A stretch of 64,000 nucleotides of DNA from a virus. Positions 1 to 64,000 of this stretch are shown here, in pieces (the stretch's first letter is position 1; each line of letters starts with the position of its first letter). Below the pieces are notes generated by a model. That model was not told the origin of the DNA. It did no database searches and saw nothing but the letters and a program-made list of their open reading frames with translations. Location: the IMG/VR virus record IMGVR_UViG_3300038429_000225, positions 1 through 64,000 of that record. The stretch is one strand, 5' to 3'. A program made the translations under genes and the position numbers.

Positions 1-116
1 TCGCCGATAGTGGCAGCATTCACGCGATAGCTTGTTCCCCCACGATTAACGAGAAGTTGATCCGCAGCTTGTGCGGGACTACCGTCTGTAAGTTGACTGA
101 TTTTTTCGTTTGCCAT
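1..116 (-). CDS. Partial virion/tail-fibre-like protein (N-terminus only; runs off the window)
   Basis: ATG at 116 overlaps the stop of the upstream ORF. It reads MANEKISQLTDGSPAQAADQLLVNRGG, a KISQL-type N-terminus common in tail fibres. Confidence 0.5.
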   Translation of the reverse strand, partial: MANEKISQLTDGSPAQAADQLLVNRGGTSYRVNAATIG

Positions 117-592
117 TAAAACACCTCTAGCCGCTTTTGCTGACGGGCCTTTTGAGACGCACACATCTTGCGGCGTGTCTCTTCAGAATGTTTACAACCT
201 ATCTTAGAATTGCTCATCTTCTTGCGATGCTCCACCGTAAAAGGAGGAAGTTTTCTACCTATTTTGGCGGCACTTATCTTCTTACGAATTTCATCTGGAA
301 ACTCTGGATGATGACCGCCTTGTTTTATGTTGTAGCCGTTAGGTGCCAAAGTTCCTTGCTTCTCAATCTGTTCTATCTCTATCTGGTCCAAATCTGGAAG
401 ATTGTCAACCTCGGCAAGAACAGATATCTCAAAAGCATCTTCCCCGTATTTACGAATGGCTTTATGAATGAGGTAGTCACTGCCTGTTTGTGCATCCGCA
501 CAATGCTTCTGCCAGCGTCGTTTCAAAGTTTGTGTAGTTTGTCCGACGTAACCTTTTTGGGAAGCCGAACAATAAATGAGATATACGAGCAT
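116..592 (-). CDS. GIY-YIG homing endonuclease with NUMOD3 repeats
   Basis: LVYLI...YVGQT...RWQKH...E...GYN catalytic pattern, followed by HSEETRRKM-type NUMOD3 motifs. Confidence 0.9.
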   Translation of the reverse strand: MLVYLIYCSASQKGYVGQTTQTLKRRWQKHCADAQTGSDYLIHKAIRKYGEDAFEISVLAEVDNLPDLDQIEIEQIEKQGTLAPNGYNIKQGGHHPEFPDEIRKKISAAKIGRKLPPFTVEHRKKMSNSKIGCKHSEETRRKMCASQKARQQKRLEVF

Positions 593-648
593 TTACACCT
601 CAAGCGCAGCTAGGGGAGCCGCCGTTTTGTAAACGAGGCTGCTATTCA

Positions 649-1719
649 TTAGTAGCCTCCGGGATAAAATGGGTTCGCCGGCCCGAGATACGTGCTTCCA
701 GGAGACGGCATGATCGCGTCTGTCGGGTAAATCCCCGCATTATCGCGCTCGCGATCTTGAGACGTAACCAAAACAGAAAGAGACTGCATCCACAAGGCTT
801 GCTGATCTTGGAACTTCGCGCGCACCTTCGGGTCCTTAGAATGCATGAAGGAATAGGCGATGAAGCCGCGGCGGAAGTAGGCTGCGAAATCGTCCGGGAC
901 CGGATCGATTAATTGAGACAAGGCGATGAACTGTGGGGCTCGGGCTTGCCCAAATACGCGGGCTTGCCAGACCTTGCCTTGCTGTGAGGGGATAGGATTG
1001 AGGCGCAGGCCCTGGCCCTTGGGGTTTACGGCCGTCCAGATGCCTGTGCCGTCTGCGATCGTGGTGGCCGCGACGGTGGGGTTGGTAAGAGTGGGATATT
1101 GGACTGTAGCAGGCCAAGATGGCTGCGTGAGCCCTAGGGTACAACCGGCCGTCAGCGCGTTCGTCAGGACCCAGTAATTGCCATACGTTTGGTCCTGGAT
1201 TTGAAGGAAGGGATTCGCAGGCTGGGCCGTGGCGCCAAGCAGGGCCCCGTAGACGCTCCCGGGGCCTGGGTTGCAGGCTCTGCTCTCTCCCAGGGTGTTT
1301 CCGCCGCCCCAGGTGCCGTAGACGAGCTGGTCGTTGGGCAGCCAATTGACCTGACCCGGCCGGCCGTATTGGACGTTGGTTTCGGGCAGATCTCGGTTCG
1401 TTTCAAGAGTGTATTTGTCCTTGGGGGACGACGTCGAGTTGACGTCCATCAACACGCCATACTCCAACCAGGAAAGGTTGAGCAGCGCCGGGGAGGCGAA
1501 GGCGTAGTCCTGTTGCCAGGAGTTGGTATAGAAATAGGGGAGGCGAATGCGATTCCACTTCGGGGCGAACGGGCGGGAAAGCATTGCGATCATAACGTCA
1601 TTCGCAATCGTTAGGGCCGGTTCCTGGCTGAAGCCACCAGTAGAAAGTACGGGGTTAAGATCTGGGTACGTCCTCGCAAAATCCACGATACTTTGGAGCT
1701 TGGTTGTACTATTGCCCAC
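649..1719 (-). CDS. Virion structural protein, probably head-tail adaptor/tail tubular type
   Basis: 356-aa ORF downstream of the capsid gene. It has a helical N-terminus (LQSIVDFAR), a P..F......G..A C-terminus and a T/P-rich insert. The function is inferred from context. Confidence 0.45.
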   Translation of the reverse strand: MGNSTTKLQSIVDFARTYPDLNPVLSTGGFSQEPALTIANDVMIAMLSRPFAPKWNRIRLPYFYTNSWQQDYAFASPALLNLSWLEYGVLMDVNSTSSPKDKYTLETNRDLPETNVQYGRPGQVNWLPNDQLVYGTWGGGNTLGESRACNPGPGSVYGALLGATAQPANPFLQIQDQTYGNYWVLTNALTAGCTLGLTQPSWPATVQYPTLTNPTVAATTIADGTGIWTAVNPKGQGLRLNPIPSQQGKVWQARVFGQARAPQFIALSQLIDPVPDDFAAYFRRGFIAYSFMHSKDPKVRAKFQDQQALWMQSLSVLVTSQDRERDNAGIYPTDAIMPSPGSTYLGPANPFYPGGY

Positions 1720-2200
1720 GATATTTCTCCACGTATTCAGCGCCTTCCCTCATCAGGGTGGGGTTATCTTTGAAAAACCCTAAAGCTGAATTACATAATC
1801 GACACAAAAGTTTTCTAACTGTATTCGTAGAATGGTCGTGATCTATGAACTCAGCCCTACCATCACACGATGGGATTGCACACTTTCCTTTTTGTGCGTC
1901 ATACATTTCTTTATATTCTTCTGGAGTTAGTCCGTATCTTTCCCTCAGAAGATAGTCTCTCATGATTTCTTTTCTTCGATCTTTGTTCTTTCGACCCCAA
2001 GCAACAGATCGATCAATATCTTTTTGATTTGCTTTTCTTAATGGACGCTCTTGCGTACGTTCTTTTGCACACGGTTTACACAAACTACTATATCCACCCC
2101 CACGATAACCCTTATGTTTCGTGAAGTTCTCAAATGTCTTCCACGACTTACACCTTGGGCACCACTTCTCTGTGTCCGTAAACTTTCTTGGTCTTCCCAT
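1709..2200 (-). CDS. Endonuclease VII-type (HNH) homing endonuclease
   Basis: YGLTPEEYKEM...QKGKCAI...IDHDHST..VRKLLC..CN.ALG motif. Start placed at 2200, 7 nt after AGGAG. Confidence 0.9.
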   Translation of the reverse strand: MGRPRKFTDTEKWCPRCKSWKTFENFTKHKGYRGGGYSSLCKPCAKERTQERPLRKANQKDIDRSVAWGRKNKDRRKEIMRDYLLRERYGLTPEEYKEMYDAQKGKCAIPSCDGRAEFIDHDHSTNTVRKLLCRLCNSALGFFKDNPTLMREGAEYVEKYRGQ

Positions 2201-2288
2201 TTTCATTCTCCTGTTAAGAACGATCGGGGGAGAGTAACAGGCTCTCCCACGATCTAGCCCCCGGTAGCGAGCCGAGAGCTGAATTGAT

Positions 2289-2954
2289 TTATTGCTGGTC
2301 GCCGTACTCGTGACCATCCCACTCATACTGATCCTTCGGACGTTCTCTGTGTTCGATCTCCGAACGGATTTGTATGGCCTTGGGGTATCTCACAAGTCCC
2401 GGTGACGGGCAGCCCGTGCTGGCGCTGTTCTTCGTCGGACGCGTCATGGCCCAACGATAATCTGGATCCTTGGGGAAGTACGTCTTGCCGCACCGCTGAC
2501 ACAGACGGAAGGTGACTCCCGTCGTGAGTGTATGCTGCATAAAGGCGTAGTTCGAGGTATCGTTGCCTTGTGCGGGACCACCGTTCATCATGGTATCGCT
2601 GGCACCGCCCTTCATGTGGGTGCAATAGGTCTCGTTGACGATTCTGCTTTCGCGATCAAACGCTAAAGACTCCTGCACGGTTTCACGAGAGACGCGCTCT
2701 TCCTCTTGCTTGCGGCGAATGTCCATGACATCCTTGCGCAATTTCTCGAGTTCGAGCTTCTCTTTTTCCAACCGAAGTTTCTCGGTTTCCAACCTGATGA
2801 GAGTCATTTCGGAATCCAATTCCGCTTGGCTCTTGAGCCGAGTTGACGGTGCAACCAGTTCCTCGATCGGACGGGATTCGGGAATCTCCCCGAGCCCGCC
2901 GTCGTTGGACTTTGGCTTCACCAAAGGTTCGACTTTCTTGAATTCACTCATTGT
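2289..2954 (-). CDS. Hypothetical protein with coiled coil and CxH...CxxC zinc motif
   Basis: Heptad-rich LEKEKLELEKLRK segment, CTHMKGG and CQRCGK. AAGGAG lies upstream. Confidence 0.6.
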   Translation of the reverse strand, partial: TMSEFKKVEPLVKPKSNDGGLGEIPESRPIEELVAPSTRLKSQAELDSEMTLIRLETEKLRLEKEKLELEKLRKDVMDIRRKQEEERVSRETVQESLAFDRESRIVNETYCTHMKGGASDTMMNGGPAQGNDTSNYAFMQHTLTTGVTFRLCQRCGKTYFPKDPDYRWAMTRPTKNSASTGCPSPGLVRYPKAIQIRSEIEHRERPKDQYEWDGHEYGDQQ

Positions 2955-3057
2955 AATGCTCCTTAACACGTCACGCGGACGTGTTGGTGACGTTGCGCTC
3001 GTCCTGTTGTAACAGGTCGAGTCGGCGTCTAATGTCCTGGTTTAAGAGGACAAACTT

Positions 3058-3390
3058 TTACTTCACAAACTTGATTTTGCCACCATCGATCTCATAGTGG
3101 CCCACGCCGCAATCGCCCTGGCAGGATGCCGTGGGGTATGCTTCCGTGGGCTGGTTCTCGTACGCATGGCCCTTGGACGGAATCACCTTCTCGCCCTTCT
3201 CCATTTCGTACAGACCGGTTTCTTGGATCGTTCCGCCTTCGTGCATCTTGCCCTTAACCCTCTTGAGCTTCGGGTTCGCGCGCTTGGCGGCTGGACTGGC
3301 TTTGCGTGAGGCATTCGCTAAGATGGCGCCTGCGCTAGCCATGCTGTGACCTTGGCCTGCAATTTTCTTTTGAACTGATTTGAAACTCAT
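3058..3390 (-). CDS. Small basic protein with MHxGG...GExVxP motif
   Basis: ORF track. The N-terminus FKSVQKKIA...AGAILA is typical of small phage virion-region proteins. Confidence 0.6.
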   Translation of the reverse strand: MSFKSVQKKIAGQGHSMASAGAILANASRKASPAAKRANPKLKRVKGKMHEGGTIQETGLYEMEKGEKVIPSKGHAYENQPTEAYPTASCQGDCGVGHYEIDGGKIKFVK

Positions 3391-3393
3391 GGC

Positions 3394-4116
3394 TTATTCC
3401 CTCTCTTGACCTTCCATCTCTTTCCTGTTACGCCAGAAAAATAATTGTTCTCTGTAACGACAAGAAGCCTGCCCTATTGCTTCTCCGAAAACTTCTAGCG
3501 CTTGTTGTTCGGTAACGTGTCCACTCTGAATAAGTCTCAAAAGAACGGTTCTCCAACCACGCTGCTTCTCATTGAGGGGAAGACCTGTCCGTGGGTCGAT
3601 ATGAAGCACCGAATACTCCCACATATAGGGAACTTGACACGCACACACATACTGCCAATCCACACGTTCTATTACGCCTGTTTCTTGGTTGAGAACATCT
3701 TGGGGATGATAAACCGCAAGACCTGTCAGTCCTTTTCGAACATTGGCAGACAAATACGCCGGTCGAATCTTCTCAAGCATCCGAAGAAACTCAAGACAAT
3801 GTAATACCCGGCCTTTCTTGCCTTCCTCCGTCGTGAGCTCATCTTGACGGTAAAACTTGTAGTCCTTAACGGAATTGCGCGTCAGTTCTTTCTGCCGGCA
3901 GAGTTCTTCGACGTTCTGACCCGAAGTTTTTCCGTGATGCTTCTGGGAATACTCCGCGATCTCAGCCTGGAGCTCCGGAGAGCAACCGGCCAGGGGATCG
4001 CGTTGATACGTCTCCCAGGGCGCCCGCGTGTCTGCGGACGTGCCCATGAGGCGACGCATGATGTGCTCAGGGATATTGTCCGGGAGCGTTCTACGAACGA
4101 TTGTTGCTTGTGCCAT
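3394..4116 (-). CDS. Hypothetical phage protein
   Basis: 240-aa ORF with a GGAG RBS, collinear with the operon. Confidence 0.6.
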   Translation of the reverse strand: MAQATIVRRTLPDNIPEHIMRRLMGTSADTRAPWETYQRDPLAGCSPELQAEIAEYSQKHHGKTSGQNVEELCRQKELTRNSVKDYKFYRQDELTTEEGKKGRVLHCLEFLRMLEKIRPAYLSANVRKGLTGLAVYHPQDVLNQETGVIERVDWQYVCACQVPYMWEYSVLHIDPRTGLPLNEKQRGWRTVLLRLIQSGHVTEQQALEVFGEAIGQASCRYREQLFFWRNRKEMEGQERE

Positions 4117-4143
4117 GGGTTTTCCTCCAAAGGCTTCAAAGGT

Positions 4144-4777
4144 TTATATACGTAGCAAACGAATATGCAAGTTGTAAAGCATCGGCGTTACGCCAGTGCT
4201 TGAGTAGCCAAAGCTAACCGTAATTGGTGTTCCGGGTGCGGCATACATCGTAAATAAGCCTGAAGCAACGGCTGACGTTAAGTCATTGTGATTAACGTTG
4301 CCGTTCAAAACGCCGGGTATTGATGAAACGACGTGACCGTCTCCAGCCAAGAAGCTGTAGGTGATGCCACTGGTGCCGCCAAGCATAGAGCCCGAACTCG
4401 CGGCTTGCACAACCTTGGCTTCAAAAAAAAGCTGCGTAAAATTCACCCGCTCCTGATGGGTCTGTCGCAACTGGGGTATACAAAGCCTGGTTGGAAATTG
4501 CTGCACCTTGATTGAGAGCATCGAACGACGCTATCTGAGAAGGTACACCGGAATTCTTCAGAGGTAGTCCGTTATACTCAGTAAACTTACCGTCACTGTT
4601 GAGAATGAATCCAGGCGCGACTATGCCCCCGACATTAGCGTTACCAAAATTCACGGTTCCGTTGCTATCCATCCAAACGATAGGCACGCCGTTCTTGTCT
4701 AGAACCTGAATGCAGTCAACACTCGGATCCTCGCCTATGATGTAAATACGAGATTGTCCTGCTGGAGTTGCGCTCAT
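4144..4777 (-). CDS. Beta-rich structural-like protein split by a frameshift at a T8 run (fused length 210 aa)
   Basis: ORF 4421..4777 ends GCT TTT TTT TGA. Skipping one T continues as FFEAKVVQAASSG... in the frame of ORF 4144..4521. Confidence 0.6.
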
Positions 4778-4780
4778 GTC

Positions 4781-5095
4781 TTACTCCTGTTTAATGTAGA
4801 TTAATAGGGTGCCGCTCGACATCTGCGTGACCTGGACGTCTTCCACCAGCATGTCCACGACTGTAGTCTGGGGCAGTCCGATCGAGGCTGTGACGCACGC
4901 GCCGGTGGCCAACACAACGCCGTGACCGTCGGTGACCGTATAGGTGTCGCCGTTGGTGGTAGGACCAACCCACACAACCCTCTTTACCCGGAAGCGATTG
5001 TTGTCGCTGACCGGGAAGTACTTCGCACCGCTATAAGACTTCAATGAAACATCCGCTGACGTGAACTCCAGAGGATTGTTATTGTAATTCGACAT
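4781..5095 (-). CDS. Small beta-strand virion-region protein
   Basis: 104-aa ORF with a GAGGA RBS. Confidence 0.55.
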   Translation of the reverse strand: MSNYNNNPLEFTSADVSLKSYSGAKYFPVSDNNRFRVKRVVWVGPTTNGDTYTVTDGHGVVLATGACVTASIGLPQTTVVDMLVEDVQVTQMSSGTLLIYIKQE

Positions 5096-5202
5096 GTTAT
5101 TGTCCTCGACGTCTTGGGACGTCTAAAAATCTATTCGGGGTTATGACTCCAGCCCATCATCAATGCCGTACAGATACCAGTAGTCGCAAGCAATGCATTG
5201 AC

Positions 5203-5571
5203 TCATCGAATTTCCCATCCTGTACCTAGAATGAAATTTTTCAATACGACTTGTGTCAGAAGCCAGAACGCTGGAGCAAAGATAAACGCACTTACAATGA
5301 TCTCAGCCAATCGTGGTGACATAGGCCTAATGACTTCGTACAACCCCCACGAGGCTAACGCGGTAATTGCCAAAGCGATTCCTTTTATACCGAGACCATG
5401 GGAGAGAAGGAAGTGGTGCTGGAAGTCCCTCATGAAAAAGTTCATTTCTTCTACTGTAGTTACTCGGCTGCACAAGGTTGACGAAATGATGTCCAGCGTA
5501 TCTGCCGCCAAACAGAAAATCGCAGCGCAAGAAATTGGACGATGCGCCTTTATGTGATCCCATAGGCTCAC
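5203..5571 (-). CDS. Membrane protein (DUF5658-like)
   Basis: Three hydrophobic segments and a D..S......E.N.F motif. Confidence 0.5.
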   Translation of the reverse strand: MSLWDHIKAHRPISCAAIFCLAADTLDIISSTLCSRVTTVEEMNFFMRDFQHHFLLSHGLGIKGIALAITALASWGLYEVIRPMSPRLAEIIVSAFIFAPAFWLLTQVVLKNFILGTGWEIR

Positions 5572-5573
5572 GA

Positions 5574-6341
5574 TTAATTCTGGTCTCCGCCAAATGAATC
5601 AGAAGCTTTGGATTTCTTGTATGTGCCAGCCTTCACGGCGGCTTCAAAAACCTTGAACTTGTCCACAGGTATGCAGATTGCGCCGATCGTTGTGTTTGTT
5701 GATCCGACTAAGAAGCCAACGATGGCGTGCTGATCTTCTGATACGATCGCGCTTCCAGAACTTCCACCAGCCGCCCCAACCTCAATCAGCATCACGTCCG
5801 TCCAAGTACCCGCGCCAGTATCCAAGGGAGGACGGTCAAGCTTTGCTTCGGAAACATATCCTTCGAAGTACTGCTTACCAAGTCCGAACGGAGACGCTAC
5901 GTTGATTACGCGGTCGCCTACCCGAAGAGTCTTGCTTGTGCCAAGCGGCGTAACGAAAAATACTTTCTGGGTCTTCACTTCGAAAATAGCGAAGTCATCG
6001 CCGACTGTCTTGTCTCCAGCCTCAACCAAAGTCGCATTTAGGAAAGTTTTATCACCGAGTTCATCGATGGTGATGTAATACTTTTGTGCTTTCTGCTCTT
6101 TGTCAGTCTTGCCTTCGACACAATGGGCTGCGCTCACAAAACGATACCCAGTCTTATCAGCAAGCTGTTCGTACGCAGTGGCGGTACAACGCATCTTCAT
6201 GCCGCCTGCTTCGTCTTGCCCATACAGAAGCGCCACAGAGTCATAAACGTTCTGGACGAACTGTTGGTGTGCAGTAGACGTCTGGGCTTGAGCGGATAAA
6301 GATAATACAAGGAGCGATACAAGTACTAGAAGAAATTTCAT
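5574..6341 (-). CDS. Secreted trypsin-like (S1) serine protease
   Basis: Signal peptide MKFLLVLVSLLVLSLSAQA and triad motifs SAAHC, DFAI, GGSSGS. Confidence 0.85.
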   Translation of the reverse strand: MKFLLVLVSLLVLSLSAQAQTSTAHQQFVQNVYDSVALLYGQDEAGGMKMRCTATAYEQLADKTGYRFVSAAHCVEGKTDKEQKAQKYYITIDELGDKTFLNATLVEAGDKTVGDDFAIFEVKTQKVFFVTPLGTSKTLRVGDRVINVASPFGLGKQYFEGYVSEAKLDRPPLDTGAGTWTDVMLIEVGAAGGSSGSAIVSEDQHAIVGFLVGSTNTTIGAICIPVDKFKVFEAAVKAGTYKKSKASDSFGGDQN

Positions 6342-6435
6342 AAATCCCCTTTTCCGATAAATTTTACTGCCTACCGAATACCCCAAACTATTTGGGGGAT
6401 TGGGTAGACAGAGGGGCGAAGGGCGCCCCTCCATC

Positions 6436-6993
6436 CTATTTAACTGAATCAAAATGACTAACTACGGAACGGCAGGCGGCGACGAAGTCTTCGACGGACA
6501 TCTCCAACTTCATAAAATTACACCGCTTGCAACACGAAACGCAATTGTCGGTTGTGTAGCCAACTGAACTGTCTTTTCTATCTACACCGTTGTAGACATA
6601 AGGGCCGTTGTCTCTCTTGCCTTGCTTCAATTGTGACGGTTCGGCTCCGCAATAAAAACACAACCTTTTCGTAAGTACGAAAAATTCTTCTTTCGTCAAA
6701 TCAAACGAAACGCCCCTATCTTTCGCTTCATAGCGGTAAGAATGGAACAATCTTGTTTTTGACGATTCTCCAGAAGGAAGAAGGTTTAAGTTTCTTGCTG
6801 ATTCTTTCTGCAAACACCCACAACTTTGTGTATCTCCGTTTCTCAACCGCCAAGTCGTAACTTCGGCTTCATTTCCACAATCACAGACACACTTCCACAG
6901 TCTGCTTCCTCCACGATTTTTACCACTAATCTCTTTGACTTCTAGTCTTCCAAATTTTTTACCTAGAAGATTTATAGTTTTAATTGCGTACAT
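6436..6993 (-). CDS. HNH homing endonuclease (FGRL/WxCxCxCG N-terminus)
   Basis: GKKFGRL...WKCVCDCG...SCGC and CFYCG...NGVDRKDS..GY..DNCVSCC..CN.MK. Start at 6993 after GGAGGA. Confidence 0.9.
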   Translation of the reverse strand: MYAIKTINLLGKKFGRLEVKEISGKNRGGSRLWKCVCDCGNEAEVTTWRLRNGDTQSCGCLQKESARNLNLLPSGESSKTRLFHSYRYEAKDRGVSFDLTKEEFFVLTKRLCFYCGAEPSQLKQGKRDNGPYVYNGVDRKDSSVGYTTDNCVSCCKRCNFMKLEMSVEDFVAACRSVVSHFDSVK

Positions 6994-7053
6994 TGGTTCC
7001 TCCGACAAGGAATCGGAAAGGGGCTGGTGTCGGCCAGCCCCAAGCCTATCGAT

Positions 7054-7082
7054 ATTATACTCCGTCGATTTCCGGAAGTTAA
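7054..7082 (-). promoter_or_regulatory. Putative sigma70 promoter for the HNH gene
   Basis: TTAACT-17 nt-TATAAT on the minus strand, just after the capsid stop codon. Confidence 0.5.
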
Positions 7083-7088
7083 TTGTTT

Positions 7089-9367
7089 TTAGGAAATCCC
7101 AGAAAGCGCATCAATTAATCTTAGGCGCTGAGTGGGGTCTGGCGGCAAAGTCACTGTGAAATGAACCTTATATGATGTCCAACCTGGTATCAAACCTTCG
7201 GGATCCGACACGCTCACTGGCGCGTTCTGAATCACGTTGCACTTGATACCGCGGTAATTCCCGTCGCCGTACGCCGTGTCGCCACGACCCGCCAGGTTAA
7301 TGGCGATGACGCCGTCGCGTCCGAAGATGTAGGTCCTCAGAGCGGTGGAGCCGGTCGTTTTGTAGTTGGTCGTGGTGGTGACGAGGTTCGTCTGGAAGAA
7401 GTCAACTGCGGTTCCTGGGAGTTCGAAAACTTCCGTGAGATCCGCGCTGGGCAGTTCTTCCATGCGCATCAGGCCTTCCGACGTGTGCTTCAATACGTCG
7501 ATTGGGCTGTTATTGGAGGTGTCATTAATCGCGTCGCCCCATGCGAAGGGGTGAACGATCCCGGCAAACCGCTTTTTGCCCTCGATGAAGGGCTTGATGC
7601 TGCGGCCGGCCATCGACTGAATCGCTGCGCGAATCGTGCCGATGGAAAGAGACGTGAAGCTGGAACTTGAAGCAGCGGCCAACTTGATAGCCACAGAGCT
7701 ATCGATCGCGGGCGCGCCGTCGCAAGTCAGACGGACCAAGGACGAGAGAGACTGACCGAGGCGATAGGAGAATTCCTTCGCGACGTTGGCCAGAGTGTCG
7801 TCGATTGCGGTCGCAAGAGCAAGGCTCGAGAACGACGCATAATCGGCATCAATGTGTGTTTAGGAAGCCTGTGTCACCACAGGTTCGCTCTCATGGTCGC
7901 CCATGAGTTCAGACTCTATCTTCAACTCAGGATTTTGATCCTGAGTGCTTGACATATTAGTCGTTGGGGTTTTTCCACTATTAAGTGAAATCATCTTAGT
8001 CCAAAGTTCTGCTCGTTTCTGTGGATTCACTTTCCCACACAACCGAATAAACTCAAGACCAACGTTTGCTTGATCTCTCTTAATAAGCATATAAGGGATG
8101 ATCCCGATAAGGAACATTTCTATTCGGGTATAACCTCCGGTCACGAACCATTCGTAACACTGGTGTTTCCCGAATTTCCCTTTCTGCTTCGGTCGGAATT
8201 CACCGCCGAAGTTCTTCACCAGCCACTTCATCAGTCTCACGCTAATGTTAGCGATGGAAACTTTTAAGTCATAACCGAAATACGGTTTGCCACTTGAAGT
8301 GTACAAGGTGGTCCGACTGAGGAAAACTCCTCCTTCGGCGTCAACCATTGCGGCGACGTAAGACCACTTCGTTTTACTGATTTGCATTTGGAATCTTACC
8401 TCCGTCTCTTATGCTGCCAGCTTTAACTGTAGCATACTTTGACGGATATAGTCAAGTTTTTGTTTAGGTGAGCTGACGATTAACTCACCGATGGTGGAGG
8501 TGTTGGTGACCAAGCTGGCAGCCTGACCGGGGCCAGGGGTGCCTTCTGTGGCTTGGACGATATTGGCACCGAACGTGTTATATTCAAATCAATTTTGTTT
8601 AGGAATCCTGTGTCACCACAGGTTCGCTCTCACGATTGCTCGTGATGTTCAGACTCTATCTTCACCTCAGGAGAGGTGTTTGACGTATTAGTCGTTAGGG
8701 ATGATTCTCCCTGATTGAGAAACTTCATTTTCTCTTCTAATCGTTTTCGGATCTCTGGGACTTGTGAATTTCCAAGTCTTACAAACTCCAGAGCGACTTC
8801 GGCTTGTTCCCGTTTTATGATCAAATAAGGAATGACTCCAAGTAAAAATCTTTCCTTGTTTGCTCGCCCCGAGATAGTCCACTTGTGAATCGGACGACTG
8901 TATGTCTTTGTCCAACCAGAAGGGTTGTTATCTCGAGAATAGAACGTTCCGCCAAAATTCCCCAACAGCCACTTCATCAGCTTAACAGACGTTCCATAAA
9001 TTACAATCTGAAGTCTGTAGCTTCCGCCAGCGACGTCGGCCTTATGAATAGATAGAGAACCTTCTCCATCAAGTATCCCGGCCACATACGGCCATGCATT
9101 CTTTTCCATCTGAGAATCCTTTCCTCGGTATTGTCTGATACTCATAATATCAGAGTTTCACCGATTTAGTCAAATTTATTTATACTCGAACCTATTTGAT
9201 TAAAGCACGAGTTGGTTACCAGAGTTAAGGGGCAGATCACGCCGTTCCGCGCAACGCACGAAGGGCGTCTCAGCCTTCAGGTTCTCAACGAACTGCTTGT
9301 CATAAAACAAGACGGTAGATTGAGGCAAATTCCCGGTCACGTTAGACGCGGGAAATCCGAGAGACAT
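7089..9367 (-). CDS. Major capsid protein, N4-gp56-like, in three exons (9204-9367, 8483-8589, 7089-7849; 343 aa spliced)
   Basis: The joined exons total 1032 nt and read in one frame: MSLGFPAS...FYDKQFVENLK...LPLNSGNQLVL|FEYNTFG...ATEGTP...TIGE|YADYASFSSLALATAIDD...GIVHP...TYIFGRD...DPEG..GWTSYK. The gene lies directly after the scaffold gene. Confidence 0.88.
7850..8482 (-). mobile_element. Group I intron 2 in the capsid gene (633 nt)
   Basis: P1 is exon GGUGAGU paired with GCUCACC, ending in a U.G pair. Terminal G at 7850. UAAUCG pairs with CGAUUA in the 3' exon. Core elements AACGACUAAU and AAGAUAGAGUCUG are present, and P3 is UUGAC/GUCAA. Confidence 0.9.
7860..8387 (-). CDS. Intron-encoded single-motif LAGLIDADG endonuclease
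   Basis: YVAAMVDAEGGV, L...FGG, I.PYM.IKR.QA. Confidence 0.9.
   Translation of the reverse strand: MQISKTKWSYVAAMVDAEGGVFLSRTTLYTSSGKPYFGYDLKVSIANISVRLMKWLVKNFGGEFRPKQKGKFGKHQCYEWFVTGGYTRIEMFLIGIIPYMLIKRDQANVGLEFIRLCGKVNPQKRAELWTKMISLNSGKTPTTNMSSTQDQNPELKIESELMGDHESEPVVTQAS
8590..9203 (-). mobile_element. Group I intron 1 in the capsid gene (614 nt)
   Basis: P1 is CUCGUGCU paired with GGUUCGAG, with U.G at 9204. P10 is UCAAAU with AUUUGA in the 3' exon. Terminal G at 8590. The core elements match intron 2. An in-frame TAA follows exon 1 immediately if unspliced. Confidence 0.9.
8630..9109 (-). CDS. Intron-encoded single-motif LAGLIDADG endonuclease
   Basis: YVAGILDGEGSL, LMKWLLGNFGG, VIPYLIIKREQA. 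Clearly paralogous to 7860..8387. Confidence 0.9.
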   Translation of the reverse strand: MEKNAWPYVAGILDGEGSLSIHKADVAGGSYRLQIVIYGTSVKLMKWLLGNFGGTFYSRDNNPSGWTKTYSRPIHKWTISGRANKERFLLGVIPYLIIKREQAEVALEFVRLGNSQVPEIRKRLEEKMKFLNQGESSLTTNTSNTSPEVKIESEHHEQS

Positions 9368-9408
9368 GGTGGATATTTCCTTGTAATACAGGGTGTGCGC
9401 GGATTACG

Positions 9409-10728
9409 TTAGAGCTTGCCGTCCGCGATCAACTTGTCGACAGCCGCCTTGAATCCCAAGTCGGTTTTGTACCTGCGACGCGTCTCGCTAACGGACATTC
9501 TGTTGTATTCCTCGACGGTCAGCCCCACGGATGGTTCGGGCCTCGAACCAGGCCTAACACTTGCCTGACGCGGAGATAGCCCTGTGGATGCAGACCCTGG
9601 TCGCAACCTGCCCACTTCCACGACTGGCGCGGCGGCGGGTGGTGTGACCTTCGATACTGGTGTTACGACGGGCGCTTCTGCGCTCGCCGGTGTTACGGCT
9701 GCGGCTACCAGTGCTGCTGGATCCGCGGCCGACGGTAAAGCGACTACAGGAGCGGGTAGCTCCCTTCGCTCAACCGGTGTTGAAACTCTAGTTGGAACTT
9801 CGCCCTTTTCTTTCAACATACCAAGGGCCTTGTTCAAATTGCGAACGGTGTAATCCCAATTACTTTCAGCAAGGATTACATCCATCTTGTCGCCGAGTTC
9901 TTTGCTGAACTCGACATCAGAATGCTGTTTCATAAACAACTTGGCAGTTGCGAGATAACTCGCCCTGTCAAGCTGTGCTTCACTGGTCACCACACGGGTG
10001 ACAATTTCTTCGGCAGGGGCGCCGAATCGAATGCGGTCTCTCCTCTCGAGCGCCTTATTGACGCGTGAAGGATCACCGGATTTTAGATCTTCTGCAATTT
10101 CAAACTGCTCATCAGCCGTCAGAGCCCGAGGCTCCAACTTTTTACGAGGTGAAGCAATATCGGCCGGCTGTTCAAGAAGCAGTTGGTTGTTCTCTTCTTG
10201 CTGTTGACGAATTTTGGCAGTCGCATTCGCCTGCGCGTCCAAAATCTTCTGGCTCAATTCGTCTTTCGTCTTTGCGAACCAAACCTGTTCGCCCGATCCA
10301 TCAATCGCTTCAACACGCGCTTCCCATCCGCCCTTCACCTTCGTGTAAGGTCCGGACTTCGTTCCTTCCTCTTCTTCAGTCGGTACAACTGGCGCCGGAG
10401 GCTCCGCGATTACTACCGCCGGTTCTGCCGCTGCGACGGGCGTCGGAGGGGCCGCGACAATCTGCTCTTCAACAACGGGTGGTGTGGCGCCAGAGGCGTC
10501 AACCACAACCGCGGGAGCAAGCAAGAAAGCTTCGAGAGCCGTCTTGTACTCCAGATTACTTCGCAAATTACGAACCCGATCCGACGGCAGATTGGCCCAA
10601 TCGTATTTCACTTGCTCGTTCAAATCGGTGAATAGGGGCCAGCCGTTCGGATAACCGGGGGTATTTTCTGACTGCTTTGTATCTGCTGGGACTTTACCCA
10701 GCGTGATTAGTTCTTCAACGCTTTTCAT
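9409..10728 (-). CDS. Probable capsid scaffolding protein
   Basis: Acidic, P/A-rich and helical, with a C-terminal LTVEEYNRMS motif. It lies between the portal and capsid genes. Confidence 0.6.
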   Translation of the reverse strand: MKSVEELITLGKVPADTKQSENTPGYPNGWPLFTDLNEQVKYDWANLPSDRVRNLRSNLEYKTALEAFLLAPAVVVDASGATPPVVEEQIVAAPPTPVAAAEPAVVIAEPPAPVVPTEEEEGTKSGPYTKVKGGWEARVEAIDGSGEQVWFAKTKDELSQKILDAQANATAKIRQQQEENNQLLLEQPADIASPRKKLEPRALTADEQFEIAEDLKSGDPSRVNKALERRDRIRFGAPAEEIVTRVVTSEAQLDRASYLATAKLFMKQHSDVEFSKELGDKMDVILAESNWDYTVRNLNKALGMLKEKGEVPTRVSTPVERRELPAPVVALPSAADPAALVAAAVTPASAEAPVVTPVSKVTPPAAAPVVEVGRLRPGSASTGLSPRQASVRPGSRPEPSVGLTVEEYNRMSVSETRRRYKTDLGFKAAVDKLIADGKL

Positions 10729-10812
10729 AACACTATCTCCTGGTGGTGTCAATCCGACACAACACTGATTAGATGTTTGGTTCTTTCTCCGTTTTCGTAG
10801 CTTTTAATCCAG

Positions 10813-10983
10813 TTACAACTTGGCCTTGACCGCTGCCACGAGAGCCTTGACTTCCGCGACCACCGATCCTTCGACCTTGACGAGCTCTGCCTTGACGGCC
10901 GCAAGCTTGGCTGCGTTCTTCACGCGGCCGGCTGCGAAACCAAGGCCGAGAGCAACTACCAATGCGACGACTTCGTAAACCAT
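10813..10983 (-). CDS. 56-aa membrane-anchored protein (absent from the ORF track)
   Basis: AAGGAG RBS. Reads MVYEVVALVVALGLGFAAGRVKNAAKLAAVKAEL... Confidence 0.6.
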   Translation of the reverse strand: MVYEVVALVVALGLGFAAGRVKNAAKLAAVKAELVKVEGSVVAEVKALVAAVKAKL

Positions 10984-10993
10984 GATATTCTCC

Positions 10994-11386
10994 TTATTCG
11001 GGTTTGAATTCCTTTTTGACTTGATCTTCCAGCGAAGTGCCTAAAAGATCTTTCTTCTGCTTGATAAACTCCACTTCACCAGAAAATTCTTCCATCTGCC
11101 GAGTACACTCATTCTGAATGCGCTCGAAAAATATTCGCGCGGATACGGCAAGAAGACCGGTACGCTCAAACTCTTCCTTATTTTTCCAGTTCTGAAAGTG
11201 AGATGTCTCAAGCTTTTCAATTTCGCCTTGCGACAGCTTCATCCAGACCTGATAGGCAGGAGTCCCGTACCAGTTTGCCAGCGTGACTTTTTCGGTAGAC
11301 GAAAGTTTAAGGAATCGTGGATCCCTCATCGCAATCGGAACTTGTAACCCTTCGACCGGCCCTGTTTCGAATTCTTCGATTTCCAT
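10994..11386 (-). CDS. Hypothetical portal-adjacent protein
   Basis: 130-aa ORF with a GGAGG RBS. Confidence 0.6.
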   Translation of the reverse strand: MEIEEFETGPVEGLQVPIAMRDPRFLKLSSTEKVTLANWYGTPAYQVWMKLSQGEIEKLETSHFQNWKNKEEFERTGLLAVSARIFFERIQNECTRQMEEFSGEVEFIKQKKDLLGTSLEDQVKKEFKPE

Positions 11387-11414
11387 GAGATTCCTCCCGG
11401 AAGCTCGCTACTTA

Positions 11415-13550
11415 TTACGCTGGCATGCCTTCGGCATTGCCACCAAATCCTGGGCCCCCGGGTTCTCCGGTTACTGCTTCTGGTTCTCCGGCTTTTTCGA
11501 GAGAGTGGCGGATAATATCCCCCGCCGCACGCTGTGTCCACGCCTGATCCTGTAACTGGGATTTTGCCTGGAACTTTTGATCGTTGTTGGCTTTCTGTGC
11601 TGCCATCTTGGCCGCTGCCGGATTGTTAGCAGCACGTTGCGCCTTCATCTCCGGAGTCAACGGACGAAAGATCGAATAATACTGCGAACTGCCATAACCA
11701 CTGACGTCTGTCAGCATGTGGAGCAATTCGGAGAAGGCGATGTACTCGCCATTGATGTCTGCGATCTGACCTGCGAGGGCCGGGTTCGTGAAGTACTGCA
11801 TGATCAGCGGCATGGACTGGGCCATCTGCTGACGGGCCGCCATGTGGCTGCCGGCGAGCACACTGAACCGCTTGATGCCATTCTTACTGCCCATGAAGTC
11901 ACGGAAGCTGGCCTTGTAATCTTTTCCGAGTTGTTCGTTTAGAATTTCTTTGTACACCGAGGCCGGAAGGAACATACGATTCAAATCGTAGATCTTCCAC
12001 AGCCACGGCTGGAACACCTGGCGGTTGAAGTCTTCAACCAATCCGCCGATACGATCTACGGCCGCTTGCATCATGCCGCCTGCGCCTGTAGCTGTACGCC
12101 CCATCGAAGAGCCTCGACCGCTAGGTTTAGACGCGCCCATGGTAAGCATTTCATTGGCGCCGGAAGTCGATTCGGTACGCGCTTCGGAAGCTGCGACCAC
12201 CTGGAATAACTCTTGCTGAATCTTTGGAAGGTCCAGCGGATGAAGCGCTTTCGTTGCGTCTCCGTCAACGTCGATGAAGCCGCCCAGGCGAGCCCGGACT
12301 TGCTGCGTGTTAATATTGGCGCCGCGCGAACGGACTATCGGTTGATTGGCTGACAGAGTGCCGATATCGGCAACCGCATTGATGAACCCTTGCTGCAGCC
12401 GCTGCTCGCCGCCGAGCGCGGTCCCGAGGCCGATGCCCCAGAAACAATCTTGAATCATCCACCAGTTCACAGAATAGAACGGTATGCAACCAAACATATT
12501 TGGCTCATTACGAATGACGCGCTGACCGGCCAGGACTGTGATAATCTTGTCGCGGTCCCAACGTTCTTGAATAAGCAAAGGTTCGTTGAGAGGATCGTCG
12601 GTCGTCTTCGCAAACAAAGGAGCCGCGTGCTGCACAAACTGTGTATTATTCTGGCCCGAAGTCATATTCTGACCGGCGATTGCCTGACTTTGGTCGGCTG
12701 CCGCGGGCGTCTCGAACCAAGATCTAATCGTCGATTCGTCTGGCAAATTGTAGCGATAAATCGGTTCGTTCTTTTCGTTGTAGTAAACTTCGTCCTTCCA
12801 CTTAATTATGTCACGATACGTGACCGGAAATTCATGAATGACGAACTTGGCTTCACGAATATCGGGAACGCGCGTACCCGGGTCCACCAGGACCGTGCGG
12901 ATGTCACAATTCTCGAAATACGGATGCGATACCAGCCGCTCCGTTCTGACCATACGAAACTTGTCTTGGTCGGGCGTCGGTAATTCCTCAATGTTTCCGT
13001 CTGCGCCTGTAGTTGTGAGAGATTCATGAACCGGTTGGAAATCCCAATCGGTTTCGTAACGATCTTTCCAACCCCACTTCCAAATACCGGTGCCATTGAG
13101 CAAACAGGAGAAAAGCCCATACTTTACTTCCTGCTTGAAATTCATTTGATCCAACTGATATGCCGTCAGTTCTTGAATAGCACGCGCCATATTAGCTGAA
13201 ATGCTAGAACGAGATTCAAGTTTGAACGGAGGTTCTTCATAGAACATTCCGCCTACAAGTTTCGAATTGATAGCATTGACGTGCGTCGCAACCGTAAATT
13301 TGGCGATGTTCGCCTTGGGCATCGAGGTGCCTTCCCAAACGCGAAGCGTCGGGGGCGATTGGTACAACAGGTCGATTTCTATCCACCGAATATTGAAATA
13401 ACGGCTTTCAATCCACGCGCGGGTAAATTTCGAGTCCAGAGTAACCAGTTTTAGCGCAACATCATCACTTACTTCCTCAGGACTGAAAACTTCCTTGAAG
13501 TTCAGCAGCCCCGAGCTCGACGTACCGGGGAGAGGTAGAACTGGTGCCAT
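11415..13550 (-). CDS. Portal protein (P22/podovirus-like)
   Basis: 711 aa, following TerL. Motifs GTGIWK.GW, DP, IPF, F.G.G.G, E..SG, TATG. Confidence 0.8.
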   Translation of the reverse strand: MAPVLPLPGTSSSGLLNFKEVFSPEEVSDDVALKLVTLDSKFTRAWIESRYFNIRWIEIDLLYQSPPTLRVWEGTSMPKANIAKFTVATHVNAINSKLVGGMFYEEPPFKLESRSSISANMARAIQELTAYQLDQMNFKQEVKYGLFSCLLNGTGIWKWGWKDRYETDWDFQPVHESLTTTGADGNIEELPTPDQDKFRMVRTERLVSHPYFENCDIRTVLVDPGTRVPDIREAKFVIHEFPVTYRDIIKWKDEVYYNEKNEPIYRYNLPDESTIRSWFETPAAADQSQAIAGQNMTSGQNNTQFVQHAAPLFAKTTDDPLNEPLLIQERWDRDKIITVLAGQRVIRNEPNMFGCIPFYSVNWWMIQDCFWGIGLGTALGGEQRLQQGFINAVADIGTLSANQPIVRSRGANINTQQVRARLGGFIDVDGDATKALHPLDLPKIQQELFQVVAASEARTESTSGANEMLTMGASKPSGRGSSMGRTATGAGGMMQAAVDRIGGLVEDFNRQVFQPWLWKIYDLNRMFLPASVYKEILNEQLGKDYKASFRDFMGSKNGIKRFSVLAGSHMAARQQMAQSMPLIMQYFTNPALAGQIADINGEYIAFSELLHMLTDVSGYGSSQYYSIFRPLTPEMKAQRAANNPAAAKMAAQKANNDQKFQAKSQLQDQAWTQRAAGDIIRHSLEKAGEPEAVTGEPGGPGFGGNAEGMPA

Positions 13551-13560
13551 TGTGTTTCCT

Positions 13561-15567
13561 CTATCGTTTGAATCCTATCGGGGTGTATGGGTCGTAGAGC
13601 TCTTCACCGGCTGTGTCGCCGGTGCCGGGTTCTGGAACAATAGGTAACTCATTCGTTCCTGGAGCATAATCACCCTGCCCAAATATCAGGTCATAAAAAT
13701 CTTTCTCGCGGAGAATGCGATCGAATTCCTTCTGACGGTCTCTGCCGCCAGGGCCACCGGGCTCCGTGGTTCCGGTCGGAATGATTCGATGAATGTGACT
13801 GATCGTATCCGGAATGTCGTCATGAAGCGAAGTCCCGAAATCTTTAAACTCTTTGTAGAGATCTTCAAGACACGAAATCGTGTTCAAAAAGAATAACTGT
13901 CCCCCGTAAAGAAGCGGTTGTAGGGCACCTACACGGGACGCTTTAGCGTTCGGAGAACGATCAACCTTGAAGAAGTCCAACGGGATGTACTCAGTTCCTG
14001 CCTCTAAGGCGTACTGACGAATTGAGCGCTCCAAAAACTGGGCCCCGTTCGAGTTCTCGATCAGAACCAGACGCGGGTGATATTTCTGAAATGACGAAGC
14101 AATTTCTTTCGCCAGATCATTGTCAAGATAATGGTCTCTAAAAATTTCCACTACATACACACGATTTTCTATGTCAAGGCCAACCACGGCACCGACTGAA
14201 TAATCGTTCTTCTGGTTTACTGCGTACGCAAAATCCCAAATGATATAGTACTGAAGTTGATGCGGAATGGCGTTCAACCCAACCGTCCGCTGGAGCATAA
14301 GATCCACCGTGAACTTGATCTTACGGGTGCCCGCCGTACTCAACATGTACTGCGAGAGATAGACCGCTATGTCTTTCTTCTTCTTCCTGTCGAGAAACTT
14401 GTGATCCAACTTCACGCGACCGGTCTTGTCTTTTTCAAACAACAACTCATAATCGGCTGGCGTGCAATCACGCTCATCCTTGTGAATCATCTCGGGCCGC
14501 AACCAGCGAGCCGGAGTAATCAAAACCTTCAAATCGCCCGGATGCAAAACGCTTTCGACTGTATGAGCATACAAATCACCAGGAGCATACGGCGTTCCCA
14601 GAAGGTCTTTGTATCCGCCTGGGTCAACCAGCGACTCGGCATAATTGATCTTCCGAATCACCTTGACTACGAGCATCGAAGTATCGGTGTTCTTGTCGTT
14701 AACGACGTCGTCGCCCTTCATCAAATCGCAGTGCCAACCCGGCAAGTTCGATAGAATCGATGATGCCCAAGCCGATGGATCCCTTTTCTTTTCGTCGCCT
14801 ACTGTTCGGCAAGGACAAATGAATTCGTCCTCGATGCCTTCATTCTTGCGAGTGAGATTCCACTCTGGAAATAATTTCTGAAAAATCGTGCCATCCGCAT
14901 TATCGGGAACCAGAAAATAGTTCTTAAGTTCCCCAATGAACGCGACCGCCAAACCAGACTCGGCCGTAAGAATCAAAATACGAATGTTTGGAAGATTGAT
15001 AAACCACTGCACGCAATCAACCACGTTAATCGTAGACTTGAAACTTCCGCGAGGATACAGCAAAAGACGTTCTTTCGTCTCATCCTGCTCTTCGATCTTC
15101 TTCGACGGATCCTTCTGCACGAAAAAATTACAGACAGGCGCGTGCGTTAGGAATGTGAAGTCTTTGTTGAAAATCTCACGGCCCAGAAACAACAAATTCG
15201 TCCGGCACATGAATCTCAAGAAATCCGTCGTTGACGTCGAGCTTGGACACTTTTTCTGATCTACCCACAAATCTTTGCCGCTCGAATCTTTTCCTTTGTG
15301 CTTAAGGCCTAAAATTTCCAATCGCCGAATCGAAGAATCAATGTTCTCATTAGAACCTGCTTCACCATATGCAGCCATCACCATATCAAACGTGATGTAA
15401 TTCTTCGCGCGTATAACTAATTCGTCAAACGTTTTCGGAGCGGGGCCCGCAAGATCACGATCTGCCACTTTCCAGAAATGCTTGATAGACAATTGGTCGC
15501 CGGCTTTTGCAGCTTCGGCTTTACCCTCGTTAAGTAAATAATCAATAGTCCAAATTGGTTCCGACAT
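13561..15567 (-). CDS. terL: Terminase large subunit
   Basis: Walker A PRGSFKST, G.H.D...DD, GTPY...DLY, nuclease WDFAY...DYS, IE.NG.Q, K..R, HDDIPD. Confidence 0.9.
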   Translation of the reverse strand: MSEPIWTIDYLLNEGKAEAAKAGDQLSIKHFWKVADRDLAGPAPKTFDELVIRAKNYITFDMVMAAYGEAGSNENIDSSIRRLEILGLKHKGKDSSGKDLWVDQKKCPSSTSTTDFLRFMCRTNLLFLGREIFNKDFTFLTHAPVCNFFVQKDPSKKIEEQDETKERLLLYPRGSFKSTINVVDCVQWFINLPNIRILILTAESGLAVAFIGELKNYFLVPDNADGTIFQKLFPEWNLTRKNEGIEDEFICPCRTVGDEKKRDPSAWASSILSNLPGWHCDLMKGDDVVNDKNTDTSMLVVKVIRKINYAESLVDPGGYKDLLGTPYAPGDLYAHTVESVLHPGDLKVLITPARWLRPEMIHKDERDCTPADYELLFEKDKTGRVKLDHKFLDRKKKKDIAVYLSQYMLSTAGTRKIKFTVDLMLQRTVGLNAIPHQLQYYIIWDFAYAVNQKNDYSVGAVVGLDIENRVYVVEIFRDHYLDNDLAKEIASSFQKYHPRLVLIENSNGAQFLERSIRQYALEAGTEYIPLDFFKVDRSPNAKASRVGALQPLLYGGQLFFLNTISCLEDLYKEFKDFGTSLHDDIPDTISHIHRIIPTGTTEPGGPGGRDRQKEFDRILREKDFYDLIFGQGDYAPGTNELPIVPEPGTGDTAGEELYDPYTPIGFKR

Positions 15568-15622
15568 ATTCGCGACCTCGGAAGGGCCCAATCCGAGCCG
15601 TTTCACGGTACATCAATTTCGT

Positions 15623-16366
15623 TTATAACGCGGCCGGTTCCGGGGATGCTCCACCCTGACCACCACCTGCTCCACCCTCGGCTGGCTCTTCGCCTTGTGA
15701 ACCGAGCATATCCGTAATGTTCTTGCCTAGGGCTGCGTGATCGCCGAGCGCGAAGTTATGCGTCTCGCTCGAACCATCATCAAACACATGATGAAGCGCG
15801 TGACCACCCTTGTGGGTGTATCCGTGGAATCCAACATGCTTTTTGCCAGCCGGTTTCTTTTCGCCTTTGTGCTTGCCCTCGGCCTTCTCTTCTTTCTTGG
15901 TTTCGTGCTTCTCTTCTTCCTTGGGCTCCGCTTCCTCTTCTTCAACTGCCGCGGACATAACGCCCTTGGCTTTCTTTCCTAGATGTTCCATGGCTAGTTT
16001 CTCCGCTTTGTTTTTGTCTTTTGGAAGAACGGTTTCGCCCTTCTCTAAATCCTTCACTCCACTTTCCTTGACTTTTCCGCCATCGTGCATTTTCTGTGGA
16101 GCCAGCAAGTCCTTGACTCCTTCCATTTGCCTGTTACGCTCTTCAACACCATGCACGGATCCTTCAAGATCAACACCTTCGGGACCAAGCAGACCTTTGC
16201 TTCCCGCAGGCTTAGAATCTTCCTTCGGCGCTGCAACGCCGGGAGCTGCTGGAACAGGCGGCCGTCTGCCTGACACTTTAGAATTCCATGCAGTATCCAA
16301 AGCTTTCTTGGCATCCGCAACTTTCTTACTTACTCCGCCGTCATCTTTTGCTGTATTTTGTGGCAT
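15623..16366 (-). CDS. Charged protein with MHxGG...GExVxP motif
   Basis: 247-aa ORF upstream of TerL that shares a motif with 3058..3390. Confidence 0.55.
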   Translation of the reverse strand: MPQNTAKDDGGVSKKVADAKKALDTAWNSKVSGRRPPVPAAPGVAAPKEDSKPAGSKGLLGPEGVDLEGSVHGVEERNRQMEGVKDLLAPQKMHDGGKVKESGVKDLEKGETVLPKDKNKAEKLAMEHLGKKAKGVMSAAVEEEEAEPKEEEKHETKKEEKAEGKHKGEKKPAGKKHVGFHGYTHKGGHALHHVFDDGSSETHNFALGDHAALGKNITDMLGSQGEEPAEGGAGGGQGGASPEPAAL

Positions 16367-16376
16367 GATCGTTTCC

Positions 16377-16574
16377 TCACCGCGGCGTTGCCGTGTGTCT
16401 CATTCGTTGTACGGGCGCCGCTGGCGCCTTGGTCTTCGGATGCTTTTTACGCTTCGGGAGACTTGAATAATCTGTTGCTTGTTCCCACTCTTTTACTTTC
16501 TCTGGACCGCCGAGTGCTTCGGTTCCTTTCTTGGTGTGAGCCCAGGCGTTTTGTGCTTTGCTTTCAAATGACAT
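16377..16574 (-). CDS. Small conserved phage protein (FxSKAQ...LP type)
   Basis: MSFESKAQNAWA...EWEQAT.YSSLPKRK. Confidence 0.6.
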   Translation of the reverse strand: MSFESKAQNAWAHTKKGTEALGGPEKVKEWEQATDYSSLPKRKKHPKTKAPAAPVQRMRHTATPR

Positions 16575-16576
16575 GA

Positions 16577-16849
16577 TTACACCTTTGTAGGATCGATCGA
16601 CGGCGTTACTGGATTGCTGCTGAACGACTGCACAGCCGTTGCAACCCGGTTTGCCGCGTACGGAGAGATTGCAAAGGCGCTGGCACCCGCCAAATCAGGA
16701 AGCGCGTGCGAATGAAACACAATGTGCCCGACATATATCAAAATTGCAATCAACGTTCCTGTCGAGGCACAGCGACCCCACGATAGAGTTCCACCGTTAG
16801 GCTCGCTGTGAATTTCACGAACCATTTTCTTAAAACCTTGGAGGGTCAT
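16577..16849 (-). CDS. Holin candidate (2 TM)
   Basis: S...G..S..R motif followed by two hydrophobic segments, near the endolysin. Confidence 0.5.
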   Translation of the reverse strand: MTLQGFKKMVREIHSEPNGGTLSWGRCASTGTLIAILIYVGHIVFHSHALPDLAGASAFAISPYAANRVATAVQSFSSNPVTPSIDPTKV

Positions 16850-16896
16850 AAAATATACTCCAACTAAAAATCTTCAAATCGTCGAGGAATGATATA

Positions 16897-16932
16897 ACAA
16901 AAGAAAAAGGGCGAATGGAGGAATTCGCCCTT
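16897..16932 (-). terminator. Intrinsic terminator
   Basis: 10-bp stem AAGGGCGAAT/ATTCGCCCTT followed by a U-rich tract on the minus strand. Confidence 0.7.
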
Positions 16933-16960
16933 CGTTGTTCGCAAACAGCGAACGGGGTAG

Positions 16961-17164
16961 TTACTTTGTGGGGGCCGAATAGTCGTTCGCGTGGAAACCA
17001 CTGCCGACTAAGATCGGAGACCCGGGACGAGACAGAACTTTTTCAACTCTGCGAACACGCCCGCAATTGGGACAGGGCTGCTTGGATCGTTCACTTTGCT
17101 CAAACGAAATCATCAACTCAAACTTCTTCGTACAAACTGGACACAAAAACTCGTAAACCGGCAT
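16961..17164 (-). CDS. FmdB-family zinc ribbon protein
   Basis: MPVYEFLCPVC..KFE...CPNCG...GSGFHANDY. Confidence 0.85.
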   Translation of the reverse strand: MPVYEFLCPVCTKKFELMISFEQSERSKQPCPNCGRVRRVEKVLSRPGSPILVGSGFHANDYSAPTK

Positions 17165-17403
17165 CGGGGCCTCTCCAGGTGCTACTCAGATTCTTTGGGG
17201 CGGTGCCACGGCGCTTTATTGTTGAAGGCTTCAACTAATTCTGCGACGGTGGGCATAAAATCCTCTTTACCTTCGTCGGGCCACAGGTTGGACAGGTCCA
17301 GCCGTGAAGCCCATGGACGAATTTCTTCTCGGCCATCTCGACTTTCGGCTTATGAACCGAACTTCCACACTTAACACAAGCATATTGATAGCGCACTACT
17401 CCC

Positions 17404-17431
17404 CTCCATAAGACCAACGAGTTACGGCATG
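17404..17431 (-). promoter_or_regulatory. Conserved 28-bp motif, copy 1 (putative phage promoter)
   Basis: CATGCCGTAAC-TCGTTGG-TCTTATGGAG. Confidence 0.6.
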
Positions 17432-17492
17432 TTGCTCCCACCCCACCTATCAAGTCACAGAAAACAAAAGACTTAAGTACCGCCAAAAGCCA

Positions 17493-17852
17493 TTATTTCT
17501 CATCCAAAAAATAAAAACTCGAAGAATACAGATTTTCCGTCTTCCAAAGTCTTTTCAGTTTCTCTACAATAACCGAATCCCCCTCGATATCCACCAAGGC
17601 CCCTTCTTTAGTAACCTTCGCGACAACCGAAGGGATGCCGGCTTTGTTTAATATTTCCAGCATCTCCGGTTGAAGACCGTGAAGTTTGTCTGTTGGTCCT
17701 TTCACTTCAACAGCCACCAGCAAATCGTCCCGTTTAACGAGAAGATCTGGCCACCCTTTGCGAAGTACACGATAATTGTGTCTTTCAAGACGTTTTTGAA
17801 ACAACTGCTGTACTTGCGGGGTATACACGACATAAATAGGTTTCCCACTCAT
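17493..17852 (-). CDS. VRR-NUC domain nuclease
   Basis: GWPDL...VEVKGPTDKL..LQ. Confidence 0.8.
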   Translation of the reverse strand: MSGKPIYVVYTPQVQQLFQKRLERHNYRVLRKGWPDLLVKRDDLLVAVEVKGPTDKLHGLQPEMLEILNKAGIPSVVAKVTKEGALVDIEGDSVIVEKLKRLWKTENLYSSSFYFLDEK

Positions 17853-18394
17853 GGCAAATCCGGATACCGAACGTAAGCCCGTTTCCGCCACCCATCGTGA
17901 AACTTGACATCTTGCGGCTTCCGGGCCTCGATCGCCAGATATCGGGCCTCTTGGGCATCCCTGAGCTGTTCTGTGAGCTCTTCCGCGTTGTGGTCCGATA
18001 TGGCTGCCAGCGTCCACGGGCCGAGCTTACCATCCACCGCCTGCATACCCAGAACGCGCTGTAGGAGCTCCACAGCCGTCTCGATGCCGTCGTTGACAGC
18101 GAAGGACATGAGAGTGGCCGCAAGCTCGTCTGAGGCGATCTGATTGCCCCGTATGGGGGTCCAGTACTTATCGTGATAGATTTGCTTGGCCATCTCCAAC
18201 GCGTCCACATTACTGAGCCTCGTACCTGGAGGATCATCAACCCAATAACACTTAGGCAATACCAAGCATTCATCCCGGATCGTGAGCCCGAACCGCGTAA
18301 GGCCGGCGCCGTCGCCCAAGTCCTCCGTCTTTCCTGCAAGCGTCCGATCTTCGAGCCGGAGCACCCACTCAATAATACTTCCAAAATTTGCCAT
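17849..18394 (-). CDS. Endolysin, glycoside hydrolase family 108
   Basis: LE...D.GD.AG.TRFG, IY..KYW, FAVN.G, LQR.LG...DG.LGP.T, F..GW..R. Confidence 0.85.
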   Translation of the reverse strand: MANFGSIIEWVLRLEDRTLAGKTEDLGDGAGLTRFGLTIRDECLVLPKCYWVDDPPGTRLSNVDALEMAKQIYHDKYWTPIRGNQIASDELAATLMSFAVNDGIETAVELLQRVLGMQAVDGKLGPWTLAAISDHNAEELTEQLRDAQEARYLAIEARKPQDVKFHDGWRKRAYVRYPDLP

Positions 18395-18395
18395 G

Positions 18396-19745
18396 TTACT
18401 TGTCTCCCTTTTCTTTTGCCCTGTCCTCGAGATCTTTCTTGAACCGCTCAAACGGTGCCGAGTCCTTTTTGGAACGGTCAAAGCCGGATGGAGACGGATC
18501 AAGAATGCATTTGTGTCCGGCGTACCAGCGAAAGCCGCAACGCGCGCAATAACCCGGGTGACTGGCACTTTCTAACGGGATCCACGCCGTCGGACTGTCT
18601 GGTTCTATCCAAGCTGCTTTTGGCTTCTGCACTGGTTGTGATCCCGAAGTATTGCTTGTTGTTACTGGCACTGCTACAGCCTTCTCGGGTATGACCATGG
18701 CGTCCTTGACGATATCCAGCGTAAGCCCCTCGTGTTCAGGAATTTTGTCAGCCACGATCATATCGCCATCGACTGCTTGACTTGTCGCGAACGCACGTGT
18801 CAATTTGCTTACAAGGAACCGCTCCAGAGTACGACGAAGTTCTCGCGCCCCGAACTCTCTACTCGTTCCTTCTGTGATTATAAAATCTTTTGCACGATCG
18901 GATAGATCGACGGAAATGTACTTGTGTGATTTCAGAATCCGATCCTGAATACGCTTCAACTCGATCTCAAGAATCTTTCGAAGTACTTCATCCGTCAAAG
19001 GCTGAAACACAATCATGCGATCAATCCGATTGAAAAATTCCATGGAGAAAAACTTCTTCACCGCATCCTTCGCGGCATGGTAGATTTCATCTTCGGTCGA
19101 CTTTTGGCTTTCTTTCTTGGACACAAATCCCATTTCCTTCGTATCACTCAAAATCTTTTTCATGTCGGACGATCCAAGATTGGACGTCATCACGATAACA
19201 CAATTATGCATATCGATCGCTTCATTCGTCCCAGTGGTCAAAGTCGCGCGATCCATGATTCCCAGAAGAATCTGGTGCATTGAATTGTGAGCCTTCTCAA
19301 TTTCGTCAAAAAGAATGATTGTGTACTTCGGACTTTTTCCATCAGCCCATTTTGCTTCAATGGCTTTCTTTGTGATCTTTGGCTCTGTTTCTCTGTGCCC
19401 GATATATCCCGGTGGCGAGCCGATCAACTTGGCAATCTCGTGAGAGGCCTGGTATTCCGCACAATCCATCTTAATAAGCGTGACGCCCATCAATTCGGCA
19501 AAAACTTCCGTCGCGTGTGTCTTTCCCGATCCTGTGGGACCAACGAACAAGAACACCCCGAGCGGACGATCAGCCGCGGCCATTCCAGCCATGTACGTCT
19601 CGTGGACGCGAACGAAATGCTTGATCGCCCTATCCTGACCGGCGACTTTAGCTTTCAGCCCCTCTTCCAGTTTTGCAACTTCCTCGGGGACTTTGGATTC
19701 GTCCATCTTTACGACTTCCGGCTTGTCCTTCGTGAATAGGCCCAT
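18396..19745 (-). CDS. Single-module Clp ATPase (ClpB/ClpC D2-like) with C-terminal Cys/His motif
   Basis: VAGQD, GPTGSGKT, GSPPGYIG pore loop, FDEIEKAH, MTSNLG, EMGF loop, EFFNRID, FGARELRR. No D1 domain. Confidence 0.88.
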   Translation of the reverse strand: MGLFTKDKPEVVKMDESKVPEEVAKLEEGLKAKVAGQDRAIKHFVRVHETYMAGMAAADRPLGVFLFVGPTGSGKTHATEVFAELMGVTLIKMDCAEYQASHEIAKLIGSPPGYIGHRETEPKITKKAIEAKWADGKSPKYTIILFDEIEKAHNSMHQILLGIMDRATLTTGTNEAIDMHNCVIVMTSNLGSSDMKKILSDTKEMGFVSKKESQKSTEDEIYHAAKDAVKKFFSMEFFNRIDRMIVFQPLTDEVLRKILEIELKRIQDRILKSHKYISVDLSDRAKDFIITEGTSREFGARELRRTLERFLVSKLTRAFATSQAVDGDMIVADKIPEHEGLTLDIVKDAMVIPEKAVAVPVTTSNTSGSQPVQKPKAAWIEPDSPTAWIPLESASHPGYCARCGFRWYAGHKCILDPSPSGFDRSKKDSAPFERFKKDLEDRAKEKGDK

Positions 19746-19756
19746 GACTCCCTTTT

Positions 19757-20092
19757 CTATCGGTGGATTGTAACAAACTGCTTCAAATCCCGAATCCAAA
19801 CATACGCGCCAGGGTGCGAACGCCAAAAGGGGTTCGCGGATGTATGGGCTCTTTGCCCCTCCGCTTCCTTGACCAGATTGAACGTCCCGCAACTCTCCAC
19901 GTCAAACTCCCGATGACGCCGACCACACTTGGCACACTTGATCATCTTGCCGATCTCGGGGTGCCGGCCAAAGAATGAGCGCAACTTAAATTCTTTCTTG
20001 AAACTCTCAGTGGCTACAAACATCTTAAGAGTTTCGCTGGCTTTGTTCGCGATTTTCTCAACCTGTTGTTCAGTCAACAATTCGTCGCTCAT
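19757..20092 (-). CDS. Hypothetical zinc-finger protein
   Basis: CAKCGRRH motif. Confidence 0.55.
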   Translation of the reverse strand: MSDELLTEQQVEKIANKASETLKMFVATESFKKEFKLRSFFGRHPEIGKMIKCAKCGRRHREFDVESCGTFNLVKEAEGQRAHTSANPFWRSHPGAYVWIRDLKQFVTIHR

Positions 20093-20541
20093 CGTTCCTC
20101 TCTATTGATTCCACCAAGTGTCCGGTTGTTTTCTGTAAACTGCAAAACCGGAATTCCCCAATCGGCGTCTTCCTGTTTTCTAAAATCGGCTGCCGATACA
20201 TTTACAAACAGGTAAGCAAGTTCGTCATAATTCAACTTACCATACTCCTCAATGCGCGATTTTTCTTCCTGATAACCGTCCACATACGCGCGCTCAATAT
20301 GAACATCATCAATCGTAGCAGCCCGAGGAGTTTGGTTCATACGTCCAGTAAGGCAAATCTTTCCGCCGTCATGATAAGGCTTCGGACGATCATACCCAAT
20401 TACCCATTCTGCCCCACCCAGCTTAACCAGTTCATTTGCTCTCGCGATGCTTACAATTTTCCGGCAGGCGCACGGGATCGGCCGCGGTTCCCCCAGCTCG
20501 ATGTTGTAACACGAATGAACTTCAACGACGCCCTTGACCAC
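20089..20541 (-). CDS. Hypothetical protein
   Basis: ORF with HSC...CACR. Start uncertain. Confidence 0.5.
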   Translation of the reverse strand: MVKGVVEVHSCYNIELGEPRPIPCACRKIVSIARANELVKLGGAEWVIGYDRPKPYHDGGKICLTGRMNQTPRAATIDDVHIERAYVDGYQEEKSRIEEYGKLNYDELAYLFVNVSAADFRKQEDADWGIPVLQFTENNRTLGGINREER

Positions 20542-20630
20542 AATGCCTTCCTTTGAAGAATCGGAGAGGGAACCCGTCACCCCAAGAACTTTGACGGTTG
20601 AGAGGTTCCATTGTGGGTCTTTGTTCCTCT

Positions 20631-20658
20631 CTCCATAAGACTGACCGGTTACGGCATG
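20631..20658 (-). promoter_or_regulatory. Conserved 28-bp motif, copy 2
   Basis: CATGCCGTAAC-CGGTCAG-TCTTATGGAG. Confidence 0.6.
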
Positions 20659-21203
20659 TTTCTGACCCGAGGCCCGCTTCCGTCGGGTCTTTCACCTCTC
20701 GAAGTTCGAACAATGCTTCTAATAAGCATCTCGACCGTTCGAGATTTTTCATTCATTTCTTTTGCTACTTCATCGAACGTCCAGCCCATCCTAAAATACA
20801 ACTGAATAACCTGAGCCCAACGTCCGGCTCTTTTCCTTTGGTTTTCATTTACTGCTAATTTTGGAAACGCAGTCAGAAGAATTTTCTGAATTCCTTTCGT
20901 TGTTCTCGCCCAGTCGGGCAACTCCCGCTCCTCCGTACGAATCTTCTTAATCTGAAACCCACTAAGAAAACCACGCAGATCTGATAAGTCTTCTTCTGGA
21001 AATGACTTTAAAAGTTCTTTCTCCGCACTGTGTCGATTCAACGTGGAATCAAACGCTACATCTTGAAAATGTATGTTTCCATTAACCGTATCCGGCGGCG
21101 AACATTTCGAACACAGATACTTCGATCTTTCGGTAACTTGTTCAACAGGAACAGACACCCAACTAGAACAGTGGTCACCAGAACAACGGAGTATCGTATT
21201 CAT
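20649..21203 (-). CDS. Transcription factor with sigma70 region-4-like HTH and N-terminal Cys cluster
   Basis: VIQLYFRMGWTFDEVAKEMNEKSRTVE and CSGDHC...CSKC. Confidence 0.65.
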   Translation of the reverse strand: MNTILRCSGDHCSSWVSVPVEQVTERSKYLCSKCSPPDTVNGNIHFQDVAFDSTLNRHSAEKELLKSFPEEDLSDLRGFLSGFQIKKIRTEERELPDWARTTKGIQKILLTAFPKLAVNENQRKRAGRWAQVIQLYFRMGWTFDEVAKEMNEKSRTVEMLIRSIVRTSRGERPDGSGPRVRNMP

Positions 21204-21453
21204 GGCATTGACTCCTCACTATAATCGTCTTCCAGCACATCCCCTACTGGCTGCTTGTCCCTCCACCCACGACGATCAAGAAGAAGACGTCGCGTTTCTT
21301 CGAGATTCCGTGCCCGATCTTCTGTAACCAAATACGGATCTGGTCCGGGATCGGGAATAGTCTCATACATCTTTTTGTGACGCTCACAATAAGCACTATC
21401 ACCAAAAGCCATTTCTGAACACATCAGTTTAACACACATCCTTCCAATCGGCA

Positions 21454-22653
21454 TTATAGGGCCTCCTCGGGCTCATCAAAGTAGTCATCCTCCAAATCTT
21501 CTTCCGTCTTTTGTTCAAAAATACTGTCACGTAACACGTTGTCCCGCAAGCAGAAAGCCTTGAAATAATTGTCACGGCGATCGTCGTGCGGAAAACGAAT
21601 CCCGAAAGTGTTCGTCCATTTACCAGTTTCCCAGGCGTTCACGATACGAACAATCTGATCGGCAGCGATCTGGCCGGCGTCATCCGCACTAAGTTTGTCC
21701 ACGATGCCCGCACTGAACTGGAGCCTCTGTCGCGTAAGATCTTCGCGCTTCACCAACACAGCATTCTCTTCACGCCACTTAGCTGCCCGTTCCTTCGCAT
21801 CTTTCTTGGTATCCAAGTCGCCATTCTCGCGGAATCCCTGGGCCTTATTCATCTCCTCGACCATCACGTCGTTGCCAACAACATAGCAAGAGTCTTCCTC
21901 GACAGATGCGATCACTACTTCATCGCCGGCTGCAAACCGGCCCGCATCAACCAACATCGTGGCGCTGTAGCCCTTCTTAACGCTGTGCCCGCACTTCTTA
22001 AACCACAGGAAAGCTACATCAAAGATATTGACGGTCCACGCGTATACCCGCATTTGTTGATCATGCGCAACGATGCCTTTCGTGTCGTCCAGGTCCAAAC
22101 CGCTGGTCTTCATATCGATGATCACTTGGCGAAACAGGCCGTCTTCCTTCTTCCACTCAACCTTCGGAAGCATAGGATGATCGGGCTGCACGCGCGCAAT
22201 CATATCCAGCTTGGCGTAGAAATCTATGCCGCCATACTTCGGGTGGCCTGGAAAGACTTCCTTCGTAAACGGACGTTGAAAAATCGTGTCCATCGGAATT
22301 GGAAGACTTGGCTGCCGAATCTTGTAGAGACGCATCATTTCCGTGCCAGCGCGTAATAGGCTGGCCCAGTCGATCTCGCGCGTGGTATAAACCAACTGCT
22401 TCATGTCCTTGCGCTGCGCCCACAGGCGCGTGAACTCTTCCACAGGGTCACACTTGCCGGCGGTCTTATGATAGAACTCCACCGTGTCTTCCAGATCACG
22501 TCCGAAGAGCAGCGCCGCCTTCGTATCCTTCTCTTTCCACCCCATGATGCGGTGTAGGTAATACTTATACGCATTGCCTGTGAACTCTAGGCCCGCACTA
22601 TAAGAGTGCCGGTTGCGCTCGTTTCCTTCTGAATCAATGTATAAAATTGCCAT
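21454..22653 (-). CDS. PD-(D/E)XK (RecB/Cas4-like) exonuclease
   Basis: HSYS...KYYL, LD...IIDMKTSG...Q...Y. Confidence 0.75.
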   Translation of the reverse strand: MAILYIDSEGNERNRHSYSAGLEFTGNAYKYYLHRIMGWKEKDTKAALLFGRDLEDTVEFYHKTAGKCDPVEEFTRLWAQRKDMKQLVYTTREIDWASLLRAGTEMMRLYKIRQPSLPIPMDTIFQRPFTKEVFPGHPKYGGIDFYAKLDMIARVQPDHPMLPKVEWKKEDGLFRQVIIDMKTSGLDLDDTKGIVAHDQQMRVYAWTVNIFDVAFLWFKKCGHSVKKGYSATMLVDAGRFAAGDEVVIASVEEDSCYVVGNDVMVEEMNKAQGFRENGDLDTKKDAKERAAKWREENAVLVKREDLTRQRLQFSAGIVDKLSADDAGQIAADQIVRIVNAWETGKWTNTFGIRFPHDDRRDNYFKAFCLRDNVLRDSIFEQKTEEDLEDDYFDEPEEAL

Positions 22654-24526
22654 CGATCGCTCCCTCAAACAACGTTTGCTGACCTTTGAATCCGGGCAAT
22701 GGTTGCTTCTCAAACTCTTCCTGCTTCACGGGGTCCCAATGGCCCGTCAAGAACGGAGACATAGATCCAAAAAATGTCACAGTCAAATACGTAGCGGCGC
22801 GCGTAAGCGCGACCCACATTATCCGCCTCTCTTCCGAGAGCGCTCCGCGCTTGTGGGGAAGAATATCTTGGCAAACTCCAGCCACGAAAACGTGCTCCCA
22901 CTCTTTTCCTTTGGCTTGGTGGATGGTGGAAAGAGTAAGTCGAGGCTGTTTAGATTTGCGGGAGGCAGCAATAGCTTTACGGGCGTGGGCGATGAATTCG
23001 TGAACGGTTCCAAATTTGGTTGAAACTTTGTAGAGCTCATTGATGTTCTCCAACGCGTCATTATCTTCGTCGCCTTCTTCCTCGGTCTCATAGTAAGTCC
23101 GAATGTCTGCGCGGGCCAGAACGTCCTGCAACACCAACGCCGGATTCGCGGTCGGCCCATGGCGCATTGATTTCATGAAGTGCGCCGCGGCCTTAATGTT
23201 GTCCTGCTGATTCGCCTCAAACTGCCCCAGGATTTCCGGGGAAGTCATCATCGTGATAAACGGAGCCGCCTTGCCCGTCGCTTCCTTTTCAGTTTTCGAA
23301 GCGCGCTCGAGAGCGGAAACAAGGTCTCTCTTCTTAAGATACTTGGTGTATCGGAAGGGAGACTGGATGATGGTTTTGACGGCGGCGTCGCTGGGGAAGT
23401 CACTGGATTGGACATAAGCGAGCAGATAACGAACCTCGGGTTGGGTCCAGAACCCAGATTTTCCGAGTAAGTTATATTTAATCCCTCGGTCAATACAGGC
23501 GTTTTCGAAGCGGGCAAGTTGTCTGTTGGTCCTGGTAAGGATGGCAGTGTGTTCTGGGTCCGTAATTGATCCGAGAATCTTTGATGCCTCATCAGAGTCG
23601 GACCCAAATTTGAGTACTCTGGGTATGGGTCCGCTATTCCTTTCCGAGACCATGAGTTCGATGAGTCTGCTTTCTTTGGGAGCAAACTGCTTACAGAACC
23701 CCACAATCTCAGGAGTCGATCGATAATTTCTAAATAGATAGATTGTCTTGGCTCCCGGGAATCGTGTGTCAAAATTGGATAATCCGTTTGGCTCTGCCCC
23801 GCGCCACTCATAAATAAGCTGTTCTTCATCTCCGACCGCGAAAACGTTTCGGTGTTTTTCCGAAAGAAGTTTAACCAATCGCCATTGTATTTCATCTGTA
23901 TCCTGCGCTTCATCTACGAGAACGAACTTGAATTGCCACCGGGTACGAACTTCCTCGTTCGCCTCCAGCAGTCGTACGCTCTCTAGCAACATTGAATCAA
24001 AATCCAACCAACCCTCTTCCCGACACCGCTGTTCATACTGTCGATAAGCCAGGGCCATGCGCATACCTTCTGCGCCGCGCGCGAACTCCATTGCCTTGTC
24101 CGGCTCTGTGCCCTTCCGCTTCATGTTTGAAATATATGCCGTCATCTTCTTGAAATCCAACCGATTGGCACGACACAGTGTCCCGAATAACTTACGCTGC
24201 TGCCCAGCCTCTGGTGGTGCGTGCAACAGTTGAAACGGAAGCTTTGAAACTTCCTGATGAATCAACTCCAAGCAAAAGCTATGGAACGTCCGAAAGATCT
24301 TCTGGTCCTCCGGAAGCGCCGCTCGCTGTCCCATTTCGAGTGCAGCCTCTCGCGTGAATGTAAGCGCCAGGATTGTCTCGGGCGAATACCCCTCTTCCAG
24401 CAGTGAATGCACACGCTCTACAATAACACGCGTCTTGCCACTACCTGGACACGACGTAACCACATAGGCGCCGTCTCTAGTTCGGACAGCTTCTCGCTGC
24501 TCTGGATTGAGGGGGAAGTCGCTCAC
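22634..24526 (-). CDS. UvrD/PcrA-family SF1 helicase
   Basis: LNPEQ, PGSGKT, TFHS, VDEAQD, VGD..Q.IY.WRGA, NYRS, TIHQAKGKEW, EERR..VALTRA. Confidence 0.93.
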   Translation of the reverse strand: MSDFPLNPEQREAVRTRDGAYVVTSCPGSGKTRVIVERVHSLLEEGYSPETILALTFTREAALEMGQRAALPEDQKIFRTFHSFCLELIHQEVSKLPFQLLHAPPEAGQQRKLFGTLCRANRLDFKKMTAYISNMKRKGTEPDKAMEFARGAEGMRMALAYRQYEQRCREEGWLDFDSMLLESVRLLEANEEVRTRWQFKFVLVDEAQDTDEIQWRLVKLLSEKHRNVFAVGDEEQLIYEWRGAEPNGLSNFDTRFPGAKTIYLFRNYRSTPEIVGFCKQFAPKESRLIELMVSERNSGPIPRVLKFGSDSDEASKILGSITDPEHTAILTRTNRQLARFENACIDRGIKYNLLGKSGFWTQPEVRYLLAYVQSSDFPSDAAVKTIIQSPFRYTKYLKKRDLVSALERASKTEKEATGKAAPFITMMTSPEILGQFEANQQDNIKAAAHFMKSMRHGPTANPALVLQDVLARADIRTYYETEEEGDEDNDALENINELYKVSTKFGTVHEFIAHARKAIAASRKSKQPRLTLSTIHQAKGKEWEHVFVAGVCQDILPHKRGALSEERRIMWVALTRAATYLTVTFFGSMSPFLTGHWDPVKQEEFEKQPLPGFKGQQTLFEGAIDGNFIH

Positions 24527-25524
24527 GCAATCTCCTTCTCAATAAACGCGACCACGCCCACATCACCGCTCTTCGCAAGCACAGCATCCAACTCGGATAG
24601 AAGCTTGGCATATTCCTCAACCGTCTTCTCTGCAACCTTACGAGCCCTAAACTTCTCCCACTTCGCCGCAATCCCCAAACCCTTCGCGGGACGCATGCCG
24701 CCACGCTGGAGCACGTCGCGCCGATAGGTGTTGAGGCGCGCTGTGATTTGATCCATGGTTTGAGATTCAGTCTGCGAAACTGCCGGACTCTCGAACGTAG
24801 AAACAGATGCAGAATTGACACTAAACGCAGTATTGCCCGGATCGGTCATCTTATTACCATAGTACTGTTTTGCTGCTTTTTCGGTTGGGGGCGGCGGTTG
24901 AATCTCGAACGGCGGATTCGGATTAAATATTGAGGGAGATAGTTTTTCATCCAAAGGATCGTGCAATCCCGGATCAATCACTTCTGATACCTCCACCGCC
25001 GGCGCACTTGATGGCACAGGGGCCGGGGGAGGCGGAACATACGAATCTATCAAATCCGATTTCATCTCCACGGGCGCCCCGTTCATTCCTTCGATTTCGG
25101 ATTCGTCTAACAAACCCGAGCCAACAAAATCTAGAATGGCACGGCGCTTGGCTTTCGTCTGTGCGGCCATGATCGCATCGGCGTAATCTTTTCCTGAGAG
25201 GCCTTTCAAAGATTGAGCGCCAACAGCCGAATCGGTGCGACCGGGCATGTCTGTGACAGTCGCCGTGAACATCACCACGTCCTGTTGAATCTCTGGTTTC
25301 GACAACGACACACTTAATCCGTGGTGGTGACTAAGTTGCACGGACGCATTTCGGAGAGCATACAAAATCAAACTGTGCTTTCCGTTCCGATCGATCTGTT
25401 CAAAGTATTGCAGCGGACGAGTCCTGACGTCAAGATGCATCGCCTCGCAAACCTGGACGTAGAACTTCACGCGGTCTTCCGCGGACAACAGAATAAGGTC
25501 TCCAGTTACCACGATGCTTTCCAT
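24523..25524 (-). CDS. Probable ssDNA annealing recombinase (RecT/Rad52-like)
   Basis: LS..DRV.FY...C..L...T.P...LY and A.M.A.TKAKRR..L...G.G.LDESE. It lies next to the exonuclease and helicase. Confidence 0.6.
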   Translation of the reverse strand: MESIVVTGDLILLSAEDRVKFYVQVCEAMHLDVRTRPLQYFEQIDRNGKHSLILYALRNASVQLSHHHGLSVSLSKPEIQQDVVMFTATVTDMPGRTDSAVGAQSLKGLSGKDYADAIMAAQTKAKRRAILDFVGSGLLDESEIEGMNGAPVEMKSDLIDSYVPPPPAPVPSSAPAVEVSEVIDPGLHDPLDEKLSPSIFNPNPPFEIQPPPPTEKAAKQYYGNKMTDPGNTAFSVNSASVSTFESPAVSQTESQTMDQITARLNTYRRDVLQRGGMRPAKGLGIAAKWEKFRARKVAEKTVEEYAKLLSELDAVLAKSGDVGVVAFIEKEIA

Positions 25525-25534
25525 GATTATCTCC

Positions 25535-27691
25535 TCAACCCTTCTTATAAAATGTACCAGAATATCCGGCTGCTGTCAAGGGTAATCCTGGGGCCCACTC
25601 TGGCGTCTGCGAAAGACACCAAAGTAGATCGTCCAATCCCATCCCATCCGGAGTATCCGGATTCTCGGTGATAATCTCATCATGAACATGGCCCACGATA
25701 TTGAGCCCAATCTCATCTGCCCGAAGCATCGCTTCCACCAGGATATCCCGACTGATCGCCTGGACGATGTTCTCGACCAGTTTCCCACCATGTGTACTGA
25801 TATCACCCCAGGTCTTCGTATCCTGGTTGATGCCACTGTAGTGCATCGTGCGCTTTGTGTACTCCTTACCGCTACGCCCGATCTTCTTCTCTTCGTCAAT
25901 CCAAGCATCAAGATAGTGAAGACACCGACCGGAAGGTAAGTGTATAACCAGCATGAACTTACCATTCTTCATCTTCCGACGGCCGCACCACACAAGCTGC
26001 GTCGGGCCCATCCATTGGGTCTTGCCGGTCTGGATACAACGAGCTACCGCGTTCTCGCAATCGTACCAAAGTTGCACGACTTTCTTGTATTCACCCCGGA
26101 ACACGGCCACGGCTTTTTGGGCGTCCTCTTTCGACATGATGACGTGCATGTTCTCGGCATAGCCCCACAGGCCACCCTTCACCCGATCGCCGTACTTGTT
26201 CTCCTTCCAGTCGCCACCGGATAGGCGATAACCGGCGCCTAGGACTGCAGGCTTTGCAACCTGCCTTTTCTCCTTCGCATCCTCATCTCCCTTATCGTAC
26301 GCGGATTTGAGGACTTCATATGGGATGTTGTACATCATCGCAGCAAAGGCAAGATACGGACAACGACCTCTGCGGAACACGTCAAGGATCTTCTGCTCAT
26401 CTGCCAGCCACCCGAGCACGCGGTTTTCAATCGCGTTCAAGTCTCCTACGTCCAGCCTGTGTCCCGGAGCGGCGATGAATGCCGACCGAATGCAAGACGT
26501 CATGACATCAATAACAGGATCCTTCGGAAACCGATCACGAATTCCTTGATAGTCCAGTTGGCGGATCAACTCCACAGCGGCTTCGAGCGCACCTTTCTTT
26601 TCGAGAGCCTTGATTGGCCGCGCCATGTTCTGCAACTGCACGTTGCGGCCGGCCCACCGGCCCGCACGCGGAGAACCGAGAAACAGAAACTGATCGCGCA
26701 GCCGCATGTCCGGGCCCAGTGCTAGAGTGATGGCCTCCAGCTTTGTGTACGAAGTCTTCTTGGAGTACTTCAGTTTCCCGAGAACGTCGCGGCACTCTTC
26801 CGTCAACCGAACTTCGGGGTCCGTAAGTGCGGCGTTGACAGGCTCTTTGCGTAGAGAGTTGAACGGATAGCCGCGCGCCTGAACCCACCGCATCATCTGA
26901 GGATTCGAGTTTGGATTCTCCAGGTGCGTAATCTCTTTCAGAAGGTCGCCGTAGTACTTCTTATCTCGTGCCGCCAACTCAAAACAATTCGTCGCGAATG
27001 CCTTGTCAGCCATGATGCCGACGTAATTGATCTTCTGATCAAGATGCCACATCTTCGTTTCGTTGCCAGTGAGCGGGAACTTATTAACGATACGACCGAT
27101 TGCCCGTTCCGCGACCACGTCCTGGCGACAATACTCAACGAACTGTTCCCACTCTTTCGGATGGGAAACTGCATCTGCAAACATGTATTCCACTTCTCGA
27201 CCAGCTATAGGAGACACATCGAAAAGAGAGTTTATGTCCGAAGCTTCTTTTTTCTTTTTGATCGGCCGCGGTTCACCAAACAGATGCCGCAATGGCGCGC
27301 CTACGGCTTCTAACTTCCTTAGGTGGGGAGGCATACCCATGATCTCGCCAACGCTATCTAATTTCCCGGGCATCGACAAATAGCGAGCGCCAACAGACGG
27401 ATCTTCCCACTGTTCGAACGGAACGAATATCCCAAGTTTCTTCTCTGTGCCGGTACGCTCAAAGCTAACGTTCCACGCACATTTCGTCACGTCCGGATCA
27501 GCAAAAGCTTCCTTTACTTTCTGAGGGAGAGGGTCTTTGGTGAGGTCACAGACTTCAACCGGGCCGTCATCAAACGCATAAGCCAACAGGATTAATTCAG
27601 TTTTGGGATGGGAGAAGTAAGCATCGACGCCCACATCTTCTAAATTGAGCGGTGATCGCGATTCATAATCGACGTGCAGTTTGTGTTTCAC
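25535..27691 (-). CDS. polA: Family A DNA polymerase (phage type)
   Basis: DYES exonuclease motif, YC.QDV, GRW, DLNAIE.R (motif A), RQVAK...LG.GY (motif B), VHDEI (motif C). Confidence 0.93.
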   Translation of the reverse strand: MKHKLHVDYESRSPLNLEDVGVDAYFSHPKTELILLAYAFDDGPVEVCDLTKDPLPQKVKEAFADPDVTKCAWNVSFERTGTEKKLGIFVPFEQWEDPSVGARYLSMPGKLDSVGEIMGMPPHLRKLEAVGAPLRHLFGEPRPIKKKKEASDINSLFDVSPIAGREVEYMFADAVSHPKEWEQFVEYCRQDVVAERAIGRIVNKFPLTGNETKMWHLDQKINYVGIMADKAFATNCFELAARDKKYYGDLLKEITHLENPNSNPQMMRWVQARGYPFNSLRKEPVNAALTDPEVRLTEECRDVLGKLKYSKKTSYTKLEAITLALGPDMRLRDQFLFLGSPRAGRWAGRNVQLQNMARPIKALEKKGALEAAVELIRQLDYQGIRDRFPKDPVIDVMTSCIRSAFIAAPGHRLDVGDLNAIENRVLGWLADEQKILDVFRRGRCPYLAFAAMMYNIPYEVLKSAYDKGDEDAKEKRQVAKPAVLGAGYRLSGGDWKENKYGDRVKGGLWGYAENMHVIMSKEDAQKAVAVFRGEYKKVVQLWYDCENAVARCIQTGKTQWMGPTQLVWCGRRKMKNGKFMLVIHLPSGRCLHYLDAWIDEEKKIGRSGKEYTKRTMHYSGINQDTKTWGDISTHGGKLVENIVQAISRDILVEAMLRADEIGLNIVGHVHDEIITENPDTPDGMGLDDLLWCLSQTPEWAPGLPLTAAGYSGTFYKKG

Positions 27692-29850
27692 TCATTCACC
27701 CATTTAATTATTTGTGCTTTCCTTCCTCTTTTTGTTTCTCCTTCTTTCTGACAAATGGCCACGATGCCCTCTTGTACAAGGTTTGTGATTGCCTTATCAA
27801 AGGCGTTGATTCCATATTTGTCGGCGCGAATCTCACGATGTAGCTTGCTGCGCTGCATAGCGCCCTTCCGTTTGATCGTGATCTTAATCATGTTCTCGAC
27901 GATGGCCCAGTCGTTCTTCCCGGGGGCTGGCTGGTGCGCGTGGCGGGCACCAATCTGATACTCCGCTAACGCGAGTGCGCGCGACATAATGTCTTCATCG
28001 CAAACCACTTCAATAGGCTCGTTCGCCTTGTCAGGATCGGGGACAATGTCTCCAGCCATAAGCCACGCCAAATGTGATGCGTTGCGCTGCACGAGAACTT
28101 GAATTCGGCCGGTAACGTCTGTCGGCATCTCTCTAAACTCTGCGCGCTTTTCTTTGTACCACTTCTCAAGCATATCTGAAGCTTCGGGTAATTTCATCAC
28201 CACGACATTCTGATACTCCAAAGGCTGAATCTTCTTCACGAAGCTATCACGCAATGCCGTGAGGTCTGGATCCATGAAATTGGCGACCGTGTCTTCCGAG
28301 TCGTTGGTAATGACATTCAACCGCTGAAAGAATCCGCTACTTTCGGAATTGGTCTTCACGAATGAAGACGCCCACTTTTCTTTCGTGGTGCAGGACAGAA
28401 TACTATTGTGGACCAGTTGGCCGGCTCGCAGCGGGCTCTCGTCCTTGTGCTCTTTCGTGGTCAATTGCGGCATCGCGCCAGCCTCGTAAAGCTGATTCTG
28501 CGCGTCGAGAAAAGAATCTCCAGAGCCGGTGATACCAAACTTCTCGATCATCGTCGTCGCTTCGTCGTAGAATTGAAGAATACGGGAATGCCTCGAGAAA
28601 CCATTCTTTATCAAACCGGAGGACGAAGCAAAACTTCCCTGAGCACATCCAATGTTCGAGTAACCGCCATTCTGACTCAGTTCGTACAACAGACCCGTTC
28701 CAATAAACAGGTCGCGCGCCCATCGTGCGGCAGAGGTCTTCCCAGTGCCCCCAGGACCGATGAGGACGGTATAGAATCTTGATTCTTGACTGGGGGTCTT
28801 GTACGGAAAAATTCGGTGTCCGCATATTGCTCCTACGACCGTCTTGATAGATTCGATCATGTACTCTTTCGGGACCACGTTATTTTCGCCGCACAACTGT
28901 GCGAAGTCTTCGTACAGTGTCCCGTTCCAGCACCAGTATGGATACTCGAACTCTTCTTCACGAACTTCCTGGCCTTCGGCCTCTGCGGCTGAAACTGTCT
29001 CAATCGCAACCTGTGCTTGTTCGACGTTTGCTTGTGCATACGATGCCACCACTGTCTGGCCGGCAGGAACACCACCAATCAACACGGTGGGACTCAAATC
29101 ATCTTTTGGATACCTTGACACGCTGCGCGCAATGCGCTTCACGTCGTCAACGGTCATGGGCGGCTTGCAACGCTCTTCGTTGATGCGCAGCAGCGCGGCT
29201 TCAATTTCCGCGTAGTCCAATCCCGCATGCCGCAGCTTTCCACCGATCGATGTCAACGTGTTGTCACGACCACCCTCAAGAATCGGCCCTATTTCAGTTG
29301 TTTCAGGATTCGCTGCGGGTGGTTTAGATCGTTGAGCAGACAGCCAACCCGCGAACCCATTGGGAGCGGAGATAATCGGAGAAGAGTCAAAAATTTCGTA
29401 CTTAAGACCGGTATCCGGATGAGTAGATCCGGGCGCCACCACAAATTCGTTAGCCTGACGAAATGATCCGAAAGGAAGACCAGTCGCACCACCTTTCGAA
29501 GACTGAATAATATTTCCACACTCTCTTGTTTCGTCCGTTTGTAAAAAGTAATAGTGCAACCGACCGGGTCGAGATTGCACAGTAAACGTTTTTACCGACG
29601 TGCCGGTTTCCTTTTCATACCGTTCCATGGTGCCAGGAACATCCGACTCAAAGAAACAAACGCCGTCAGGTTTTGCTATACACGCACAGTTTGCCCCGGG
29701 CGTCTCCGAATCCCACGCCAAAATCTTATCAACATCAGTTGTAGCGAGATTCTGAAAATTTTTCTCCAGGGGGATCTTACTCCGGGGGTGGAGTCTTGCT
29801 ACCCGGACACCCCTCATTGCGAGAGGTAAAGCTAAATCCTTAAAGGACAT
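27688..29850 (-). CDS. Bifunctional primase-polymerase with PriCT-1, P-loop helicase-like domain and C-terminal winged helix
   Basis: K.P...AT.D, H.YF, VVAPGS.HP.TG..Y, GGRDNTL..., GPGGTGKT, DE, SGFFQR. Confidence 0.85.
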   Translation of the reverse strand: MSFKDLALPLAMRGVRVARLHPRSKIPLEKNFQNLATTDVDKILAWDSETPGANCACIAKPDGVCFFESDVPGTMERYEKETGTSVKTFTVQSRPGRLHYYFLQTDETRECGNIIQSSKGGATGLPFGSFRQANEFVVAPGSTHPDTGLKYEIFDSSPIISAPNGFAGWLSAQRSKPPAANPETTEIGPILEGGRDNTLTSIGGKLRHAGLDYAEIEAALLRINEERCKPPMTVDDVKRIARSVSRYPKDDLSPTVLIGGVPAGQTVVASYAQANVEQAQVAIETVSAAEAEGQEVREEEFEYPYWCWNGTLYEDFAQLCGENNVVPKEYMIESIKTVVGAICGHRIFPYKTPSQESRFYTVLIGPGGTGKTSAARWARDLFIGTGLLYELSQNGGYSNIGCAQGSFASSSGLIKNGFSRHSRILQFYDEATTMIEKFGITGSGDSFLDAQNQLYEAGAMPQLTTKEHKDESPLRAGQLVHNSILSCTTKEKWASSFVKTNSESSGFFQRLNVITNDSEDTVANFMDPDLTALRDSFVKKIQPLEYQNVVVMKLPEASDMLEKWYKEKRAEFREMPTDVTGRIQVLVQRNASHLAWLMAGDIVPDPDKANEPIEVVCDEDIMSRALALAEYQIGARHAHQPAPGKNDWAIVENMIKITIKRKGAMQRSKLHREIRADKYGINAFDKAITNLVQEGIVAICQKEGETKRGRKAQIIKWVNE

Positions 29851-30265
29851 TTTCTCTCCGAATTCTATCTGCCTCTACGTGGTGCTTTTTGCAGAGCCAA
29901 ATCACCTCTAACGGTTTGTCATAATCTTCGTGATGTGATTCAACTTTTTCTGCCCCACAAACAACACAAGGCGTCTTCACCAACCGCCTATCTCTAACGG
30001 CATTTGCTACAGCCTGTCGTGCTCTCCTCTCTTTACCGAATTGATGATCTTTGAAATACTTCACTCGTAACGCGATGCGGTGAGGTAAACTCGATCGTCT
30101 ACGGTCATATTCCTGAATCTCTTTGAGTTTTTCGCTGCGTCTTTTGTTTGCTTCTTTCTTGCAACACTCAATACACTTCCCAAGCCGACCGTCAGACATA
30201 CCACGGTGCTCGTAGAAATCTTCGATCGGCTTAGGAACATTACACTTAAAACAAGTCTTAATCAA
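29840..30265 (-). CDS. HNH-type endonuclease
   Basis: KTCFKC...FY...DG....C..C and PCVVCG...HHEDYDKPLEVIWLC..HH. Confidence 0.8.
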   Translation of the reverse strand: MIKTCFKCNVPKPIEDFYEHRGMSDGRLGKCIECCKKEANKRRSEKLKEIQEYDRRRSSLPHRIALRVKYFKDHQFGKERRARQAVANAVRDRRLVKTPCVVCGAEKVESHHEDYDKPLEVIWLCKKHHVEADRIRRENVL

Positions 30266-30819
30266 AAGGGTAAATCCTCATCAGCTGTTTCCACGGGCGG
30301 TGCCGCTGGTGCTTGTACCGACGCCGCGGGCTGCGCGGGGGCGGCGGTTGCTGGACGGGCTGCTTGAGTGTTTGGCTGTTGAGTTTTCGAACGATCCTTG
30401 TTCCGAACAAAGTCGGCAGGAATCTGGAAGTTCTGACCAGACTTGGGGGCCAGAATTGCCTTGACATTGACACACGGTGTGCCGTCTTTCTTGGTCGCAG
30501 GCACGATCACCAGTTGAAAATTCTTGCCAATGAGAAGGTCCAATTCGTACGGAATGGACGGGGCTGCACCAAGCATATCCCGAACATCGGCATACAAGTT
30601 TGACTTCTCGTGAAGAACTGCGTTGTAGGATTTCTGCACACGGAAGAAGTTTCCTTCCGAATCCGTCGCGTTGAGAATCCAAATAAGACGCGTCCGAGGC
30701 TTGATTCCATACATCCCTTGGACCATCCCGAGGTCGATCACGTCTGCGAGAACGCCTTCATACAAACCACCCTTCGGTTGCTCGTAGACTTTGTTGCTTC
30801 CTGAGACTAGCATAAGCAT
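30262..30819 (-). CDS. Probable ssDNA-binding protein
   Basis: P..G.Y...L..V.DLG OB-like N-terminus and acidic DEDLPF C-terminus. Confidence 0.7.
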   Translation of the reverse strand: MLMLVSGSNKVYEQPKGGLYEGVLADVIDLGMVQGMYGIKPRTRLIWILNATDSEGNFFRVQKSYNAVLHEKSNLYADVRDMLGAAPSIPYELDLLIGKNFQLVIVPATKKDGTPCVNVKAILAPKSGQNFQIPADFVRNKDRSKTQQPNTQAARPATAAPAQPAASVQAPAAPPVETADEDLPF

Positions 30820-30865
30820 TGCTCCTTTTTCATTTTGTCTTTGCATTCAGGCTTGTGCCCGAAAC

Positions 30866-31570
30866 TCAATGTTGTTCGACGTATGGGATGCGCTTGACAT
30901 CAAAAGGCACAGCCTTCGTCTCGGCTTCCACGTCCTGCTCCTTCAAATTTTTATACCACACCTTCGTATTTGGATCCCACCGATACTTGGCGTCCTTGGC
31001 TTTGTAGTTCGTATCGAATGTCACTATCGCTTGCAGGGCCATCCGCGGAGACAGCGCGCGCTCCATAACCTTGTCCAGCGGGTACTCCTCGATCAAGCAC
31101 AACACTGACAAGGCATCGCACAGCGCCTGGTGTGGAAATGGATTCAGCTTCCCGTGATCGGCCATCATGTACGACAGCCTATTCTGTTGCGCACCCGGGA
31201 GATCAGTTTCAATATCGATCACCGGCTTCTCAATCGGATCAACCTTCTCGCGCAGGCACCAGTTCTTGTAGAACGGAAGATCGAAGTCCCGAATGTTCTT
31301 GCCCGCGATCGTCTCCGCGAGATCAAAAATGTTCTGCAACCGCGCCAAGGCGTCGGACGAAGTAAGCCCGAACTTTTCCACCATGCCGGTACTGATACCG
31401 GTAAGGTCGGTGATGTTCTTGGGAATCTTGATCTCATTGTCGACCAGATACCCCTCGCTCATCAACGGATGCTTACGGGTAGTACTGTACAGAATGGCGC
31501 CCACTTCGGTGACGCGATCCTGGTTGCGGTCCAGCCCGGTTGTCTCCAGGTCAAAAGCGGCTATTAACAT
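30866..31570 (-). CDS. DnaQ-like 3'-5' exonuclease
   Basis: FDLETTGL, N..FD, H.A..D. Confidence 0.88.
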   Translation of the reverse strand: MLIAAFDLETTGLDRNQDRVTEVGAILYSTTRKHPLMSEGYLVDNEIKIPKNITDLTGISTGMVEKFGLTSSDALARLQNIFDLAETIAGKNIRDFDLPFYKNWCLREKVDPIEKPVIDIETDLPGAQQNRLSYMMADHGKLNPFPHQALCDALSVLCLIEEYPLDKVMERALSPRMALQAIVTFDTNYKAKDAKYRWDPNTKVWYKNLKEQDVEAETKAVPFDVKRIPYVEQH

Positions 31571-31572
31571 GA

Positions 31573-32601
31573 TTATGCTCCTAGTGAATCCATCGACTCT
31601 TCGTCGACCGGAACGATCGAACGCTTTTCGTGAGCGGTAACTGTTCTCCGCTTTATGTCTTGGGTCCAGTAAATCCCGCTGAAATACAAAGTCGTCTCGG
31701 TGCCGTCTTTGATTTTTATGCGAAGACTTGCCGCCGGCTTTTCAAGACCGGGAACGACCGCAGGCATTGCACCATTCTTGAATGCGGCGTACTCAACAGC
31801 TCTCAACTGCGCTCCCGGGCCGTCGAAGATAGCAATATAAATGCCACCCGTGTCGGTATCGAGAGCTTCAACACGCCACTGGGGAGGAAAGCCCTCCACA
31901 ACAGCCAACGTGTCTTCCATCGGGATGTACTTAATCTTTTTAATTGCCATCGTCTTCTCCATATCCCATCTCCGCAAGAATACCACCTTCTAGTTTCGGT
32001 GTCAAGTCTTTTTTCTCAGGAACTGGCACCACTTCTTCGGGTGTCTTTTCTTTTGTAGGATATGATCCCCGAAGCGTAACTCGCGGCACCTTGAGATTCT
32101 CTAAAGCGCTGTCAATAAGAGCGTTGGACAAATCAACGCCCCACATCTTCGCGAGCATAAGAATCGCAAAAAGCCGTGCTTTGATTTCCTCTGGACCCCA
32201 CGCTCGCGCGTGACGAACTAGTTCCAGAAGACGATATTCAATCTCGTCTTTGTCTCTGGTAACTCTTCGGCGCGCCACTACAGTTTCCCTGGACGTACTG
32301 CGAAATCCTTGACAGCATATGGAGCAATTCTTGTAGCAACTTCCATCAAATCAGACCAATCTCTGAAAGGAAGTAAAGCCTGCGCAGACTCAAGAAGTGT
32401 CATCCCCCCTAAACAGGCCCATTGAAGAGTCTTGGCAATACGCTCTTCCCTTGGCAGCCGCGAAAAATAGAATGCTGACGTTGCGTCGTCAAGCTGCGTC
32501 TTACGATCGGGTTTCAGATTCGCCGGTACTTCCTTCCCGCAGCAGCGCACATGGCTGCTCGGGAGGTTTTTCTGACTGTCTATCTCGATCACTTTCCCCA
32601 T
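31573..32601 (-). CDS. Three short hypothetical genes (31573..~31950, 31940..32278, 32278..32601)
   Basis: Abutting or overlapping ORFs in the operon direction. Confidence 0.5.
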
Positions 32602-33058
32602 CTATCCACCTCATGACTTTTGCATCTTCCGCAATTTCATCGATCAGGCCCAACTCCAGGGCCCGATTCGCATTGATAAACTTATCGTCAAACATCCCGA
32701 TCGCTTCTATGAACGGAAGCCCAGCGCGCTGCGCAGCCATTTCAACAAGCTGGGTAAACAACCGAAACTCCTGATCAGAAACGCCTTCTTCTGCACGATG
32801 GAACAGCAGCAAGCTGCTGTTGGTCATGGTTCGCCACTTGCCAGCCTGGAGCAGTACAGCCGCAGCCGACTGGGCAAGCCCCACCACATGCGTGTTGATC
32901 TCCTGGTGCTTGATCACATCGAACATCCCGTAGGTCAAACCGGTGTCTCCACCATGCGAAGATATCACAACATCTGTGATAAACCGACCGGCTGCTCCCC
33001 TAAAGAACGAGGTGGCCATTGCGGGACTGATCTCTCCGACCACGTAGAAGTTACTCAT
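32501..33058 (-). CDS. clpP: ClpP-family peptidase
   Basis: ISSHGGD, G.A.SAA..LLQAG..R, LFH, D....A..A.ELGLIDEI. Confidence 0.8.
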   Translation of the reverse strand: MSNFYVVGEISPAMATSFFRGAAGRFITDVVISSHGGDTGLTYGMFDVIKHQEINTHVVGLAQSAAAVLLQAGKWRTMTNSSLLLFHRAEEGVSDQEFRLFTQLVEMAAQRAGLPFIEAIGMFDDKFINANRALELGLIDEIAEDAKVMRWIDGESDRDRQSEKPPEQPCALLREGSTGESETRS

Positions 33059-33681
33059 TGAGCTGGTCCTTTTTCTTCAACGTATGGCCGAATGAGGTCT
33101 TTCCGCTCCAACCATATTCGACGGAAATTGTGCATCGGCCAAAATTCTAGATTATCAAGACTCTTTGGCTTGTTCTCGTCTGCAACTATTGTTAACCCTT
33201 GATACGTGAGGACTTCTCCTAAGACAGCTTGCATCCTCTCCCCAAGCACCTCTTCAGTCGGGTGCTCAACGAGAAACGCTTGCCCTTTCGTTAGATTGGG
33301 TCCGTCGGGCCGCTTGAGAAGTCCTCGAACAATCACCAGGGTCTGCATCGATTACTCCAAAGTTACTTTTGTTTCTTTCGTCTTCATCGCATCGGCGATC
33401 TGCTTCTCAGCGATCGCGCGCTGCAAATCAACAGAGCCCGCTTCCTGAATCTGCTTCGGTTCCGGGACGTTATGATTGCCCGTCGTAGCGCCCTTAACTT
33501 CACACACATCGGAGCAATACGAAAACCGAGCATTGTTTCCCAGAGTGATCGTACGAGTCGTCCGCAGCCACGCTGGCAACTCGCTGATCGCCTTCTGATC
33601 GCGCGGATCGAATGACACCTCGTTGGGGCAATCGGGTCCGTCGCACTTAATTATCCTCGTTACTTTATCGTCAATTCCCAA
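33055..33681 (-). CDS. Two hypothetical genes (33055..33348 and 33352..33681, the latter Cys-rich)
   Basis: ORF track with RBSs. CDGPDC...YCSDVC in the second. Confidence 0.55.
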
Positions 33682-33775
33682 AGTAGTTCTCCTTTTGCTT
33701 TTTGCTTATTTTCTCAACTTGCTTCAAAAAATCTTGTTGAGATAAAACACTTTTCATTCGATTACAAATCGAGTT
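33671..33775 (-). pseudogene. Remnant of an HNH endonuclease C-terminus
   Basis: Reads ICNRMKSVLSQQDFLKQVEKI, matching CNFMKLEMSVEDFVAACRSV of the HNH at 6436. Confidence 0.6.
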
Positions 33776-33777
33776 AC

Positions 33778-34254
33778 CTAAATTTGATCAAATACAGGAC
33801 AGCCACCTCTTAAAACTCCCAGATACTTATGAAAAAATACACCGAGCTCTTCAAAACCTGAATATACGCCGTCACCACCGAACGCAACAAATGGATGCTC
33901 TTTTCGCTTGGCGTCTGCAATAATGAAAATCAACTTCCCCTTCGCGCGCGAGTACCCAATCTCAAACATAGTACCCATCGAGGGATACCCACTTGCCATT
34001 GGCAGAAGATTCGCGACAACAATATCCGACCGATCAATCAGATCTAGATCCGTCCGATATGTCATGTAGGCAGCCGACCCGAACTTGCGAAGCTTTGATA
34101 TATCAAGCGTAACTAGATCGGATGGAATTCTGAATAAGAGCTCATCCTTGTATTCCTCGACGAACTGCTTTCGCCAAATGTAATCCTCAGGACCGCGTAT
34201 GGCGCCGGCAAGATAGACTGTCATCTTTCCGATGTTGGTTTTCAATTTTCCCAC
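33778..34254 (-). CDS. Nucleoside 2-deoxyribosyltransferase-like protein
   Basis: VYLAG.I, D...I..SD, S.GT.FEIGY....GK. Confidence 0.85.
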   Translation of the reverse strand: MGKLKTNIGKMTVYLAGAIRGPEDYIWRKQFVEEYKDELLFRIPSDLVTLDISKLRKFGSAAYMTYRTDLDLIDRSDIVVANLLPMASGYPSMGTMFEIGYSRAKGKLIFIIADAKRKEHPFVAFGGDGVYSGFEELGVFFHKYLGVLRGGCPVFDQI

Positions 34255-34889
34255 TTCCGCACCAGACGCATCTGGTGCTTTAGAATTTCAACTGCATAGG
34301 CCTTGACCAATGACATCTGCCCGGACTTCGCGATGACGCGATAGTCGTAGTTCCAACCATCCAGTTCAATCTCAGACTGGTGGCCGGCGGGTCGACTCTT
34401 GTCTAAATACTGCGTACCATCTTCGTTCAGCCGACGGACGTTGACAGTCGCGCCGCCGAGCTCTGTAATTGCGATCGCCTCGTTGGTGAATCGCATATCC
34501 GGGACAACTATCACGCCAACAGATTCATCGATTGATCGTTTAAACTGCTCGATCCAATAGTTCGGACGCCACCGACGCCGATACTCTGTTCCCCACCACT
34601 GCAAAAGCAACGAATGCTTTCCGAGCGGCATCATCGGATCTGACATGTCTGGATTTGGATCCGCTTTGACATAATCGGGAAACGGCACTCCTGGCTCCGG
34701 ACCGTATGCCAACAGCATCTCAATATCGCCTCCGTGCCGCGTCAAAGCATCATTGACTTCCCTTTTCAACGCGTCCGCGAAACCAACACGCTTACAAGGG
34801 GTGCTGTGATCAACACAAAATTCTTGGATGCCAGTGGCTGCGGTATCTTTCCCGTTCCTCGCTTTATTACCTAGGCCAATTATAATCAT
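34242..34889 (-). CDS. Deoxynucleoside monophosphate kinase
   Basis: IIGL..KARNGKDT, FADALK, LLQWWGTE..R, DMRF.NE, H.SE. Confidence 0.88.
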   Translation of the reverse strand: MIIIGLGNKARNGKDTAATGIQEFCVDHSTPCKRVGFADALKREVNDALTRHGGDIEMLLAYGPEPGVPFPDYVKADPNPDMSDPMMPLGKHSLLLQWWGTEYRRRWRPNYWIEQFKRSIDESVGVIVVPDMRFTNEAIAITELGGATVNVRRLNEDGTQYLDKSRPAGHQSEIELDGWNYDYRVIAKSGQMSLVKAYAVEILKHQMRLVRKWEN

Positions 34890-35666
34890 TTAGACCTTCC
34901 TTGCGGAACCCTCAAACCACGATCCGCAATCCAAACAATGAATACGATCTTTCTTTCGCAGATTCGTAAAACGGCAACCGTCTTGCTTGACGTTGGTCGA
35001 GCCGCAGCGCAGACAGTGTTCGATGCCCCCGAAGTTGACGTTCGGATGCGTTGTGTGCCACGGAAGAAACTTGTAATACAGTTCCTCGAGCAAGAAGATA
35101 TCGCGCCGATTGTAGCGCTTCATCAACGACCAGGACTTCATGTCTCCAGCCATACACGTCAGCCAAAGATGCGCACCTGTGTGGGGCATCTTGCGCCCGA
35201 TGCCGAGATCACGACAAAGATCATCAAGCTTGTTAGACTTAAAGTTAAACTTGTGCCGCGCAATCTTCAAGGTATCAACCGTTTGATAAGGCTTCGGGGG
35301 CCGCAGTCCAAGAGCGACGAACCGCGTGTTAATTGTAGCCAAGTCAAACTTGTCGCCGTTGTGGGCCACGACGATATCCGCCTCATCCAAGTCGTGCCAC
35401 AATTCTACCAGCAAATCGCTGTCATCGGTTTTACTTTCTGCCCACTTAGGATAGTCAGGAAGGCCGCGAGTTTTCGCGCCTTTCTTACCCGCCTTCTTTA
35501 GCGAGTATGACAAGAGGTATCCGTTTTGCAGAAAATCAATAACGTTCTGTTCCCACTTCCCCCAAACATAGCCAAGCGATGGAGCGGTTTCGATATCAAG
35601 AAAGATAATCTTGCTATCGGTGGATCCCCGCTGTGGCTTGTAAATTAACAGTTCATCAATTTTCAT
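34890..35666 (-). CDS. RNase H-like (DEDD) exonuclease with C-terminal zinc ribbon
   Basis: FLDIETAP, HNGDKFD, DTL, SNKLD, YN..D, C..CGS. Confidence 0.85.
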   Translation of the reverse strand: MKIDELLIYKPQRGSTDSKIIFLDIETAPSLGYVWGKWEQNVIDFLQNGYLLSYSLKKAGKKGAKTRGLPDYPKWAESKTDDSDLLVELWHDLDEADIVVAHNGDKFDLATINTRFVALGLRPPKPYQTVDTLKIARHKFNFKSNKLDDLCRDLGIGRKMPHTGAHLWLTCMAGDMKSWSLMKRYNRRDIFLLEELYYKFLPWHTTHPNVNFGGIEHCLRCGSTNVKQDGCRFTNLRKKDRIHCLDCGSWFEGSARKV

Positions 35667-35901
35667 ACTTCTCCTTTTCTCGCAAAGCTTGAATGACAAC
35701 AGGATTTCCATAAAACTTAATGCGATGGTGATTGTGTACTTTCTCCGTCTGGAACTCTGGACCGATCGAACCCATTGCATAATCGAAGGATCCCGAACGC
35801 ATGCTAAAACCCAGTTTACTGAGAAGTTCGCGCCTCGAGTAAACTTCGTCGTTCGGCGCTTCTTTCAGAATTCTCAACAAACGATCAAGAACATTCATCA
35901 A
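35656..35901 (-). CDS. Hypothetical protein
   Basis: Short ORF coupled to the next gene. Confidence 0.5.
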   Translation of the reverse strand: MMNVLDRLLRILKEAPNDEVYSRRELLSKLGFSMRSGSFDYAMGSIGPEFQTEKVHNHHRIKFYGNPVVIQALREKEKYEN

Positions 35902-35913
35902 AACCCCTTTTCT

Positions 35914-36639
35914 TTAAATCGCGTGGCCAGCAAAAACTCCACTAACGAATCCACCAACGAAACCCCACTTGAATCCGTTGAGCCACGACTTTCGCTGCGC
36001 TGCTTTCGCTGCCTTGGCATCTACTTTCCTCGCTGCCGCGGTGTCTGCGATCTGCTTGTTCAGCCCCGCAATCACTTCATCTTTCTTTCCGGAAACTTGA
36101 TTGCATCCAGCCAACTCCGCATCCGTCTGCACGATCGTTTCGGTTAGAGCCGGAATATTTTCTAACTGCTTCACTGTAGCACGGGCCCCGGCGTCTGTCA
36201 AGAGCAATTTGTTATCGGCCGTCGGTGTGATATCCCCCGGCTGAAGATTCGCTAGATAGGCCCAGCGGCTCGCCAGATCGGGCAATGGAAGATTCTGGTC
36301 GATCGCTTGATGAGCGGCGGCAGCGGCTTGAGCCACCTTGATCTTCGCAATTTGCTGCGCCGTGTCAATCGCCACTTGCGCGCGAAGCTGGGCCAGTTGA
36401 CCCACAAGCTGTTGATTCGTAACTGCATCGGTGTTAACCACTTGCTGGGCCGCGGTTGCTTGCCGCGCATCACGGCGGTCCAGATAATCGATGCCTTTCG
36501 AGTAGAAATGAAACCCCGCGAACAGGCACGCCGCAACAATCAAAATCTTCTCGTGCGCCTTAATAAAGGCTGCGTACGTGTGCACCCAATGGGGTAGCAA
36601 GGTCACTGGAGGGACTACTGGATTAGATGAAGTACTCAT
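35914..36639 (-). CDS. Membrane-anchored coiled-coil protein (spanin-like candidate)
   Basis: N-terminal TM segment, A/Q-rich coils and a hydrophobic G-rich C-terminus. Confidence 0.45.
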   Translation of the reverse strand: MSTSSNPVVPPVTLLPHWVHTYAAFIKAHEKILIVAACLFAGFHFYSKGIDYLDRRDARQATAAQQVVNTDAVTNQQLVGQLAQLRAQVAIDTAQQIAKIKVAQAAAAAHQAIDQNLPLPDLASRWAYLANLQPGDITPTADNKLLLTDAGARATVKQLENIPALTETIVQTDAELAGCNQVSGKKDEVIAGLNKQIADTAAARKVDAKAAKAAQRKSWLNGFKWGFVGGFVSGVFAGHAI

Positions 36640-37031
36640 TTGGTGTCTCCATAAGACTGACGGGTTACGGCATGCTGTTTCTGTTCTTCTAACTTCTCTT
36701 TCCTCAACATCTTACGGTGCTTCTTGGTCCCGATCCGTCCCGGATAGCCGTAGTGAGGCGCGCCTAGAGCAGCCTCGGCCGGCGGATTCTTGAGGTACAT
36801 GAATGCCGCGAGAATCAACACCACGCTGTCCCCAAAGCGGCCCAGGGCGCGGTTACAACGCGCACACAGGAGCCCGCGGACCAGGCCGTCCGTGTGATCA
36901 TGATCCGTGTTGGCTTTCTTCAATGGATGCCCGCAGATCGCGCAGAGCCCTTTCTGATAGTCCCAAATCTTCTGCCACTTCTCGATCGTCAGCTTAAAGT
37001 TGTCCATCAAATACTTGGCGCGTGCCTTCAT
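36636..37031 (-). CDS. Endonuclease VII-type nuclease
   Basis: QKGLCAICG...DHDH..GLVRGLLC..CNRALG. Confidence 0.88.
   Translation of the reverse strand: MKARAKYLMDNFKLTIEKWQKIWDYQKGLCAICGHPLKKANTDHDHTDGLVRGLLCARCNRALGRFGDSVVLILAAFMYLKNPPAEAALGAPHYGYPGRIGTKKHRKMLRKEKLEEQKQHAVTRQSYGDTK
36647..36674 (-). promoter_or_regulatory. Conserved 28-bp motif, copy 3
   Basis: CATGCCGTAAC-CCGTCAG-TCTTATGGAG, 7 nt before the ATG at 36639. Confidence 0.6.
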
Positions 37032-37876
37032 CGCAGATACAGCGCCGTCGCCGCCTCGTGTTCTTGAAACGCGTCTATGTCTTGAATGCCAGCCACCTCT
37101 CGAAGCTTGTTCTGCTTCATAACGACCGCACGCAACGCATTCACCTTCTGCTCCAGGGTTCCTTGGGGCAGGATGCCGCCGGTGCGGTGGTAACTGTACC
37201 AGCCCATGTGATAGGCACGTGGAACGAAAGGCCAGAGCGATGAGAGCCCGTATCGTCTCATCATGTTCTGAATGAGAATGTCTTGCTCAACCCCTGGCCC
37301 GAACGTCTGATCCTGAATGCGCTCTGAGTGGAGAAGCAGATCCAAAGATGTTCTGGGGAAACACGTGGCCCAGGACATGTATGCACCTTTCACCCGCGTA
37401 CACGCATTGACATCCTTGATTGTCTCGTCCATCGCGTATCGACCGTTTGATTCAAAATTGAGACTACGGTTCAGTCGGCCGGCACAGGAAACCCACGGCC
37501 TGAACTTCTCATAAACCTGTTCGTTCCAGGTGAAAAAATCTTTTGTGATAAGAACGTCATCTTCGATGATATACACTAACCGGTTCTCGCAGAAAGTCGC
37601 CTCTTCAAGAGCGGACAACAGATTGTAGCTATTGCCGTAAGTCGTATGGGGAACAGGCGCAGTGTAGTGAAACTGAAAGCCGAATTCTTTCTCAAAGTAT
37701 TGAATCGTTGCCAGCATCTCCATCTCGACCGTGAATCCCTTCGGCTTATCAGAATGAATATCCTCACAAACCATCACGATCTTGTCTTCTATTCCCTCGG
37801 CTGCCAGAAGACTTTCTAGACAGAGCCACAGAAACTCCGGACGATCAAATGTGGGAACGATCACGATGTCATGCAT
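37028..37876 (-). CDS. GT-A glycosyltransferase (GnT-I/GT13-like)
   Basis: P.FDRPE.L..CLESL, IEDDV.I..DFF, EQD, P.V.RAYH.G. Confidence 0.75.
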   Translation of the reverse strand: MHDIVIVPTFDRPEFLWLCLESLLAAEGIEDKIVMVCEDIHSDKPKGFTVEMEMLATIQYFEKEFGFQFHYTAPVPHTTYGNSYNLLSALEEATFCENRLVYIIEDDVLITKDFFTWNEQVYEKFRPWVSCAGRLNRSLNFESNGRYAMDETIKDVNACTRVKGAYMSWATCFPRTSLDLLLHSERIQDQTFGPGVEQDILIQNMMRRYGLSSLWPFVPRAYHMGWYSYHRTGGILPQGTLEQKVNALRAVVMKQNKLREVAGIQDIDAFQEHEAATALYLR

Positions 37877-38766
37877 CAGAACTCCTCCGTTCTCTTGAGC
37901 TCTCCGTTCCATTCATGGAAAGCCGAGTCCTCAGGAAACATTTCCAAATCATCATACGGGTTGTTGATCTTATTTGCGATCGTCGCCGGATTAGCAATCA
38001 TCTCACGTAGGCCTTCAATCTTCTGCTGCAGATATCCGTTCGGTCGCTGGCCATCGCGATGGTAACCATAGAAGCCCATATGGTACGCGCGCGAGACAAA
38101 CGGAAACGCGGCCTTCTTACCCGAAAGAATTATAAGACGTTCAATCAGTCCGTCCTGCTCTGTCCACGTGGATCCCAACGGGGTGTTGGGAAACTGCGCC
38201 TGAATGTATCCCGGCATATTGGTGTAGTAAGTGTTGCTTGCATGCCTAAGAAACGCGGGCATGTTCTCCCGCTTCCAACACACACCGTAGGATCCGTACC
38301 AACTTGCGGTATAAAACGCGGACGGATCTCTCACCGGCCCGATCTTCTCTCGATTGTGCCAGAAACAGTTGTTGCCTACTGTGCAGAAGAAATCACCTTT
38401 GTTTTGCACGTTCTCGTGCCACTCAAAGAAATCTGGCGTCACGAAAACGTCGTCCTCGACCAGATAGACACGCGGCGCTCCGCTAGAGTATGCGCGTTTA
38501 TATGCCTCTAGAGTGTTGAGACTGTTTCCGCACGTTGAGTGGACCGGCGCCAAAAAATAGTGAAGGTCCAGTGCTCCCTTCCAAGCGTTGATAACTTCTT
38601 GGGTCCAGGCCGCTTCGATCTTGTGGGCGTGTTCGTCGTCCGGATGATGATCTTGCATCAGCCACACTTGCTTGTCGTTGATGCCCTCGGCTTCCACCAG
38701 GTGCTCCAAACAAAGCTGCAAATACTCAGGACGAAAATAAATTGGAACCAGGACGATATCTTTCAT
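37876..38766 (-). CDS. GT-A glycosyltransferase, tandem paralogue of the previous gene
   Basis: P.Y.RPEYL..CLE.L, VEDDV.V.PDFF, EQDG, RAYHMG. Confidence 0.75.
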   Translation of the reverse strand: MKDIVLVPIYFRPEYLQLCLEHLVEAEGINDKQVWLMQDHHPDDEHAHKIEAAWTQEVINAWKGALDLHYFLAPVHSTCGNSLNTLEAYKRAYSSGAPRVYLVEDDVFVTPDFFEWHENVQNKGDFFCTVGNNCFWHNREKIGPVRDPSAFYTASWYGSYGVCWKRENMPAFLRHASNTYYTNMPGYIQAQFPNTPLGSTWTEQDGLIERLIILSGKKAAFPFVSRAYHMGFYGYHRDGQRPNGYLQQKIEGLREMIANPATIANKINNPYDDLEMFPEDSAFHEWNGELKRTEEF

Positions 38767-39491
38767 TCGACTGACCTCTTCAAATAATCAAACAGACTCC
38801 CGGGATAGGATCCGAACTTGTCTATACCGCCACGACGCGCCTCTTCATTCCACAGATGAATAGCGTATGCGTCTCCGACACACTGGCTCCCACTTTCGGA
38901 ACCAAATATGTTGCCCGGTGCATCGAAGTGATCGAGCGGACAAAACACCCACTTGGACTTCGCATATCTCCCGAGATCAAAACGCGGAACGGCTTCCATT
39001 ATCAAGGCGGGCCCGATATCGGCCCAATCGTTCTTTGTGACGTCTATTTCCGCCACCCGCTCTATACAGTACCGCATTATCTCACTTCCTGCCGGCGCCT
39101 TTATAACGCCGCCACACAGGTCCTGGGGATGACCGGGATTAGAACTTAACTGAGTTGCAAATACATATGGATCCGTGAAATCAAACGGCCGCAAACAAAA
39201 GGAGTCCAGGTCTGACCACCAGCTTCCGTTCTTGTAAAGAAGCAGGTAACGGAAATAGTCCGAGAAGTTGGCTAGGTTCTGAAACTTTTCAATCTTCCAC
39301 TTCGGTGCAATTTGATTAGCATCTTTGACAACCGCACCCGCAGGCACACCCTTGACAGGGCCGTACGTGTAGAGATGAAAAGGGTGTCCCATACGCAGAT
39401 ATGACTTGATACATATCTGCTCCATCGGGGAAAGCTGATCGCCTACCCACAAGCTTTGAATCGTGTCTAGCTTTACAAATCTCTCGATCAT
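38763..39491 (-). CDS. Alpha-1,4-glycosyltransferase-like (GT32/DXD) protein
   Basis: LW.G..L...E..C..S, FSD.FRY.LL...G..W.D.D, IGP, HLWNE. Start moved to 39491. Confidence 0.8.
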   Translation of the reverse strand: MIERFVKLDTIQSLWVGDQLSPMEQICIKSYLRMGHPFHLYTYGPVKGVPAGAVVKDANQIAPKWKIEKFQNLANFSDYFRYLLLYKNGSWWSDLDSFCLRPFDFTDPYVFATQLSSNPGHPQDLCGGVIKAPAGSEIMRYCIERVAEIDVTKNDWADIGPALIMEAVPRFDLGRYAKSKWVFCPLDHFDAPGNIFGSESGSQCVGDAYAIHLWNEEARRGGIDKFGSYPGSLFDYLKRSVE

Positions 39492-40612
39492 ATCTTCTCT
39501 CTCAGCCTTTCGAACTCCGCGAGACTCATCGCCACGACCTGGTCCATATTGAGATACTTGTACGTGGCCAGCCGCCCCACGAAAGTTACGTTCGAAAGCT
39601 GCTCCGCTCTCGCCTCGTACATCTTGTAGATTGACTTCGCCTCCGCATTCGGAATCGGATAGTAGGGCGTGTCGCCCGGAACAAACTCTTTCGGATACTC
39701 GCGCACGATGGTGGTGTTGGGGCACTTCTGTCCGGTCGCGTGCTTGATCTCGACGATTCGCGTATAGTCGAAGTCGTTGGGATATGCCACCGATGTCGTC
39801 GGCTGCCAAAATCCCCTGACCAGATGCTCCGGGCCGATCGTCTCGTGCTCGAAGCGCAGCGTTCTGTACGGAAGGCGCCCGTGCTCGTACAGAAAGAATT
39901 CGTCGATCGGGCCTGTGTACACCAGGTGCTTGTATATGCACTGCCAGGAGAAGTCGTAGAACGACATGTTCGGAATGAACTCAATGTTCTGCGAACTGTG
40001 CAACATGTTCTCAAACATCGCAGTGTACCCGGCGACTGGCATCATCTGATAGGTGTCGTTGAAGTAAAGATCGTTCCGATTCGTGCGGATGGGAATCCGC
40101 GCGCAAACCGACGCGTCCAGATCCTTTGGGTCGCGTCCCCACTGCTTCTTCGTGTAGCCCTTGTAAAACATCTCGTACAACTCGTGGCCCACCTGAGAGA
40201 GGATCGCTTCCTCAGAATTCTTCGGGTTCGGAATCGATATGCGGTTCTTCGCCAGATAGTCTTCCATCTCCTCCGTCGTGCTGGGCCGGCCGATCAACTG
40301 TTCGTACGTTTTCAAGTTGACCGGAAAACTCCAGTGCCGCCGATGCGTAAAGCTGGAAGCCGTGTAGGCTGTGGGGATGAAGGTCGTAAACTGCGACAAG
40401 TAGTCGGCCACCCTCTTGGAATTCGTGTGGAACAGATGCGGCCCGTAAGCATGTACAAGGACACCGCCCTGGTCAATGTAGTCGAACGCATTGCCGCCGA
40501 TATGCGCCCGCTTGTCAATCACGATGCAGCGCTTGCCGATCAAGGCCAGCCGTTCCGCCATCACCATGCCCGCAAGTCCCGCCCCAACAATCAGAACGTC
40601 GCAATAGTTCAT
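39488..40612 (-). CDS. glf: UDP-galactopyranose mutase
   Basis: VGAGLAG, HIGGN.FD, YGPHLFHTN, Y..KQWG, YTGPID, LPYR.L, TRI.E.KH, PYYPI, GRLATYKY.NMDQ. Confidence 0.95.
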   Translation of the reverse strand: MNYCDVLIVGAGLAGMVMAERLALIGKRCIVIDKRAHIGGNAFDYIDQGGVLVHAYGPHLFHTNSKRVADYLSQFTTFIPTAYTASSFTHRRHWSFPVNLKTYEQLIGRPSTTEEMEDYLAKNRISIPNPKNSEEAILSQVGHELYEMFYKGYTKKQWGRDPKDLDASVCARIPIRTNRNDLYFNDTYQMMPVAGYTAMFENMLHSSQNIEFIPNMSFYDFSWQCIYKHLVYTGPIDEFFLYEHGRLPYRTLRFEHETIGPEHLVRGFWQPTTSVAYPNDFDYTRIVEIKHATGQKCPNTTIVREYPKEFVPGDTPYYPIPNAEAKSIYKMYEARAEQLSNVTFVGRLATYKYLNMDQVVAMSLAEFERLREKI

Positions 40613-41457
40613 AAGGTCACCAAGACATCTCGCCAGCGTTGTAGAGCCGCATCATACGTCAGATAGTTTTTCGCGAAGTCCGTCGCGCCTGCGCTCAGGC
40701 ACGCGATCGCGCCGGGGTCCGACTTCACTTCCGCAACCAGGTCCGCGAGATCGGCCATGTCGGCCCGCACCGGGATGTAGTTCTCGTACGGGCGCAGACC
40801 CGGATGGAAGAACTCTGAGAACGGACTCTTGACGATGAAGACAGGCCGATTCGCGTGCATCAGCATCTTCAAGCGGCCGGAGTACCCATTGCCGCGGATG
40901 TCGATCAACATGCTGTACTTGCAGTGGTCGGGCAGCGACACGAACTTGGTTGTGTCCTGCTTCCTGCCGGTGTACGTTGCGTGCCAGTCCATGCCGACGA
41001 AGTGCATGTCGTCCGGGTGCTGCGCGCCGATGTCCAGCAGCGTTTGCCGCGATGGGTGTGTGGCCACGCAGCCAATCCAGAAGATCTTATCGATCGTGGG
41101 CGCTGGGAGCCCCGCCTGCGCAATAGCGGCCGTGCTCTCCGCGTACGAATTGATTCCCGCTTCCGGCCACCCGCCATAAATGTGATCGGGAATCGCCTTG
41201 ACGTTGGCCGCACTGCAACCGGTTGTTGAGTAAGCCAGTACGGGAATGTCCGGGCCCAGAGGCGCCGCACGTTCCGGGTTGTCGCCGGTGTAGATGTAAA
41301 AGTCGAACGTCCAGCCGATGAGCTCGGACGCATACCTCGCGATCGCATCGTGCATAACAGAAAGCGTGTGCTCATGACGGCTTTGGTAGCCGCCGAAATC
41401 ATCAACCATAAAAGAGTCACGAGACGAACGCACTCGAATGAATTCGTGCATGTTCAT
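40609..41457 (-). CDS. GT90 (CAP10/POGLUT-like) glycosyltransferase
   Basis: IPD, K.FW.G, R..L, SL.DHCKY..LID.RG..YSGRLK.L, EFF...L.P...YIPV..D..DL. Confidence 0.8.
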   Translation of the reverse strand: MNMHEFIRVRSSRDSFMVDDFGGYQSRHEHTLSVMHDAIARYASELIGWTFDFYIYTGDNPERAAPLGPDIPVLAYSTTGCSAANVKAIPDHIYGGWPEAGINSYAESTAAIAQAGLPAPTIDKIFWIGCVATHPSRQTLLDIGAQHPDDMHFVGMDWHATYTGRKQDTTKFVSLPDHCKYSMLIDIRGNGYSGRLKMLMHANRPVFIVKSPFSEFFHPGLRPYENYIPVRADMADLADLVAEVKSDPGAIACLSAGATDFAKNYLTYDAALQRWRDVLVTL

Positions 41458-42035
41458 CACAGCACCTTCCACCAAATCCGACACGTATCGTACGTCGTGC
41501 CTTCCGCCACACCGCGAAGCACCTGCACGTCAGGAACCTGCTCATCAACAGCGCGGTTGACGGACGGCGTGTAGTCAACCGTTCCTGGGTCGGCGTAATC
41601 GTGCCCGCACAACAAGCCGCCCGGTTCGAGCACCTGACGCCAAAGTCGGATGTCTTCGGAGACGTACTCGTAATCGTGGTTTCCGTCGATGAACACCATG
41701 TCCACCTTTTGCTTCGCCGCTATAAACAGGTTGGCGGCGTCGATAGACGGCATGTGTACCACGAAAACTTTCTTGTTCAAAAGGTCAACTAAGTTCTGTC
41801 CGAAGCGTTGAAATGCCTCTGGCTCCCGGGGCCAAAAGTCGACCGCGTAAACAAGCCCGGGGGTGTTGTCAGCTAAGGCTCTCGTACTGCGCCCCATCCA
41901 ACAACCCACCTCAACAATCCTCGTGTGAGTGCGCGCGTGTTCGGCTAGCCACTCGAGCTCCGGTATCGACATGACCTGGTTAGGAAATCTTTCATCTTGA
42001 TGAATCAAACGCGCTTTAGAAATGTCAATATCCAT
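41457..42035 (-). CDS. Class I SAM methyltransferase (Methyltransf_24-like)
   Basis: VEVGCWMGRST, FIDGNHDY, GG...GHDY. Confidence 0.88.
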   Translation of the reverse strand: MDIDISKARLIHQDERFPNQVMSIPELEWLAEHARTHTRIVEVGCWMGRSTRALADNTPGLVYAVDFWPREPEAFQRFGQNLVDLLNKKVFVVHMPSIDAANLFIAAKQKVDMVFIDGNHDYEYVSEDIRLWRQVLEPGGLLCGHDYADPGTVDYTPSVNRAVDEQVPDVQVLRGVAEGTTYDTCRIWWKVL

Positions 42036-42040
42036 TTTCT

Positions 42041-42880
42041 TTACCTGTACTTGTTCGCCACAACGTCGCGCCACAAACCTGACCGATCGTACTGGTGAAC
42101 GATCGCAAACGGCACCCCTGTCTCAGGTGCGCGCACGAGCCCGGACGCCGCGTCAAACACCGGCAGCTTGTCCGTACACTGCGCCAGTCGATACGCCTTG
42201 TTGGCCGGCTCTTCCCACTCTTCGGCCACAATCCACGAAACCGTCGCGGTCCAGGCGTCTTCTGGCTTCGGAATCGTGGTGACTTCACGCAACGGACTGG
42301 TCCGTATCAAATAGTTGAAGTACGTTTCATCCCACAGATTGGGGTCGGGATGCGTCGCGATCGCGGACATCAGATACACCATGTTCATCGGGTCGCCGGC
42401 AATCGTGCCGCTGCAACAACTTGCATATTCTCGAAGCCACGAATGAATGTCTGGCCCCAACAGCCGTGCCTCTCGATCTTCACCTGGGCCCGCCTTGATG
42501 GGCCAACCGCCCATATTTGCCGCCACGATGCACGGAGCCGTCGCATGATTATCCAACCACGCTGACGGGTCAGTTTGGAAGATCAGGTCCCGCGCATCAA
42601 CCCAAATCACGTACCGAAAGTTGTTCAGCCGCGGGCGTAGGTAGTCGCACACGGGAACAAATCTTTTCTTGTAGTAGAAGTGTCGAGGGCCGCCCTTCTC
42701 AAACACCGTGTCGATCAGCTTGAATCCCAGCGCTGCGAGGTTCTCCCGGGCGTCACCGGGGATGTTCTCGATGAGCAACACCTTCTCACCCTTGAATCCG
42801 GTCTGAGCCAACGACACAGCGAACGGTTTCAGTTGAGCCCAATTGTAATCGTGAACGGCTGCAATGATCAGGTCTTCCAT
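42041..42880 (-). CDS. GT-A glycosyltransferase-like protein
   Basis: RF, D.RD..FQ.DP, SG...G, D....N, IVHQYDR. Confidence 0.7.
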   Translation of the reverse strand: MEDLIIAAVHDYNWAQLKPFAVSLAQTGFKGEKVLLIENIPGDARENLAALGFKLIDTVFEKGGPRHFYYKKRFVPVCDYLRPRLNNFRYVIWVDARDLIFQTDPSAWLDNHATAPCIVAANMGGWPIKAGPGEDREARLLGPDIHSWLREYASCCSGTIAGDPMNMVYLMSAIATHPDPNLWDETYFNYLIRTSPLREVTTIPKPEDAWTATVSWIVAEEWEEPANKAYRLAQCTDKLPVFDAASGLVRAPETGVPFAIVHQYDRSGLWRDVVANKYR

Positions 42881-43485
42881 CTGTTGTGACACTCCCTTAT
42901 TTGATCTGGAACCAACTGCGTAAGCACGATCGTGTCGTTCGTCACTTCTGAACCGACGAGAAGATAATTCGGAAGGGGCTTCACGAAAATTCCTTCCCGT
43001 CCCAACACCTGGCCGTCCCAGCGATCGGAGAAGAATGTCTCTTTGAATGCGGGCACGTCACTAAGCCAAGGGGACGCCTGCGAAAGAATCTGCAACGACC
43101 GCTCCGAAAACCAGCATGCGCCGCCAGAAGCGTAGTCAAACCGAATAACACCTGGGGGCGGGGGCGGTGAACCGCCTTCATTCGCCTTCGTGACGATGCC
43201 AGCATAGTCATCTTCGACCGCGCGCAAATTCCGGGCCCAGACGTACATGTCGTCGTCGCACTTCAAAAGATGCTTGTATCCGTGGTCCAACGTCCACCGA
43301 TAGATGGCTTTCGCTTTCGTGACACAGGCTTCGTATCCGTCTGGAACGCCAAGCCTCTCACCGTCGAATACCTCGACGCGGAAGCCGGCCGCCCTCACTT
43401 CGGGAATCCACGTCTCCTGCTGCGCCTGGAGCCGGTGGGCATACTTCTTACACGTAAAGATCGCAACAAGGGTGTCGTTGATCAT
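42868..43485 (-). CDS. GT31 (Fringe/galactosyltransferase)-like glycosyltransferase
   Basis: R......TW, D.Y....K, KCDDD.YV, Y.SGGA..FS. Confidence 0.75.
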   Translation of the reverse strand: MINDTLVAIFTCKKYAHRLQAQQETWIPEVRAAGFRVEVFDGERLGVPDGYEACVTKAKAIYRWTLDHGYKHLLKCDDDMYVWARNLRAVEDDYAGIVTKANEGGSPPPPPGVIRFDYASGGACWFSERSLQILSQASPWLSDVPAFKETFFSDRWDGQVLGREGIFVKPLPNYLLVGSEVTNDTIVLTQLVPDQIRECHNRWKT

Positions 43486-44030
43486 AGTTCCTTGTACCAG
43501 ATAAACTGTCCCCCGACTTTGTGATCGGGAAGCAACTCGTCAACCGCTTGCGTGACGCCATCCCAGGAGCCATAATCGTGACCGCTTATGATTCCTCTCG
43601 GAGCGATCAGCGGCTGCCACGCCCGGATATCTGCCGCGACGTTTTCATAGTCATGCGCGGCATCCAGAAAAACCATATCGAAAGTCACACCCATGTGGCG
43701 GTAATATTTCGTGGCATCCACCGACAGGCCGCGGAAGGCGTAGAGCCGCCCCGTGGGGAGGCCTTCCATGTTTTTGGCAAACTCTCCGAACAGCCAGTTC
43801 TCCGGCTTCCCCGCCAAGATCGCCCGGTGCGCGTCTTCGTCGCTGCCTTCCCAGGTGTCAACCGCCACAACCACGCCGGTTGTGTTGTCGACGATCGCCC
43901 GCGTGCTGCGGCCGAACCACGAACCCACTTCCACGATCTTCGAGTGTGTGGACGCCTGTTCGGCCAGCCACAACAGGTCCGGGTCTTCCATCCACCCCTC
44001 GATCCTCTGCGCGCGGGTGATATCAACCAT
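43482..44030 (-). CDS. Class I SAM methyltransferase, paralogue of 41457..42035
   Basis: VEVGSWFGRST, FLDAAHDY, GHDY. Confidence 0.88.
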   Translation of the reverse strand: MVDITRAQRIEGWMEDPDLLWLAEQASTHSKIVEVGSWFGRSTRAIVDNTTGVVVAVDTWEGSDEDAHRAILAGKPENWLFGEFAKNMEGLPTGRLYAFRGLSVDATKYYRHMGVTFDMVFLDAAHDYENVAADIRAWQPLIAPRGIISGHDYGSWDGVTQAVDELLPDHKVGGQFIWYKEL

Positions 44031-45006
44031 TGGCGATCACCTCTTGGACACGCTGATGGAAGTATTCTCGCTGGGCCAGGAACGCAGCTCGAGCCCCCTT
44101 CTGAATTTCCTCAATACACTGTGGAGACATACGCCACGCGTTATCGATCGCACTTTTCACGTCCATGGCGCCTACCCACGCAAACCGTCCCACTTGATTC
44201 ATCGGATCCCATTTCTGCGAATGAACCAATAGTTTCGGATCAACACCGGCGTATTCATTCATCGGGGGAAAGTCCGTTGTAATCATCACAGCGCCACATC
44301 CGAGACCTTCGTGAATCACATGTCCCCACCCTTCTGCTCCGGATGGCATGATGTGAAACATGCATTCGTTCATCAAACGCTTTAACTCAGATTCTCCGGC
44401 GCGCTCAATGTATAAGCAATTCGGACGCCCTTGAATCATATTCATATGGCCGCAATCGGATGAAACGAGAATAAAAGGTATATTGTATCCCTGATTCCAC
44501 GGACCCTGAAAGGGGTTATAGAAAAACTTTGCAAAAGTGTATATGACTTGCATTGTATTTTTAGAAGCACTTCCGCCGGCAACATGAAGAAACTTACGCA
44601 AGCGGGGGATAGATGGGTCATACAAATCCCTCGACTCCCACCCGACGTGACGACATCTATCACCAAAACCCTTTTCGGAAAAGGCACGAAAGGCTTCGTG
44701 CGTCTTACATAAAATCTTGTCGATCCGCAGAAGGATAGGATCCCAGCAAGCATGATACCATTCCTGATTGGGCACAAACCAGTTCTGCTTTGCCTTGTTC
44801 AACCCAATCACATAGGAAGAAAGAAGCTCGAGAAATATGTTGACGTCAGCTTCCGGAATCTCTTTATCAAAAGATTCGCCACTCATACCAGCAATCTTCA
44901 CGCCATGAACTTCGTGGCCCAGGCTCTCGAGCAAACTTCGCAAAAGTTTGTAGTCGGACTCGAGCCCAAAGCAGTTATCGATCAATGTGCAAATGTTGAA
45001 CTTCAT
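44023..45006 (-). CDS. GT-B (GT4-like) glycosyltransferase
   Basis: FLHVAG.S..K, PS..EGWGH...E...CG......D.PPMNE. Confidence 0.8.
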   Translation of the reverse strand: MKFNICTLIDNCFGLESDYKLLRSLLESLGHEVHGVKIAGMSGESFDKEIPEADVNIFLELLSSYVIGLNKAKQNWFVPNQEWYHACWDPILLRIDKILCKTHEAFRAFSEKGFGDRCRHVGWESRDLYDPSIPRLRKFLHVAGGSASKNTMQVIYTFAKFFYNPFQGPWNQGYNIPFILVSSDCGHMNMIQGRPNCLYIERAGESELKRLMNECMFHIMPSGAEGWGHVIHEGLGCGAVMITTDFPPMNEYAGVDPKLLVHSQKWDPMNQVGRFAWVGAMDVKSAIDNAWRMSPQCIEEIQKGARAAFLAQREYFHQRVQEVIANG

Positions 45007-45278
45007 TTGAACCTCGGGTCAGGGCTGCCCCAAAATTGGTAGATCAGATACAACTGAATCCCACAGAGTGTACTCTGGACGATGTACCAGGCCGACAGAT
45101 AAGGCGCCTTCTCCGCGATCGCCAGAATCAGATTGTTCACCTGGACCAAGAATATGAACCAGCTTGAGATCTTGCTAAAATCCCTGGTATGCTGGCGCTT
45201 CCAAATCCGCTTGAAGGCGGGGTAATAGATTCCGATCGTCATCAAGAGGCTGACTGCTATCAAAACATTCTTGATCAT
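45003..45278 (-). CDS. PQ-loop/SemiSWEET-like 3-TM transporter
   Basis: 91 aa with three hydrophobic helices and YYPAFKRIWKRQHTRDFS (a variant of the PQ...K...T.D.S motif). Confidence 0.65.
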   Translation of the reverse strand: MIKNVLIAVSLLMTIGIYYPAFKRIWKRQHTRDFSKISSWFIFLVQVNNLILAIAEKAPYLSAWYIVQSTLCGIQLYLIYQFWGSPDPRFK

Positions 45279-45487
45279 GCTTTCGGTTCCTTGCCTGCGA
45301 TCGCGGCATCGGATTTCTTGATGACCTGCTTCCGCTTTGCCTCGCGCCAATCCGCTCGTTCCTTCTCCCGCTTCGACTGAATTTTATGAACGCCCTTTTC
45401 GTAGTAGATGATCTTCTCACCTTGAACAACGATCCAGACGAATAGCAGCAACTCCATGATAGTCGTGGTGCGTTCGAATGTGAACAT
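45275..45487 (-). CDS. Small membrane protein
   Basis: One TM segment and a charged tail. Confidence 0.5.
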   Translation of the reverse strand: MFTFERTTTIMELLLFVWIVVQGEKIIYYEKGVHKIQSKREKERADWREAKRKQVIKKSDAAIAGKEPKA

Positions 45488-45495
45488 GAGATCTC

Positions 45496-45867
45496 CTAGA
45501 GCAAGCCATCGTAAGCGCCGGCGCGCAGTAGCCGGCAGATCTCTCCCTGGAAGCGGGTCCCGTGCCCCTCGTCTGCCTTGTACCCAACATAGCAGTCAGA
45601 GGCGCTTTCGAGATCGGCGTGGATCATTTCATGAAGCATTAAAATGTAGATAGAGTTCCATCCCGTCTGCATCATGCAACGGTCAATTTTTATCTCACGC
45701 TCATAGTCATTCCACATCCCGTTCGCTTTTTTCTTGCGAAGATCTGCCCACCGAACTCTGATCGTCGGATGCAGCCGGCCCGCGAAAAACTTGTGGTTGA
45801 GAAATCCGAAAGCTCTTTGAAGCTCCTTATTTGAGATATGCAGACGGCGTTTTGTTTTGTGTGCCAT
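45496..45867 (-). CDS. SprT-like zinc metalloprotease
   Basis: N.KFF.G.L, LHEMIH, H...F. Confidence 0.85.
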   Translation of the reverse strand: MAHKTKRRLHISNKELQRAFGFLNHKFFAGRLHPTIRVRWADLRKKKANGMWNDYEREIKIDRCMMQTGWNSIYILMLHEMIHADLESASDCYVGYKADEGHGTRFQGEICRLLRAGAYDGLL

Positions 45868-46820
45868 CAGTTTTCCTCAAACAAGTCCAGCAGTTCTTCG
45901 GTCACATCGTCGATCGCGTCATCATAGATATCGACGTCTGTGCGATCGTCGTCGAGATCTGCGTTGGCGTCGTCGAAGAATTCTTCGAATCGAGATTCGA
46001 TCAGGTCCAGGTGCTGTTCGAGCATATGCTCGCGCGCGCCTTGCTGATCCTCTTCGAACTGCTCCCCGCATTCGCAAACATAGTATGACATCGGAATCTC
46101 CTGTATTATTTGTCGTTCACTGCATCATTACTAATACTCGAGAACTTCTGGGAACACTCATTACAAAATCTTGTCATACGTGGTGCTTTACTCATCTTTC
46201 TTCTCCTCGACGTCTTCAACTTCTTCCGGTGGTTCTACAACTGGTTCTCTCTTGACCGAAGCATAACAAGCGGCCGTGATCACGAACGCTATTCCAAAGC
46301 AGACTCCCGAACTGACGAATGGGGCATAGACGCGAAGCAGGCCACCGATGCACATGGCAAGTAGTAGAGACAGAAGTGCAGATTGCCAAAACTTCATCGC
46401 TTGTCCTCCAACATGGTACTGAGCTCCTGGCTTGTGCGTGGGTAATGCTTCTTTCCTGAATCAAACACGCTAATGTGAAGCCGCGGGTCAACCTTATTTA
46501 GAACAGGACACAGGAAGTTGTTCTCATTCCAGCCGGCCGCTTTCAAATTGAGGACGCGCTGAATATCCAGATGGTTACGAAGGATCAGTTCGGCCTTCTC
46601 AATTGCATTACGGACTCTCGATGATCTCGCTGCCATTACTTCTCCTGATCCTTATTCAACTTTGACTGGAGCATCGGTGTAAACAATCGTGACGATTGCA
46701 CCGGCTTGTGTGAAAGCCGTTTCAATCTCTTCCTTCGTGGCATTTGCCGCACGATTCAGAAAAACAATATAGTGATAGCCGAACATGATTCGGAAAATGC
46801 TTGATTCATTTGTGTTCATC
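45867..46820 (-). CDS. Cluster of short hypothetical genes (45867..46091, 46188..46397, 46394..46636, 46652..46820)
   Basis: GGAG-type RBSs. The first is an acidic C2H2-like protein and the second has 2 TM segments. Confidence 0.5.
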
Positions 46821-46828
46821 GCTTCTCC

Positions 46829-47100
46829 TTGCCGGGATCGTGGGAGAGCCCTCACCGCGGTATCAGCCCGCCACCGCGTGCGAATCGCGGCACGGAGGGC
46901 GTCATCGATGTACATTCGATGGGTCCCAATGCGGAGCGACTCTCCCGATCCCGTGTACCGGTACTGCTTATATTCACGAGGCTTCGGAGGCGCTTTGGCA
47001 TCTCCCTATCCTCGCGCGGACGCTGTTCGGTCAGGATGCGGTTCCCACTCCTGGGAGATCTTGAGGTCTCAGTCTGCCTTTCGTAGGCTCCCGAGATCGG
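46829..47100 (-). ncRNA. Candidate structured RNA/leader downstream of motif copy 4
   Basis: Long-range stem CGGGAUCGGGAGAG/CUCUCCCACGAUCCCG encloses several hairpins. No convincing ORF. Confidence 0.35.
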
Positions 47101-47101
47101 T

Positions 47102-47129
47102 CTCCATAAGACTGACCAGTTACGGCATG
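47102..47129 (-). promoter_or_regulatory. Conserved 28-bp motif, copy 4, at the head of the leftward arm
   Basis: CATGCCGTAAC-TGGTCAG-TCTTATGGAG. Confidence 0.65.
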
Positions 47130-47854
47130 GCGACAACCCTTTTCTTTTCAGTGATGGCTCCCGAGCGGAGCGGCCTCAGTTGTGCCGAAGGTCCTTCGGA
47201 CAGAAGCCCCTTCGGGGCGCCGAAACCCTACGTTCGTAATTCGCGATTCGCGAATAGCGAATGTCACCGCACTTCCCTCCGCGCTGCCCTCCGCGTCCGA
47301 TCTAAATCATTGATAATAAAGGACAGCGTGTCGCTACTGTGCCCTCATGATCCAAAACCGCTAACAAGGATCCAAGGACACTAAGATTCGCTGGTCTATA
47401 GACCACAGAACTCGCTGACACGCCATATACCCGCTGGAGGCTCCGGTATATAGGATGGATGGCGATCGCGCGCCTGCGAGGCTGCCCGGGCGCTGGGAGC
47501 CCCGACTACATAATGTGTCACAAAACCCCCCGATTCGAGGGGTTTCGTGCATCATCGAAGGAGCGTGTTTCAACATACGCTGAAACTACCACAATTGGTG
47601 AACAGGCGGTGCACCCGCGGAGCACCCGCGGAGCGCCCTTACGGGGGTGCGACAGAGGCGCGACAGAGGCGCGCGGCGGGCGCGATGGACGGGCAGGAAG
47701 GGCGCTGGGAGCCCCCAGTGTATAATCAGTAACGTTATAGATATCGAGTCTCGACCCATGGGTTGAAGAAAAAGCGAAAGTCGAAAAGTCAAGTAGTTGG
47801 AAGCAAAGGACTTAACCCAAAACAGAAAGTCTATTTTCGTGCAGTGGGGTCGAA

Positions 47855-48076
47855 TTCTTACCCTGTGTGTGATCGAAGAATCCCTACAATACCCGTGACT
47901 CTCTCTCTCTCTCTCTCTCTCTCACACCTAGGGTAAAAATGGAGTATATAATAAGTGTCTTTATTTTCAACAACTTCAATACGGAGTTCTTACCCGCGCA
48001 AGAAAGGGGTAAATATCCAAATAGGATACTAATGAATATTTACCACACATTCCCCCACATCTTTCTGGGGTAAGAA
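47855..48076. repeat. Iteron-like array with (CT)12 tract; putative replication origin
   Basis: Five GGGTAA/TTACCC copies in alternating orientation (47858, 47931, 47990, 48007, 48068), three extending to TTCTTACCC. (CT)12 at 47899-47922. AT-rich spacers. Confidence 0.5.
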
Positions 48077-48081
48077 GTCCG

Positions 48082-48435
48082 TCACCCAATCCAGGTGTAA
48101 AGTAGTCCTTTTCGACCTCTTCCTTTGTGAAACAAGTTCGGTTCTTCGGTTACCCTACCGGATTCGACCAGGCGCCGGAGTGGGGCGGCATTCTCTGTTC
48201 CGCGGAAGGATCGATTGATCTCCCACAATTGAACGGATCCTTTCGATCGAAGGAAGTTTGAGAGTGTCTCTTCGGTAGTCTCAAGAAGTGTTTTCAAAAT
48301 AGGTTTCGGCCGGGACGCAGTGATGTGGTAGTCGCACAGGACACAGTGAAGCATGAGTCCTTCAGCACGCGCGTCAGCAATTACTTCCACGACCGAATTG
48401 TATTCATTTAGTTCTTTCATCAGTGAGTCCTCCAT
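48082..48435 (-). CDS. Winged-helix protein resembling the primase C-terminus
   Basis: LRRLVESGRV...RGRKGLLYTWI versus primase ITNLVQEGIV...RGRKAQIIKWV. Confidence 0.55.
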   Translation of the reverse strand: MEDSLMKELNEYNSVVEVIADARAEGLMLHCVLCDYHITASRPKPILKTLLETTEETLSNFLRSKGSVQLWEINRSFRGTENAAPLRRLVESGRVTEEPNLFHKGRGRKGLLYTWIG

Positions 48436-49591
48436 TGAACTCGAGAGTAGATTATCACCGAATTGGATTCATGTCAAGAACTATTTTGAGGGGGCCCCCA
48501 GCTCCCTACCCGGGCTCTCCCGCGGCGCCCCGCGCGGCCGGCGATGGCGAGATTGATGGCGAGATGGCGGCGAGATCAGGTTTGATCTAAATCATCTCGG
48601 AATACGACAAAGGAGATCTACTTGTCAATTCATAGTATTACAATCAGATCCGTGGATTCATAGATTGACATATTCCCATATCAGGACATTTATGTACAAG
48701 ACAGACATCTATGTCCAGATCGTGACAAGCTGGAGTTGTAAGGTGGCGACAGTTGGGGCTCCTGACCACCCTAAGGGACATAAAGTGCCCCCTGGGGGGC
48801 TAGGGTCCCCTAAGTGCCTAAATATGGTCATATTATTTATGAAGTACGCATTAATACTATTTTGTAGTAATTTTGTCGGGTGACCGGGTAGTCGCGGCAC
48901 AAACCCGGAGGCCCTGGCCCCCAGGGTGACTAGGGTCCCCTATCGACTCTAACTATAATATAATCAATAAGATAGACGCGAGAAGATCACGCGCTATAAT
49001 TATAATTGGATATTAACATAAAATGTGACGCACGTCACAATTTGTGCGAAAAAACTGTATATAATGATAGAAAAATTCGTTGCAAGTTGTTGAAAATAAA
49101 ATACTTGTGAGCGAATTTTCAAAAGTGTAGTAAAAAGTACACAAAACACAGAAAATGCGTCAGACAACATTCTATCCCATATACCTATGAACATATGATA
49201 CTATGTTTGCGTGTCCTGTCCTGTCACTGCGGGCACCCAGCACGCTCAGAACACGCCACCACAAGACATTTCACACAAAACGACTCGCACACAGCCGTCA
49301 GGACGCACGATCTCCACTGGGCTGGACTCACAGATCAAGGCCGTTCTATGAAGAATTAACAACTTACAGATCTGCTGCGATTGGGTATTCAACTACCCAT
49401 TTGGGATATCAGCAACTAACAGACCGGCCGCAATTACATACCCCGTGTAAATTCTACACTCAAATAGAATTCAGTCAACTTGTCAACAATCAAGCGATTA
49501 GAAAACGTGGTATGTAGAATGTTCTTGGCAGTTTAGAGAAGTGTGTAGAATTTTCCTGTTACCGCGACAGGTCCACACACAAACAAAGGAC

Positions 49592-49621
49592 TTGACTTTG
49601 GCACAGCGATTGCACTATGCT
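49592..49621 (+). promoter_or_regulatory. Overlapping sigma54 and sigma70 promoter candidates heading the rightward arm
   Basis: TGGCAC-N5-TTGCA at 49599-49614 and TTGACT-18-TATGCT at 49592-49621. Confidence 0.5.
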
Positions 49622-49904
49622 TGAGCGTCTGGCAACAGACAAAGTAAGTCAGTCGGGTGGAATCGGGGAATCGAAACAAAGCACACGCCACACTGACAAG
49701 CCTAAGACGCCGAGACAAAGCTAGCAGGACTAGCCCAGTCTAACCGAAGCGAACGGCGCATTCAACACCCAAAGGAACGGCACACTGGATGTCAGATAAC
49801 CAGTCACTTTTGGGTAGGCGGAATTGAGAGCCCCAAACAAAGTTAACAACACCGTCCAGCTTCTTAATAGTGGCTGGACGCCGATGTTCACTTTCGGAGA
49901 CATT

Positions 49905-52372
49905 ATGACGAGCACAAATTGGATTCAGCAACACCGCAAGATAGACGCGGAGTTCGATGAACAGATGAAACAGTTTCCGTCAACCATTCTTTTCTACACT
50001 CCCGAAGGACAAGAGACATTTAAGGCTATTCAGCGAATGCAAGGTAAGCGCGAAGTAGCCCACTACATGCTGAACAAAGAGTATGAAGCCCAATTAGCGG
50101 CCGTTCCTCTTACCAAACAGGAACAGCAAGCCAAAGGCTTTCAGGAAGCCTACCCTGAATTTTGTGCTACAGCTATTGAAACTAGCACCTTCCTCTCGCA
50201 GCATTGGTTTACGATATTGATTGTTGTAGCAGTTGTGGGTCTTTGTTTTGGCTGGTTTGGTTATGATTACTCACACGTAGGCGGAGCAGACACCCCGTAG
50301 TAAACAAGAAAGGATACCTAATGTCACCCTCAAATCAAGCTATCCGCGCATCCTATCTCAAACTGGTCTTCACAATCAACCCTATGTGGCGTAGGTTCCT
50401 GTTGGACGTGTTCCTAAACGCGCACATCCAAGCTTTTTGAGAGAGAGAGCACGTAACGCCCGCGACCTTGAGAGCGTGGGCGTTGCTGTTCCTTCTCCAC
50501 AAAGAGGGGGCACCCAGCTCCACAGGGAAATTAGGAGAACACCATGTCGATCAAGGATGCATTGTGGTTCACCATGCACGCAGATGCCAGCAGCGCTTCC
50601 GTCCGCAACGAAGCGCTAGAAAGCCTACGACGTGCATTCGAAGAGCAGGACGATTCCATCTATGTCCGCGAAGACTTGCGGCATAATCCAGAGTTTGTTC
50701 AGGAAAAAGACAATGTCAAGGCATTGGTTGCCCGTATCGCCGAAGAGTACGCCCACTCCGCGCCACCTACGGCCGTTAAAGAAATCAAGCTGCCTGCACC
50801 GGCACCGCAGCCAACATACAACGGGGCAACCAAGGCGAAAGAATCCTACAAAGACAAAGTCATATGCGGAACATTTTTCCCTATTTTACTTTTTGGCGGT
50901 GGGTGGCTTTGCACCGTATTGGCTTCAGTAGTTGGCCCTTGGCCAGCAATCTTTATCACGGGGGTGGCCTTTTGGCTCTGGTCACAATCTTTGTCACGGG
51001 GGTGGCCCTTTGGCTAGGGATAATGCCCAAAGATCTTTGGAGAACACCATGTATACGTGGCTGCTGTTGTGCATGGGCTTCCGCTTGCTGTTTGTCCGTG
51101 GCGCTGGCCTTGCTGTCCTGCGCATTCTTGCGTGGCCTCCATCGCGCGCAAGATTTGATCGAATCGTCAACGGAGGCAACGCATGATTACGCTTGTGTTC
51201 TTTGCTGTGACACTGTGGCCGCAGCCTACCTTCACGGTATTCCCAGGCTATGAACCACTTCCAAACCCTAAGCCGGCGGATTGCATCATCATTCCGTTGG
51301 ACAATCCGCAACCAAAAGATATTTCTATTGTCCACGACCCAGTTCTGACAGCGTAGGAGTACATCATGATCCCATTGTGGTGGCTGTTCTGTGACTTTTG
51401 TCAAAAGGAAACGCAACACGAACACGAATATTCTTGCTGGTGGCGTTGTCTTCTTTGTTGCCACACACGCAAGGCGTGGAGGTCGCTGTGATATATGCTC
51501 TTGGAGTCTTTGCAGGTCTGGTGATTGGCTGGAGTCTGTGTCTGTGCCGAATCGCAGCCAAGTTTGAGCCTAAACCGCGGCCACGGAGTTAGTGCGGGTC
51601 TCCCAGAGACGAAACCCCTTTCCCTACTACATCACAGAGCACAGAGCACAGAGCGCCACATGCGCCACATCCTGAGAGAGTGTGGCGCGCGAGTCACTCT
51701 GTAGAGACTTAGAAAGCAATGAGGCTAACGATAATGACACTCATACTTAGAAAGTATATTCCGAAAGTAGGAGCAAAAGTCAAATTGCGCGAGTGGCAGG
51801 ATTACACTTCGCGCAACTTGCACGTGTGGGCGTGGTTTGAAGTCTTGCGCGTCAATTCAGACGGAACTGCGGTACTCCAGCATGATAACGCGGGGGAAAA
51901 ACTTGAGATAGTCACTCTCCCTTGCGAGACAATCGCGGCGCCGATAGGGTGGGAACCCAGATATACAATCTATTGCAAACCAGAGCAAGCCGAAACGATA
52001 GTGAGTAACTGGTTCACTCGCGGTATCGTGGTCCGACAGTCTCACGATATGGGCAGTCACATGCCGCAAGTATTCCAACCTGCCGATAACGCTGGGCAAC
52101 CCAGTTGGCAGTTTCCAGAGGTAACAGATTCAATTCCCGCATCCGAGTGTGCACGTTTGTTTCGCGTGGTCTCGGTGGTCACTCAAGAGATTAATCACTA
52201 TTCAGACCCAACCTTGCCAGACTTGCGCGCAATGGGCAGGACTAAACGCGGGAAGGCAATCAAGGCCATGCGCGCCGATGGGTGGAGTGTGCGGTATGTT
52301 CCCTATGCGGGCGGATTTTGGGAACGGCAGAGAGAGACCGTAGTGCATGAATGGGAAGAGGTAAAACAGTGA
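49905..52372 (+). CDS. Early-type hypothetical genes (~49905..50300 and 50544..51017 with C-terminal TM; ~51734..52372)
   Basis: ORF track with RBSs. No recognisable family. Confidence 0.5.
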
Positions 52373-52373
52373 A

Positions 52374-53516
52374 CCCGCTAGCGAGCACAATCCCAGACTT
52401 TAGTCTGGGTAAGCGAGCGATATTATGATCCAAGCTCAACTCAAACTTCGACTCAACAAAAAGCAGGAAGCCTTGCTTGTGGGGTGGCTGTGCAACTTGA
52501 CAGGCGTGTGGAATTGGGCTGTGCGCAAAATCGAACTCAATGCCAAGGACAAGATATACTTCAGTGCAAAAGATTTTCAGAATTTACTTGCAAACCATGG
52601 CGAAAAACTGGAGATACCTTCGCACACGTTGCAAGGCATTCTTTCACAGGCGCATCTGGCGTGGACACGTTGTTTCAAGAAGATTGCCAAGCGTCCGCAT
52701 CTCAAAGGGCAAAGAAACAAGCTCAATAGCATCCCGTTTCCAGACCCCATCAAACCGCCGAAGGATAACTACATCGGCTTGCCGGGGCTTGGGAAGGTTC
52801 GTTTCCACAAACAAGAGTTGCCGGAAGGGAAAATCAAGTGTGGTCGTATCGTTAGGCGTGCCAGCGGTTGGTATCTGTGCTTGTTCATCGCAACTGACCG
52901 CGAACCTATCAAACGTGTTGGATACGGAAAGATTGGTATCGACCCCGGATTCAAGGCGTTGCTCACGATGTCGGACGGGGAAGTCGTAGACCATCCTCGG
53001 GAACTCGAAGCCATCGAACATCGGTTGGCTCAAGCGCAACGAGGGCACGACAAAGTGTTAGCGGCTCGTCTCCAAGAGAAGAGAGCGAACCAAGTCAAAG
53101 ACCGCAATCACAAACTTTCGTTGCGTCTTGTTCAAGAGAACGTAGTGATTCGTTTTAGTGCAGACAACCATAGGGGTGTGGCACACAAGTTTGGGAAGTC
53201 AGTTTCATCGTCTTCCCATTATCAGTTGCGTCAGATGCTTTCGTACAAGAGCCGTGCAGGCGGTACGGAATACGACGAACCTGATTCCAAGTTTTCCACC
53301 ATGACCTGTTCTGTATGTGGGAGCCGTTCTGGTCCCGCAGGATGGGGCGGGCTTGCGGTAAGGCAATGGCGTTGCTCAGAGTGTGGAACTCTGCATGACC
53401 GCGACGTAAACGCGGCTCGTAACACGCTGTTTGTCGGGGCAGGATATGCCCACGAGGTGCAACATGCCAACGCATGATGCAGTCAGGAATCCCAGAGCTT
53501 GCTCTGGGAGTATCAA
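52374..53516 (+). mobile_element. Non-autonomous IS200/IS605-family element (TnpB only)
   Basis: Left subterminal hairpin CCCAGAC-TTTA-GTCTGGG (52392-52409) and right-end GGAATCCCAGAGC-TT-GCTCTGGGAG...TCAA. No tnpA. The left boundary is inferred. Confidence 0.8.
52425..53477 (+). CDS. tnpB: TnpB RNA-guided nuclease homologue
   Basis: KLRL...Q...L, VWN, GIDPG, CSVCG...WRCSECG..HDRDVNAARN. Confidence 0.93.
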   Translation: MIQAQLKLRLNKKQEALLVGWLCNLTGVWNWAVRKIELNAKDKIYFSAKDFQNLLANHGEKLEIPSHTLQGILSQAHLAWTRCFKKIAKRPHLKGQRNKLNSIPFPDPIKPPKDNYIGLPGLGKVRFHKQELPEGKIKCGRIVRRASGWYLCLFIATDREPIKRVGYGKIGIDPGFKALLTMSDGEVVDHPRELEAIEHRLAQAQRGHDKVLAARLQEKRANQVKDRNHKLSLRLVQENVVIRFSADNHRGVAHKFGKSVSSSSHYQLRQMLSYKSRAGGTEYDEPDSKFSTMTCSVCGSRSGPAGWGGLAVRQWRCSECGTLHDRDVNAARNTLFVGAGYAHEVQHANA

Positions 53517-53814
53517 TATAACCGGCGCATGCAAGAGCGCTGGGAGCGCGAGCAGGAACGGCTGCACAAGAAAGAAGCACGCATCGTCGAACGCGTGGAG
53601 AAACTCTGCGAAACCATAGGCTGCAAACCCATTTTCCAAGGCGACCCAAGGGGAAACACTCTCAAAATCCAAGTCCCAGACGGTTATACAAACGACTGGG
53701 GCAAAAAAGGGTTGTGCGTCCCAACATCCTAAGTAAGTGTTTCGCTAGTGCTCACTCTGGTGGGCACAGTGGGGAACACCCCAGAAAGCAGGAAAGACGC
53801 CACGCAAAACAAGA

Positions 53815-53862
53815 AACGCATGATGCAGTCAGGAATCCCAGAGCTTGCTCTGGGAGTATCAA
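53815..53862 (+). repeat. Exact 48-bp second copy of the IS right end (first copy 53469-53516)
   Basis: AACGCATGATGCAGTCAGGAATCCCAGAGCTTGCTCTGGGAGTATCAA occurs twice. Confidence 0.95.
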
Positions 53863-53878
53863 AATAAACGGAGGAAAT

Positions 53879-54295
53879 ATGCAACGATGCACGCAAAAAG
53901 CACGGTACGAATTCATTAGCCTACTTAAGAAACACACCGCAGTCACCCCGGCGAATTTTACCGCCAATACCCCGAAACTGGTGCCACTGGTGCCAGAGGA
54001 AACGGTCGAGTGGGTTGCATTGCGCCTACTGCACTACGGCGCAACACTCGGACGCATCGCGGAGAATCAGTGTAACGGTTACCAGACTTGGGATTATAAG
54101 TGGGATGAGAAGGCCGCGAAGAAAGACGAAGAGAAAGAAGCACGCATCGTCGAACGCGTGGAGAAACTCTGCGAAACCATAGGCTGCAAACCCATTTTCC
54201 AAGGCGACCCAAGGGGAAACACTCTCAAAATCCAAGTCCCAGACGGCTATACGAATGACTGGGGCAACGAAGGGTTGTGCGTCCCAACATCCTAA
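53879..54295 (+). CDS. Conserved phage hypothetical protein (E..CNG...GDPRG type); a truncated copy lies at ~53517..53732
   Basis: GGAGG RBS, ENQCNG and FQGDPRG. Confidence 0.7.
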   Translation: MQRCTQKARYEFISLLKKHTAVTPANFTANTPKLVPLVPEETVEWVALRLLHYGATLGRIAENQCNGYQTWDYKWDEKAAKKDEEKEARIVERVEKLCETIGCKPIFQGDPRGNTLKIQVPDGYTNDWGNEGLCVPTS

Positions 54296-54368
54296 ACAAG
54301 TGTTTCGCTAGTGCCCACGTTCGGGCAGTCAAGCAGGAACAAACAGAAGAACTTAAGGAGGCAACAGC

Positions 54369-54656
54369 ATGAATGCAACACTCAGATGTGGGAAATGTGG
54401 CACAGATACCATTGTGACCAATTGCAACATAGCGCGCATTGCTGTCAAGTGTCCGTGTTCGAACTGTGGTTTTCCAAACACGCTAGTCCAGATGTTGGAA
54501 AACTATTATGGCACTACACTAGGCAACGCGGTGCGCCGCGAGATGAAGCCATTGGAGAGGGCAAAGTCTAACGATGCGGTCACATCCCTGATCGCCCGGT
54601 TAGAGGCCACTGTTCAAGGCTTGATTGATGCCAGCGTACAGCTTGCGCAAATGTGA
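54369..54656 (+). CDS. Zinc-ribbon protein
   Basis: CGKCG...CPCSNCG and an AAGGAGG RBS. Confidence 0.6.
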   Translation: MNATLRCGKCGTDTIVTNCNIARIAVKCPCSNCGFPNTLVQMLENYYGTTLGNAVRREMKPLERAKSNDAVTSLIARLEATVQGLIDASVQLAQM

Positions 54657-54717
54657 GTGTGCGCGTAGACCCTGCTCTGGTAGGGTCTGCGGGATACACT
54701 CCCAGGAAGGTAAATCT

Positions 54718-55386
54718 ATGAAAGAAGCACCGAAAGGTTGGCATAATCATTCAAATGGTGGCGGGTTGGTTCAAGATACCGCTGAAGTTAAAACGACGGT
54801 CTTTATCGAAGAAAATGCGCAGGTGTATGGCAACGCGCGGGTGTACGGCAACGCGCGGGTGTCCGGCAACGCGCGGGTGTACGGCGACGCGCAGATGTCC
54901 GGCAACGCGCGGATGTTCGGCAACGCGCGGGTGTACGGCAACGCGCGGGTGTCCGACGACGCGCAGATGTCCGGCAACGCGCGGATGTTCGGCAACGCGC
55001 GGGTGTACGGCAACGCGCGGGTGTCCGGCGACGCGCGGATGTTCGGCAACGCGTGGGTGTACGGCAACGCGCGGGTGTACGGCAACGCGTGGGTGTACGG
55101 CAACGCGCGGGTGTACGGCAACGCGCGGGTGTCCGGCAACGCGCGGGTGTCCGGCAAAGCGCGGGTATTCGGCGACGCGTGGGAAACTTCTCCACTCTAT
55201 ATCCAAGGCTCAAAACACGCTTTGACAAACTCTCGTAAAGGTTACATTCAAATTGGATGTTACGAAAAAACTTTCGAAGACTGGAAAAAGCACTACGAAG
55301 CAATCGGACGCGCCGAGGGCTACACTCCAGAACAAATTAAAGAGTACGGTCAGTTGATTGATTTATTTATCGCAATCGGAAAATAA
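54718..55386 (+). CDS. Hexapeptide-repeat (left-handed beta-helix-like) protein
   Basis: 20 in-frame 18-bp repeats (54823-55182) encoding VYGNAR variants. Flanked by H.NGGG.V..TA.V and IGC...W motifs. Confidence 0.85.
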   Translation: MKEAPKGWHNHSNGGGLVQDTAEVKTTVFIEENAQVYGNARVYGNARVSGNARVYGDAQMSGNARMFGNARVYGNARVSDDAQMSGNARMFGNARVYGNARVSGDARMFGNAWVYGNARVYGNAWVYGNARVYGNARVSGNARVSGKARVFGDAWETSPLYIQGSKHALTNSRKGYIQIGCYEKTFEDWKKHYEAIGRAEGYTPEQIKEYGQLIDLFIAIGK

Positions 55387-55974
55387 TCTAGGAATGAACG
55401 CATAGAGCCCACCTCTCATCCTAGTGGGCTCTGCGGGTAACATTCCTGGAGGCCATATGCGGCACAAAGATCAGAGAGGTATTCGAAAGCTTGTGCGGCA
55501 CGCGAGACGGCTAGCGAAGTTCATGCGCCAGCTATACAAGACGCAGGACGCCAAAGCCGAAATCACTTGCAGAAAGGACCGAAATGCGTAATCTTGTGCG
55601 AGCAATCAAGTTTGCCTGGAAACGCTATCGCTTAGAGCGCGACATCCGCGCCTTTGAGCGCTGGCAACGGAGCACGTCCAAATGATCGACAACGAAACAG
55701 GGGAAGTCGTGCAGGACAACGGCTGCAACATGATACCGGCGCGCCCCGGCGAGCCCGTCACAGAGATGTACATCTGCGAAGTGCCGCATCTCTTTCTCCA
55801 CGTCAATCAACTTTACATCTTCCGAGTTCACCCGGAGTGTGATGAGTGTAAGGCCCTGGCCCTGCATACGCCGAAAGAGCAATCATGACACACAGCGGTA
55901 GAAGCCGGCCAGGATAGCAAGAGAACTCTGCGCCTCTGGTGGGACTAATCCGCGAGTGTACGCGCCAAGGGGAC

Positions 55975-56003
55975 TTGACAAAGTCCCTTTGTCGGGCTAC
56001 ACT
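55975..56003 (+). promoter_or_regulatory. sigma70 promoter candidate
   Basis: TTGACA-17-TACACT, overlapping a long hairpin. Confidence 0.55.
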
Positions 56004-56023
56004 AGCTCAAAAGGAGTGTGTAA

Positions 56024-56767
56024 ATGAAATTACTATCCGTCAGCGCTGACGCAAAGACGGTCAAGGGCGAGAAAAAAGGATACCTCACAGGAATTCTCTA
56101 TCTTGCACCGGCCGACACGTCCGGCGTCGCAAACGTTTGCGCCAATTCTTCGCCGGGGTGTCGGGCCGCGTGCCTGTTCACCGCGGGGAGAGCCGCGTAC
56201 TTTCCGAAGATCAATCAAGCGCGCATCCGGAAGACACAGTGGTTCTTCCAGAACCCTCTGAGTTTTCAGATGCAACTACACGATGATATCATGGCCCTAA
56301 TACGTCAAGCCAAACGTCTGGACCTAAAGCCTTGCGTGCGACTGAACGGGACCAGTGATCTTCCCCGACTAGCGCACATGATGGCACAGCATCCGCACTT
56401 CAAGCACGTGCAATTTTATGACTATTCGGCCCACCCCCGACCGTGGCTGCGGACGCTTTCAAATTATCACTTGACATTCTCCTTAAAAGAGGATAACCTG
56501 GAGGATGCGCTCGAATGCCTCCGTCACAAAATCAATGTGGCTGTGGTTTTTGATAAGAAGCCATTTCCAAAAATGTTCCTAGGTCGCAAAGTGTATGACG
56601 GAGACGAAAACGACTTGCGATTTAAGACTTCTAGGAAAGGTATTATCGTCGGCTTGATAGCGAAAGGTCAGGCAAAGAAAGACCGGACAGGGTTTGTCCA
56701 AAGGAATTCTACATGCGAAAACAATACACTCGTGCAGATCACAGAAAGTGGCGCAGGAACAGACTAA
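56024..56767 (+). CDS. GP88-family (radical-SAM-like fold) protein
   Basis: LYLAPA, C...S.GC...CL..AGR, VRLNGTSD, QFYDY, NYHLTFS, DGD..DLRF, GL.AKG. Confidence 0.8.
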   Translation: MKLLSVSADAKTVKGEKKGYLTGILYLAPADTSGVANVCANSSPGCRAACLFTAGRAAYFPKINQARIRKTQWFFQNPLSFQMQLHDDIMALIRQAKRLDLKPCVRLNGTSDLPRLAHMMAQHPHFKHVQFYDYSAHPRPWLRTLSNYHLTFSLKEDNLEDALECLRHKINVAVVFDKKPFPKMFLGRKVYDGDENDLRFKTSRKGIIVGLIAKGQAKKDRTGFVQRNSTCENNTLVQITESGAGTD

Positions 56768-57174
56768 GTAAAGACGCCCCACGTCAACGAGCGGTAGAAC
56801 TTAGGCAGTTTGCTAAATACTACTGTACCACAAAAGGGCGCGCCGAACACATGTTTAACAACGCCAAGGCTCGCGCGAAAAGACACGGAAAATCGTGTAA
56901 CCTAACGCGCGAGTGGATTAAAAATCAACTAGAGCTGGGAACCTGCGCAGTTACAGGAATCCCCTTTGTGTTTGTTATGAACGGCGGCAAAGGCCACCGA
57001 AACAATCCATTCAGTCCTTCTCTTGATCGGATTCGACAAGAAGGCGGATACACAAAGAAAAACTGCCGCGTTGTATGCTGGATTTACAACCGCGCTAGAG
57101 GTGCCTTTTCTGATAGCGCAATGAATCAGATGTTAGATGCGCTAATAAGGCAAAGGCAAAAAGAGAAAGGATAA
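56713..57174 (+). CDS. HNH-type endonuclease
   Basis: AK.RAK, C.VTG.PF, SPSLDRI....GY...NCR.VC..YN. Confidence 0.8.
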   Translation: MRKQYTRADHRKWRRNRLSKDAPRQRAVELRQFAKYYCTTKGRAEHMFNNAKARAKRHGKSCNLTREWIKNQLELGTCAVTGIPFVFVMNGGKGHRNNPFSPSLDRIRQEGGYTKKNCRVVCWIYNRARGAFSDSAMNQMLDALIRQRQKEKG

Positions 57175-57323
57175 CCCGTGGATAAAGAATCGGCACCCTT
57201 GACATACCCCGGGCCCTGGTGTATCCTGTGCTGTGCAGCTCTGGAAGAAGGGGAAGAAGCGGTCAATTTCTGCACTCTGTGTGAACAGGACATGCTCCTG
57301 TGCATCTTGAAGGAGGAAATGCA

Positions 57324-58317
57324 ATGAAGACGTTTGTAGCGCGCTGTAGTTTCACAGATCGGCGCCAAGGTCCTGGCACGGGCCGCACCATAGAAGTACA
57401 GGCCACGAGTGTCCCTAGCGCCGTGGGTAGGGCTGGCCGGCAGTTCTGGGCCTCTCTAAGCCGCAAGGAACGATGGGACGCATCCCACTCAGGCCTCAAC
57501 GTCACAGTGACAGAGCGAAAGGAACATCATGAAGTGGATTGAAGCCAACGACGATAAATGTTTCTTTTGCAAAGGACCAGACCCCGGTTACTCGTACAAC
57601 GATGATCAGGGAATCGAGCGCGCGGCCTGCTGGAAGTGTGCCAAGAAGCACGCCAAAGAAAAGACAGAAAGTCAACCGAAGGAGTCCACATGAAAACTAC
57701 CAACACCAACCCCTCGGTGGTTTGCGCGGCTTGCGTAAAGCCATTGACAACACTCAAGGAACAGGTTAGAATAGGTCGGTATATCTATTGCGCCGGCTGC
57801 GCAGGGAGGAAGTCGTGAACAACATGCCGGAAGAACTCAGGATGATGGCCGAAGCCCTGATTCATTCAGCTACCAAGCACGGGTTTGCGTTTGTAGGAAC
57901 GCTCTTCAAGGACGACGAAACTGCCCCCGTCATCGCAGTGATCAGAAACACGAAAGAGAAGAACCCCGCCGAGGTGTTTCGGGCTATTGCAAACATCATA
58001 GACGACAAGGTTACGGCGGGTGAAGTTGTAGAGCATAGGGTTAGTCCGTTAGCTTAAGGAGAAGAAAGATGAGAATTAGAATTCGAAAGTCTCAAAATTG
58101 TCACGGCCGAGTGAAAATTTATGCCAATGTCATCCGTCAGGACGGGGCTTCGCGTCACACAGTTGTTAGGCTACGCACCAAAGGTATGAAGCGTTGGCTT
58201 TGCGACTGCGAAAACTTCCTGTTCAACAAGGCAGGCAAGCGCCGTCACTGTCGTCACCTTCGTGCCGCTAAACTCAAGGCTATGAAGCAGTTCCATATGA
58301 AGTGGGCCAGTCTGTAG
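57324..58317 (+). CDS. Short early genes, including a SWIM zinc-finger protein (58069..58317)
   Basis: WLCDC..F......HCRH in the last ORF. The others are hypothetical. Confidence 0.55.
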
Positions 58318-58324
58318 AAAGGGC

Positions 58325-58353
58325 TTGACAGCCCTTCGGGCCTGTGGTACAGT
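58325..58353 (+). promoter_or_regulatory. sigma70 promoter candidate
   Basis: TTGACA-17-TACAGT. Confidence 0.65.
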
Positions 58354-58389
58354 CTTAGTTGTAGGCAGTACAAATTCACTGGAGGAAAG

Positions 58390-59757
58390 ATGGCAACATT
58401 CAAACTGAAAGACGTAAAGCCAAATCCGTTTCGTCGTACCGAGAAGTACCCGCTGATTGCTGGAAAGGTGGAGTTCCTCAAAACGTCCATCGAAAACACG
58501 GACTTTTGGGAGAACATCATTGGTCGTGAAGTTGATGGAAAGTTGGAAATTGCTTACGGTCATCATCGTCTCGAAGCGCTGAAAGCCCTTTATCCACCTA
58601 CGAAAGAGTTTGATTGGCGCGTCAAGAAACTCTCTGATGCCAAGATGATTCAAATCATGGCTGCAGAAAACGACGATGCCTACTCCTGCGACCCCCGCGC
58701 CCTCATCGAATCCGTCCGCGCCACCATCCAAGCCTACGCCAAAGGTTTAATCACACCGGATGAAATGCCAGCCCCCTCAAAGGACACGTCAAACACGAAG
58801 CTGCGATTCGCTCCTTCTTTTATTGCAGGCTCAGAACGGTCCTGCGGCGAACAGGACCGTCCGTACACAGCAACAAGTCTTGCTAAGTTTCTTGGCTTGC
58901 TGCAGGGCAATAAGCGCGACGGCGAACAAGCCGCCACCCGCCTGCTTACCGTCCTCAACGCCTTGGAACTAAACGAGTTAGGCTTCCTTTCGGATGCCAT
59001 CTTGGCCAACTGCACGACGATCAACAGCCTGGAAGCCTCGATGCGCCAGAAAGACCCCCTGGACGTAGACGTTCGGTCGGCAATCGAGAAGCGGGACATC
59101 AAGCGCGCTATGGATGCGCGGAAAGCCCGAGAGAAAGAGGAAGCGGAAAGGGCCCGCGTTCGCCAGGAAGAGGAACGCCGCAAGGCCGCGGAAGCCCGTA
59201 AGAAGGCTGAGGAAGCCCAGAAGCTAGCCGAGCACGAAGCAGCCCAAGAAAAGGCGCAGAAGAAGGCCGAAGAGGAAGCCAAGCGCAAGGAGCAGGAAGC
59301 CGAACACGCAAAGGCAGAAGCCAAGAAAAAGCAAGACGAGGTCTTCCAAAAGGCTGCGTTAGCAGCCAAGAAGAAGGCCGAGGAAGCTCGCGAGAAAGCT
59401 CAACAGGAAGAGAAAAAGCGCAAGCAAGCCGAGGCTGATCGCAAGGCGGCAGATGAGGAAGCCGAGCGTGCTGAGAAGGCCGCGCAAAAGGCCAAGGAAG
59501 AGAACGAGCGCAAGAAAAAAGCAGCCGAGGATTTTGAGCGGCAGAAAGAAAAAGGATACAACGAAAAGCGCGAGCAAGAAAAAAAGGAAGAGAAAAAGGC
59601 CGAACGAATCCAAGGCTTGAAGATTCTCATCGTCAAGACCGGATACAAAACCCTATCTGTTCCTATGCATCCTGAAAATGGCGGAACCAAGGAAAGTTTT
59701 ACAGAACTTGGCGAAGCCCGCAATCTTCTGCTGGAACTTCTTAAGGAGGAAAACTGA
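58390..59757 (+). CDS. ParB/Srx N-terminal domain fused to a long E/K/A-rich coiled coil
   Basis: PNPFR, L..SI...., IAYGHHRL.A, EN, then about 170 aa of charged helix. Confidence 0.8.
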   Translation: MATFKLKDVKPNPFRRTEKYPLIAGKVEFLKTSIENTDFWENIIGREVDGKLEIAYGHHRLEALKALYPPTKEFDWRVKKLSDAKMIQIMAAENDDAYSCDPRALIESVRATIQAYAKGLITPDEMPAPSKDTSNTKLRFAPSFIAGSERSCGEQDRPYTATSLAKFLGLLQGNKRDGEQAATRLLTVLNALELNELGFLSDAILANCTTINSLEASMRQKDPLDVDVRSAIEKRDIKRAMDARKAREKEEAERARVRQEEERRKAAEARKKAEEAQKLAEHEAAQEKAQKKAEEEAKRKEQEAEHAKAEAKKKQDEVFQKAALAAKKKAEEAREKAQQEEKKRKQAEADRKAADEEAERAEKAAQKAKEENERKKKAAEDFERQKEKGYNEKREQEKKEEKKAERIQGLKILIVKTGYKTLSVPMHPENGGTKESFTELGEARNLLLELLKEEN

Positions 59758-61376
59758 TGAATTACAACACGTTCGATACCACCACCGGCCCGCAGTTGAT
59801 TGCCTTGGATAGGCAAGACGATGACTTCACGTACACAAGCCCTAAAGTTGTAGATGCGGAGCCCGACCGTTTTGTACCCTATAACTTCGTGATTGAGAAA
59901 CGCGGCTTGGTCGAAGAGAATGAATGCACGTATCAACGCTACGCGCGTATTCCAACCGAACCTACTAAACAAGAACTGGAGGGATAATGAACGTTAGCGA
60001 TGATGCCAACCAGGAAGCCATTCGCAAACAAGAAACACGCGAAGACGTTAGTAACGAGACGCTCAGCAGCGAAGCCTTAGTAGACTTCGAAGCCTATCAG
60101 ATAGGCTTTCGCCGGTTGCGGCCTCGCATCGAAGAGATGCAAAAACGCTTCAAAACTCTGCCGAAGGGTAGCAAAGTAGGGGGCGCTCCACAAATGATTG
60201 AGGGCTGCACTACCTTCAAGCAGTGGTGTGAGGAAATTCTCGGTAAGCCTGTGGGCGTTGTTTACTTTCTGTTAAGAGGCGGCCCGAAAGAAAAAGAGTC
60301 CGCCCCAACGGAACCTTCAAACGAACTGATGTATTTGAAGTTCAACAAAGACGAGCGAAAAGCCTTGTGGACTCTTTTCGCAACGCATCTTAGTTCTGAC
60401 GCCACCAAGAAAGACAAGGAAGAGCTCCTTCACACTCTGTTTGCAGAAATGTTAAACACGATTGTACCAAAAGGGGAAGGTGCATGAATAGCACAAAAAT
60501 TCAAGAAGAGATAGTGGATCTTGAAAAGCAATTAGAAGAGATTCCAGCGCCGCAGAAATACAAGCACCCTCTGTTTCGGCGGCTTGTAGCGTTATGGAAT
60601 CTGCTTCATCCAGAGGCACGAACATTGTGTGAATCGGAGGATAAATGAGCAGAGAAGACACCACCAACAAGAAAGGCAAGCCCCACCGCGATCGCAAGAA
60701 CCCGCACGCGGCCGAGGAGTTCCAGAAGCAGAGACACGAGCACAATGTAGCGCGCGGTAAGCAAGTGTTCGATGTCGAGACGAAAACTTACGGCCGGGAG
60801 GCAAACTAATGGCGATGCAAGTGTTGACAATGGCAGACAAGGCGCAGCGCGACGAGCTGTTTGACAAGCTGCGTACGTCAGATGATCCGCTGGAACGCCA
60901 GGTCACGAAGTTTTCGGGCGTTCGGCAGATCACGGAAACCGACCCTGAAACGGGTGCAGACGTACCCAAAATAGTTACACTACCTAATTACGCGGGACGG
61001 ACCTGTCTCAAGCCCCGCAACTACCGTTTTAAGACAGTCTACGAATCGACGTGGTCGGTGGCTTACCCATGTCTGTAGACACAAAACTAAAGATCGCCGG
61101 CCTCATCCTGGGGGCCGGCCTGGTCTTCTACTGGCTCGCAGGATGGAGGCTTTCTTGACGCCGCAAGAACTAGCAGCGCTGCCGAAGGGCACGCGTGTTA
61201 AATTTGATCTAAACCCAGACGAAGGCTTTGATTACGGCACCGTCGTTCAAGCGGGCTCAGTTGTCCAGATTACCTGGGATGAAGACAGCGTGACAAGCAT
61301 CATTGACACCAAACGTGGAACCTGGGAAAATTTTATTGTGGATATTTTGCTTGACACGCCACCCGAAAGTGTGTAG
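59757..61376 (+). CDS. Hypothetical genes (59757..59987, 59987..60487, 60809..61078, 61143..61376)
   Basis: ORF track, several translationally coupled. Confidence 0.5.
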
Positions 61377-61379
61377 TAT
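61351..61379 (+). promoter_or_regulatory. sigma70 promoter for the tRNA
   Basis: TTGACA-17-TAGTAT, with the tRNA 5' G 7 nt downstream. Confidence 0.7.
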
Positions 61380-61385
61380 CAGGGC

Positions 61386-61460
61386 GTGGCCCAAGCCAAA
61401 CGGTGCGGCGCCTGACTGTGGCTCAGGTTCTACCGGGTTCGACTCCCGGGGGTCACTCCA
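61386..61460 (+). tRNA. Divergent tRNA-His(GTG) with encoded CCA
   Basis: Acceptor GTGGCCC/GGGTCAC, D stem GCC/GGC, anticodon arm CCTGA-CTGTGGC-TCAGG, T arm CCGGG-TTCGACT-CCCGG, then TCCA. Confidence 0.8.
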
Positions 61461-61695
61461 GTTTTGGAGGAAGAATGATCACGTTGTTTGGTAAAAGATC
61501 ACTGACATTGATTGAGCGGCTGTTTCCGCCTCAGCTTGGCAGGATTGACGGCGTCTTCGTTGAAGACTCGGAGTCCAAGGAGCAAGGCTGGGCCGGCAAT
61601 GTGCAAGAGAAGCCATATCGCGACGGCATCGACCGAACATTCAAAGAGGGACTAGCATGAAACGCTACTCAACTGTCCGTGCCATAAATAAAGCT

Positions 61696-61724
61696 TGACA
61701 CAGGCCCTGTAGTTTGGTATTCTA
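61696..61724 (+). promoter_or_regulatory. sigma70 promoter candidate
   Basis: TTGACA-17-TATTCT. Confidence 0.65.
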
Positions 61725-61743
61725 AATTTGAAAGAGAGGCTTC

Positions 61744-62154
61744 ATGAAAGTGATGTTTGCAGTTTTAGTCTTAGCTCTAGCGACGTTGTTCACGGCAGCC
61801 AAGCCAGCGAGTGCAGCCACCACAGCCGGTGAATTGCAATCGTACTGCAAGACTGCCGAAGAGAATCACGCCAAAGGGACTTTGACAACCGAGAACGGTT
61901 ATTGCATCGGTTACGTTTCCGGCTTTTTCGATCTGGTCAGCCAAGGCACAATTTTCCGAATCAAAGGAAAATTTTATGGTTTGATAATCGTTAAAGAAAC
62001 CACCACAGGGAATGCGGTTATCATCTTTGCGAAGTACATGACAACTCATTCGGAAAATCCTAACGAAGACGCAACCGGCGCTTTGCTTGATGCGCTTTAT
62101 GAGGCTAAGATACTGGCCGTTGTTCCCGTTGCGGAGAACAGTCAGGTACAATGA
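61744..62154 (+). CDS. Secreted Rap1a/Tai-like protein
   Basis: Signal peptide, T.GEL..YC...YC.GY.SG..D, and Y...H.E...E.A...L..AL. Confidence 0.6.
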   Translation: MKVMFAVLVLALATLFTAAKPASAATTAGELQSYCKTAEENHAKGTLTTENGYCIGYVSGFFDLVSQGTIFRIKGKFYGLIIVKETTTGNAVIIFAKYMTTHSENPNEDATGALLDALYEAKILAVVPVAENSQVQ

Positions 62155-62450
62155 AACTCGAGTGGAGAAAAATTGCCGTCATCGGTGCAATCGTCTTAGC
62201 TGCGGAAGCCATCGGGCTGGCCGCTACGCGAAAGAAGGATGCACCCAAGCCATACAAGGCGCTTGTACATTGCGACAAGTGCTGCGCCATGGTGAAGCTA
62301 CGAATGGTTCGAATGTGGGTTCATCATCTGGTCGAGGCCCACGGTGTTCCTAATGAGGACGTCGAAGCAACCATTCGTTGGGTGTTCGGGAAAAGCTGAT
62401 TCAGTAGTTTCTCAATGGAAGCCTGGAGCAGGGCTTCCGTGGAGGTACTA

Positions 62451-63017
62451 ATGAAAACGACCATCGTAGCAGCATCCTTGCTGATGATTCTATCAGCCCT
62501 GGCCGGTTCCATAGTACGTTATGGAGAACCCGACGCGCCAAAACCTATCTCAGTGCGGATCTTAGCTGAGAAGGATATCAAGGAAGGATTCAAGCATGAC
62601 CAAAAAAGAAAGCAGATACAGCGCAGTATTAAAATCGCGAGACTCGTTTATCGACAGCTTGGCTGCCGCCCGACTTACGCGGAAGCAACGGGAAGAATTG
62701 CTGTTGAGTACAATCTCCCTGCTCGTTTACTTGCAGCGGTTGTTTTTGTCGAGTCGTCATGCAACCCGAACGCGGTCTCCGATCGCTACTCAGTTGGGCT
62801 TACGCAAGTCAACCCAAAATATCACCGCTACACTCGCGCGGAGCTCAAAGACCCGCAACGTAATCTCGAGATCGGTGCCAGCATACTTTCGACATACATT
62901 AGGCGATATGGTTTAATCGAAGGCCTTCACGCATACAACGGCTTTGGCAATCCGACGGATGAATACTCCACGAAGGTTTTAACGGCAGCGGGAATCAAGA
63001 TTGAGGCGAAAGGATGA
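62451..63017 (+). CDS. Lytic transglycosylase (SLT domain) with N-terminal anchor
   Basis: L.A.V.VESS.NP.A.S...GL.Q.N...L.DP..N...GA..L, AYNG. Confidence 0.88.
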   Translation: MKTTIVAASLLMILSALAGSIVRYGEPDAPKPISVRILAEKDIKEGFKHDQKRKQIQRSIKIARLVYRQLGCRPTYAEATGRIAVEYNLPARLLAAVVFVESSCNPNAVSDRYSVGLTQVNPKYHRYTRAELKDPQRNLEIGASILSTYIRRYGLIEGLHAYNGFGNPTDEYSTKVLTAAGIKIEAKG

Positions 63018-63141
63018 ACCGTAAATACATCGGCATTATGTGGGCGATCCTAGCTCTCGTGCTTACGATTGTCTGCGTGAAGCAGCGGGAGACGATCGAG
63101 AAGCAGACACAGCTTATTCGAACCCTATGGCGGGATTGTCA

Positions 63142-64000
63142 ATGAGAATTATTTGGCGTAACGAACGATTCGAGATGGAAGGTGAGGATACTTATGCTGC
63201 GCGCGAAATACTCAAACAACACGGCTTCTGGTGGGACCGGGAAAAGAAAGCATGGTATCTTGTCGCCGGCGCACGTCTGTCCGGTCTTCGGGGACTTCTA
63301 CAGTGTACCATCTCGTCGGAAGCGTACAAGCACTACCAAGAAGCCGCGAGTATTGCACAAAAAGCCATAGAGGCATCGAGGGCGACGGACGCAGAGATCA
63401 AGATTCCGTGTCCTCCAGGCTGTGAGTTTCTCCCGTTCCAACGCGCCGGGATAGCGTATGCCATTAACCACAAGGACACGTTGTTCGGAGATGAAATGGG
63501 GCTTGGGAAAAGTATAGAAGCAGTGGGGGTTGTCAATGCCGATCCTTGTGCTCGAACGATTCTTATTATTTGTCCTGCGACTCTCAAGCTTAACTGGAGG
63601 AACGAATGGATGAAGTGGGACATTAAAGGGCTTGAAGTTGAAATTATCAAGCCAGACACTAAAAAGTTTCCTGACACTTCGGTGGTCATTTTGAATTATG
63701 AATTACTTCCTAAGTGGCAGAAAGAACTTCGGCAGCACGAGTGGTCAGTGATGATTGTTGATGAGGTCCACTATGTAAAGAATCCCTCAACGACCCGGGC
63801 CCAGGAGATATTCGGTCGAAAGCGCGCGGTCAACAAAGAGAAGCCCGATGGTTCAATCATTAAGTGCGAGCAACTCGATCCCATTCCTGCGAAGCGCCGA
63901 CTGTTCCTTACCGGGACACCAATCCTCAATCGTCCGATCGAACTCTGGCCCATCATTAAGGCTTTGGCTCCGAAGTTTGAAAAAGACAAACGAGCTTTCG
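63142..64000 (+). CDS. SNF2-family helicase, partial (runs off the window; absent from the ORF track)
   Basis: Open frame from ATG 63142: PFQRAGI, GDEMGLGKS, ICPATLKLNW, NYE, DEVHYVKN, LTGTPILNRP.ELW. Confidence 0.92.
   Translation, partial: MRIIWRNERFEMEGEDTYAAREILKQHGFWWDREKKAWYLVAGARLSGLRGLLQCTISSEAYKHYQEAASIAQKAIEASRATDAEIKIPCPPGCEFLPFQRAGIAYAINHKDTLFGDEMGLGKSIEAVGVVNADPCARTILIICPATLKLNWRNEWMKWDIKGLEVEIIKPDTKKFPDTSVVILNYELLPKWQKELRQHEWSVMIVDEVHYVKNPSTTRAQEIFGRKRAVNKEKPDGSIIKCEQLDPIPAKRRLFLTGTPILNRPIELWPIIKALAPKFEKDKRAF

Follow-up and report, generated by a model that had tools for sequence, protein, structure and literature searches.

The major capsid gene of the phage studied here, which runs from 9367 to 7089 on the minus strand of the window (the whole 64,000-nt stretch of DNA that was analysed), is very probably split by two mobile group I introns that belong to one family and lie 107 nt apart. 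We infer that both introns self-splice and that the nucleases they encode drive homing. The coat protein is present in hundreds of copies per virion, and both ribozymes must therefore work efficiently and in the right register; skipping of the 107-nt exon would shift the reading frame.

Exon structure and identity of the interrupted gene

The gene consists of three exons:

9204..9367, minus strand: capsid exon 1 (164 nt; codons 1–54 and the first two bases of Leu55)
8483..8589, minus strand: capsid exon 2 (107 nt; last base of Leu55, codons 56–90 and the first base of Tyr91)
7089..7849, minus strand: capsid exon 3 (761 nt; last two bases of Tyr91, codons 92–343 and the stop)

An earlier interpretation of this DNA, made from its letters alone (hereafter the sequence-only reading), had proposed that excision of 9203-8590 and 8482-7850 (minus strand) rejoins CT|A (Leu55) and T|AT (Tyr91) into one 343-aa frame, and its coordinates proved exact. 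The frame opens at ATG 9367-9365, with AAGGA 11 nt upstream, and the exons (164 + 107 + 761 nt) add up to 1032 nt, encoding 343 aa and a stop. Aligned with dozens of uninterrupted 343-aa capsid homologues, the spliced protein runs gap-free across both junctions. The closest uninterrupted homologue (P0001) shares 53 of 54 residues with exon 1, 32 of 37 with exon 2, again gap-free, and 231 of 252 with exon 3; the exons are 86–98% identical to intact homologues and contain no frameshift or stop. Conservation is high in the junction motifs NQLVL|FEY and TIGE|Y|ADY, and 40 homologues share the residues around junction 2 (I88, G89, E90, Y91, A92 and D93) without exception. Each intron follows an exon whose last base is U and itself closes with G (8590 and 7850), and only these boundaries, among those that the protein alignment allows, obey the U...G rule. 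Read into intron 1, the capsid frame meets UAA after one codon. The exon-2 frame extends 26 codons into intron 2 before a stop, which leaves P1–P5 of that intron open to disturbance, so that ribosomes on unspliced RNA could perturb these helices.

Exon 3 is supported by 370 homologues (best E 4e-148); of the top 120, 55 have a length of exactly 343 aa. The assignment of the gene as a capsid gene rests on the annotation of relatives, gene order, a sub-threshold match to NCBIfam TIGR04387 and language-model neighbours, which together point to a major capsid protein. Gp6 of Tunturiibacter phage Tunturi_3, annotated as 'major head protein', is 65% identical, and the capsid gene lies downstream of the terminase and portal genes in Tunturi_3 and likewise in the window. 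Several homologues are named 'N4-gp56 family major capsid protein' by JGI. P0001 scores 51.2 bits (E 1e-13) against TIGR04387, below the cutoff of 60, and exon 3 alone has no match to that model and nothing useful in Pfam or NCBIfam. We describe the protein as N4-gp56-like and do not file it as a TIGR04387 member, because the score of P0001 falls under the curated cutoff. The nearest ESM Atlas clusters, found as language-model neighbours, are Phage_capsid_3/4 and 'Major capsid protein' (score 0.98). Compared with PDB sequences, the capsid profile gives only a weak N-terminal match, to 'B2 Capsid' 9d82 (E 0.003). An AlphaFold2 model of P0001 reached a pLDDT of 32 and did not confirm the fold, because the alignment (40 sequences, all members at least 63% identical) was too shallow. 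The soil phage is probably a podovirus, and its relationship to Tunturi_3 makes Tunturiibacter or other Acidobacteriota candidate hosts.

Group I ribozymes and the reading frames within them

The elements of intron 1 are as follows:

8590..9203, minus strand: group I intron 1 (614 nt)
9199-9194, minus strand: P10 guide
9192-9184, minus strand: internal guide (IGS; P1 3′ strand)
9174-9169 with 8684-8679, minus strand: P3
9164-9159 with 9130-9125, minus strand: P4
9155-9148 with 9140-9134, minus strand: P5
9124-9112 with 8709-8699, minus strand: P6/P6a
8695-8690 with 8655-8651, minus strand: P7
8678-8663, minus strand: P8
8662-8656, minus strand: J8/7
8644-8631, minus strand: P9, GCAA loop
8622-8607, minus strand: P9.1, GUGA loop
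8590, minus strand: terminal G
8630..9145, minus strand: LAGLIDADG ORF of intron 1 (171 aa from ATG 9145)

Those of intron 2 are:

7850..8482, minus strand: group I intron 2 (633 nt)
8473-8467, minus strand: internal guide (IGS)
8456-8451 with 7953-7948, minus strand: P3
8446-8441 with 8406-8401, minus strand: P4
8437-8427 with 8420-8410, minus strand: P5
8400-8389 with 7977-7968, minus strand: P6/P6a
7964-7959 with 7915-7911, minus strand: P7
7946-7925, minus strand: P8
7922-7916, minus strand: J8/7
7907-7890, minus strand: P9, GCGA loop
7883-7868, minus strand: P9.1, GUGA loop
7850, minus strand: terminal G
7860..8387, minus strand: LAGLIDADG ORF of intron 2 (175 aa from ATG 8387, GGAGGU upstream)

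Both inserts match the Rfam group I model RF00028 in E-value mode: intron 1 with 31.7 bits (E 1.2e-5 for the region, 3e-4 for the whole window) and intron 2 with 38.5 bits (E 1.1e-7 and 2.8e-6, respectively). At the gathering threshold Rfam finds no match in the 64-kb window, as neither intron reaches the gathering score of 50 bits. The search proposed in the sequence-only reading, with group I intron models, therefore recovers both inserts at scores under that threshold, because the 400-nt ORF insertions lower the Rfam score. An ORF-less relative inserted at capsid codon 271 (L030) passes with 62.5 bits. From this one sequence and a hand-made structure we built a model, R1, because MAFFT had misaligned P5, P6a and P8 of two ORF-less relatives; the helix tables were built with anchored scripts. 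A scan of the window with R1 found only the two capsid introns (E 3e-25 and 9e-17), each in two parts: 7848-8062 (85.4 bits, E 2.8e-25) and 8252-8461 (25.5 bits) in intron 2, and 8587-8781 (58.9 bits, E 9e-17) and 8995-9179 (21.3 bits) in intron 1. A 17-nt core motif occurs twice in the window, against 0.04 occurrences expected by chance.

The RNA architecture covaries across the family. In 11 non-redundant introns, canonical pairs make up 66/66 in P3, 66/66 in P4, 33/33 in P6 and 52/55 in P7, with compensatory double changes at 5/6, 2/6, 2/3 and 1/5 positions, respectively; a one-base shift of the same helices, used as a control, lowers the canonical share from 94–100% to 35–55%. P8, P9 (GNRA loops) and P9.1 (GUGA loop) form hairpins in every family member despite differing sequences. 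J8/7 reads AAGAUAG and is followed by the P7 3′ strand AGUC, and P2 and P7.1/P7.2 are absent from both introns. Among 12 tabulated introns, the guide is complementary to the local 5′ exon at all eight different insertion sites, and its pairing ends in U.G except in L023, whose weak pairing contains a mismatch and whose exon ends in C. On this evidence we assign both inserts to the group I introns.

The structural claims of the sequence-only reading hold, from three exons and two group I introns to paralogous nuclease genes whose ORFs enter the ribozyme core. Most of its details for the two ribozymes are borne out as well. Each has a U.G-ended P1: in intron 1, exon ACUCGUGCU pairs with GGUUCGAGU (9192-9184) through 8 pairs and one mismatch, and in intron 2, exon GGUGAGU pairs with GCUCACC (8473-8467) at 7/7 positions. 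The terminal G and the conserved core are present in both introns, and their 3′ ends, described as nearly identical, are identical through J8/7-P7′ and P9.1 and differ in P9 by compensatory changes. The claim of a P10 pairing in each intron stands for intron 1, in which UCAAAU (9199-9194) clearly pairs with the exon-2 start AUUUGA over 6 bp. In intron 2 the pairing is weak, with either 3 adjacent bp or 6 bp (UAAUCG/CGAUUA) shifted 4 nt into exon 3.

Both ORFs sit in the P6a loop, and the P6/P6a 5′ strand supplies the ribosome-binding site. The true start of the intron-1 ORF is likely Met13 at 9109, which would give a protein of 159 aa; this codon lies 7 nt after a GGAAAGGA Shine-Dalgarno sequence in P6/P6a. 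The ORFs had been described as reading through the catalytic core into P9, and they do: the last ~27 codons of the intron-1 ORF double as P6a′-P6′-P7-P3′-P8-P7′-P9, with the stop (UGA 8632-8630) in the 3′ strand of P9, and the intron-2 ORF spans the whole 3′ core from P6a′ to P9.1, passing both P9 and P9.1, and stops at UAA 7862-7860 in the CCUAAAC tail, 10 nt before the 3′ splice site. The two proteins are paralogous, as proposed (41% identical, E 1e-36).

Their LAGLIDADG identity is seen in the motifs YVAGILDGEGS and YVAAMVDAEGG and in matches to proteins of known structure. With phmmer, the intron-1 ORF matches I-MsoI and I-CreI in the PDB (E 6e-7), and a profile of the nuclease family (A6), of which the intron-2 ORF is a member, matches I-MsoI, I-CreI and I-CvuI over profile positions 3-144 with E 1e-26 to 1e-10 (1e-12 to 1e-10 for the native chains). 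The Asp of GILDGEGS and the Lys of PYLIIK, taken as catalytic by alignment with I-CreI, are invariant in 10 family members; the I-CreI motif Asp with which the former aligns is presumably the catalytic D20. Pfam LAGLIDADG_1 (PF00961) matches 8 of 10 family members at E up to 1 (best 4e-9). A first Pfam scan at E up to 0.1 gave no LAGLIDADG match for either ORF, NCBIfam gave nothing useful, and the intron-1 ORF alone has no Pfam LAGLIDADG match even at E up to 1. Both ORFs match PHROG 5046 (E 5e-18 for intron 1 and 8e-14 for intron 2); we rejected the label 'HNH endonuclease' that PHROGs gives to phrog_5046, as the PDB and Pfam profile evidence points to LAGLIDADG. We assign both ORFs to the single-motif LAGLIDADG homing endonucleases of the I-CreI/I-MsoI type. 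The intron-2 ORF differs from its copy in a related contig (L006) at 27 synonymous and 12 non-synonymous codons, and with pN/pS ~0.12 the nuclease is under purifying selection. Scanning the capsid coding sequence for pseudo-palindromes, we found the best one, of 22 bp with 8/11 symmetric pairs, 5 nt from insertion site 1, and nothing comparable at insertion site 2; the former is suggestive of a predicted cleavage target at site 1.

Distribution of the introns and rival explanations

Both introns are polymorphic for presence and absence among related phages. Over 239 residues, the protein P0012, from an independent ENA contig, has 3 mismatches, and it continues across junction 2 without interruption; we take it to represent a naturally occurring allele that lacks intron 2. 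In L006, intron 1 is missing and intron 2 sits at exactly the same site; four further contigs (L004, L005, L007 and L008) have neither. Intron 2 of the window is 92.9% identical to that of L006, whereas the flanking exons are only 76–85% identical. The occurrence of near-identical phages without intron 2, together with a diverged phage whose intron is more similar than its exons, indicates that intron 2 is mobile. In related IMG/VR phages, roughly ten further capsid codons or more hold introns of the same family; a second intron type is seen at codons 292 and 316. One related capsid gene carries at least nine introns of the family, and in some the micro-exons are as short as 27 nt. The core motif is also present at 39 IMG/VR loci without a detectable capsid homologue. 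The family is large and apparently undescribed. One intron lineage occupies two adjacent sites, as the sequence-only reading had it.

The inserts might instead be decayed group I introns that no longer splice, leaving a capsid pseudogene in a defective or dead-end phage genome recovered by metagenomics. The sub-threshold Rfam scores would fit such decay, as would three related introns in other contigs whose terminal G is apparently missing, which suggests that some family members may be impaired; the splicing of the window introns is, moreover, a prediction. We nevertheless consider decay unlikely, as every core helix is intact in both introns and fits the family covariation, the U.G pair and terminal G are in place, the exons remain close to intact homologues with an open frame, and the nuclease is under purifying selection. 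The same two-intron arrangement recurs, moreover, in an independent IMG/VR contig (L049) that is collinear with the window at 99.1–99.9% identity over 7767-15552. This contig, both introns included, also speaks against an assembly chimera of reads from different phages, as does the diverged L006 with intron 2 at the identical site; although the source is probably a metagenome, we give a chimera next to no probability.

Other readings would dispense with RNA splicing. Endonuclease cassettes could have split the capsid gene into three fragments that are translated separately and then assemble. Splits by homing endonuclease genes exist in phages, and Friedrich and colleagues are said to have described one in 2007, in the ribonucleotide reductase gene of Aeromonas phage Aeh1. 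A capsid gene in pieces is very improbable here: exon 2, with 35 residues, lacks a ribosome-binding site and offers TTG at Leu81 as its only in-frame start, the splits fall inside codons, and each insert holds a complete group I core with a guide that fits the exons. An HK97-like coat protein made of three chains would, in addition, be implausible. LAGLIDADG domains are common in inteins, and a further reading takes the inserts as inteins, or as translated in-frame insertions, that are excised from the protein or tolerated there as loops. This reading is refuted by the in-frame stops, which come one codon into intron 1 and 26 codons into intron 2; each nuclease ORF has a start and a Shine-Dalgarno sequence of its own, intein splice blocks are absent, and it is the RNA structure that is conserved. 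We regard protein-level removal or tolerance as extremely improbable and retain two group I introns as the preferred interpretation.

Proposed mechanism and related systems

Splicing, the activity of the nucleases and their targets, as we infer them, would follow standard group I chemistry and homing, as set out here. In the late pre-mRNA, each guide would pair with the last bases of the upstream exon to form P1, placing U.G at the cleavage site. The P3–P9.1 core would fold without P2 and bind guanosine in P7, and the intron would leave at its terminal G, restoring codons Leu55 and Tyr91. The nuclease presumably works as a homodimer. Its last 27–45 codons coincide with ribozyme P6′-P7-P3′-P8-P7′-P9(-P9.1), and because nuclease codons and ribozyme core share the same RNA, translation and folding should exclude one another. 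The most likely targets of the nucleases would be intron-less capsid alleles carried by co-infecting relatives, cut at or near both very conserved sites, and cleavage would drive the intron's copying (homing). The two introns are paralogues, one lineage having colonised a second site in the same gene. That the two splicing steps gate late expression is speculation.

More tentatively, the lineage may be a capsid-gene specialist that has reached about ten or more codons of a ~1-kb gene in soil phages, probably by repeated re-targeting of guide and nuclease. Its nucleases may serve as weapons against the intron-less capsid alleles of co-infecting relatives, and, through the overlap of ORF and ribozyme, maturation of the capsid mRNA may be inversely coupled to translation of the nuclease; we regard this wider picture as possible rather than probable. 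The locus is a small, naturally occurring system in which to study how near-identical ribozymes in tandem escape cross-splicing, how one stretch of 100–130 nt can serve both as coding sequence and as catalytic RNA core, and how one intron lineage turns to fresh targets inside a single gene.

Mobile LAGLIDADG-carrying group I introns are a known kind of selfish element. The sequence-only reading had held that phage group I introns sit mostly in DNA-metabolism or terminase genes, a background that is incomplete, as capsid cases in Tuc2009 and LittleE were already published (PMC3706429). Lactococcal phage Tuc2009 has a group I intron in a capsid subunit gene, as cited there; in contrast to the window, and as far as that secondary mention goes, it has a single intron and a low-GC Gram-positive host (PMC3706429). 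In mycobacteriophage LittleE, a probable group I intron of 819 bp interrupts the major capsid gene, and RT-PCR together with N-terminal sequencing proved its splicing (Pope et al. 2013, PMC3706429). LittleE resembles the window in having an intron in the major capsid gene, an exon that ends in U, an intron that ends in G, a LAGLIDADG-like ORF and intron-less relatives; it differs in that there is one intron, the ORF lies on the opposite strand and the phage is an actinobacterial siphovirus (PMC3706429). Here, two paralogous introns lie 107 nt apart, sense-strand ORFs overlap the 3′ half of the ribozyme and splicing is predicted.

Landthaler and Shub are said to have described, in 1999, three group I introns and exon skipping in orf142 of Staphylococcus phage Twort. 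On that account, orf142 is like the window gene in that several related self-splicing group I introns share one phage gene with short internal exons, and unlike it in the nature of the host gene; the risk of exon skipping between similar introns would apply to the capsid gene too. To our knowledge, the Twort nucleases are not LAGLIDADG enzymes. I-CreI, I-MsoI and I-CvuI come from introns in green-algal chloroplast 23S rRNA genes. They (PDB 1g9y, 1m5x and 5a74) are like the window nucleases in being single-motif proteins of about 160–175 aa, with a profile match over nearly the whole domain. Unlike them, the window nucleases reside in a protein-coding gene of a phage, and their C-terminal tail is dictated by ribozyme sequence.

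Jumbo phage PhiPA3 reportedly carries an HNH enzyme in an RNA polymerase gene. The intron endonuclease gp210 of this phage is reported to act in phage–phage competition (PMC11620839). The likeness to the window lies in a homing endonuclease, encoded by an intron within an essential phage gene, that could cut the allele of a co-infecting relative (PMC11620839). Competition was studied for PhiPA3, whereas the window element is known here from its sequence.

Because gene callers cut intron-split capsid genes short, phage taxonomy built on capsids and marker searches of soil viromes will overlook such genes or get their length wrong. Among the database homologues, about one in three starts at residues 46–57, which fits gene calls that open just after an intron.

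A capsid gene in three exons

Removal of two inserts from the minus strand between 9367 and 7089 joins three exons into a 1,032-nt frame that encodes 343 residues and ends in a stop, and restores two split codons, Leu55 (CT/A) and Tyr91 (T/AT), exactly as proposed from the sequence alone. The inserts, denoted intron 1 (9203–8590) and intron 2 (8482–7850), thus interrupt a single capsid gene.

Exons of the capsid gene, with identity to P0001, the closest uninterrupted homologue
Exon 1: 9367–9204, minus strand; 53 of 54 residues identical
Exon 2: 8589–8483, minus strand; 32 of 37 residues identical
Exon 3: 7849–7089, minus strand; 231 of 252 residues identical

With exon 3 as the sole query, a database search returned 370 homologues, and 55 of the best 120 are exactly 343 amino acids long. 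A MAFFT alignment of the joined protein with fifteen full-length, uninterrupted homologues is gap-free over both junctions, which lie within highly conserved motifs (NQLVL/FEY and TIGE/Y/ADY). The protein alignment allows a single boundary for intron 2 and, for intron 1, one alternative shifted by 1 base; only the originally proposed intron 1 boundary gives a U-ended exon and a G-ended intron. P0012, a homologue encoded on an ENA contig, matches the ligated protein at all but 3 of 239 residues and has no interruption at junction 2. Local misassembly is ruled out by an independent IMG/VR record of the same phage (L049), which agrees with the window at 99% identity over 7.8 kb and includes both introns.

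Among 50,697 phage records, the only match to the capsid is gp6 of Tunturiibacter phage Tunturi_3, an uninterrupted 343-residue ‘major head protein’ with 65% identity. The terminase and portal genes precede it by a few genes, and large ORFs occur in the same order upstream of the window capsid. The host of Tunturi 3, a podovirus with a genome of 97.6 kb, is an acidobacterium from tundra soil; the word ‘intron’ does not occur in the paper describing the phage. Several homologues carry the JGI name ‘N4-gp56 family major capsid protein’; NCBIfam TIGR04387 matches P0001 at E = 1e-13 (51 bits, below the curated cutoff of 60), and in ESM Atlas the closest clusters belong to phage capsid families (score 0.98). 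As the AlphaFold model has a pLDDT of 32, the capsid assignment comes from sequence and annotation rather than fold.

Group I ribozyme cores

The general Rfam group I model matches both inserts below its gathering score, at 38.5 bits (intron 2, E = 1e-7) and 31.7 bits (intron 1, E = 1e-5), or E = 3e-6 and 3e-4 with the whole window as search space; the scores are low because each intron carries an ORF insertion of roughly 400 nt. After these low scores, relatives were sought in 34 IMG/VR contigs encoding this capsid, many of whose capsid genes are split at other codons. One such insert, at codon 271 of L030, is ORF-less, 229 nt long and passes the Rfam threshold with 62.5 bits. A covariance model built from this single sequence and a hand-drawn structure has exactly four matches in the 64-kb window, corresponding to the 3′ and 5′ domains of both introns.

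Matches to the L030-based covariance model
Intron 2, 3′ domain: 7848–8062; 85.4 bits, E = 2.8e-25
Intron 1, 3′ domain: 8587–8781; 58.9 bits, E = 9e-17
Intron 2, 5′ domain: 8252–8461
Intron 1, 5′ domain: 8995–9179

Twelve introns at eight capsid codons were compared, with helices tabulated by anchored position; pair counts use 11 non-redundant introns, the L006 intron being a near-duplicate of intron 2.

Core helices in 11 introns: canonical pairs; positions with compensatory double changes
P3: 66 of 66; 5 of 6
P4: 66 of 66; 2 of 6
P6: 33 of 33; 2 of 3
P7: 52 of 55; 1 of 5

One base of P7 is bulged, and the closing pair of this helix covaries (A–U or G–C). When one strand was slid by 1 base, canonical pairing fell to 35–55% and double changes were almost absent. 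P8, P9 (GNRA loops) and P9.1 (GUGA loop) are formed by differing sequences in all members, and P2 and P7.1/P7.2 are absent from the window introns. The internal guide sequence pairs with its own local 5′ exon, ending in U·G in all tabulated introns except that of L023; P1 spans nine positions with one mismatch in intron 1 and pairs at 7 of 7 in intron 2. Both introns therefore have the U·G-ended P1 and conserved core attributed to them, and the P10 claimed for each is a clean 6 bp in intron 1 and weak in intron 2. Together, these data support the interpretation as two group I introns of one lineage. That two splicing steps could gate late expression is a speculative suggestion of the sequence-only reading.

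LAGLIDADG frames within the ribozyme

The two intron ORFs share 41% identity, in line with their proposed paralogy. Used alone as a PDB query, the first matches I-MsoI and I-CreI (E = 6e-7), and a profile of the ten-member nuclease family matches I-MsoI, I-CreI and I-CvuI over nearly the whole domain (E = 1e-26 to 1e-10). Of the ten members, eight match Pfam LAGLIDADG_1 with E-values no higher than 1 (best 4e-9). Against these matches, the PHROG label ‘HNH’ for the intron ORFs is wrong. The motif aspartate and one lysine are invariant and align with I-CreI residues that we take to be catalytic. Having a single motif, the enzymes are presumably homodimeric.

The ORFs occupy the P6a loop, and their Shine–Dalgarno sequence (GGAAAGGA or GGAGGU) is the 5′ strand of P6/P6a. 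The first ORF, likely starting at Met13 (9109), ends at a UGA within the 3′ strand of P9; the second spans P9 and P9.1 and ends at a UAA in the CCUAAAC tail, 10 nt short of the splice site. Each thus reads through the core into P9, as originally noted, and most ORF-bearing relatives also read through, with stops 7–11 nt ahead of the splice site. Because the ORFs overlap the 3′ ribozyme, the C-terminal peptide common to the nucleases (roughly ..TTN.S...PE.KIESE..) is RNA sequence read as protein. From this overlap we infer that, on any one RNA molecule, occupation of the nuclease ORF by a ribosome and folding of the ribozyme are mutually exclusive.

Colonization of one gene

Relatives carry the same intron type in this capsid at codons 23, 32/33, 53–58, 91, 188 and 271. 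Another type, which has GCAGAAAUGAC as its conserved 3′ motif, lies at codons 53, 292 and 316 (L011:4677–4911, L012:4620–4854, L031:4606–5434, and L017 and L029 at codon 53). The exact 17-nt J8/7–P7 motif occurs in 99 IMG/VR stretches, 60 of which also hold a capsid homologue, mostly split. In L045:2489–5963 (minus strand) and L051:4075–7549, the gene for a 38%-identical capsid contains at least nine same-type cores within about 3.5 kb; seven of the introns are ORF-less (130–195 nt each), and the mini-exons, tens of nucleotides long, were recognized via translation. We know of no phage gene reported to have as many group I introns. L035:2515–3823 has a 27-nt micro-exon (3173–3199, KQFIENLKA) between LAGLIDADG introns at codons 23 and 32, and a third intron at codon 188. 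About one-third of database capsid homologues start at residues 46–57, consistent with gene calls shortened directly after an intron.

The intron model also matches eleven viral contigs (L065, L114, L088, L071, L077, L086, L087, L046, L095, L067 and L042) in which tblastn found no homologue of this capsid, so the association of the family with the capsid gene is not absolute. In three introns (L015:780–1010, L031:1933–2942 and L035:4292–4952), with boundaries set by protein alignment, the last base is A rather than G (..AAAUA/C), which may reflect either an unusual 3′ end or impairment. The L031 intron, 1,010 nt at codon 32, carries a 306-residue ORF that spans the P6 and P8 regions and has two LAGLIDADG motifs; this presumably monomeric enzyme may be a fusion product within the single-motif family.

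Comparison of alleles points to intron mobility, as does the continuity of P0012 over junction 2. L006 has intron 2 at the identical site and lacks intron 1, and the capsid genes of L004, L005, L007 and L008 are intron-free. Intron 2 of L006 is 92.9% identical to that of the window, gap-free, with exons at 76–85%; the nuclease codons show 27 synonymous and 12 non-synonymous changes (pN/pS of about 0.12). Only 5 nt separate site 1 from a 22-bp pseudo-palindrome in which 8 of 11 pairs are symmetric, the top-ranking of about 1,010 coding-sequence positions; the same scan found none comparable at site 2.

Group I introns in capsid genes have been published for phage Tuc2009, as mentioned in PMC3706429, and for mycobacteriophage LittleE, in which splicing is proven and, in contrast to the present introns, the LAGLIDADG-like ORF is antisense (PMC3706429). 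Twort orf142 is described as a multi-intron phage gene, and Jug phages average 18.5 introns per genome (PMC12880540). A limited literature search, which does not prove novelty, found no paper on this intron family or on a Tunturi_3-like capsid as an intron hot-spot. The locus is of interest chiefly for its two paralogous introns in tandem, for the extent to which ORF and ribozyme overlap, and for the colonization of one gene across the family.

Elsewhere in the window, ARAGORN predicts a tRNA-His (GTG) at 61386–61460, where the Rfam tRNA model has no match, either above its gathering score or with an E-value of 0.01 or less. A further homing-type nuclease gene, the third at the capsid locus, lies 80 nt 3′ of the capsid stop.

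Free-standing HNH endonuclease gene: 6436–7008, minus strand; phrog_374, E = 3e-22, with CX2C...CX2C motifs

What the first reader, a model, noticed from the sequence alone, without database searches (positions are those of the whole stretch)
37028..45278. 8-kb glycan pathway of protein-glycosylation-like enzyme families, with galactofuranose supply and O-methylation
Seen: eleven tightly coupled genes, namely two GnT-I-like GT-A paralogues, a GT32-like, glf, a GT90-like, a further GT-A, a GT31/Fringe-like, a GT4-like, two Methyltransf_24-like enzymes and a PQ-loop protein. None of the enzymes shows an obvious TM anchor, and there is no GtrA/B/C, flippase or polymerase. Known: GT13, GT31 and GT90 members glycosylate proteins in eukaryotes, Glf makes UDP-Galf, and some actinobacteriophages glycosylate their virions. 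Inference: a cytoplasmic pathway that builds a methylated Galf-containing glycan on virion proteins. Host-surface or DNA modification are the alternatives. The cluster lies downstream of motif copy 4.
Basis: partly seen in the sequence, partly recalled or inferred. Interest (0 to 1): 0.78.

Follow-up and report, generated by a model that had tools for sequence, protein, structure and literature searches.

The report
Phage glycan-building gene cassette
A 92-kb soil phage carries eleven back-to-back genes for building a methylated, galactofuranose-containing sugar chain; its two core enzymes recur next to capsid and tail genes in dozens of unrelated phages, so the chain most likely coats the virus particle, though no experiment shows this yet.

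Summary
None of the enzymes has a TM segment.

New here:
- The GT4-like and GT13-like genes form a conserved pair. It occurs in 55 of 62 IMG/VR loci from very different phages.
- In at least 40 of those loci the pair lies within 5 kb of a morphogenesis gene (portal, capsid, major tail, tape measure).
- Close relatives keep these anchor genes but swap the enzymes between them.
- The glf-to-MT2 block is GC-richer and specific to this phage.
- GT90 and glf sit directly adjacent in eight other viral contigs, which suggests a GT90-type galactofuranosyltransferase.
- No ThyA-like, Tet/JBP or C5-methylase gene was found in the window or in two complete relatives, so DNA glycosylation is disfavoured.

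Virion-protein glycosylation is the best reading (about 0.5), but it is inferred and no acceptor was identified. This scan has already noted many analogous phage cassettes on other DNA, so this is a new variant of a known kind.

The parts
45003..45278 (-). g11: 91-aa SemiSWEET/PQ-loop-like membrane protein. It is the first gene of the cassette and is found only in this phage.
   Evidence: ESM Atlas 0.92 to PQ-loop/MtN3_slv clusters. Hydrophobic segments at 1-19 and 37-55. The sequence P-A-x-K-x-x-x-K...S follows TM1 (read from the translation; its likeness to a PQ motif rests on my recall). Pfam gives only DUF5985 at 0.036. No homologue in 62 related loci.
44023..45006 (-). g10: GT4-like retaining GT-B glycosyltransferase. 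It is the conserved upstream anchor of the cassette and one half of the core pair.
   Evidence: Model pLDDT 94. VIA Z 24.5-27.8 to SenB, MshA, BshA, PglA, PimA, GtfA and SdgB. EX7E motif E225..E233 conserved. Present in 55 of 62 loci that carry the GT-A.
43482..44030 (-). g9: class I SAM methyltransferase (Methyltransf_24), a probable sugar O-methyltransferase.
   Evidence: Pfam 8.2e-17. 46% identical homologue in L005. Relative L004 has TylF-type sugar O-MTs in the same place (1.3e-48).
42868..43485 (-). g8: GT31 (Galactosyl_T/Fringe)-like GT-A.
   Evidence: Pfam Fringe only 0.008. Atlas features 0.97 and structure TM 0.79-0.82 to Galactosyl_T clusters, mostly phage.
42041..42892 (-). g7: GT-A glycosyltransferase of an unnamed family, remotely GT6-like.
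   Evidence: No Pfam hit. 593 representatives. Profile hits alpha-1,3-GalT at 2.6e-4. Relatives are fused to GT2, GT6, GT31, GT92 or MT domains. D99 is nearly invariant and D102 invariant, so a D-x-x-D motif is conserved.
41457..42074 (-). g6: second Methyltransf_24 methyltransferase.
   Evidence: Pfam 1e-19.
40609..41484 (-). g5: GT90 (POGLUT1/CAP10-like) GT-B. It is a candidate galactofuranosyltransferase.
   Evidence: Pfam 6.6e-23. POGLUT1 4.4e-16 over the C-terminal half. Directly followed by glf here and in 8 other viral loci.
39488..40612 (-). g4: UDP-galactopyranose mutase (Glf), which supplies UDP-Galf.
   Evidence: Pfam GLF 2.3e-68, full length. 57-64% identity among the top non-self hits; the named ones are Verrucomicrobiota, Terriglobales and Chthoniobacterales Glf at 59-60%.
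38763..39491 (-). g3: GT32-like (Gly_transf_sug, DXD) GT-A.
   Evidence: Pfam 1.7e-5, 25.9 bits, above the cut-off. 54-61% homologues in L004 and L005.
37876..38766 (-). g2: GT13/GT16-like GT-A, paralogue 2.
   Evidence: 31-34% identical to g1-type proteins; 56-57% orthologues in L004 and L005. EDD motif present in the translation. 28% identical to Streptomyces phage Satis gp54.
37028..37876 (-). g1: GT13/GT16-like GT-A, paralogue 1. It is the conserved downstream anchor of the cassette.
   Evidence: Model pLDDT 92. POMGnT1 Z 21.5, GnT-I Z 21.4, MGAT2 Z 20.1. E-D-D motif conserved (E105/D107 invariant, D106 at least 90%). 91 homologues, many on contigs of about 93 kb.
47102..47134 (-). Copy 4 of the repeated 33-nt motif, upstream of the transcription unit that contains the cassette.
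   Evidence: the repeat finder family D1, 4 copies at 79-100% identity.
36647..36679 (-). Copy 3 of the same motif, just downstream of the cassette and the EndoVII gene. It ends in a GGAG placed 7 nt before the start of the next gene.
   Evidence: coordinates.

Best explanation
The cassette is a phage-encoded, cytoplasmic, nucleotide-sugar-dependent pathway that builds a methylated hetero-oligosaccharide. It most likely builds it on the phage's own virion proteins.

Shown:
- Seven soluble glycosyltransferases, a UDP-Galf-forming mutase, two class I methyltransferases and a small membrane protein are encoded as one translationally coupled unit.
- A GT4-like retaining GT-B and a GT13/GT16-like inverting GT-A form a conserved pair that is widespread in phages.
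- In other phages this pair is typically embedded in head or tail morphogenesis operons.

Inferred:
- The GT4-like enzyme puts the first sugar on an acceptor, and the GT13-like enzymes extend it. By analogy with GnT-I and POMGnT1, that could be a beta-linked HexNAc on an alpha-linked hexose.
- The lineage-specific middle genes add further residues: GT32-like in the clade, and Glf, GT90, GT6-like and GT31-like in this phage. These include galactofuranose, probably added by the GT90-like enzyme. The two methyltransferases then cap hydroxyls.
- The SemiSWEET-like protein may bring in sugar to feed the pathway.
- The swapping of middle genes between close relatives implies that the glycan is under diversifying selection, as expected for a surface structure.
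For: - Gene content and coupling.
- Folds and motifs.
- The GT4-like gene is in 55 of 62 loci that carry the GT-A, and within 3 kb in 50. A morphogenesis gene is annotated within 5 kb in at least 40 of the 62.
- Typical arrangements are portal-GT4-GT-A-major capsid, terminase-portal-GT4-GT-A, and Phage_tail_S-GT2-GT4-(MT)-GT-A-major tail-tape measure.
- In Streptomyces phage Satis, gp53/gp54 lie in the same-strand block that runs on through gp55-57 to the tail assembly chaperones and tape measure.
- The family was not found in 185,579 prokaryote species genomes, but by a scan that used a single pattern.
- Relatives L003, L004 and L005 keep the GT4 and GT-A anchors but carry different middle genes: epimerase, GT2, TylF-type sugar O-MTs, FkbM MT.
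- The precedent comes from papers that cite Freeman et al. 2023 (itself not held). They report that mycobacteriophages glycosylate capsid and tail-tube subunits with their own GTs (PMC12619734, PMC12363180). In the Corndog record the uncharacterised genes 34-38, which include gp38, named there as an essential capsid GT, lie upstream of the capsid maturation protease (gene 39).
- No ThyA-like, Tet_JBP or C5-MTase gene in the window or in two complete relatives.
Against: - No acceptor was identified. Capsid and tail proteins of the window and of related loci show no S/T-rich tails.
- In this phage and its three close relatives the cassette lies between SprT-like and small ORFs and the EndoVII and DNA-polymerase exonuclease genes. 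It is not among structural genes.
- Location beside structural genes has also been reported for DNA-glycosylating clusters (bioRxiv 10.1101/2023.12.21.572611).
- The GT4 fold matches plateau across small-molecule, lipid and protein acceptors.
- There is no sequence similarity to the Corndog cassette.
- The last 28 kb of the contig could not be read.
Confidence: 0.5

Rival explanations
1. Host envelope modification. The soluble GTs act at the inner face of the membrane on host undecaprenyl-linked O-antigen, EPS or capsule intermediates, or on teichoic-acid-like polymers. The host's own flippase and polymerase export the altered glycan. This changes the cell surface, for example for superinfection exclusion or to keep progeny from sticking to debris.
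For: - Peripheral GTs of polysaccharide pathways also lack TM segments.
- Glf, GT2, GT4, epimerase and pyruvyl transferase are typical polysaccharide-locus content.
- The glf gene is about 60% identical to soil-bacterial Glf.
- Relatives carry tyrosine-recombinase-like genes, so the clade may be temperate.
- TarP, a prophage GT-A acting on wall teichoic acid, is among the fold matches.
Against: - No GtrA/B/C, Wzx, Wzy or Bac_transf gene in the window or in relatives.
- The core pair is conserved across phages of evidently different hosts, including Streptomyces phages. This argues for a universal acceptor rather than a host-specific polysaccharide.
- The usual position inside late structural operons fits this poorly.
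- No synteny with any prokaryote genome was found for GT90 or the GT-A.
Confidence: 0.17
2. DNA hypermodification. The GTs build a methylated glycan on a modified base in phage DNA to block restriction. Examples are the glycosylated 5hmC and 5hoC systems, and Rhizobium phage RL38J1, which uses a phage Glf.
For: - Phage Glf is proposed to feed DNA glycosylation in Pootjesviridae (PMC13326640).
- The cassette lies beside replication genes, a dNMP-kinase-like gene and a nucleoside deoxyribosyltransferase-like gene.
- PHROG labels the methyltransferase family 'DNA methyltransferase'.
- Gene swapping between relatives would also fit an arms race with restriction systems.
Against: - All described routes need a ThyA homologue or a 5mYOX/TET enzyme, with or without a C5-MTase. 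None was found in 64 kb of this phage or in two 100%-complete relatives.
- T4 beta-GT is not among the top 50 fold matches of g10, and JGT-like folds are not top for g1.
- Seven GTs and two O-MTs are far more than any known DNA glycan needs.
Confidence: 0.1
3. Another cytoplasmic product. One option is glycosylation of a non-virion phage or host protein, for example a secreted Ig/collagen-like protein such as the one inside the cassette of relative L003. The other is synthesis of a free polymethylated oligosaccharide, as in mycobacterial methylmannose polysaccharides.
For: - L003 carries a signal-peptide TIG plus collagen-like protein in the middle of its cassette.
- The methylmannose-polysaccharide mannosyltransferase is among the close GT4 fold matches (Z 26.5).
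- GT plus O-MT is the composition of those pathways (recalled, not checked here).
Against: - The embedded protein is present in one relative only.
- No known benefit to a phage of a free methylated polysaccharide.
- The position of the core pair in structural operons is unexplained by this reading.
Confidence: 0.13

Closest known systems
Mycobacteriophage virion glycosylation (Che8 gp110, Corndog gp38, Myrna). The source is Freeman et al. 2023, Cell Host Microbe, as summarised in PMC12363180 and PMC12619734.
   Same: Phage-encoded soluble glycosyltransferases. In this scan's earlier notes and in my recollection of the original paper (not in the papers I could read), O-methyltransferases accompany them. 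In Corndog, gp38 and the neighbouring uncharacterised genes 34-37 lie upstream of the capsid maturation protease, an arrangement close to the one the present core pair takes in many IMG/VR phages.
   Different: No detectable sequence similarity to the Corndog cassette. The core enzymes here are GT4-like plus GT13/GT16-like. The cassette is larger (seven GTs), includes Glf, GT90 and a SemiSWEET-like gene, and in this clade lies outside the structural block. The target is unproven. The likely host is not an actinobacterium (nearest isolate Tunturiibacter phage Tunturi_3, TerL 29%).
Chlorovirus and giant-virus capsid glycosylation machinery (reviewed in PMC9614988; not read here, only its abstract was seen).
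   Same: Virus-encoded, cytoplasmic glycan assembly independent of ER and Golgi, carried out by multi-family GTs and methyltransferases. The multidomain GT-plus-MT architecture of chlorovirus A064R is cited from memory. A chlorovirus NY2A GT (3oy2) is among the best fold matches of g10. GT90 homologues of g5 are common in giant-virus MAG records. g7 relatives occur as multi-domain GT plus MT fusions.
   Different: This is a tailed bacteriophage. The enzymes are single-domain and translationally coupled in an operon. No orthology to the characterised chlorovirus enzymes was shown.
GnT-I (GT13), POMGnT1 (GT13) and MGAT2 (GT16) of eukaryotes.
   Same: Best structural matches of g1 (Z 20-21.5, rmsd 2.7-2.8, 210-224 residues), well above other GT-A folds (Z 16.7 or less). 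A conserved E-D-D metal-binding motif is present, as I recall for GnT-I.
   Different: 12-21% identity. No stem or TM region and no lectin domain. Pfam GNT-I and MGAT2 scores are far below their cut-offs. Donor and acceptor are unknown.
Phage DNA glycosylation clusters (5hmC glycans, bioRxiv 10.1101/2023.12.21.572611; arabinosyl and galactosyl 5hoC, PMC13326640).
   Same: Phage GT-A and GT-B enzymes, sometimes several in a row, sometimes with sugar-nucleotide supply genes including Glf, sometimes near structural genes.
   Different: Those clusters depend on a ThyA homologue or a 5mYOX dioxygenase. None was found here or in complete relatives.

Membership tests
CAZy GT13/GT16-like GT-A (GnT-I, POMGnT1, MGAT2) | GT-A fold closest to GnT-I, POMGnT1 and MGAT2 | tested here: met
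   g1 model pLDDT 92. VIA Z 21.5, 21.4 and 20.1 against 16.7 for the next family. Foldseek E about 1.5e-11.
CAZy GT13/GT16-like GT-A (GnT-I, POMGnT1, MGAT2) | E-D-D metal and nucleotide-sugar binding motif | tested here: met
   E105 and D107 invariant and D106 in at least 90% of 29 homologues. The motif is also present in g2.
CAZy GT13/GT16-like GT-A (GnT-I, POMGnT1, MGAT2) | Sequence membership (Pfam GNT-I PF03071 or MGAT2 PF05060 above the gathering score) | tested here: not met
   12.5-15.7 bits against cut-offs of 25.4 and 27. These are fold-level relatives, not family members by sequence.
CAZy GT13/GT16-like GT-A (GnT-I, POMGnT1, MGAT2) | Transfer of beta1,2-GlcNAc from UDP-GlcNAc to alpha-mannose | not testable with these tools
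   Needs an enzyme assay.
GT4 retaining GT-B | Two-Rossmann GT-B fold with an EX7E motif | tested here: met
   pLDDT 94; Z 24.5-27.8 to many GT4 structures. E225-x7-E233 conserved. Pfam Glycos_transf_1 scores 24.1 bits, just under its 26.4 cut-off.
GT90 (POGLUT1/CAP10) | Pfam Glyco_transf_90 above the gathering score | tested here: met
   81.7 bits against 24, covering residues 33-287. POGLUT1 4.4e-16.
GT90 (POGLUT1/CAP10) | Protein O-glucosyl- or xylosyltransferase activity on EGF repeats | not tested
   Only the C-terminal half aligns to POGLUT1. No EGF-like acceptor was looked for. The glf adjacency suggests a different donor.
UDP-galactopyranose mutase (Glf) | Full-length GLF domain plus an N-terminal FAD-binding Rossmann motif | tested here: met
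   PF03275 2.3e-68 (149-353) and NAD_binding_8 2.9e-18 (8-75). 57-64% identity among the top non-self hits, many of them named Glf.
GT31 (Galactosyl_T/Fringe) | Sequence or fold membership | tested here: inconclusive
   Pfam Fringe 16 bits against 21. Atlas features 0.97 and TM 0.79-0.82 to Galactosyl_T clusters. No fold model of my own.
GT32 (Gly_transf_sug) | Pfam PF04488 above the gathering score, with the DXD region | tested here: met
   25.9 bits against 23, but only residues 69-104 are matched.
PQ-loop / SemiSWEET | Three-TM unit with a PQ motif; Pfam PF04193 or PF03083 | tested here: inconclusive
   No Pfam hit. Atlas 0.92 to PQ-loop/MtN3 clusters. Two clear hydrophobic segments and one weaker one. 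The motif reads P-A rather than P-Q.
Phage virion glycosylation system (as in Che8, Corndog, Myrna) | Phage-encoded GTs whose products are found on capsid or tail proteins | not testable with these tools
   Needs glycoproteomics of virions.
Phage virion glycosylation system (as in Che8, Corndog, Myrna) | Homology to the characterised GTs (Corndog gp34-38) | tested here: not met
   tblastn at E up to 1 found no meaningful match. Che8 and Myrna were not compared.
Phage virion glycosylation system (as in Che8, Corndog, Myrna) | GT genes embedded in the structural gene block | tested here: inconclusive
   Met for the core pair in at least 40 of 62 loci from other phages. Not met in this phage and its three close relatives.
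Phage DNA glycan hypermodification cluster | ThyA-homologue hydroxylase or hydroxymethylase, or a 5mYOX/TET enzyme, to create the acceptor base | tested here: not met
   No PF00303, PF12851 or PF00145 in window ORFs or in complete relatives G001 and G002. The last 28 kb of this contig was not seen. The Tet_JBP search had no positive control.

The most novel reading that the evidence does not exclude
Two linked claims. First, the GT4-like plus GT13/GT16-like pair is a phage-restricted, widely distributed protein O-glycosylation core. The GT4-like enzyme starts the chain on Ser or Thr of virion proteins, and the GT13-like enzyme extends it as POMGnT1 extends O-mannose. Lineage-specific enzymes are swapped in around this core to diversify the virion glycan. 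Second, GT90-like enzymes encoded directly next to glf are a previously unrecognised family of galactofuranosyltransferases, shared by phages and giant viruses.
Probability: 0.25. Interest if true: 0.75.

Novelty: new variant of a known kind. Interest (0 to 1): 0.55.

Why it matters
Virion glycosylation by phage-encoded enzymes has been shown experimentally only in a few mycobacteriophages, and in giant algal viruses. There it shields particles from antibodies. If the GT4-like plus GT13-like pair is a general virion-glycosylation core, sugar-coated particles would be common among soil phages. The modular cassette would then be a natural system for diversifying a viral surface glycan. That bears on phage-host recognition, phage persistence in soil and the immunogenicity of therapeutic phages. 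The GT90-glf linkage offers a testable candidate for a new galactofuranosyltransferase family. Galf is absent from mammals, and Galf-building enzymes are of interest as drug targets (from general knowledge, not checked here).

Tried and rejected
- Megablast of the cassette against 50,697 phage records found no match.
- tblastn of GT90 against isolated phages found none.
- Close-pattern scans for GT90 found no relative in viral contigs, genome contigs or metagenome contigs. A family alignment was needed to find any.
- A genome-contig scan with the GT-A alignment found none, but only one peptide pattern was used, so 'phage-restricted' is provisional.
The neighbourhoods of the closest metagenomic homologues (g1 84-99%, GT90 72%, glf 71%) therefore could not be read. 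Whether the glf-to-MT2 block exists elsewhere as a block is unknown.
- The window's own whole genome is not held, so contig positions 64001-92427 were not examined.
- Looking for S/T-rich C-termini in capsid and tail proteins of the window and of related loci showed nothing striking. Clusters c4, c5 and c9 in my ORF clustering look like antisense artefacts of GC-rich contigs and were ignored.
- Tests for an NCLDV capsid or Terminase_6C in five GT90-glf records were uninformative.
- Freeman et al. 2023 (PMC10527164) is not held, so its content is cited second-hand.
- The sigma-70 promoter and terminator scan of the region was at shuffle level.
- The idea that the shared upstream motif marks late genes was rejected: one copy also precedes the exonuclease, nucleotide-metabolism and replication genes.

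Full report
**Context.** The window is the first 64 kb of a 92,427-bp contig (contig length).
- It is a tailed phage. Terminase (13561-15606), portal (11415-13550), DNA polymerase, primase and helicase all lie on the minus strand.
- No whole genome is held for it.
- The nearest isolate is Tunturiibacter (Acidobacteriota) phage Tunturi_3, with only 29% identity in the terminase.
- Earlier notes of this scan call it a peat/soil phage.

**Observation.** Eleven minus-strand ORFs fill 37028-45278.
- From the small ORF at 45275-45487 down to the gene at 35914-36639, fourteen consecutive genes overlap by 1-34 nt, mostly as ATGA. This is one translationally coupled unit.
- A 33-nt motif has four copies in the window.
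- A consensus promoter and terminator scan was at background level.

**Enzyme identities.**
- *g1 and g2.* Pfam support is weak (Glyco_tranf_2_3 1.6e-6; MGAT2 and GNT-I far below their cut-offs).
  - An alignment of 29 homologues shows a conserved E-D-D motif (E105 and D107 invariant, D106 in at least 90%).
  - The AlphaFold model (pLDDT 92) matches POMGnT1, GnT-I and MGAT2 best. Foldseek gives E about 1.5e-11.
  - VIA gives Z 21.5, 21.4 and 20.1 at rmsd 2.7-2.8 over 210-224 residues, against Z 16.7 for the next GT-A, SpsA.
  - These are fold-level relatives of GT13/GT16. They are not sequence members.
- *g3* passes the Gly_transf_sug (GT32) cut-off.
- *g4* is a full-length Glf (2e-68). The top non-self hits are 57-64% identical. 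The named ones are Verrucomicrobiota, Terriglobales and Chthoniobacterales Glf at 59-60%.
- *g5* is GT90 (6.6e-23). Its C-terminal half aligns to POGLUT1 at 4e-16.
- *g6 and g9* are Methyltransf_24. A relative carries TylF-type sugar O-methyltransferases at the same place (1.3e-48), which supports sugar O-methylation.
- *g7* has no Pfam family but 593 representative relatives.
  - Many are fused to GT2, GT6, GT31, GT92 or methyltransferase domains.
  - The family profile hits GT6 alpha-1,3-galactosyltransferase at 2.6e-4.
- *g8* is GT31-like by ESM Atlas features (0.97) and structure (TM about 0.8). Pfam Fringe scores only 0.008.
- *g10* is a GT4-type GT-B (pLDDT 94; Z 24.5-27.8 to many GT4 structures; EX7E motif conserved).
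- *g11* has no Pfam PQ-loop hit, but it resembles PQ-loop/MtN3 clusters at 0.92 and has hydrophobic segments.
- No enzyme has a TM segment.

**The conserved core.** A scan of IMG/VR with the GT-A alignment returned 63 loci from contigs of 4 to 260 kb.
- tblastn of all cassette proteins shows that only the GT-A and the GT4-like protein recur. They recur together.
- Of 62 loci scored, 55 hold the GT4-like gene. It lies within 3 kb of the GT-A in 50 and within 100 bp in 19.
- Clustering and annotating the neighbours gave recurrent arrangements in several unrelated lineages:
  - portal, GT4, GT-A, major capsid protein;
  - terminase, portal, GT4, pyruvyl-transferase-like, GT-A;
  - Phage_tail_S, GT2, GT4, methyltransferases, GT-A, major tail protein, tape measure;
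  - GT4, GT-A, then a 1,700-aa tape measure.
- At least 40 of the 62 loci have an annotated morphogenesis gene within 5 kb. This is a lower bound, because only some neighbours were annotated.
- Among 50,697 isolated phage records, only seven Streptomyces phages carry the pair. In Satis, gp53/gp54 lie in the same-strand block that runs on through gp55-57 to the tail assembly chaperones and tape measure.
- I found no functional study of these genes.
- A pattern scan of one genome for each of 185,579 prokaryote species found no relative of the GT-A. Only one pattern was used, so this is provisional.

**A variable island.** The three close relatives are L003 (a complete 92.8-kb genome with terminal repeats), L004 and L005.
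- All three keep the GT4-like gene upstream and the GT-A paralogue(s) plus EndoVII downstream, at 44-60% identity.
- The genes in between differ:
  - L005 has one MT24, an MT23-like ORF and GT32.
  - L004 has two TylF-type MTs, GT2 and two GT32-like genes.
  - L003 has a second GT-B, an NDP-sugar epimerase/dehydratase, two GT2, MT24, an FkbM MT, a split third GT-A and a signal-peptide TIG plus collagen-like protein.
- None of the three has glf, GT90, g7, g8 or g11.
- In the window, the block g4-g9 (39488-44030) has GC 0.545-0.594, against 0.476-0.511 for g10, g3, g2 and g1. This block looks like a later acquisition.

**GT90 and glf.** GT90 homologues in the large protein collection are unnamed metagenomic proteins (up to 72% identity), plus an Aureococcus protein.
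- In IMG/VR, 301 stretches encode relatives. About a third of the 80 loci kept are giant-virus MAG records.
- In 17 of those 80 loci, glf lies within 6 kb.
- In 8 loci glf follows GT90 directly on the same strand with a gap of 16 nt or less, as in the window.
- None of the 62 GT-A loci has glf (Fisher p = 3e-5).
- I infer that this GT90 branch uses UDP-Galf. This is inference only. From memory, no Galf-transferase is listed in GT90.

**Which acceptor?** The DNA rival was taken seriously.
- Phage GTs do build glycans on 5hmC (bioRxiv 10.1101/2023.12.21.572611).
- A phage Glf is proposed to feed glycosylation of 5-hydroxycytosine in Rhizobium phage RL38J1 (PMC13326640).
- All these routes need a thymidylate-synthase homologue or a 5mYOX/TET enzyme.
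- Pfam scans of the other 64 window ORFs show neither, and no C5-methylase. Two 100%-complete relatives have no PF00303, PF12851 or PF00145. The Tet_JBP search had no positive control.
- T4 beta-GT is not among the top 50 matches of g10.
- Remaining hints for DNA are the position beside replication genes, a Nuc_deoxyrib_tr gene and a weak dNMP-kinase-like gene.

Host-envelope modification cannot be excluded.
- For it: polysaccharide-pathway GTs are also soluble, and relatives carry recombinase-like genes.
- Against it: no Gtr, Wzx, Wzy or Bac_transf genes; no synteny with prokaryote genomes; and a core pair conserved across phages of different hosts, usually inside late operons.

For the virion reading, the precedent is mycobacteriophage glycosylation of capsid and tail-tube subunits.
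- It is cited here through PMC12619734 and PMC12363180, because the original paper is not held.
- In the Corndog record the uncharacterised genes 34-38, which include gp38, lie upstream of the capsid maturation protease.
- There is no sequence similarity to the present enzymes.
- No acceptor was found, and no S/T-rich tails were seen.

**Verdict.**
- This scan has already recorded many analogous GT/MT cassettes in other uncultured phages, so the kind is not new.
- The distinctive points are:
  - the GT4-like plus GT13/GT16-like core pair;
  - the anchor-and-swap architecture;
  - the GT90-glf link;
  - the SemiSWEET-like gene;
  - the position outside the structural block.

Noticed in passing
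L070, L071, L127, L129, L133-L135, L137 (GT90 match, then glf): A GT90-like gene is directly followed by glf on the same strand (gap 16 nt or less) in eight viral contigs. glf lies within 6 kb in 17 of 80 GT90 loci and in 0 of 62 GT-A loci. This is a possible new Galf-transferase family. About a third of the 80 records are giant-virus MAGs.
   Followed up: partly
L003:5771-6739 (+): Inside the glycan cassette of a complete relative lies a 322-aa protein with an N-terminal signal peptide, an IPT/TIG domain (2.6e-6) and a short collagen-like G-x-y run. It could be a secreted or fibre-type acceptor. It is absent from the window.
   Followed up: partly
window 33778-34889 (-): A nucleoside 2-deoxyribosyltransferase-like gene (1e-13) is followed by a weak dNMP-kinase-like gene (0.0012), next to the DNA polymerase exonuclease subunit. 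These are nucleotide-pool genes that might hint at base modification.
   Followed up: no
window 35914-36639 (-): A 241-aa protein with an N-terminal TM segment, a long coiled-coil-like Ala/Gln-rich stretch and a hydrophobic C-terminus. It is conserved directly after EndoVII in L004 and L005 and preceded by motif copy 3. It looks spanin- or membrane-tether-like.
   Followed up: no
L003:8220-9061 (+): A third GT13-like paralogue in the relative is split into two ORFs (151 and 149 aa), probably by a frameshift.
   Followed up: no
G002:C1:42314-42808 and G001:C1:80306-80761: Tyrosine-recombinase-like genes occur in two complete relatives (63.8 bits and 21.3 bits), so the clade may be temperate or may use a recombinase for another purpose.
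   Followed up: no
window 36636-37031 (-) and 1709-2326 (-): EndoVII/HNH-type homing-endonuclease-like genes. One directly follows the glycan cassette and is conserved there in relatives (50-69% identity). It could promote cassette exchange.
   Followed up: no
window 45496-45867 (-): A SprT-like metalloprotease-domain gene (5e-8) lies upstream of the cassette. It is also upstream of the GT4-like gene in L004 (47% identity).
   Followed up: no
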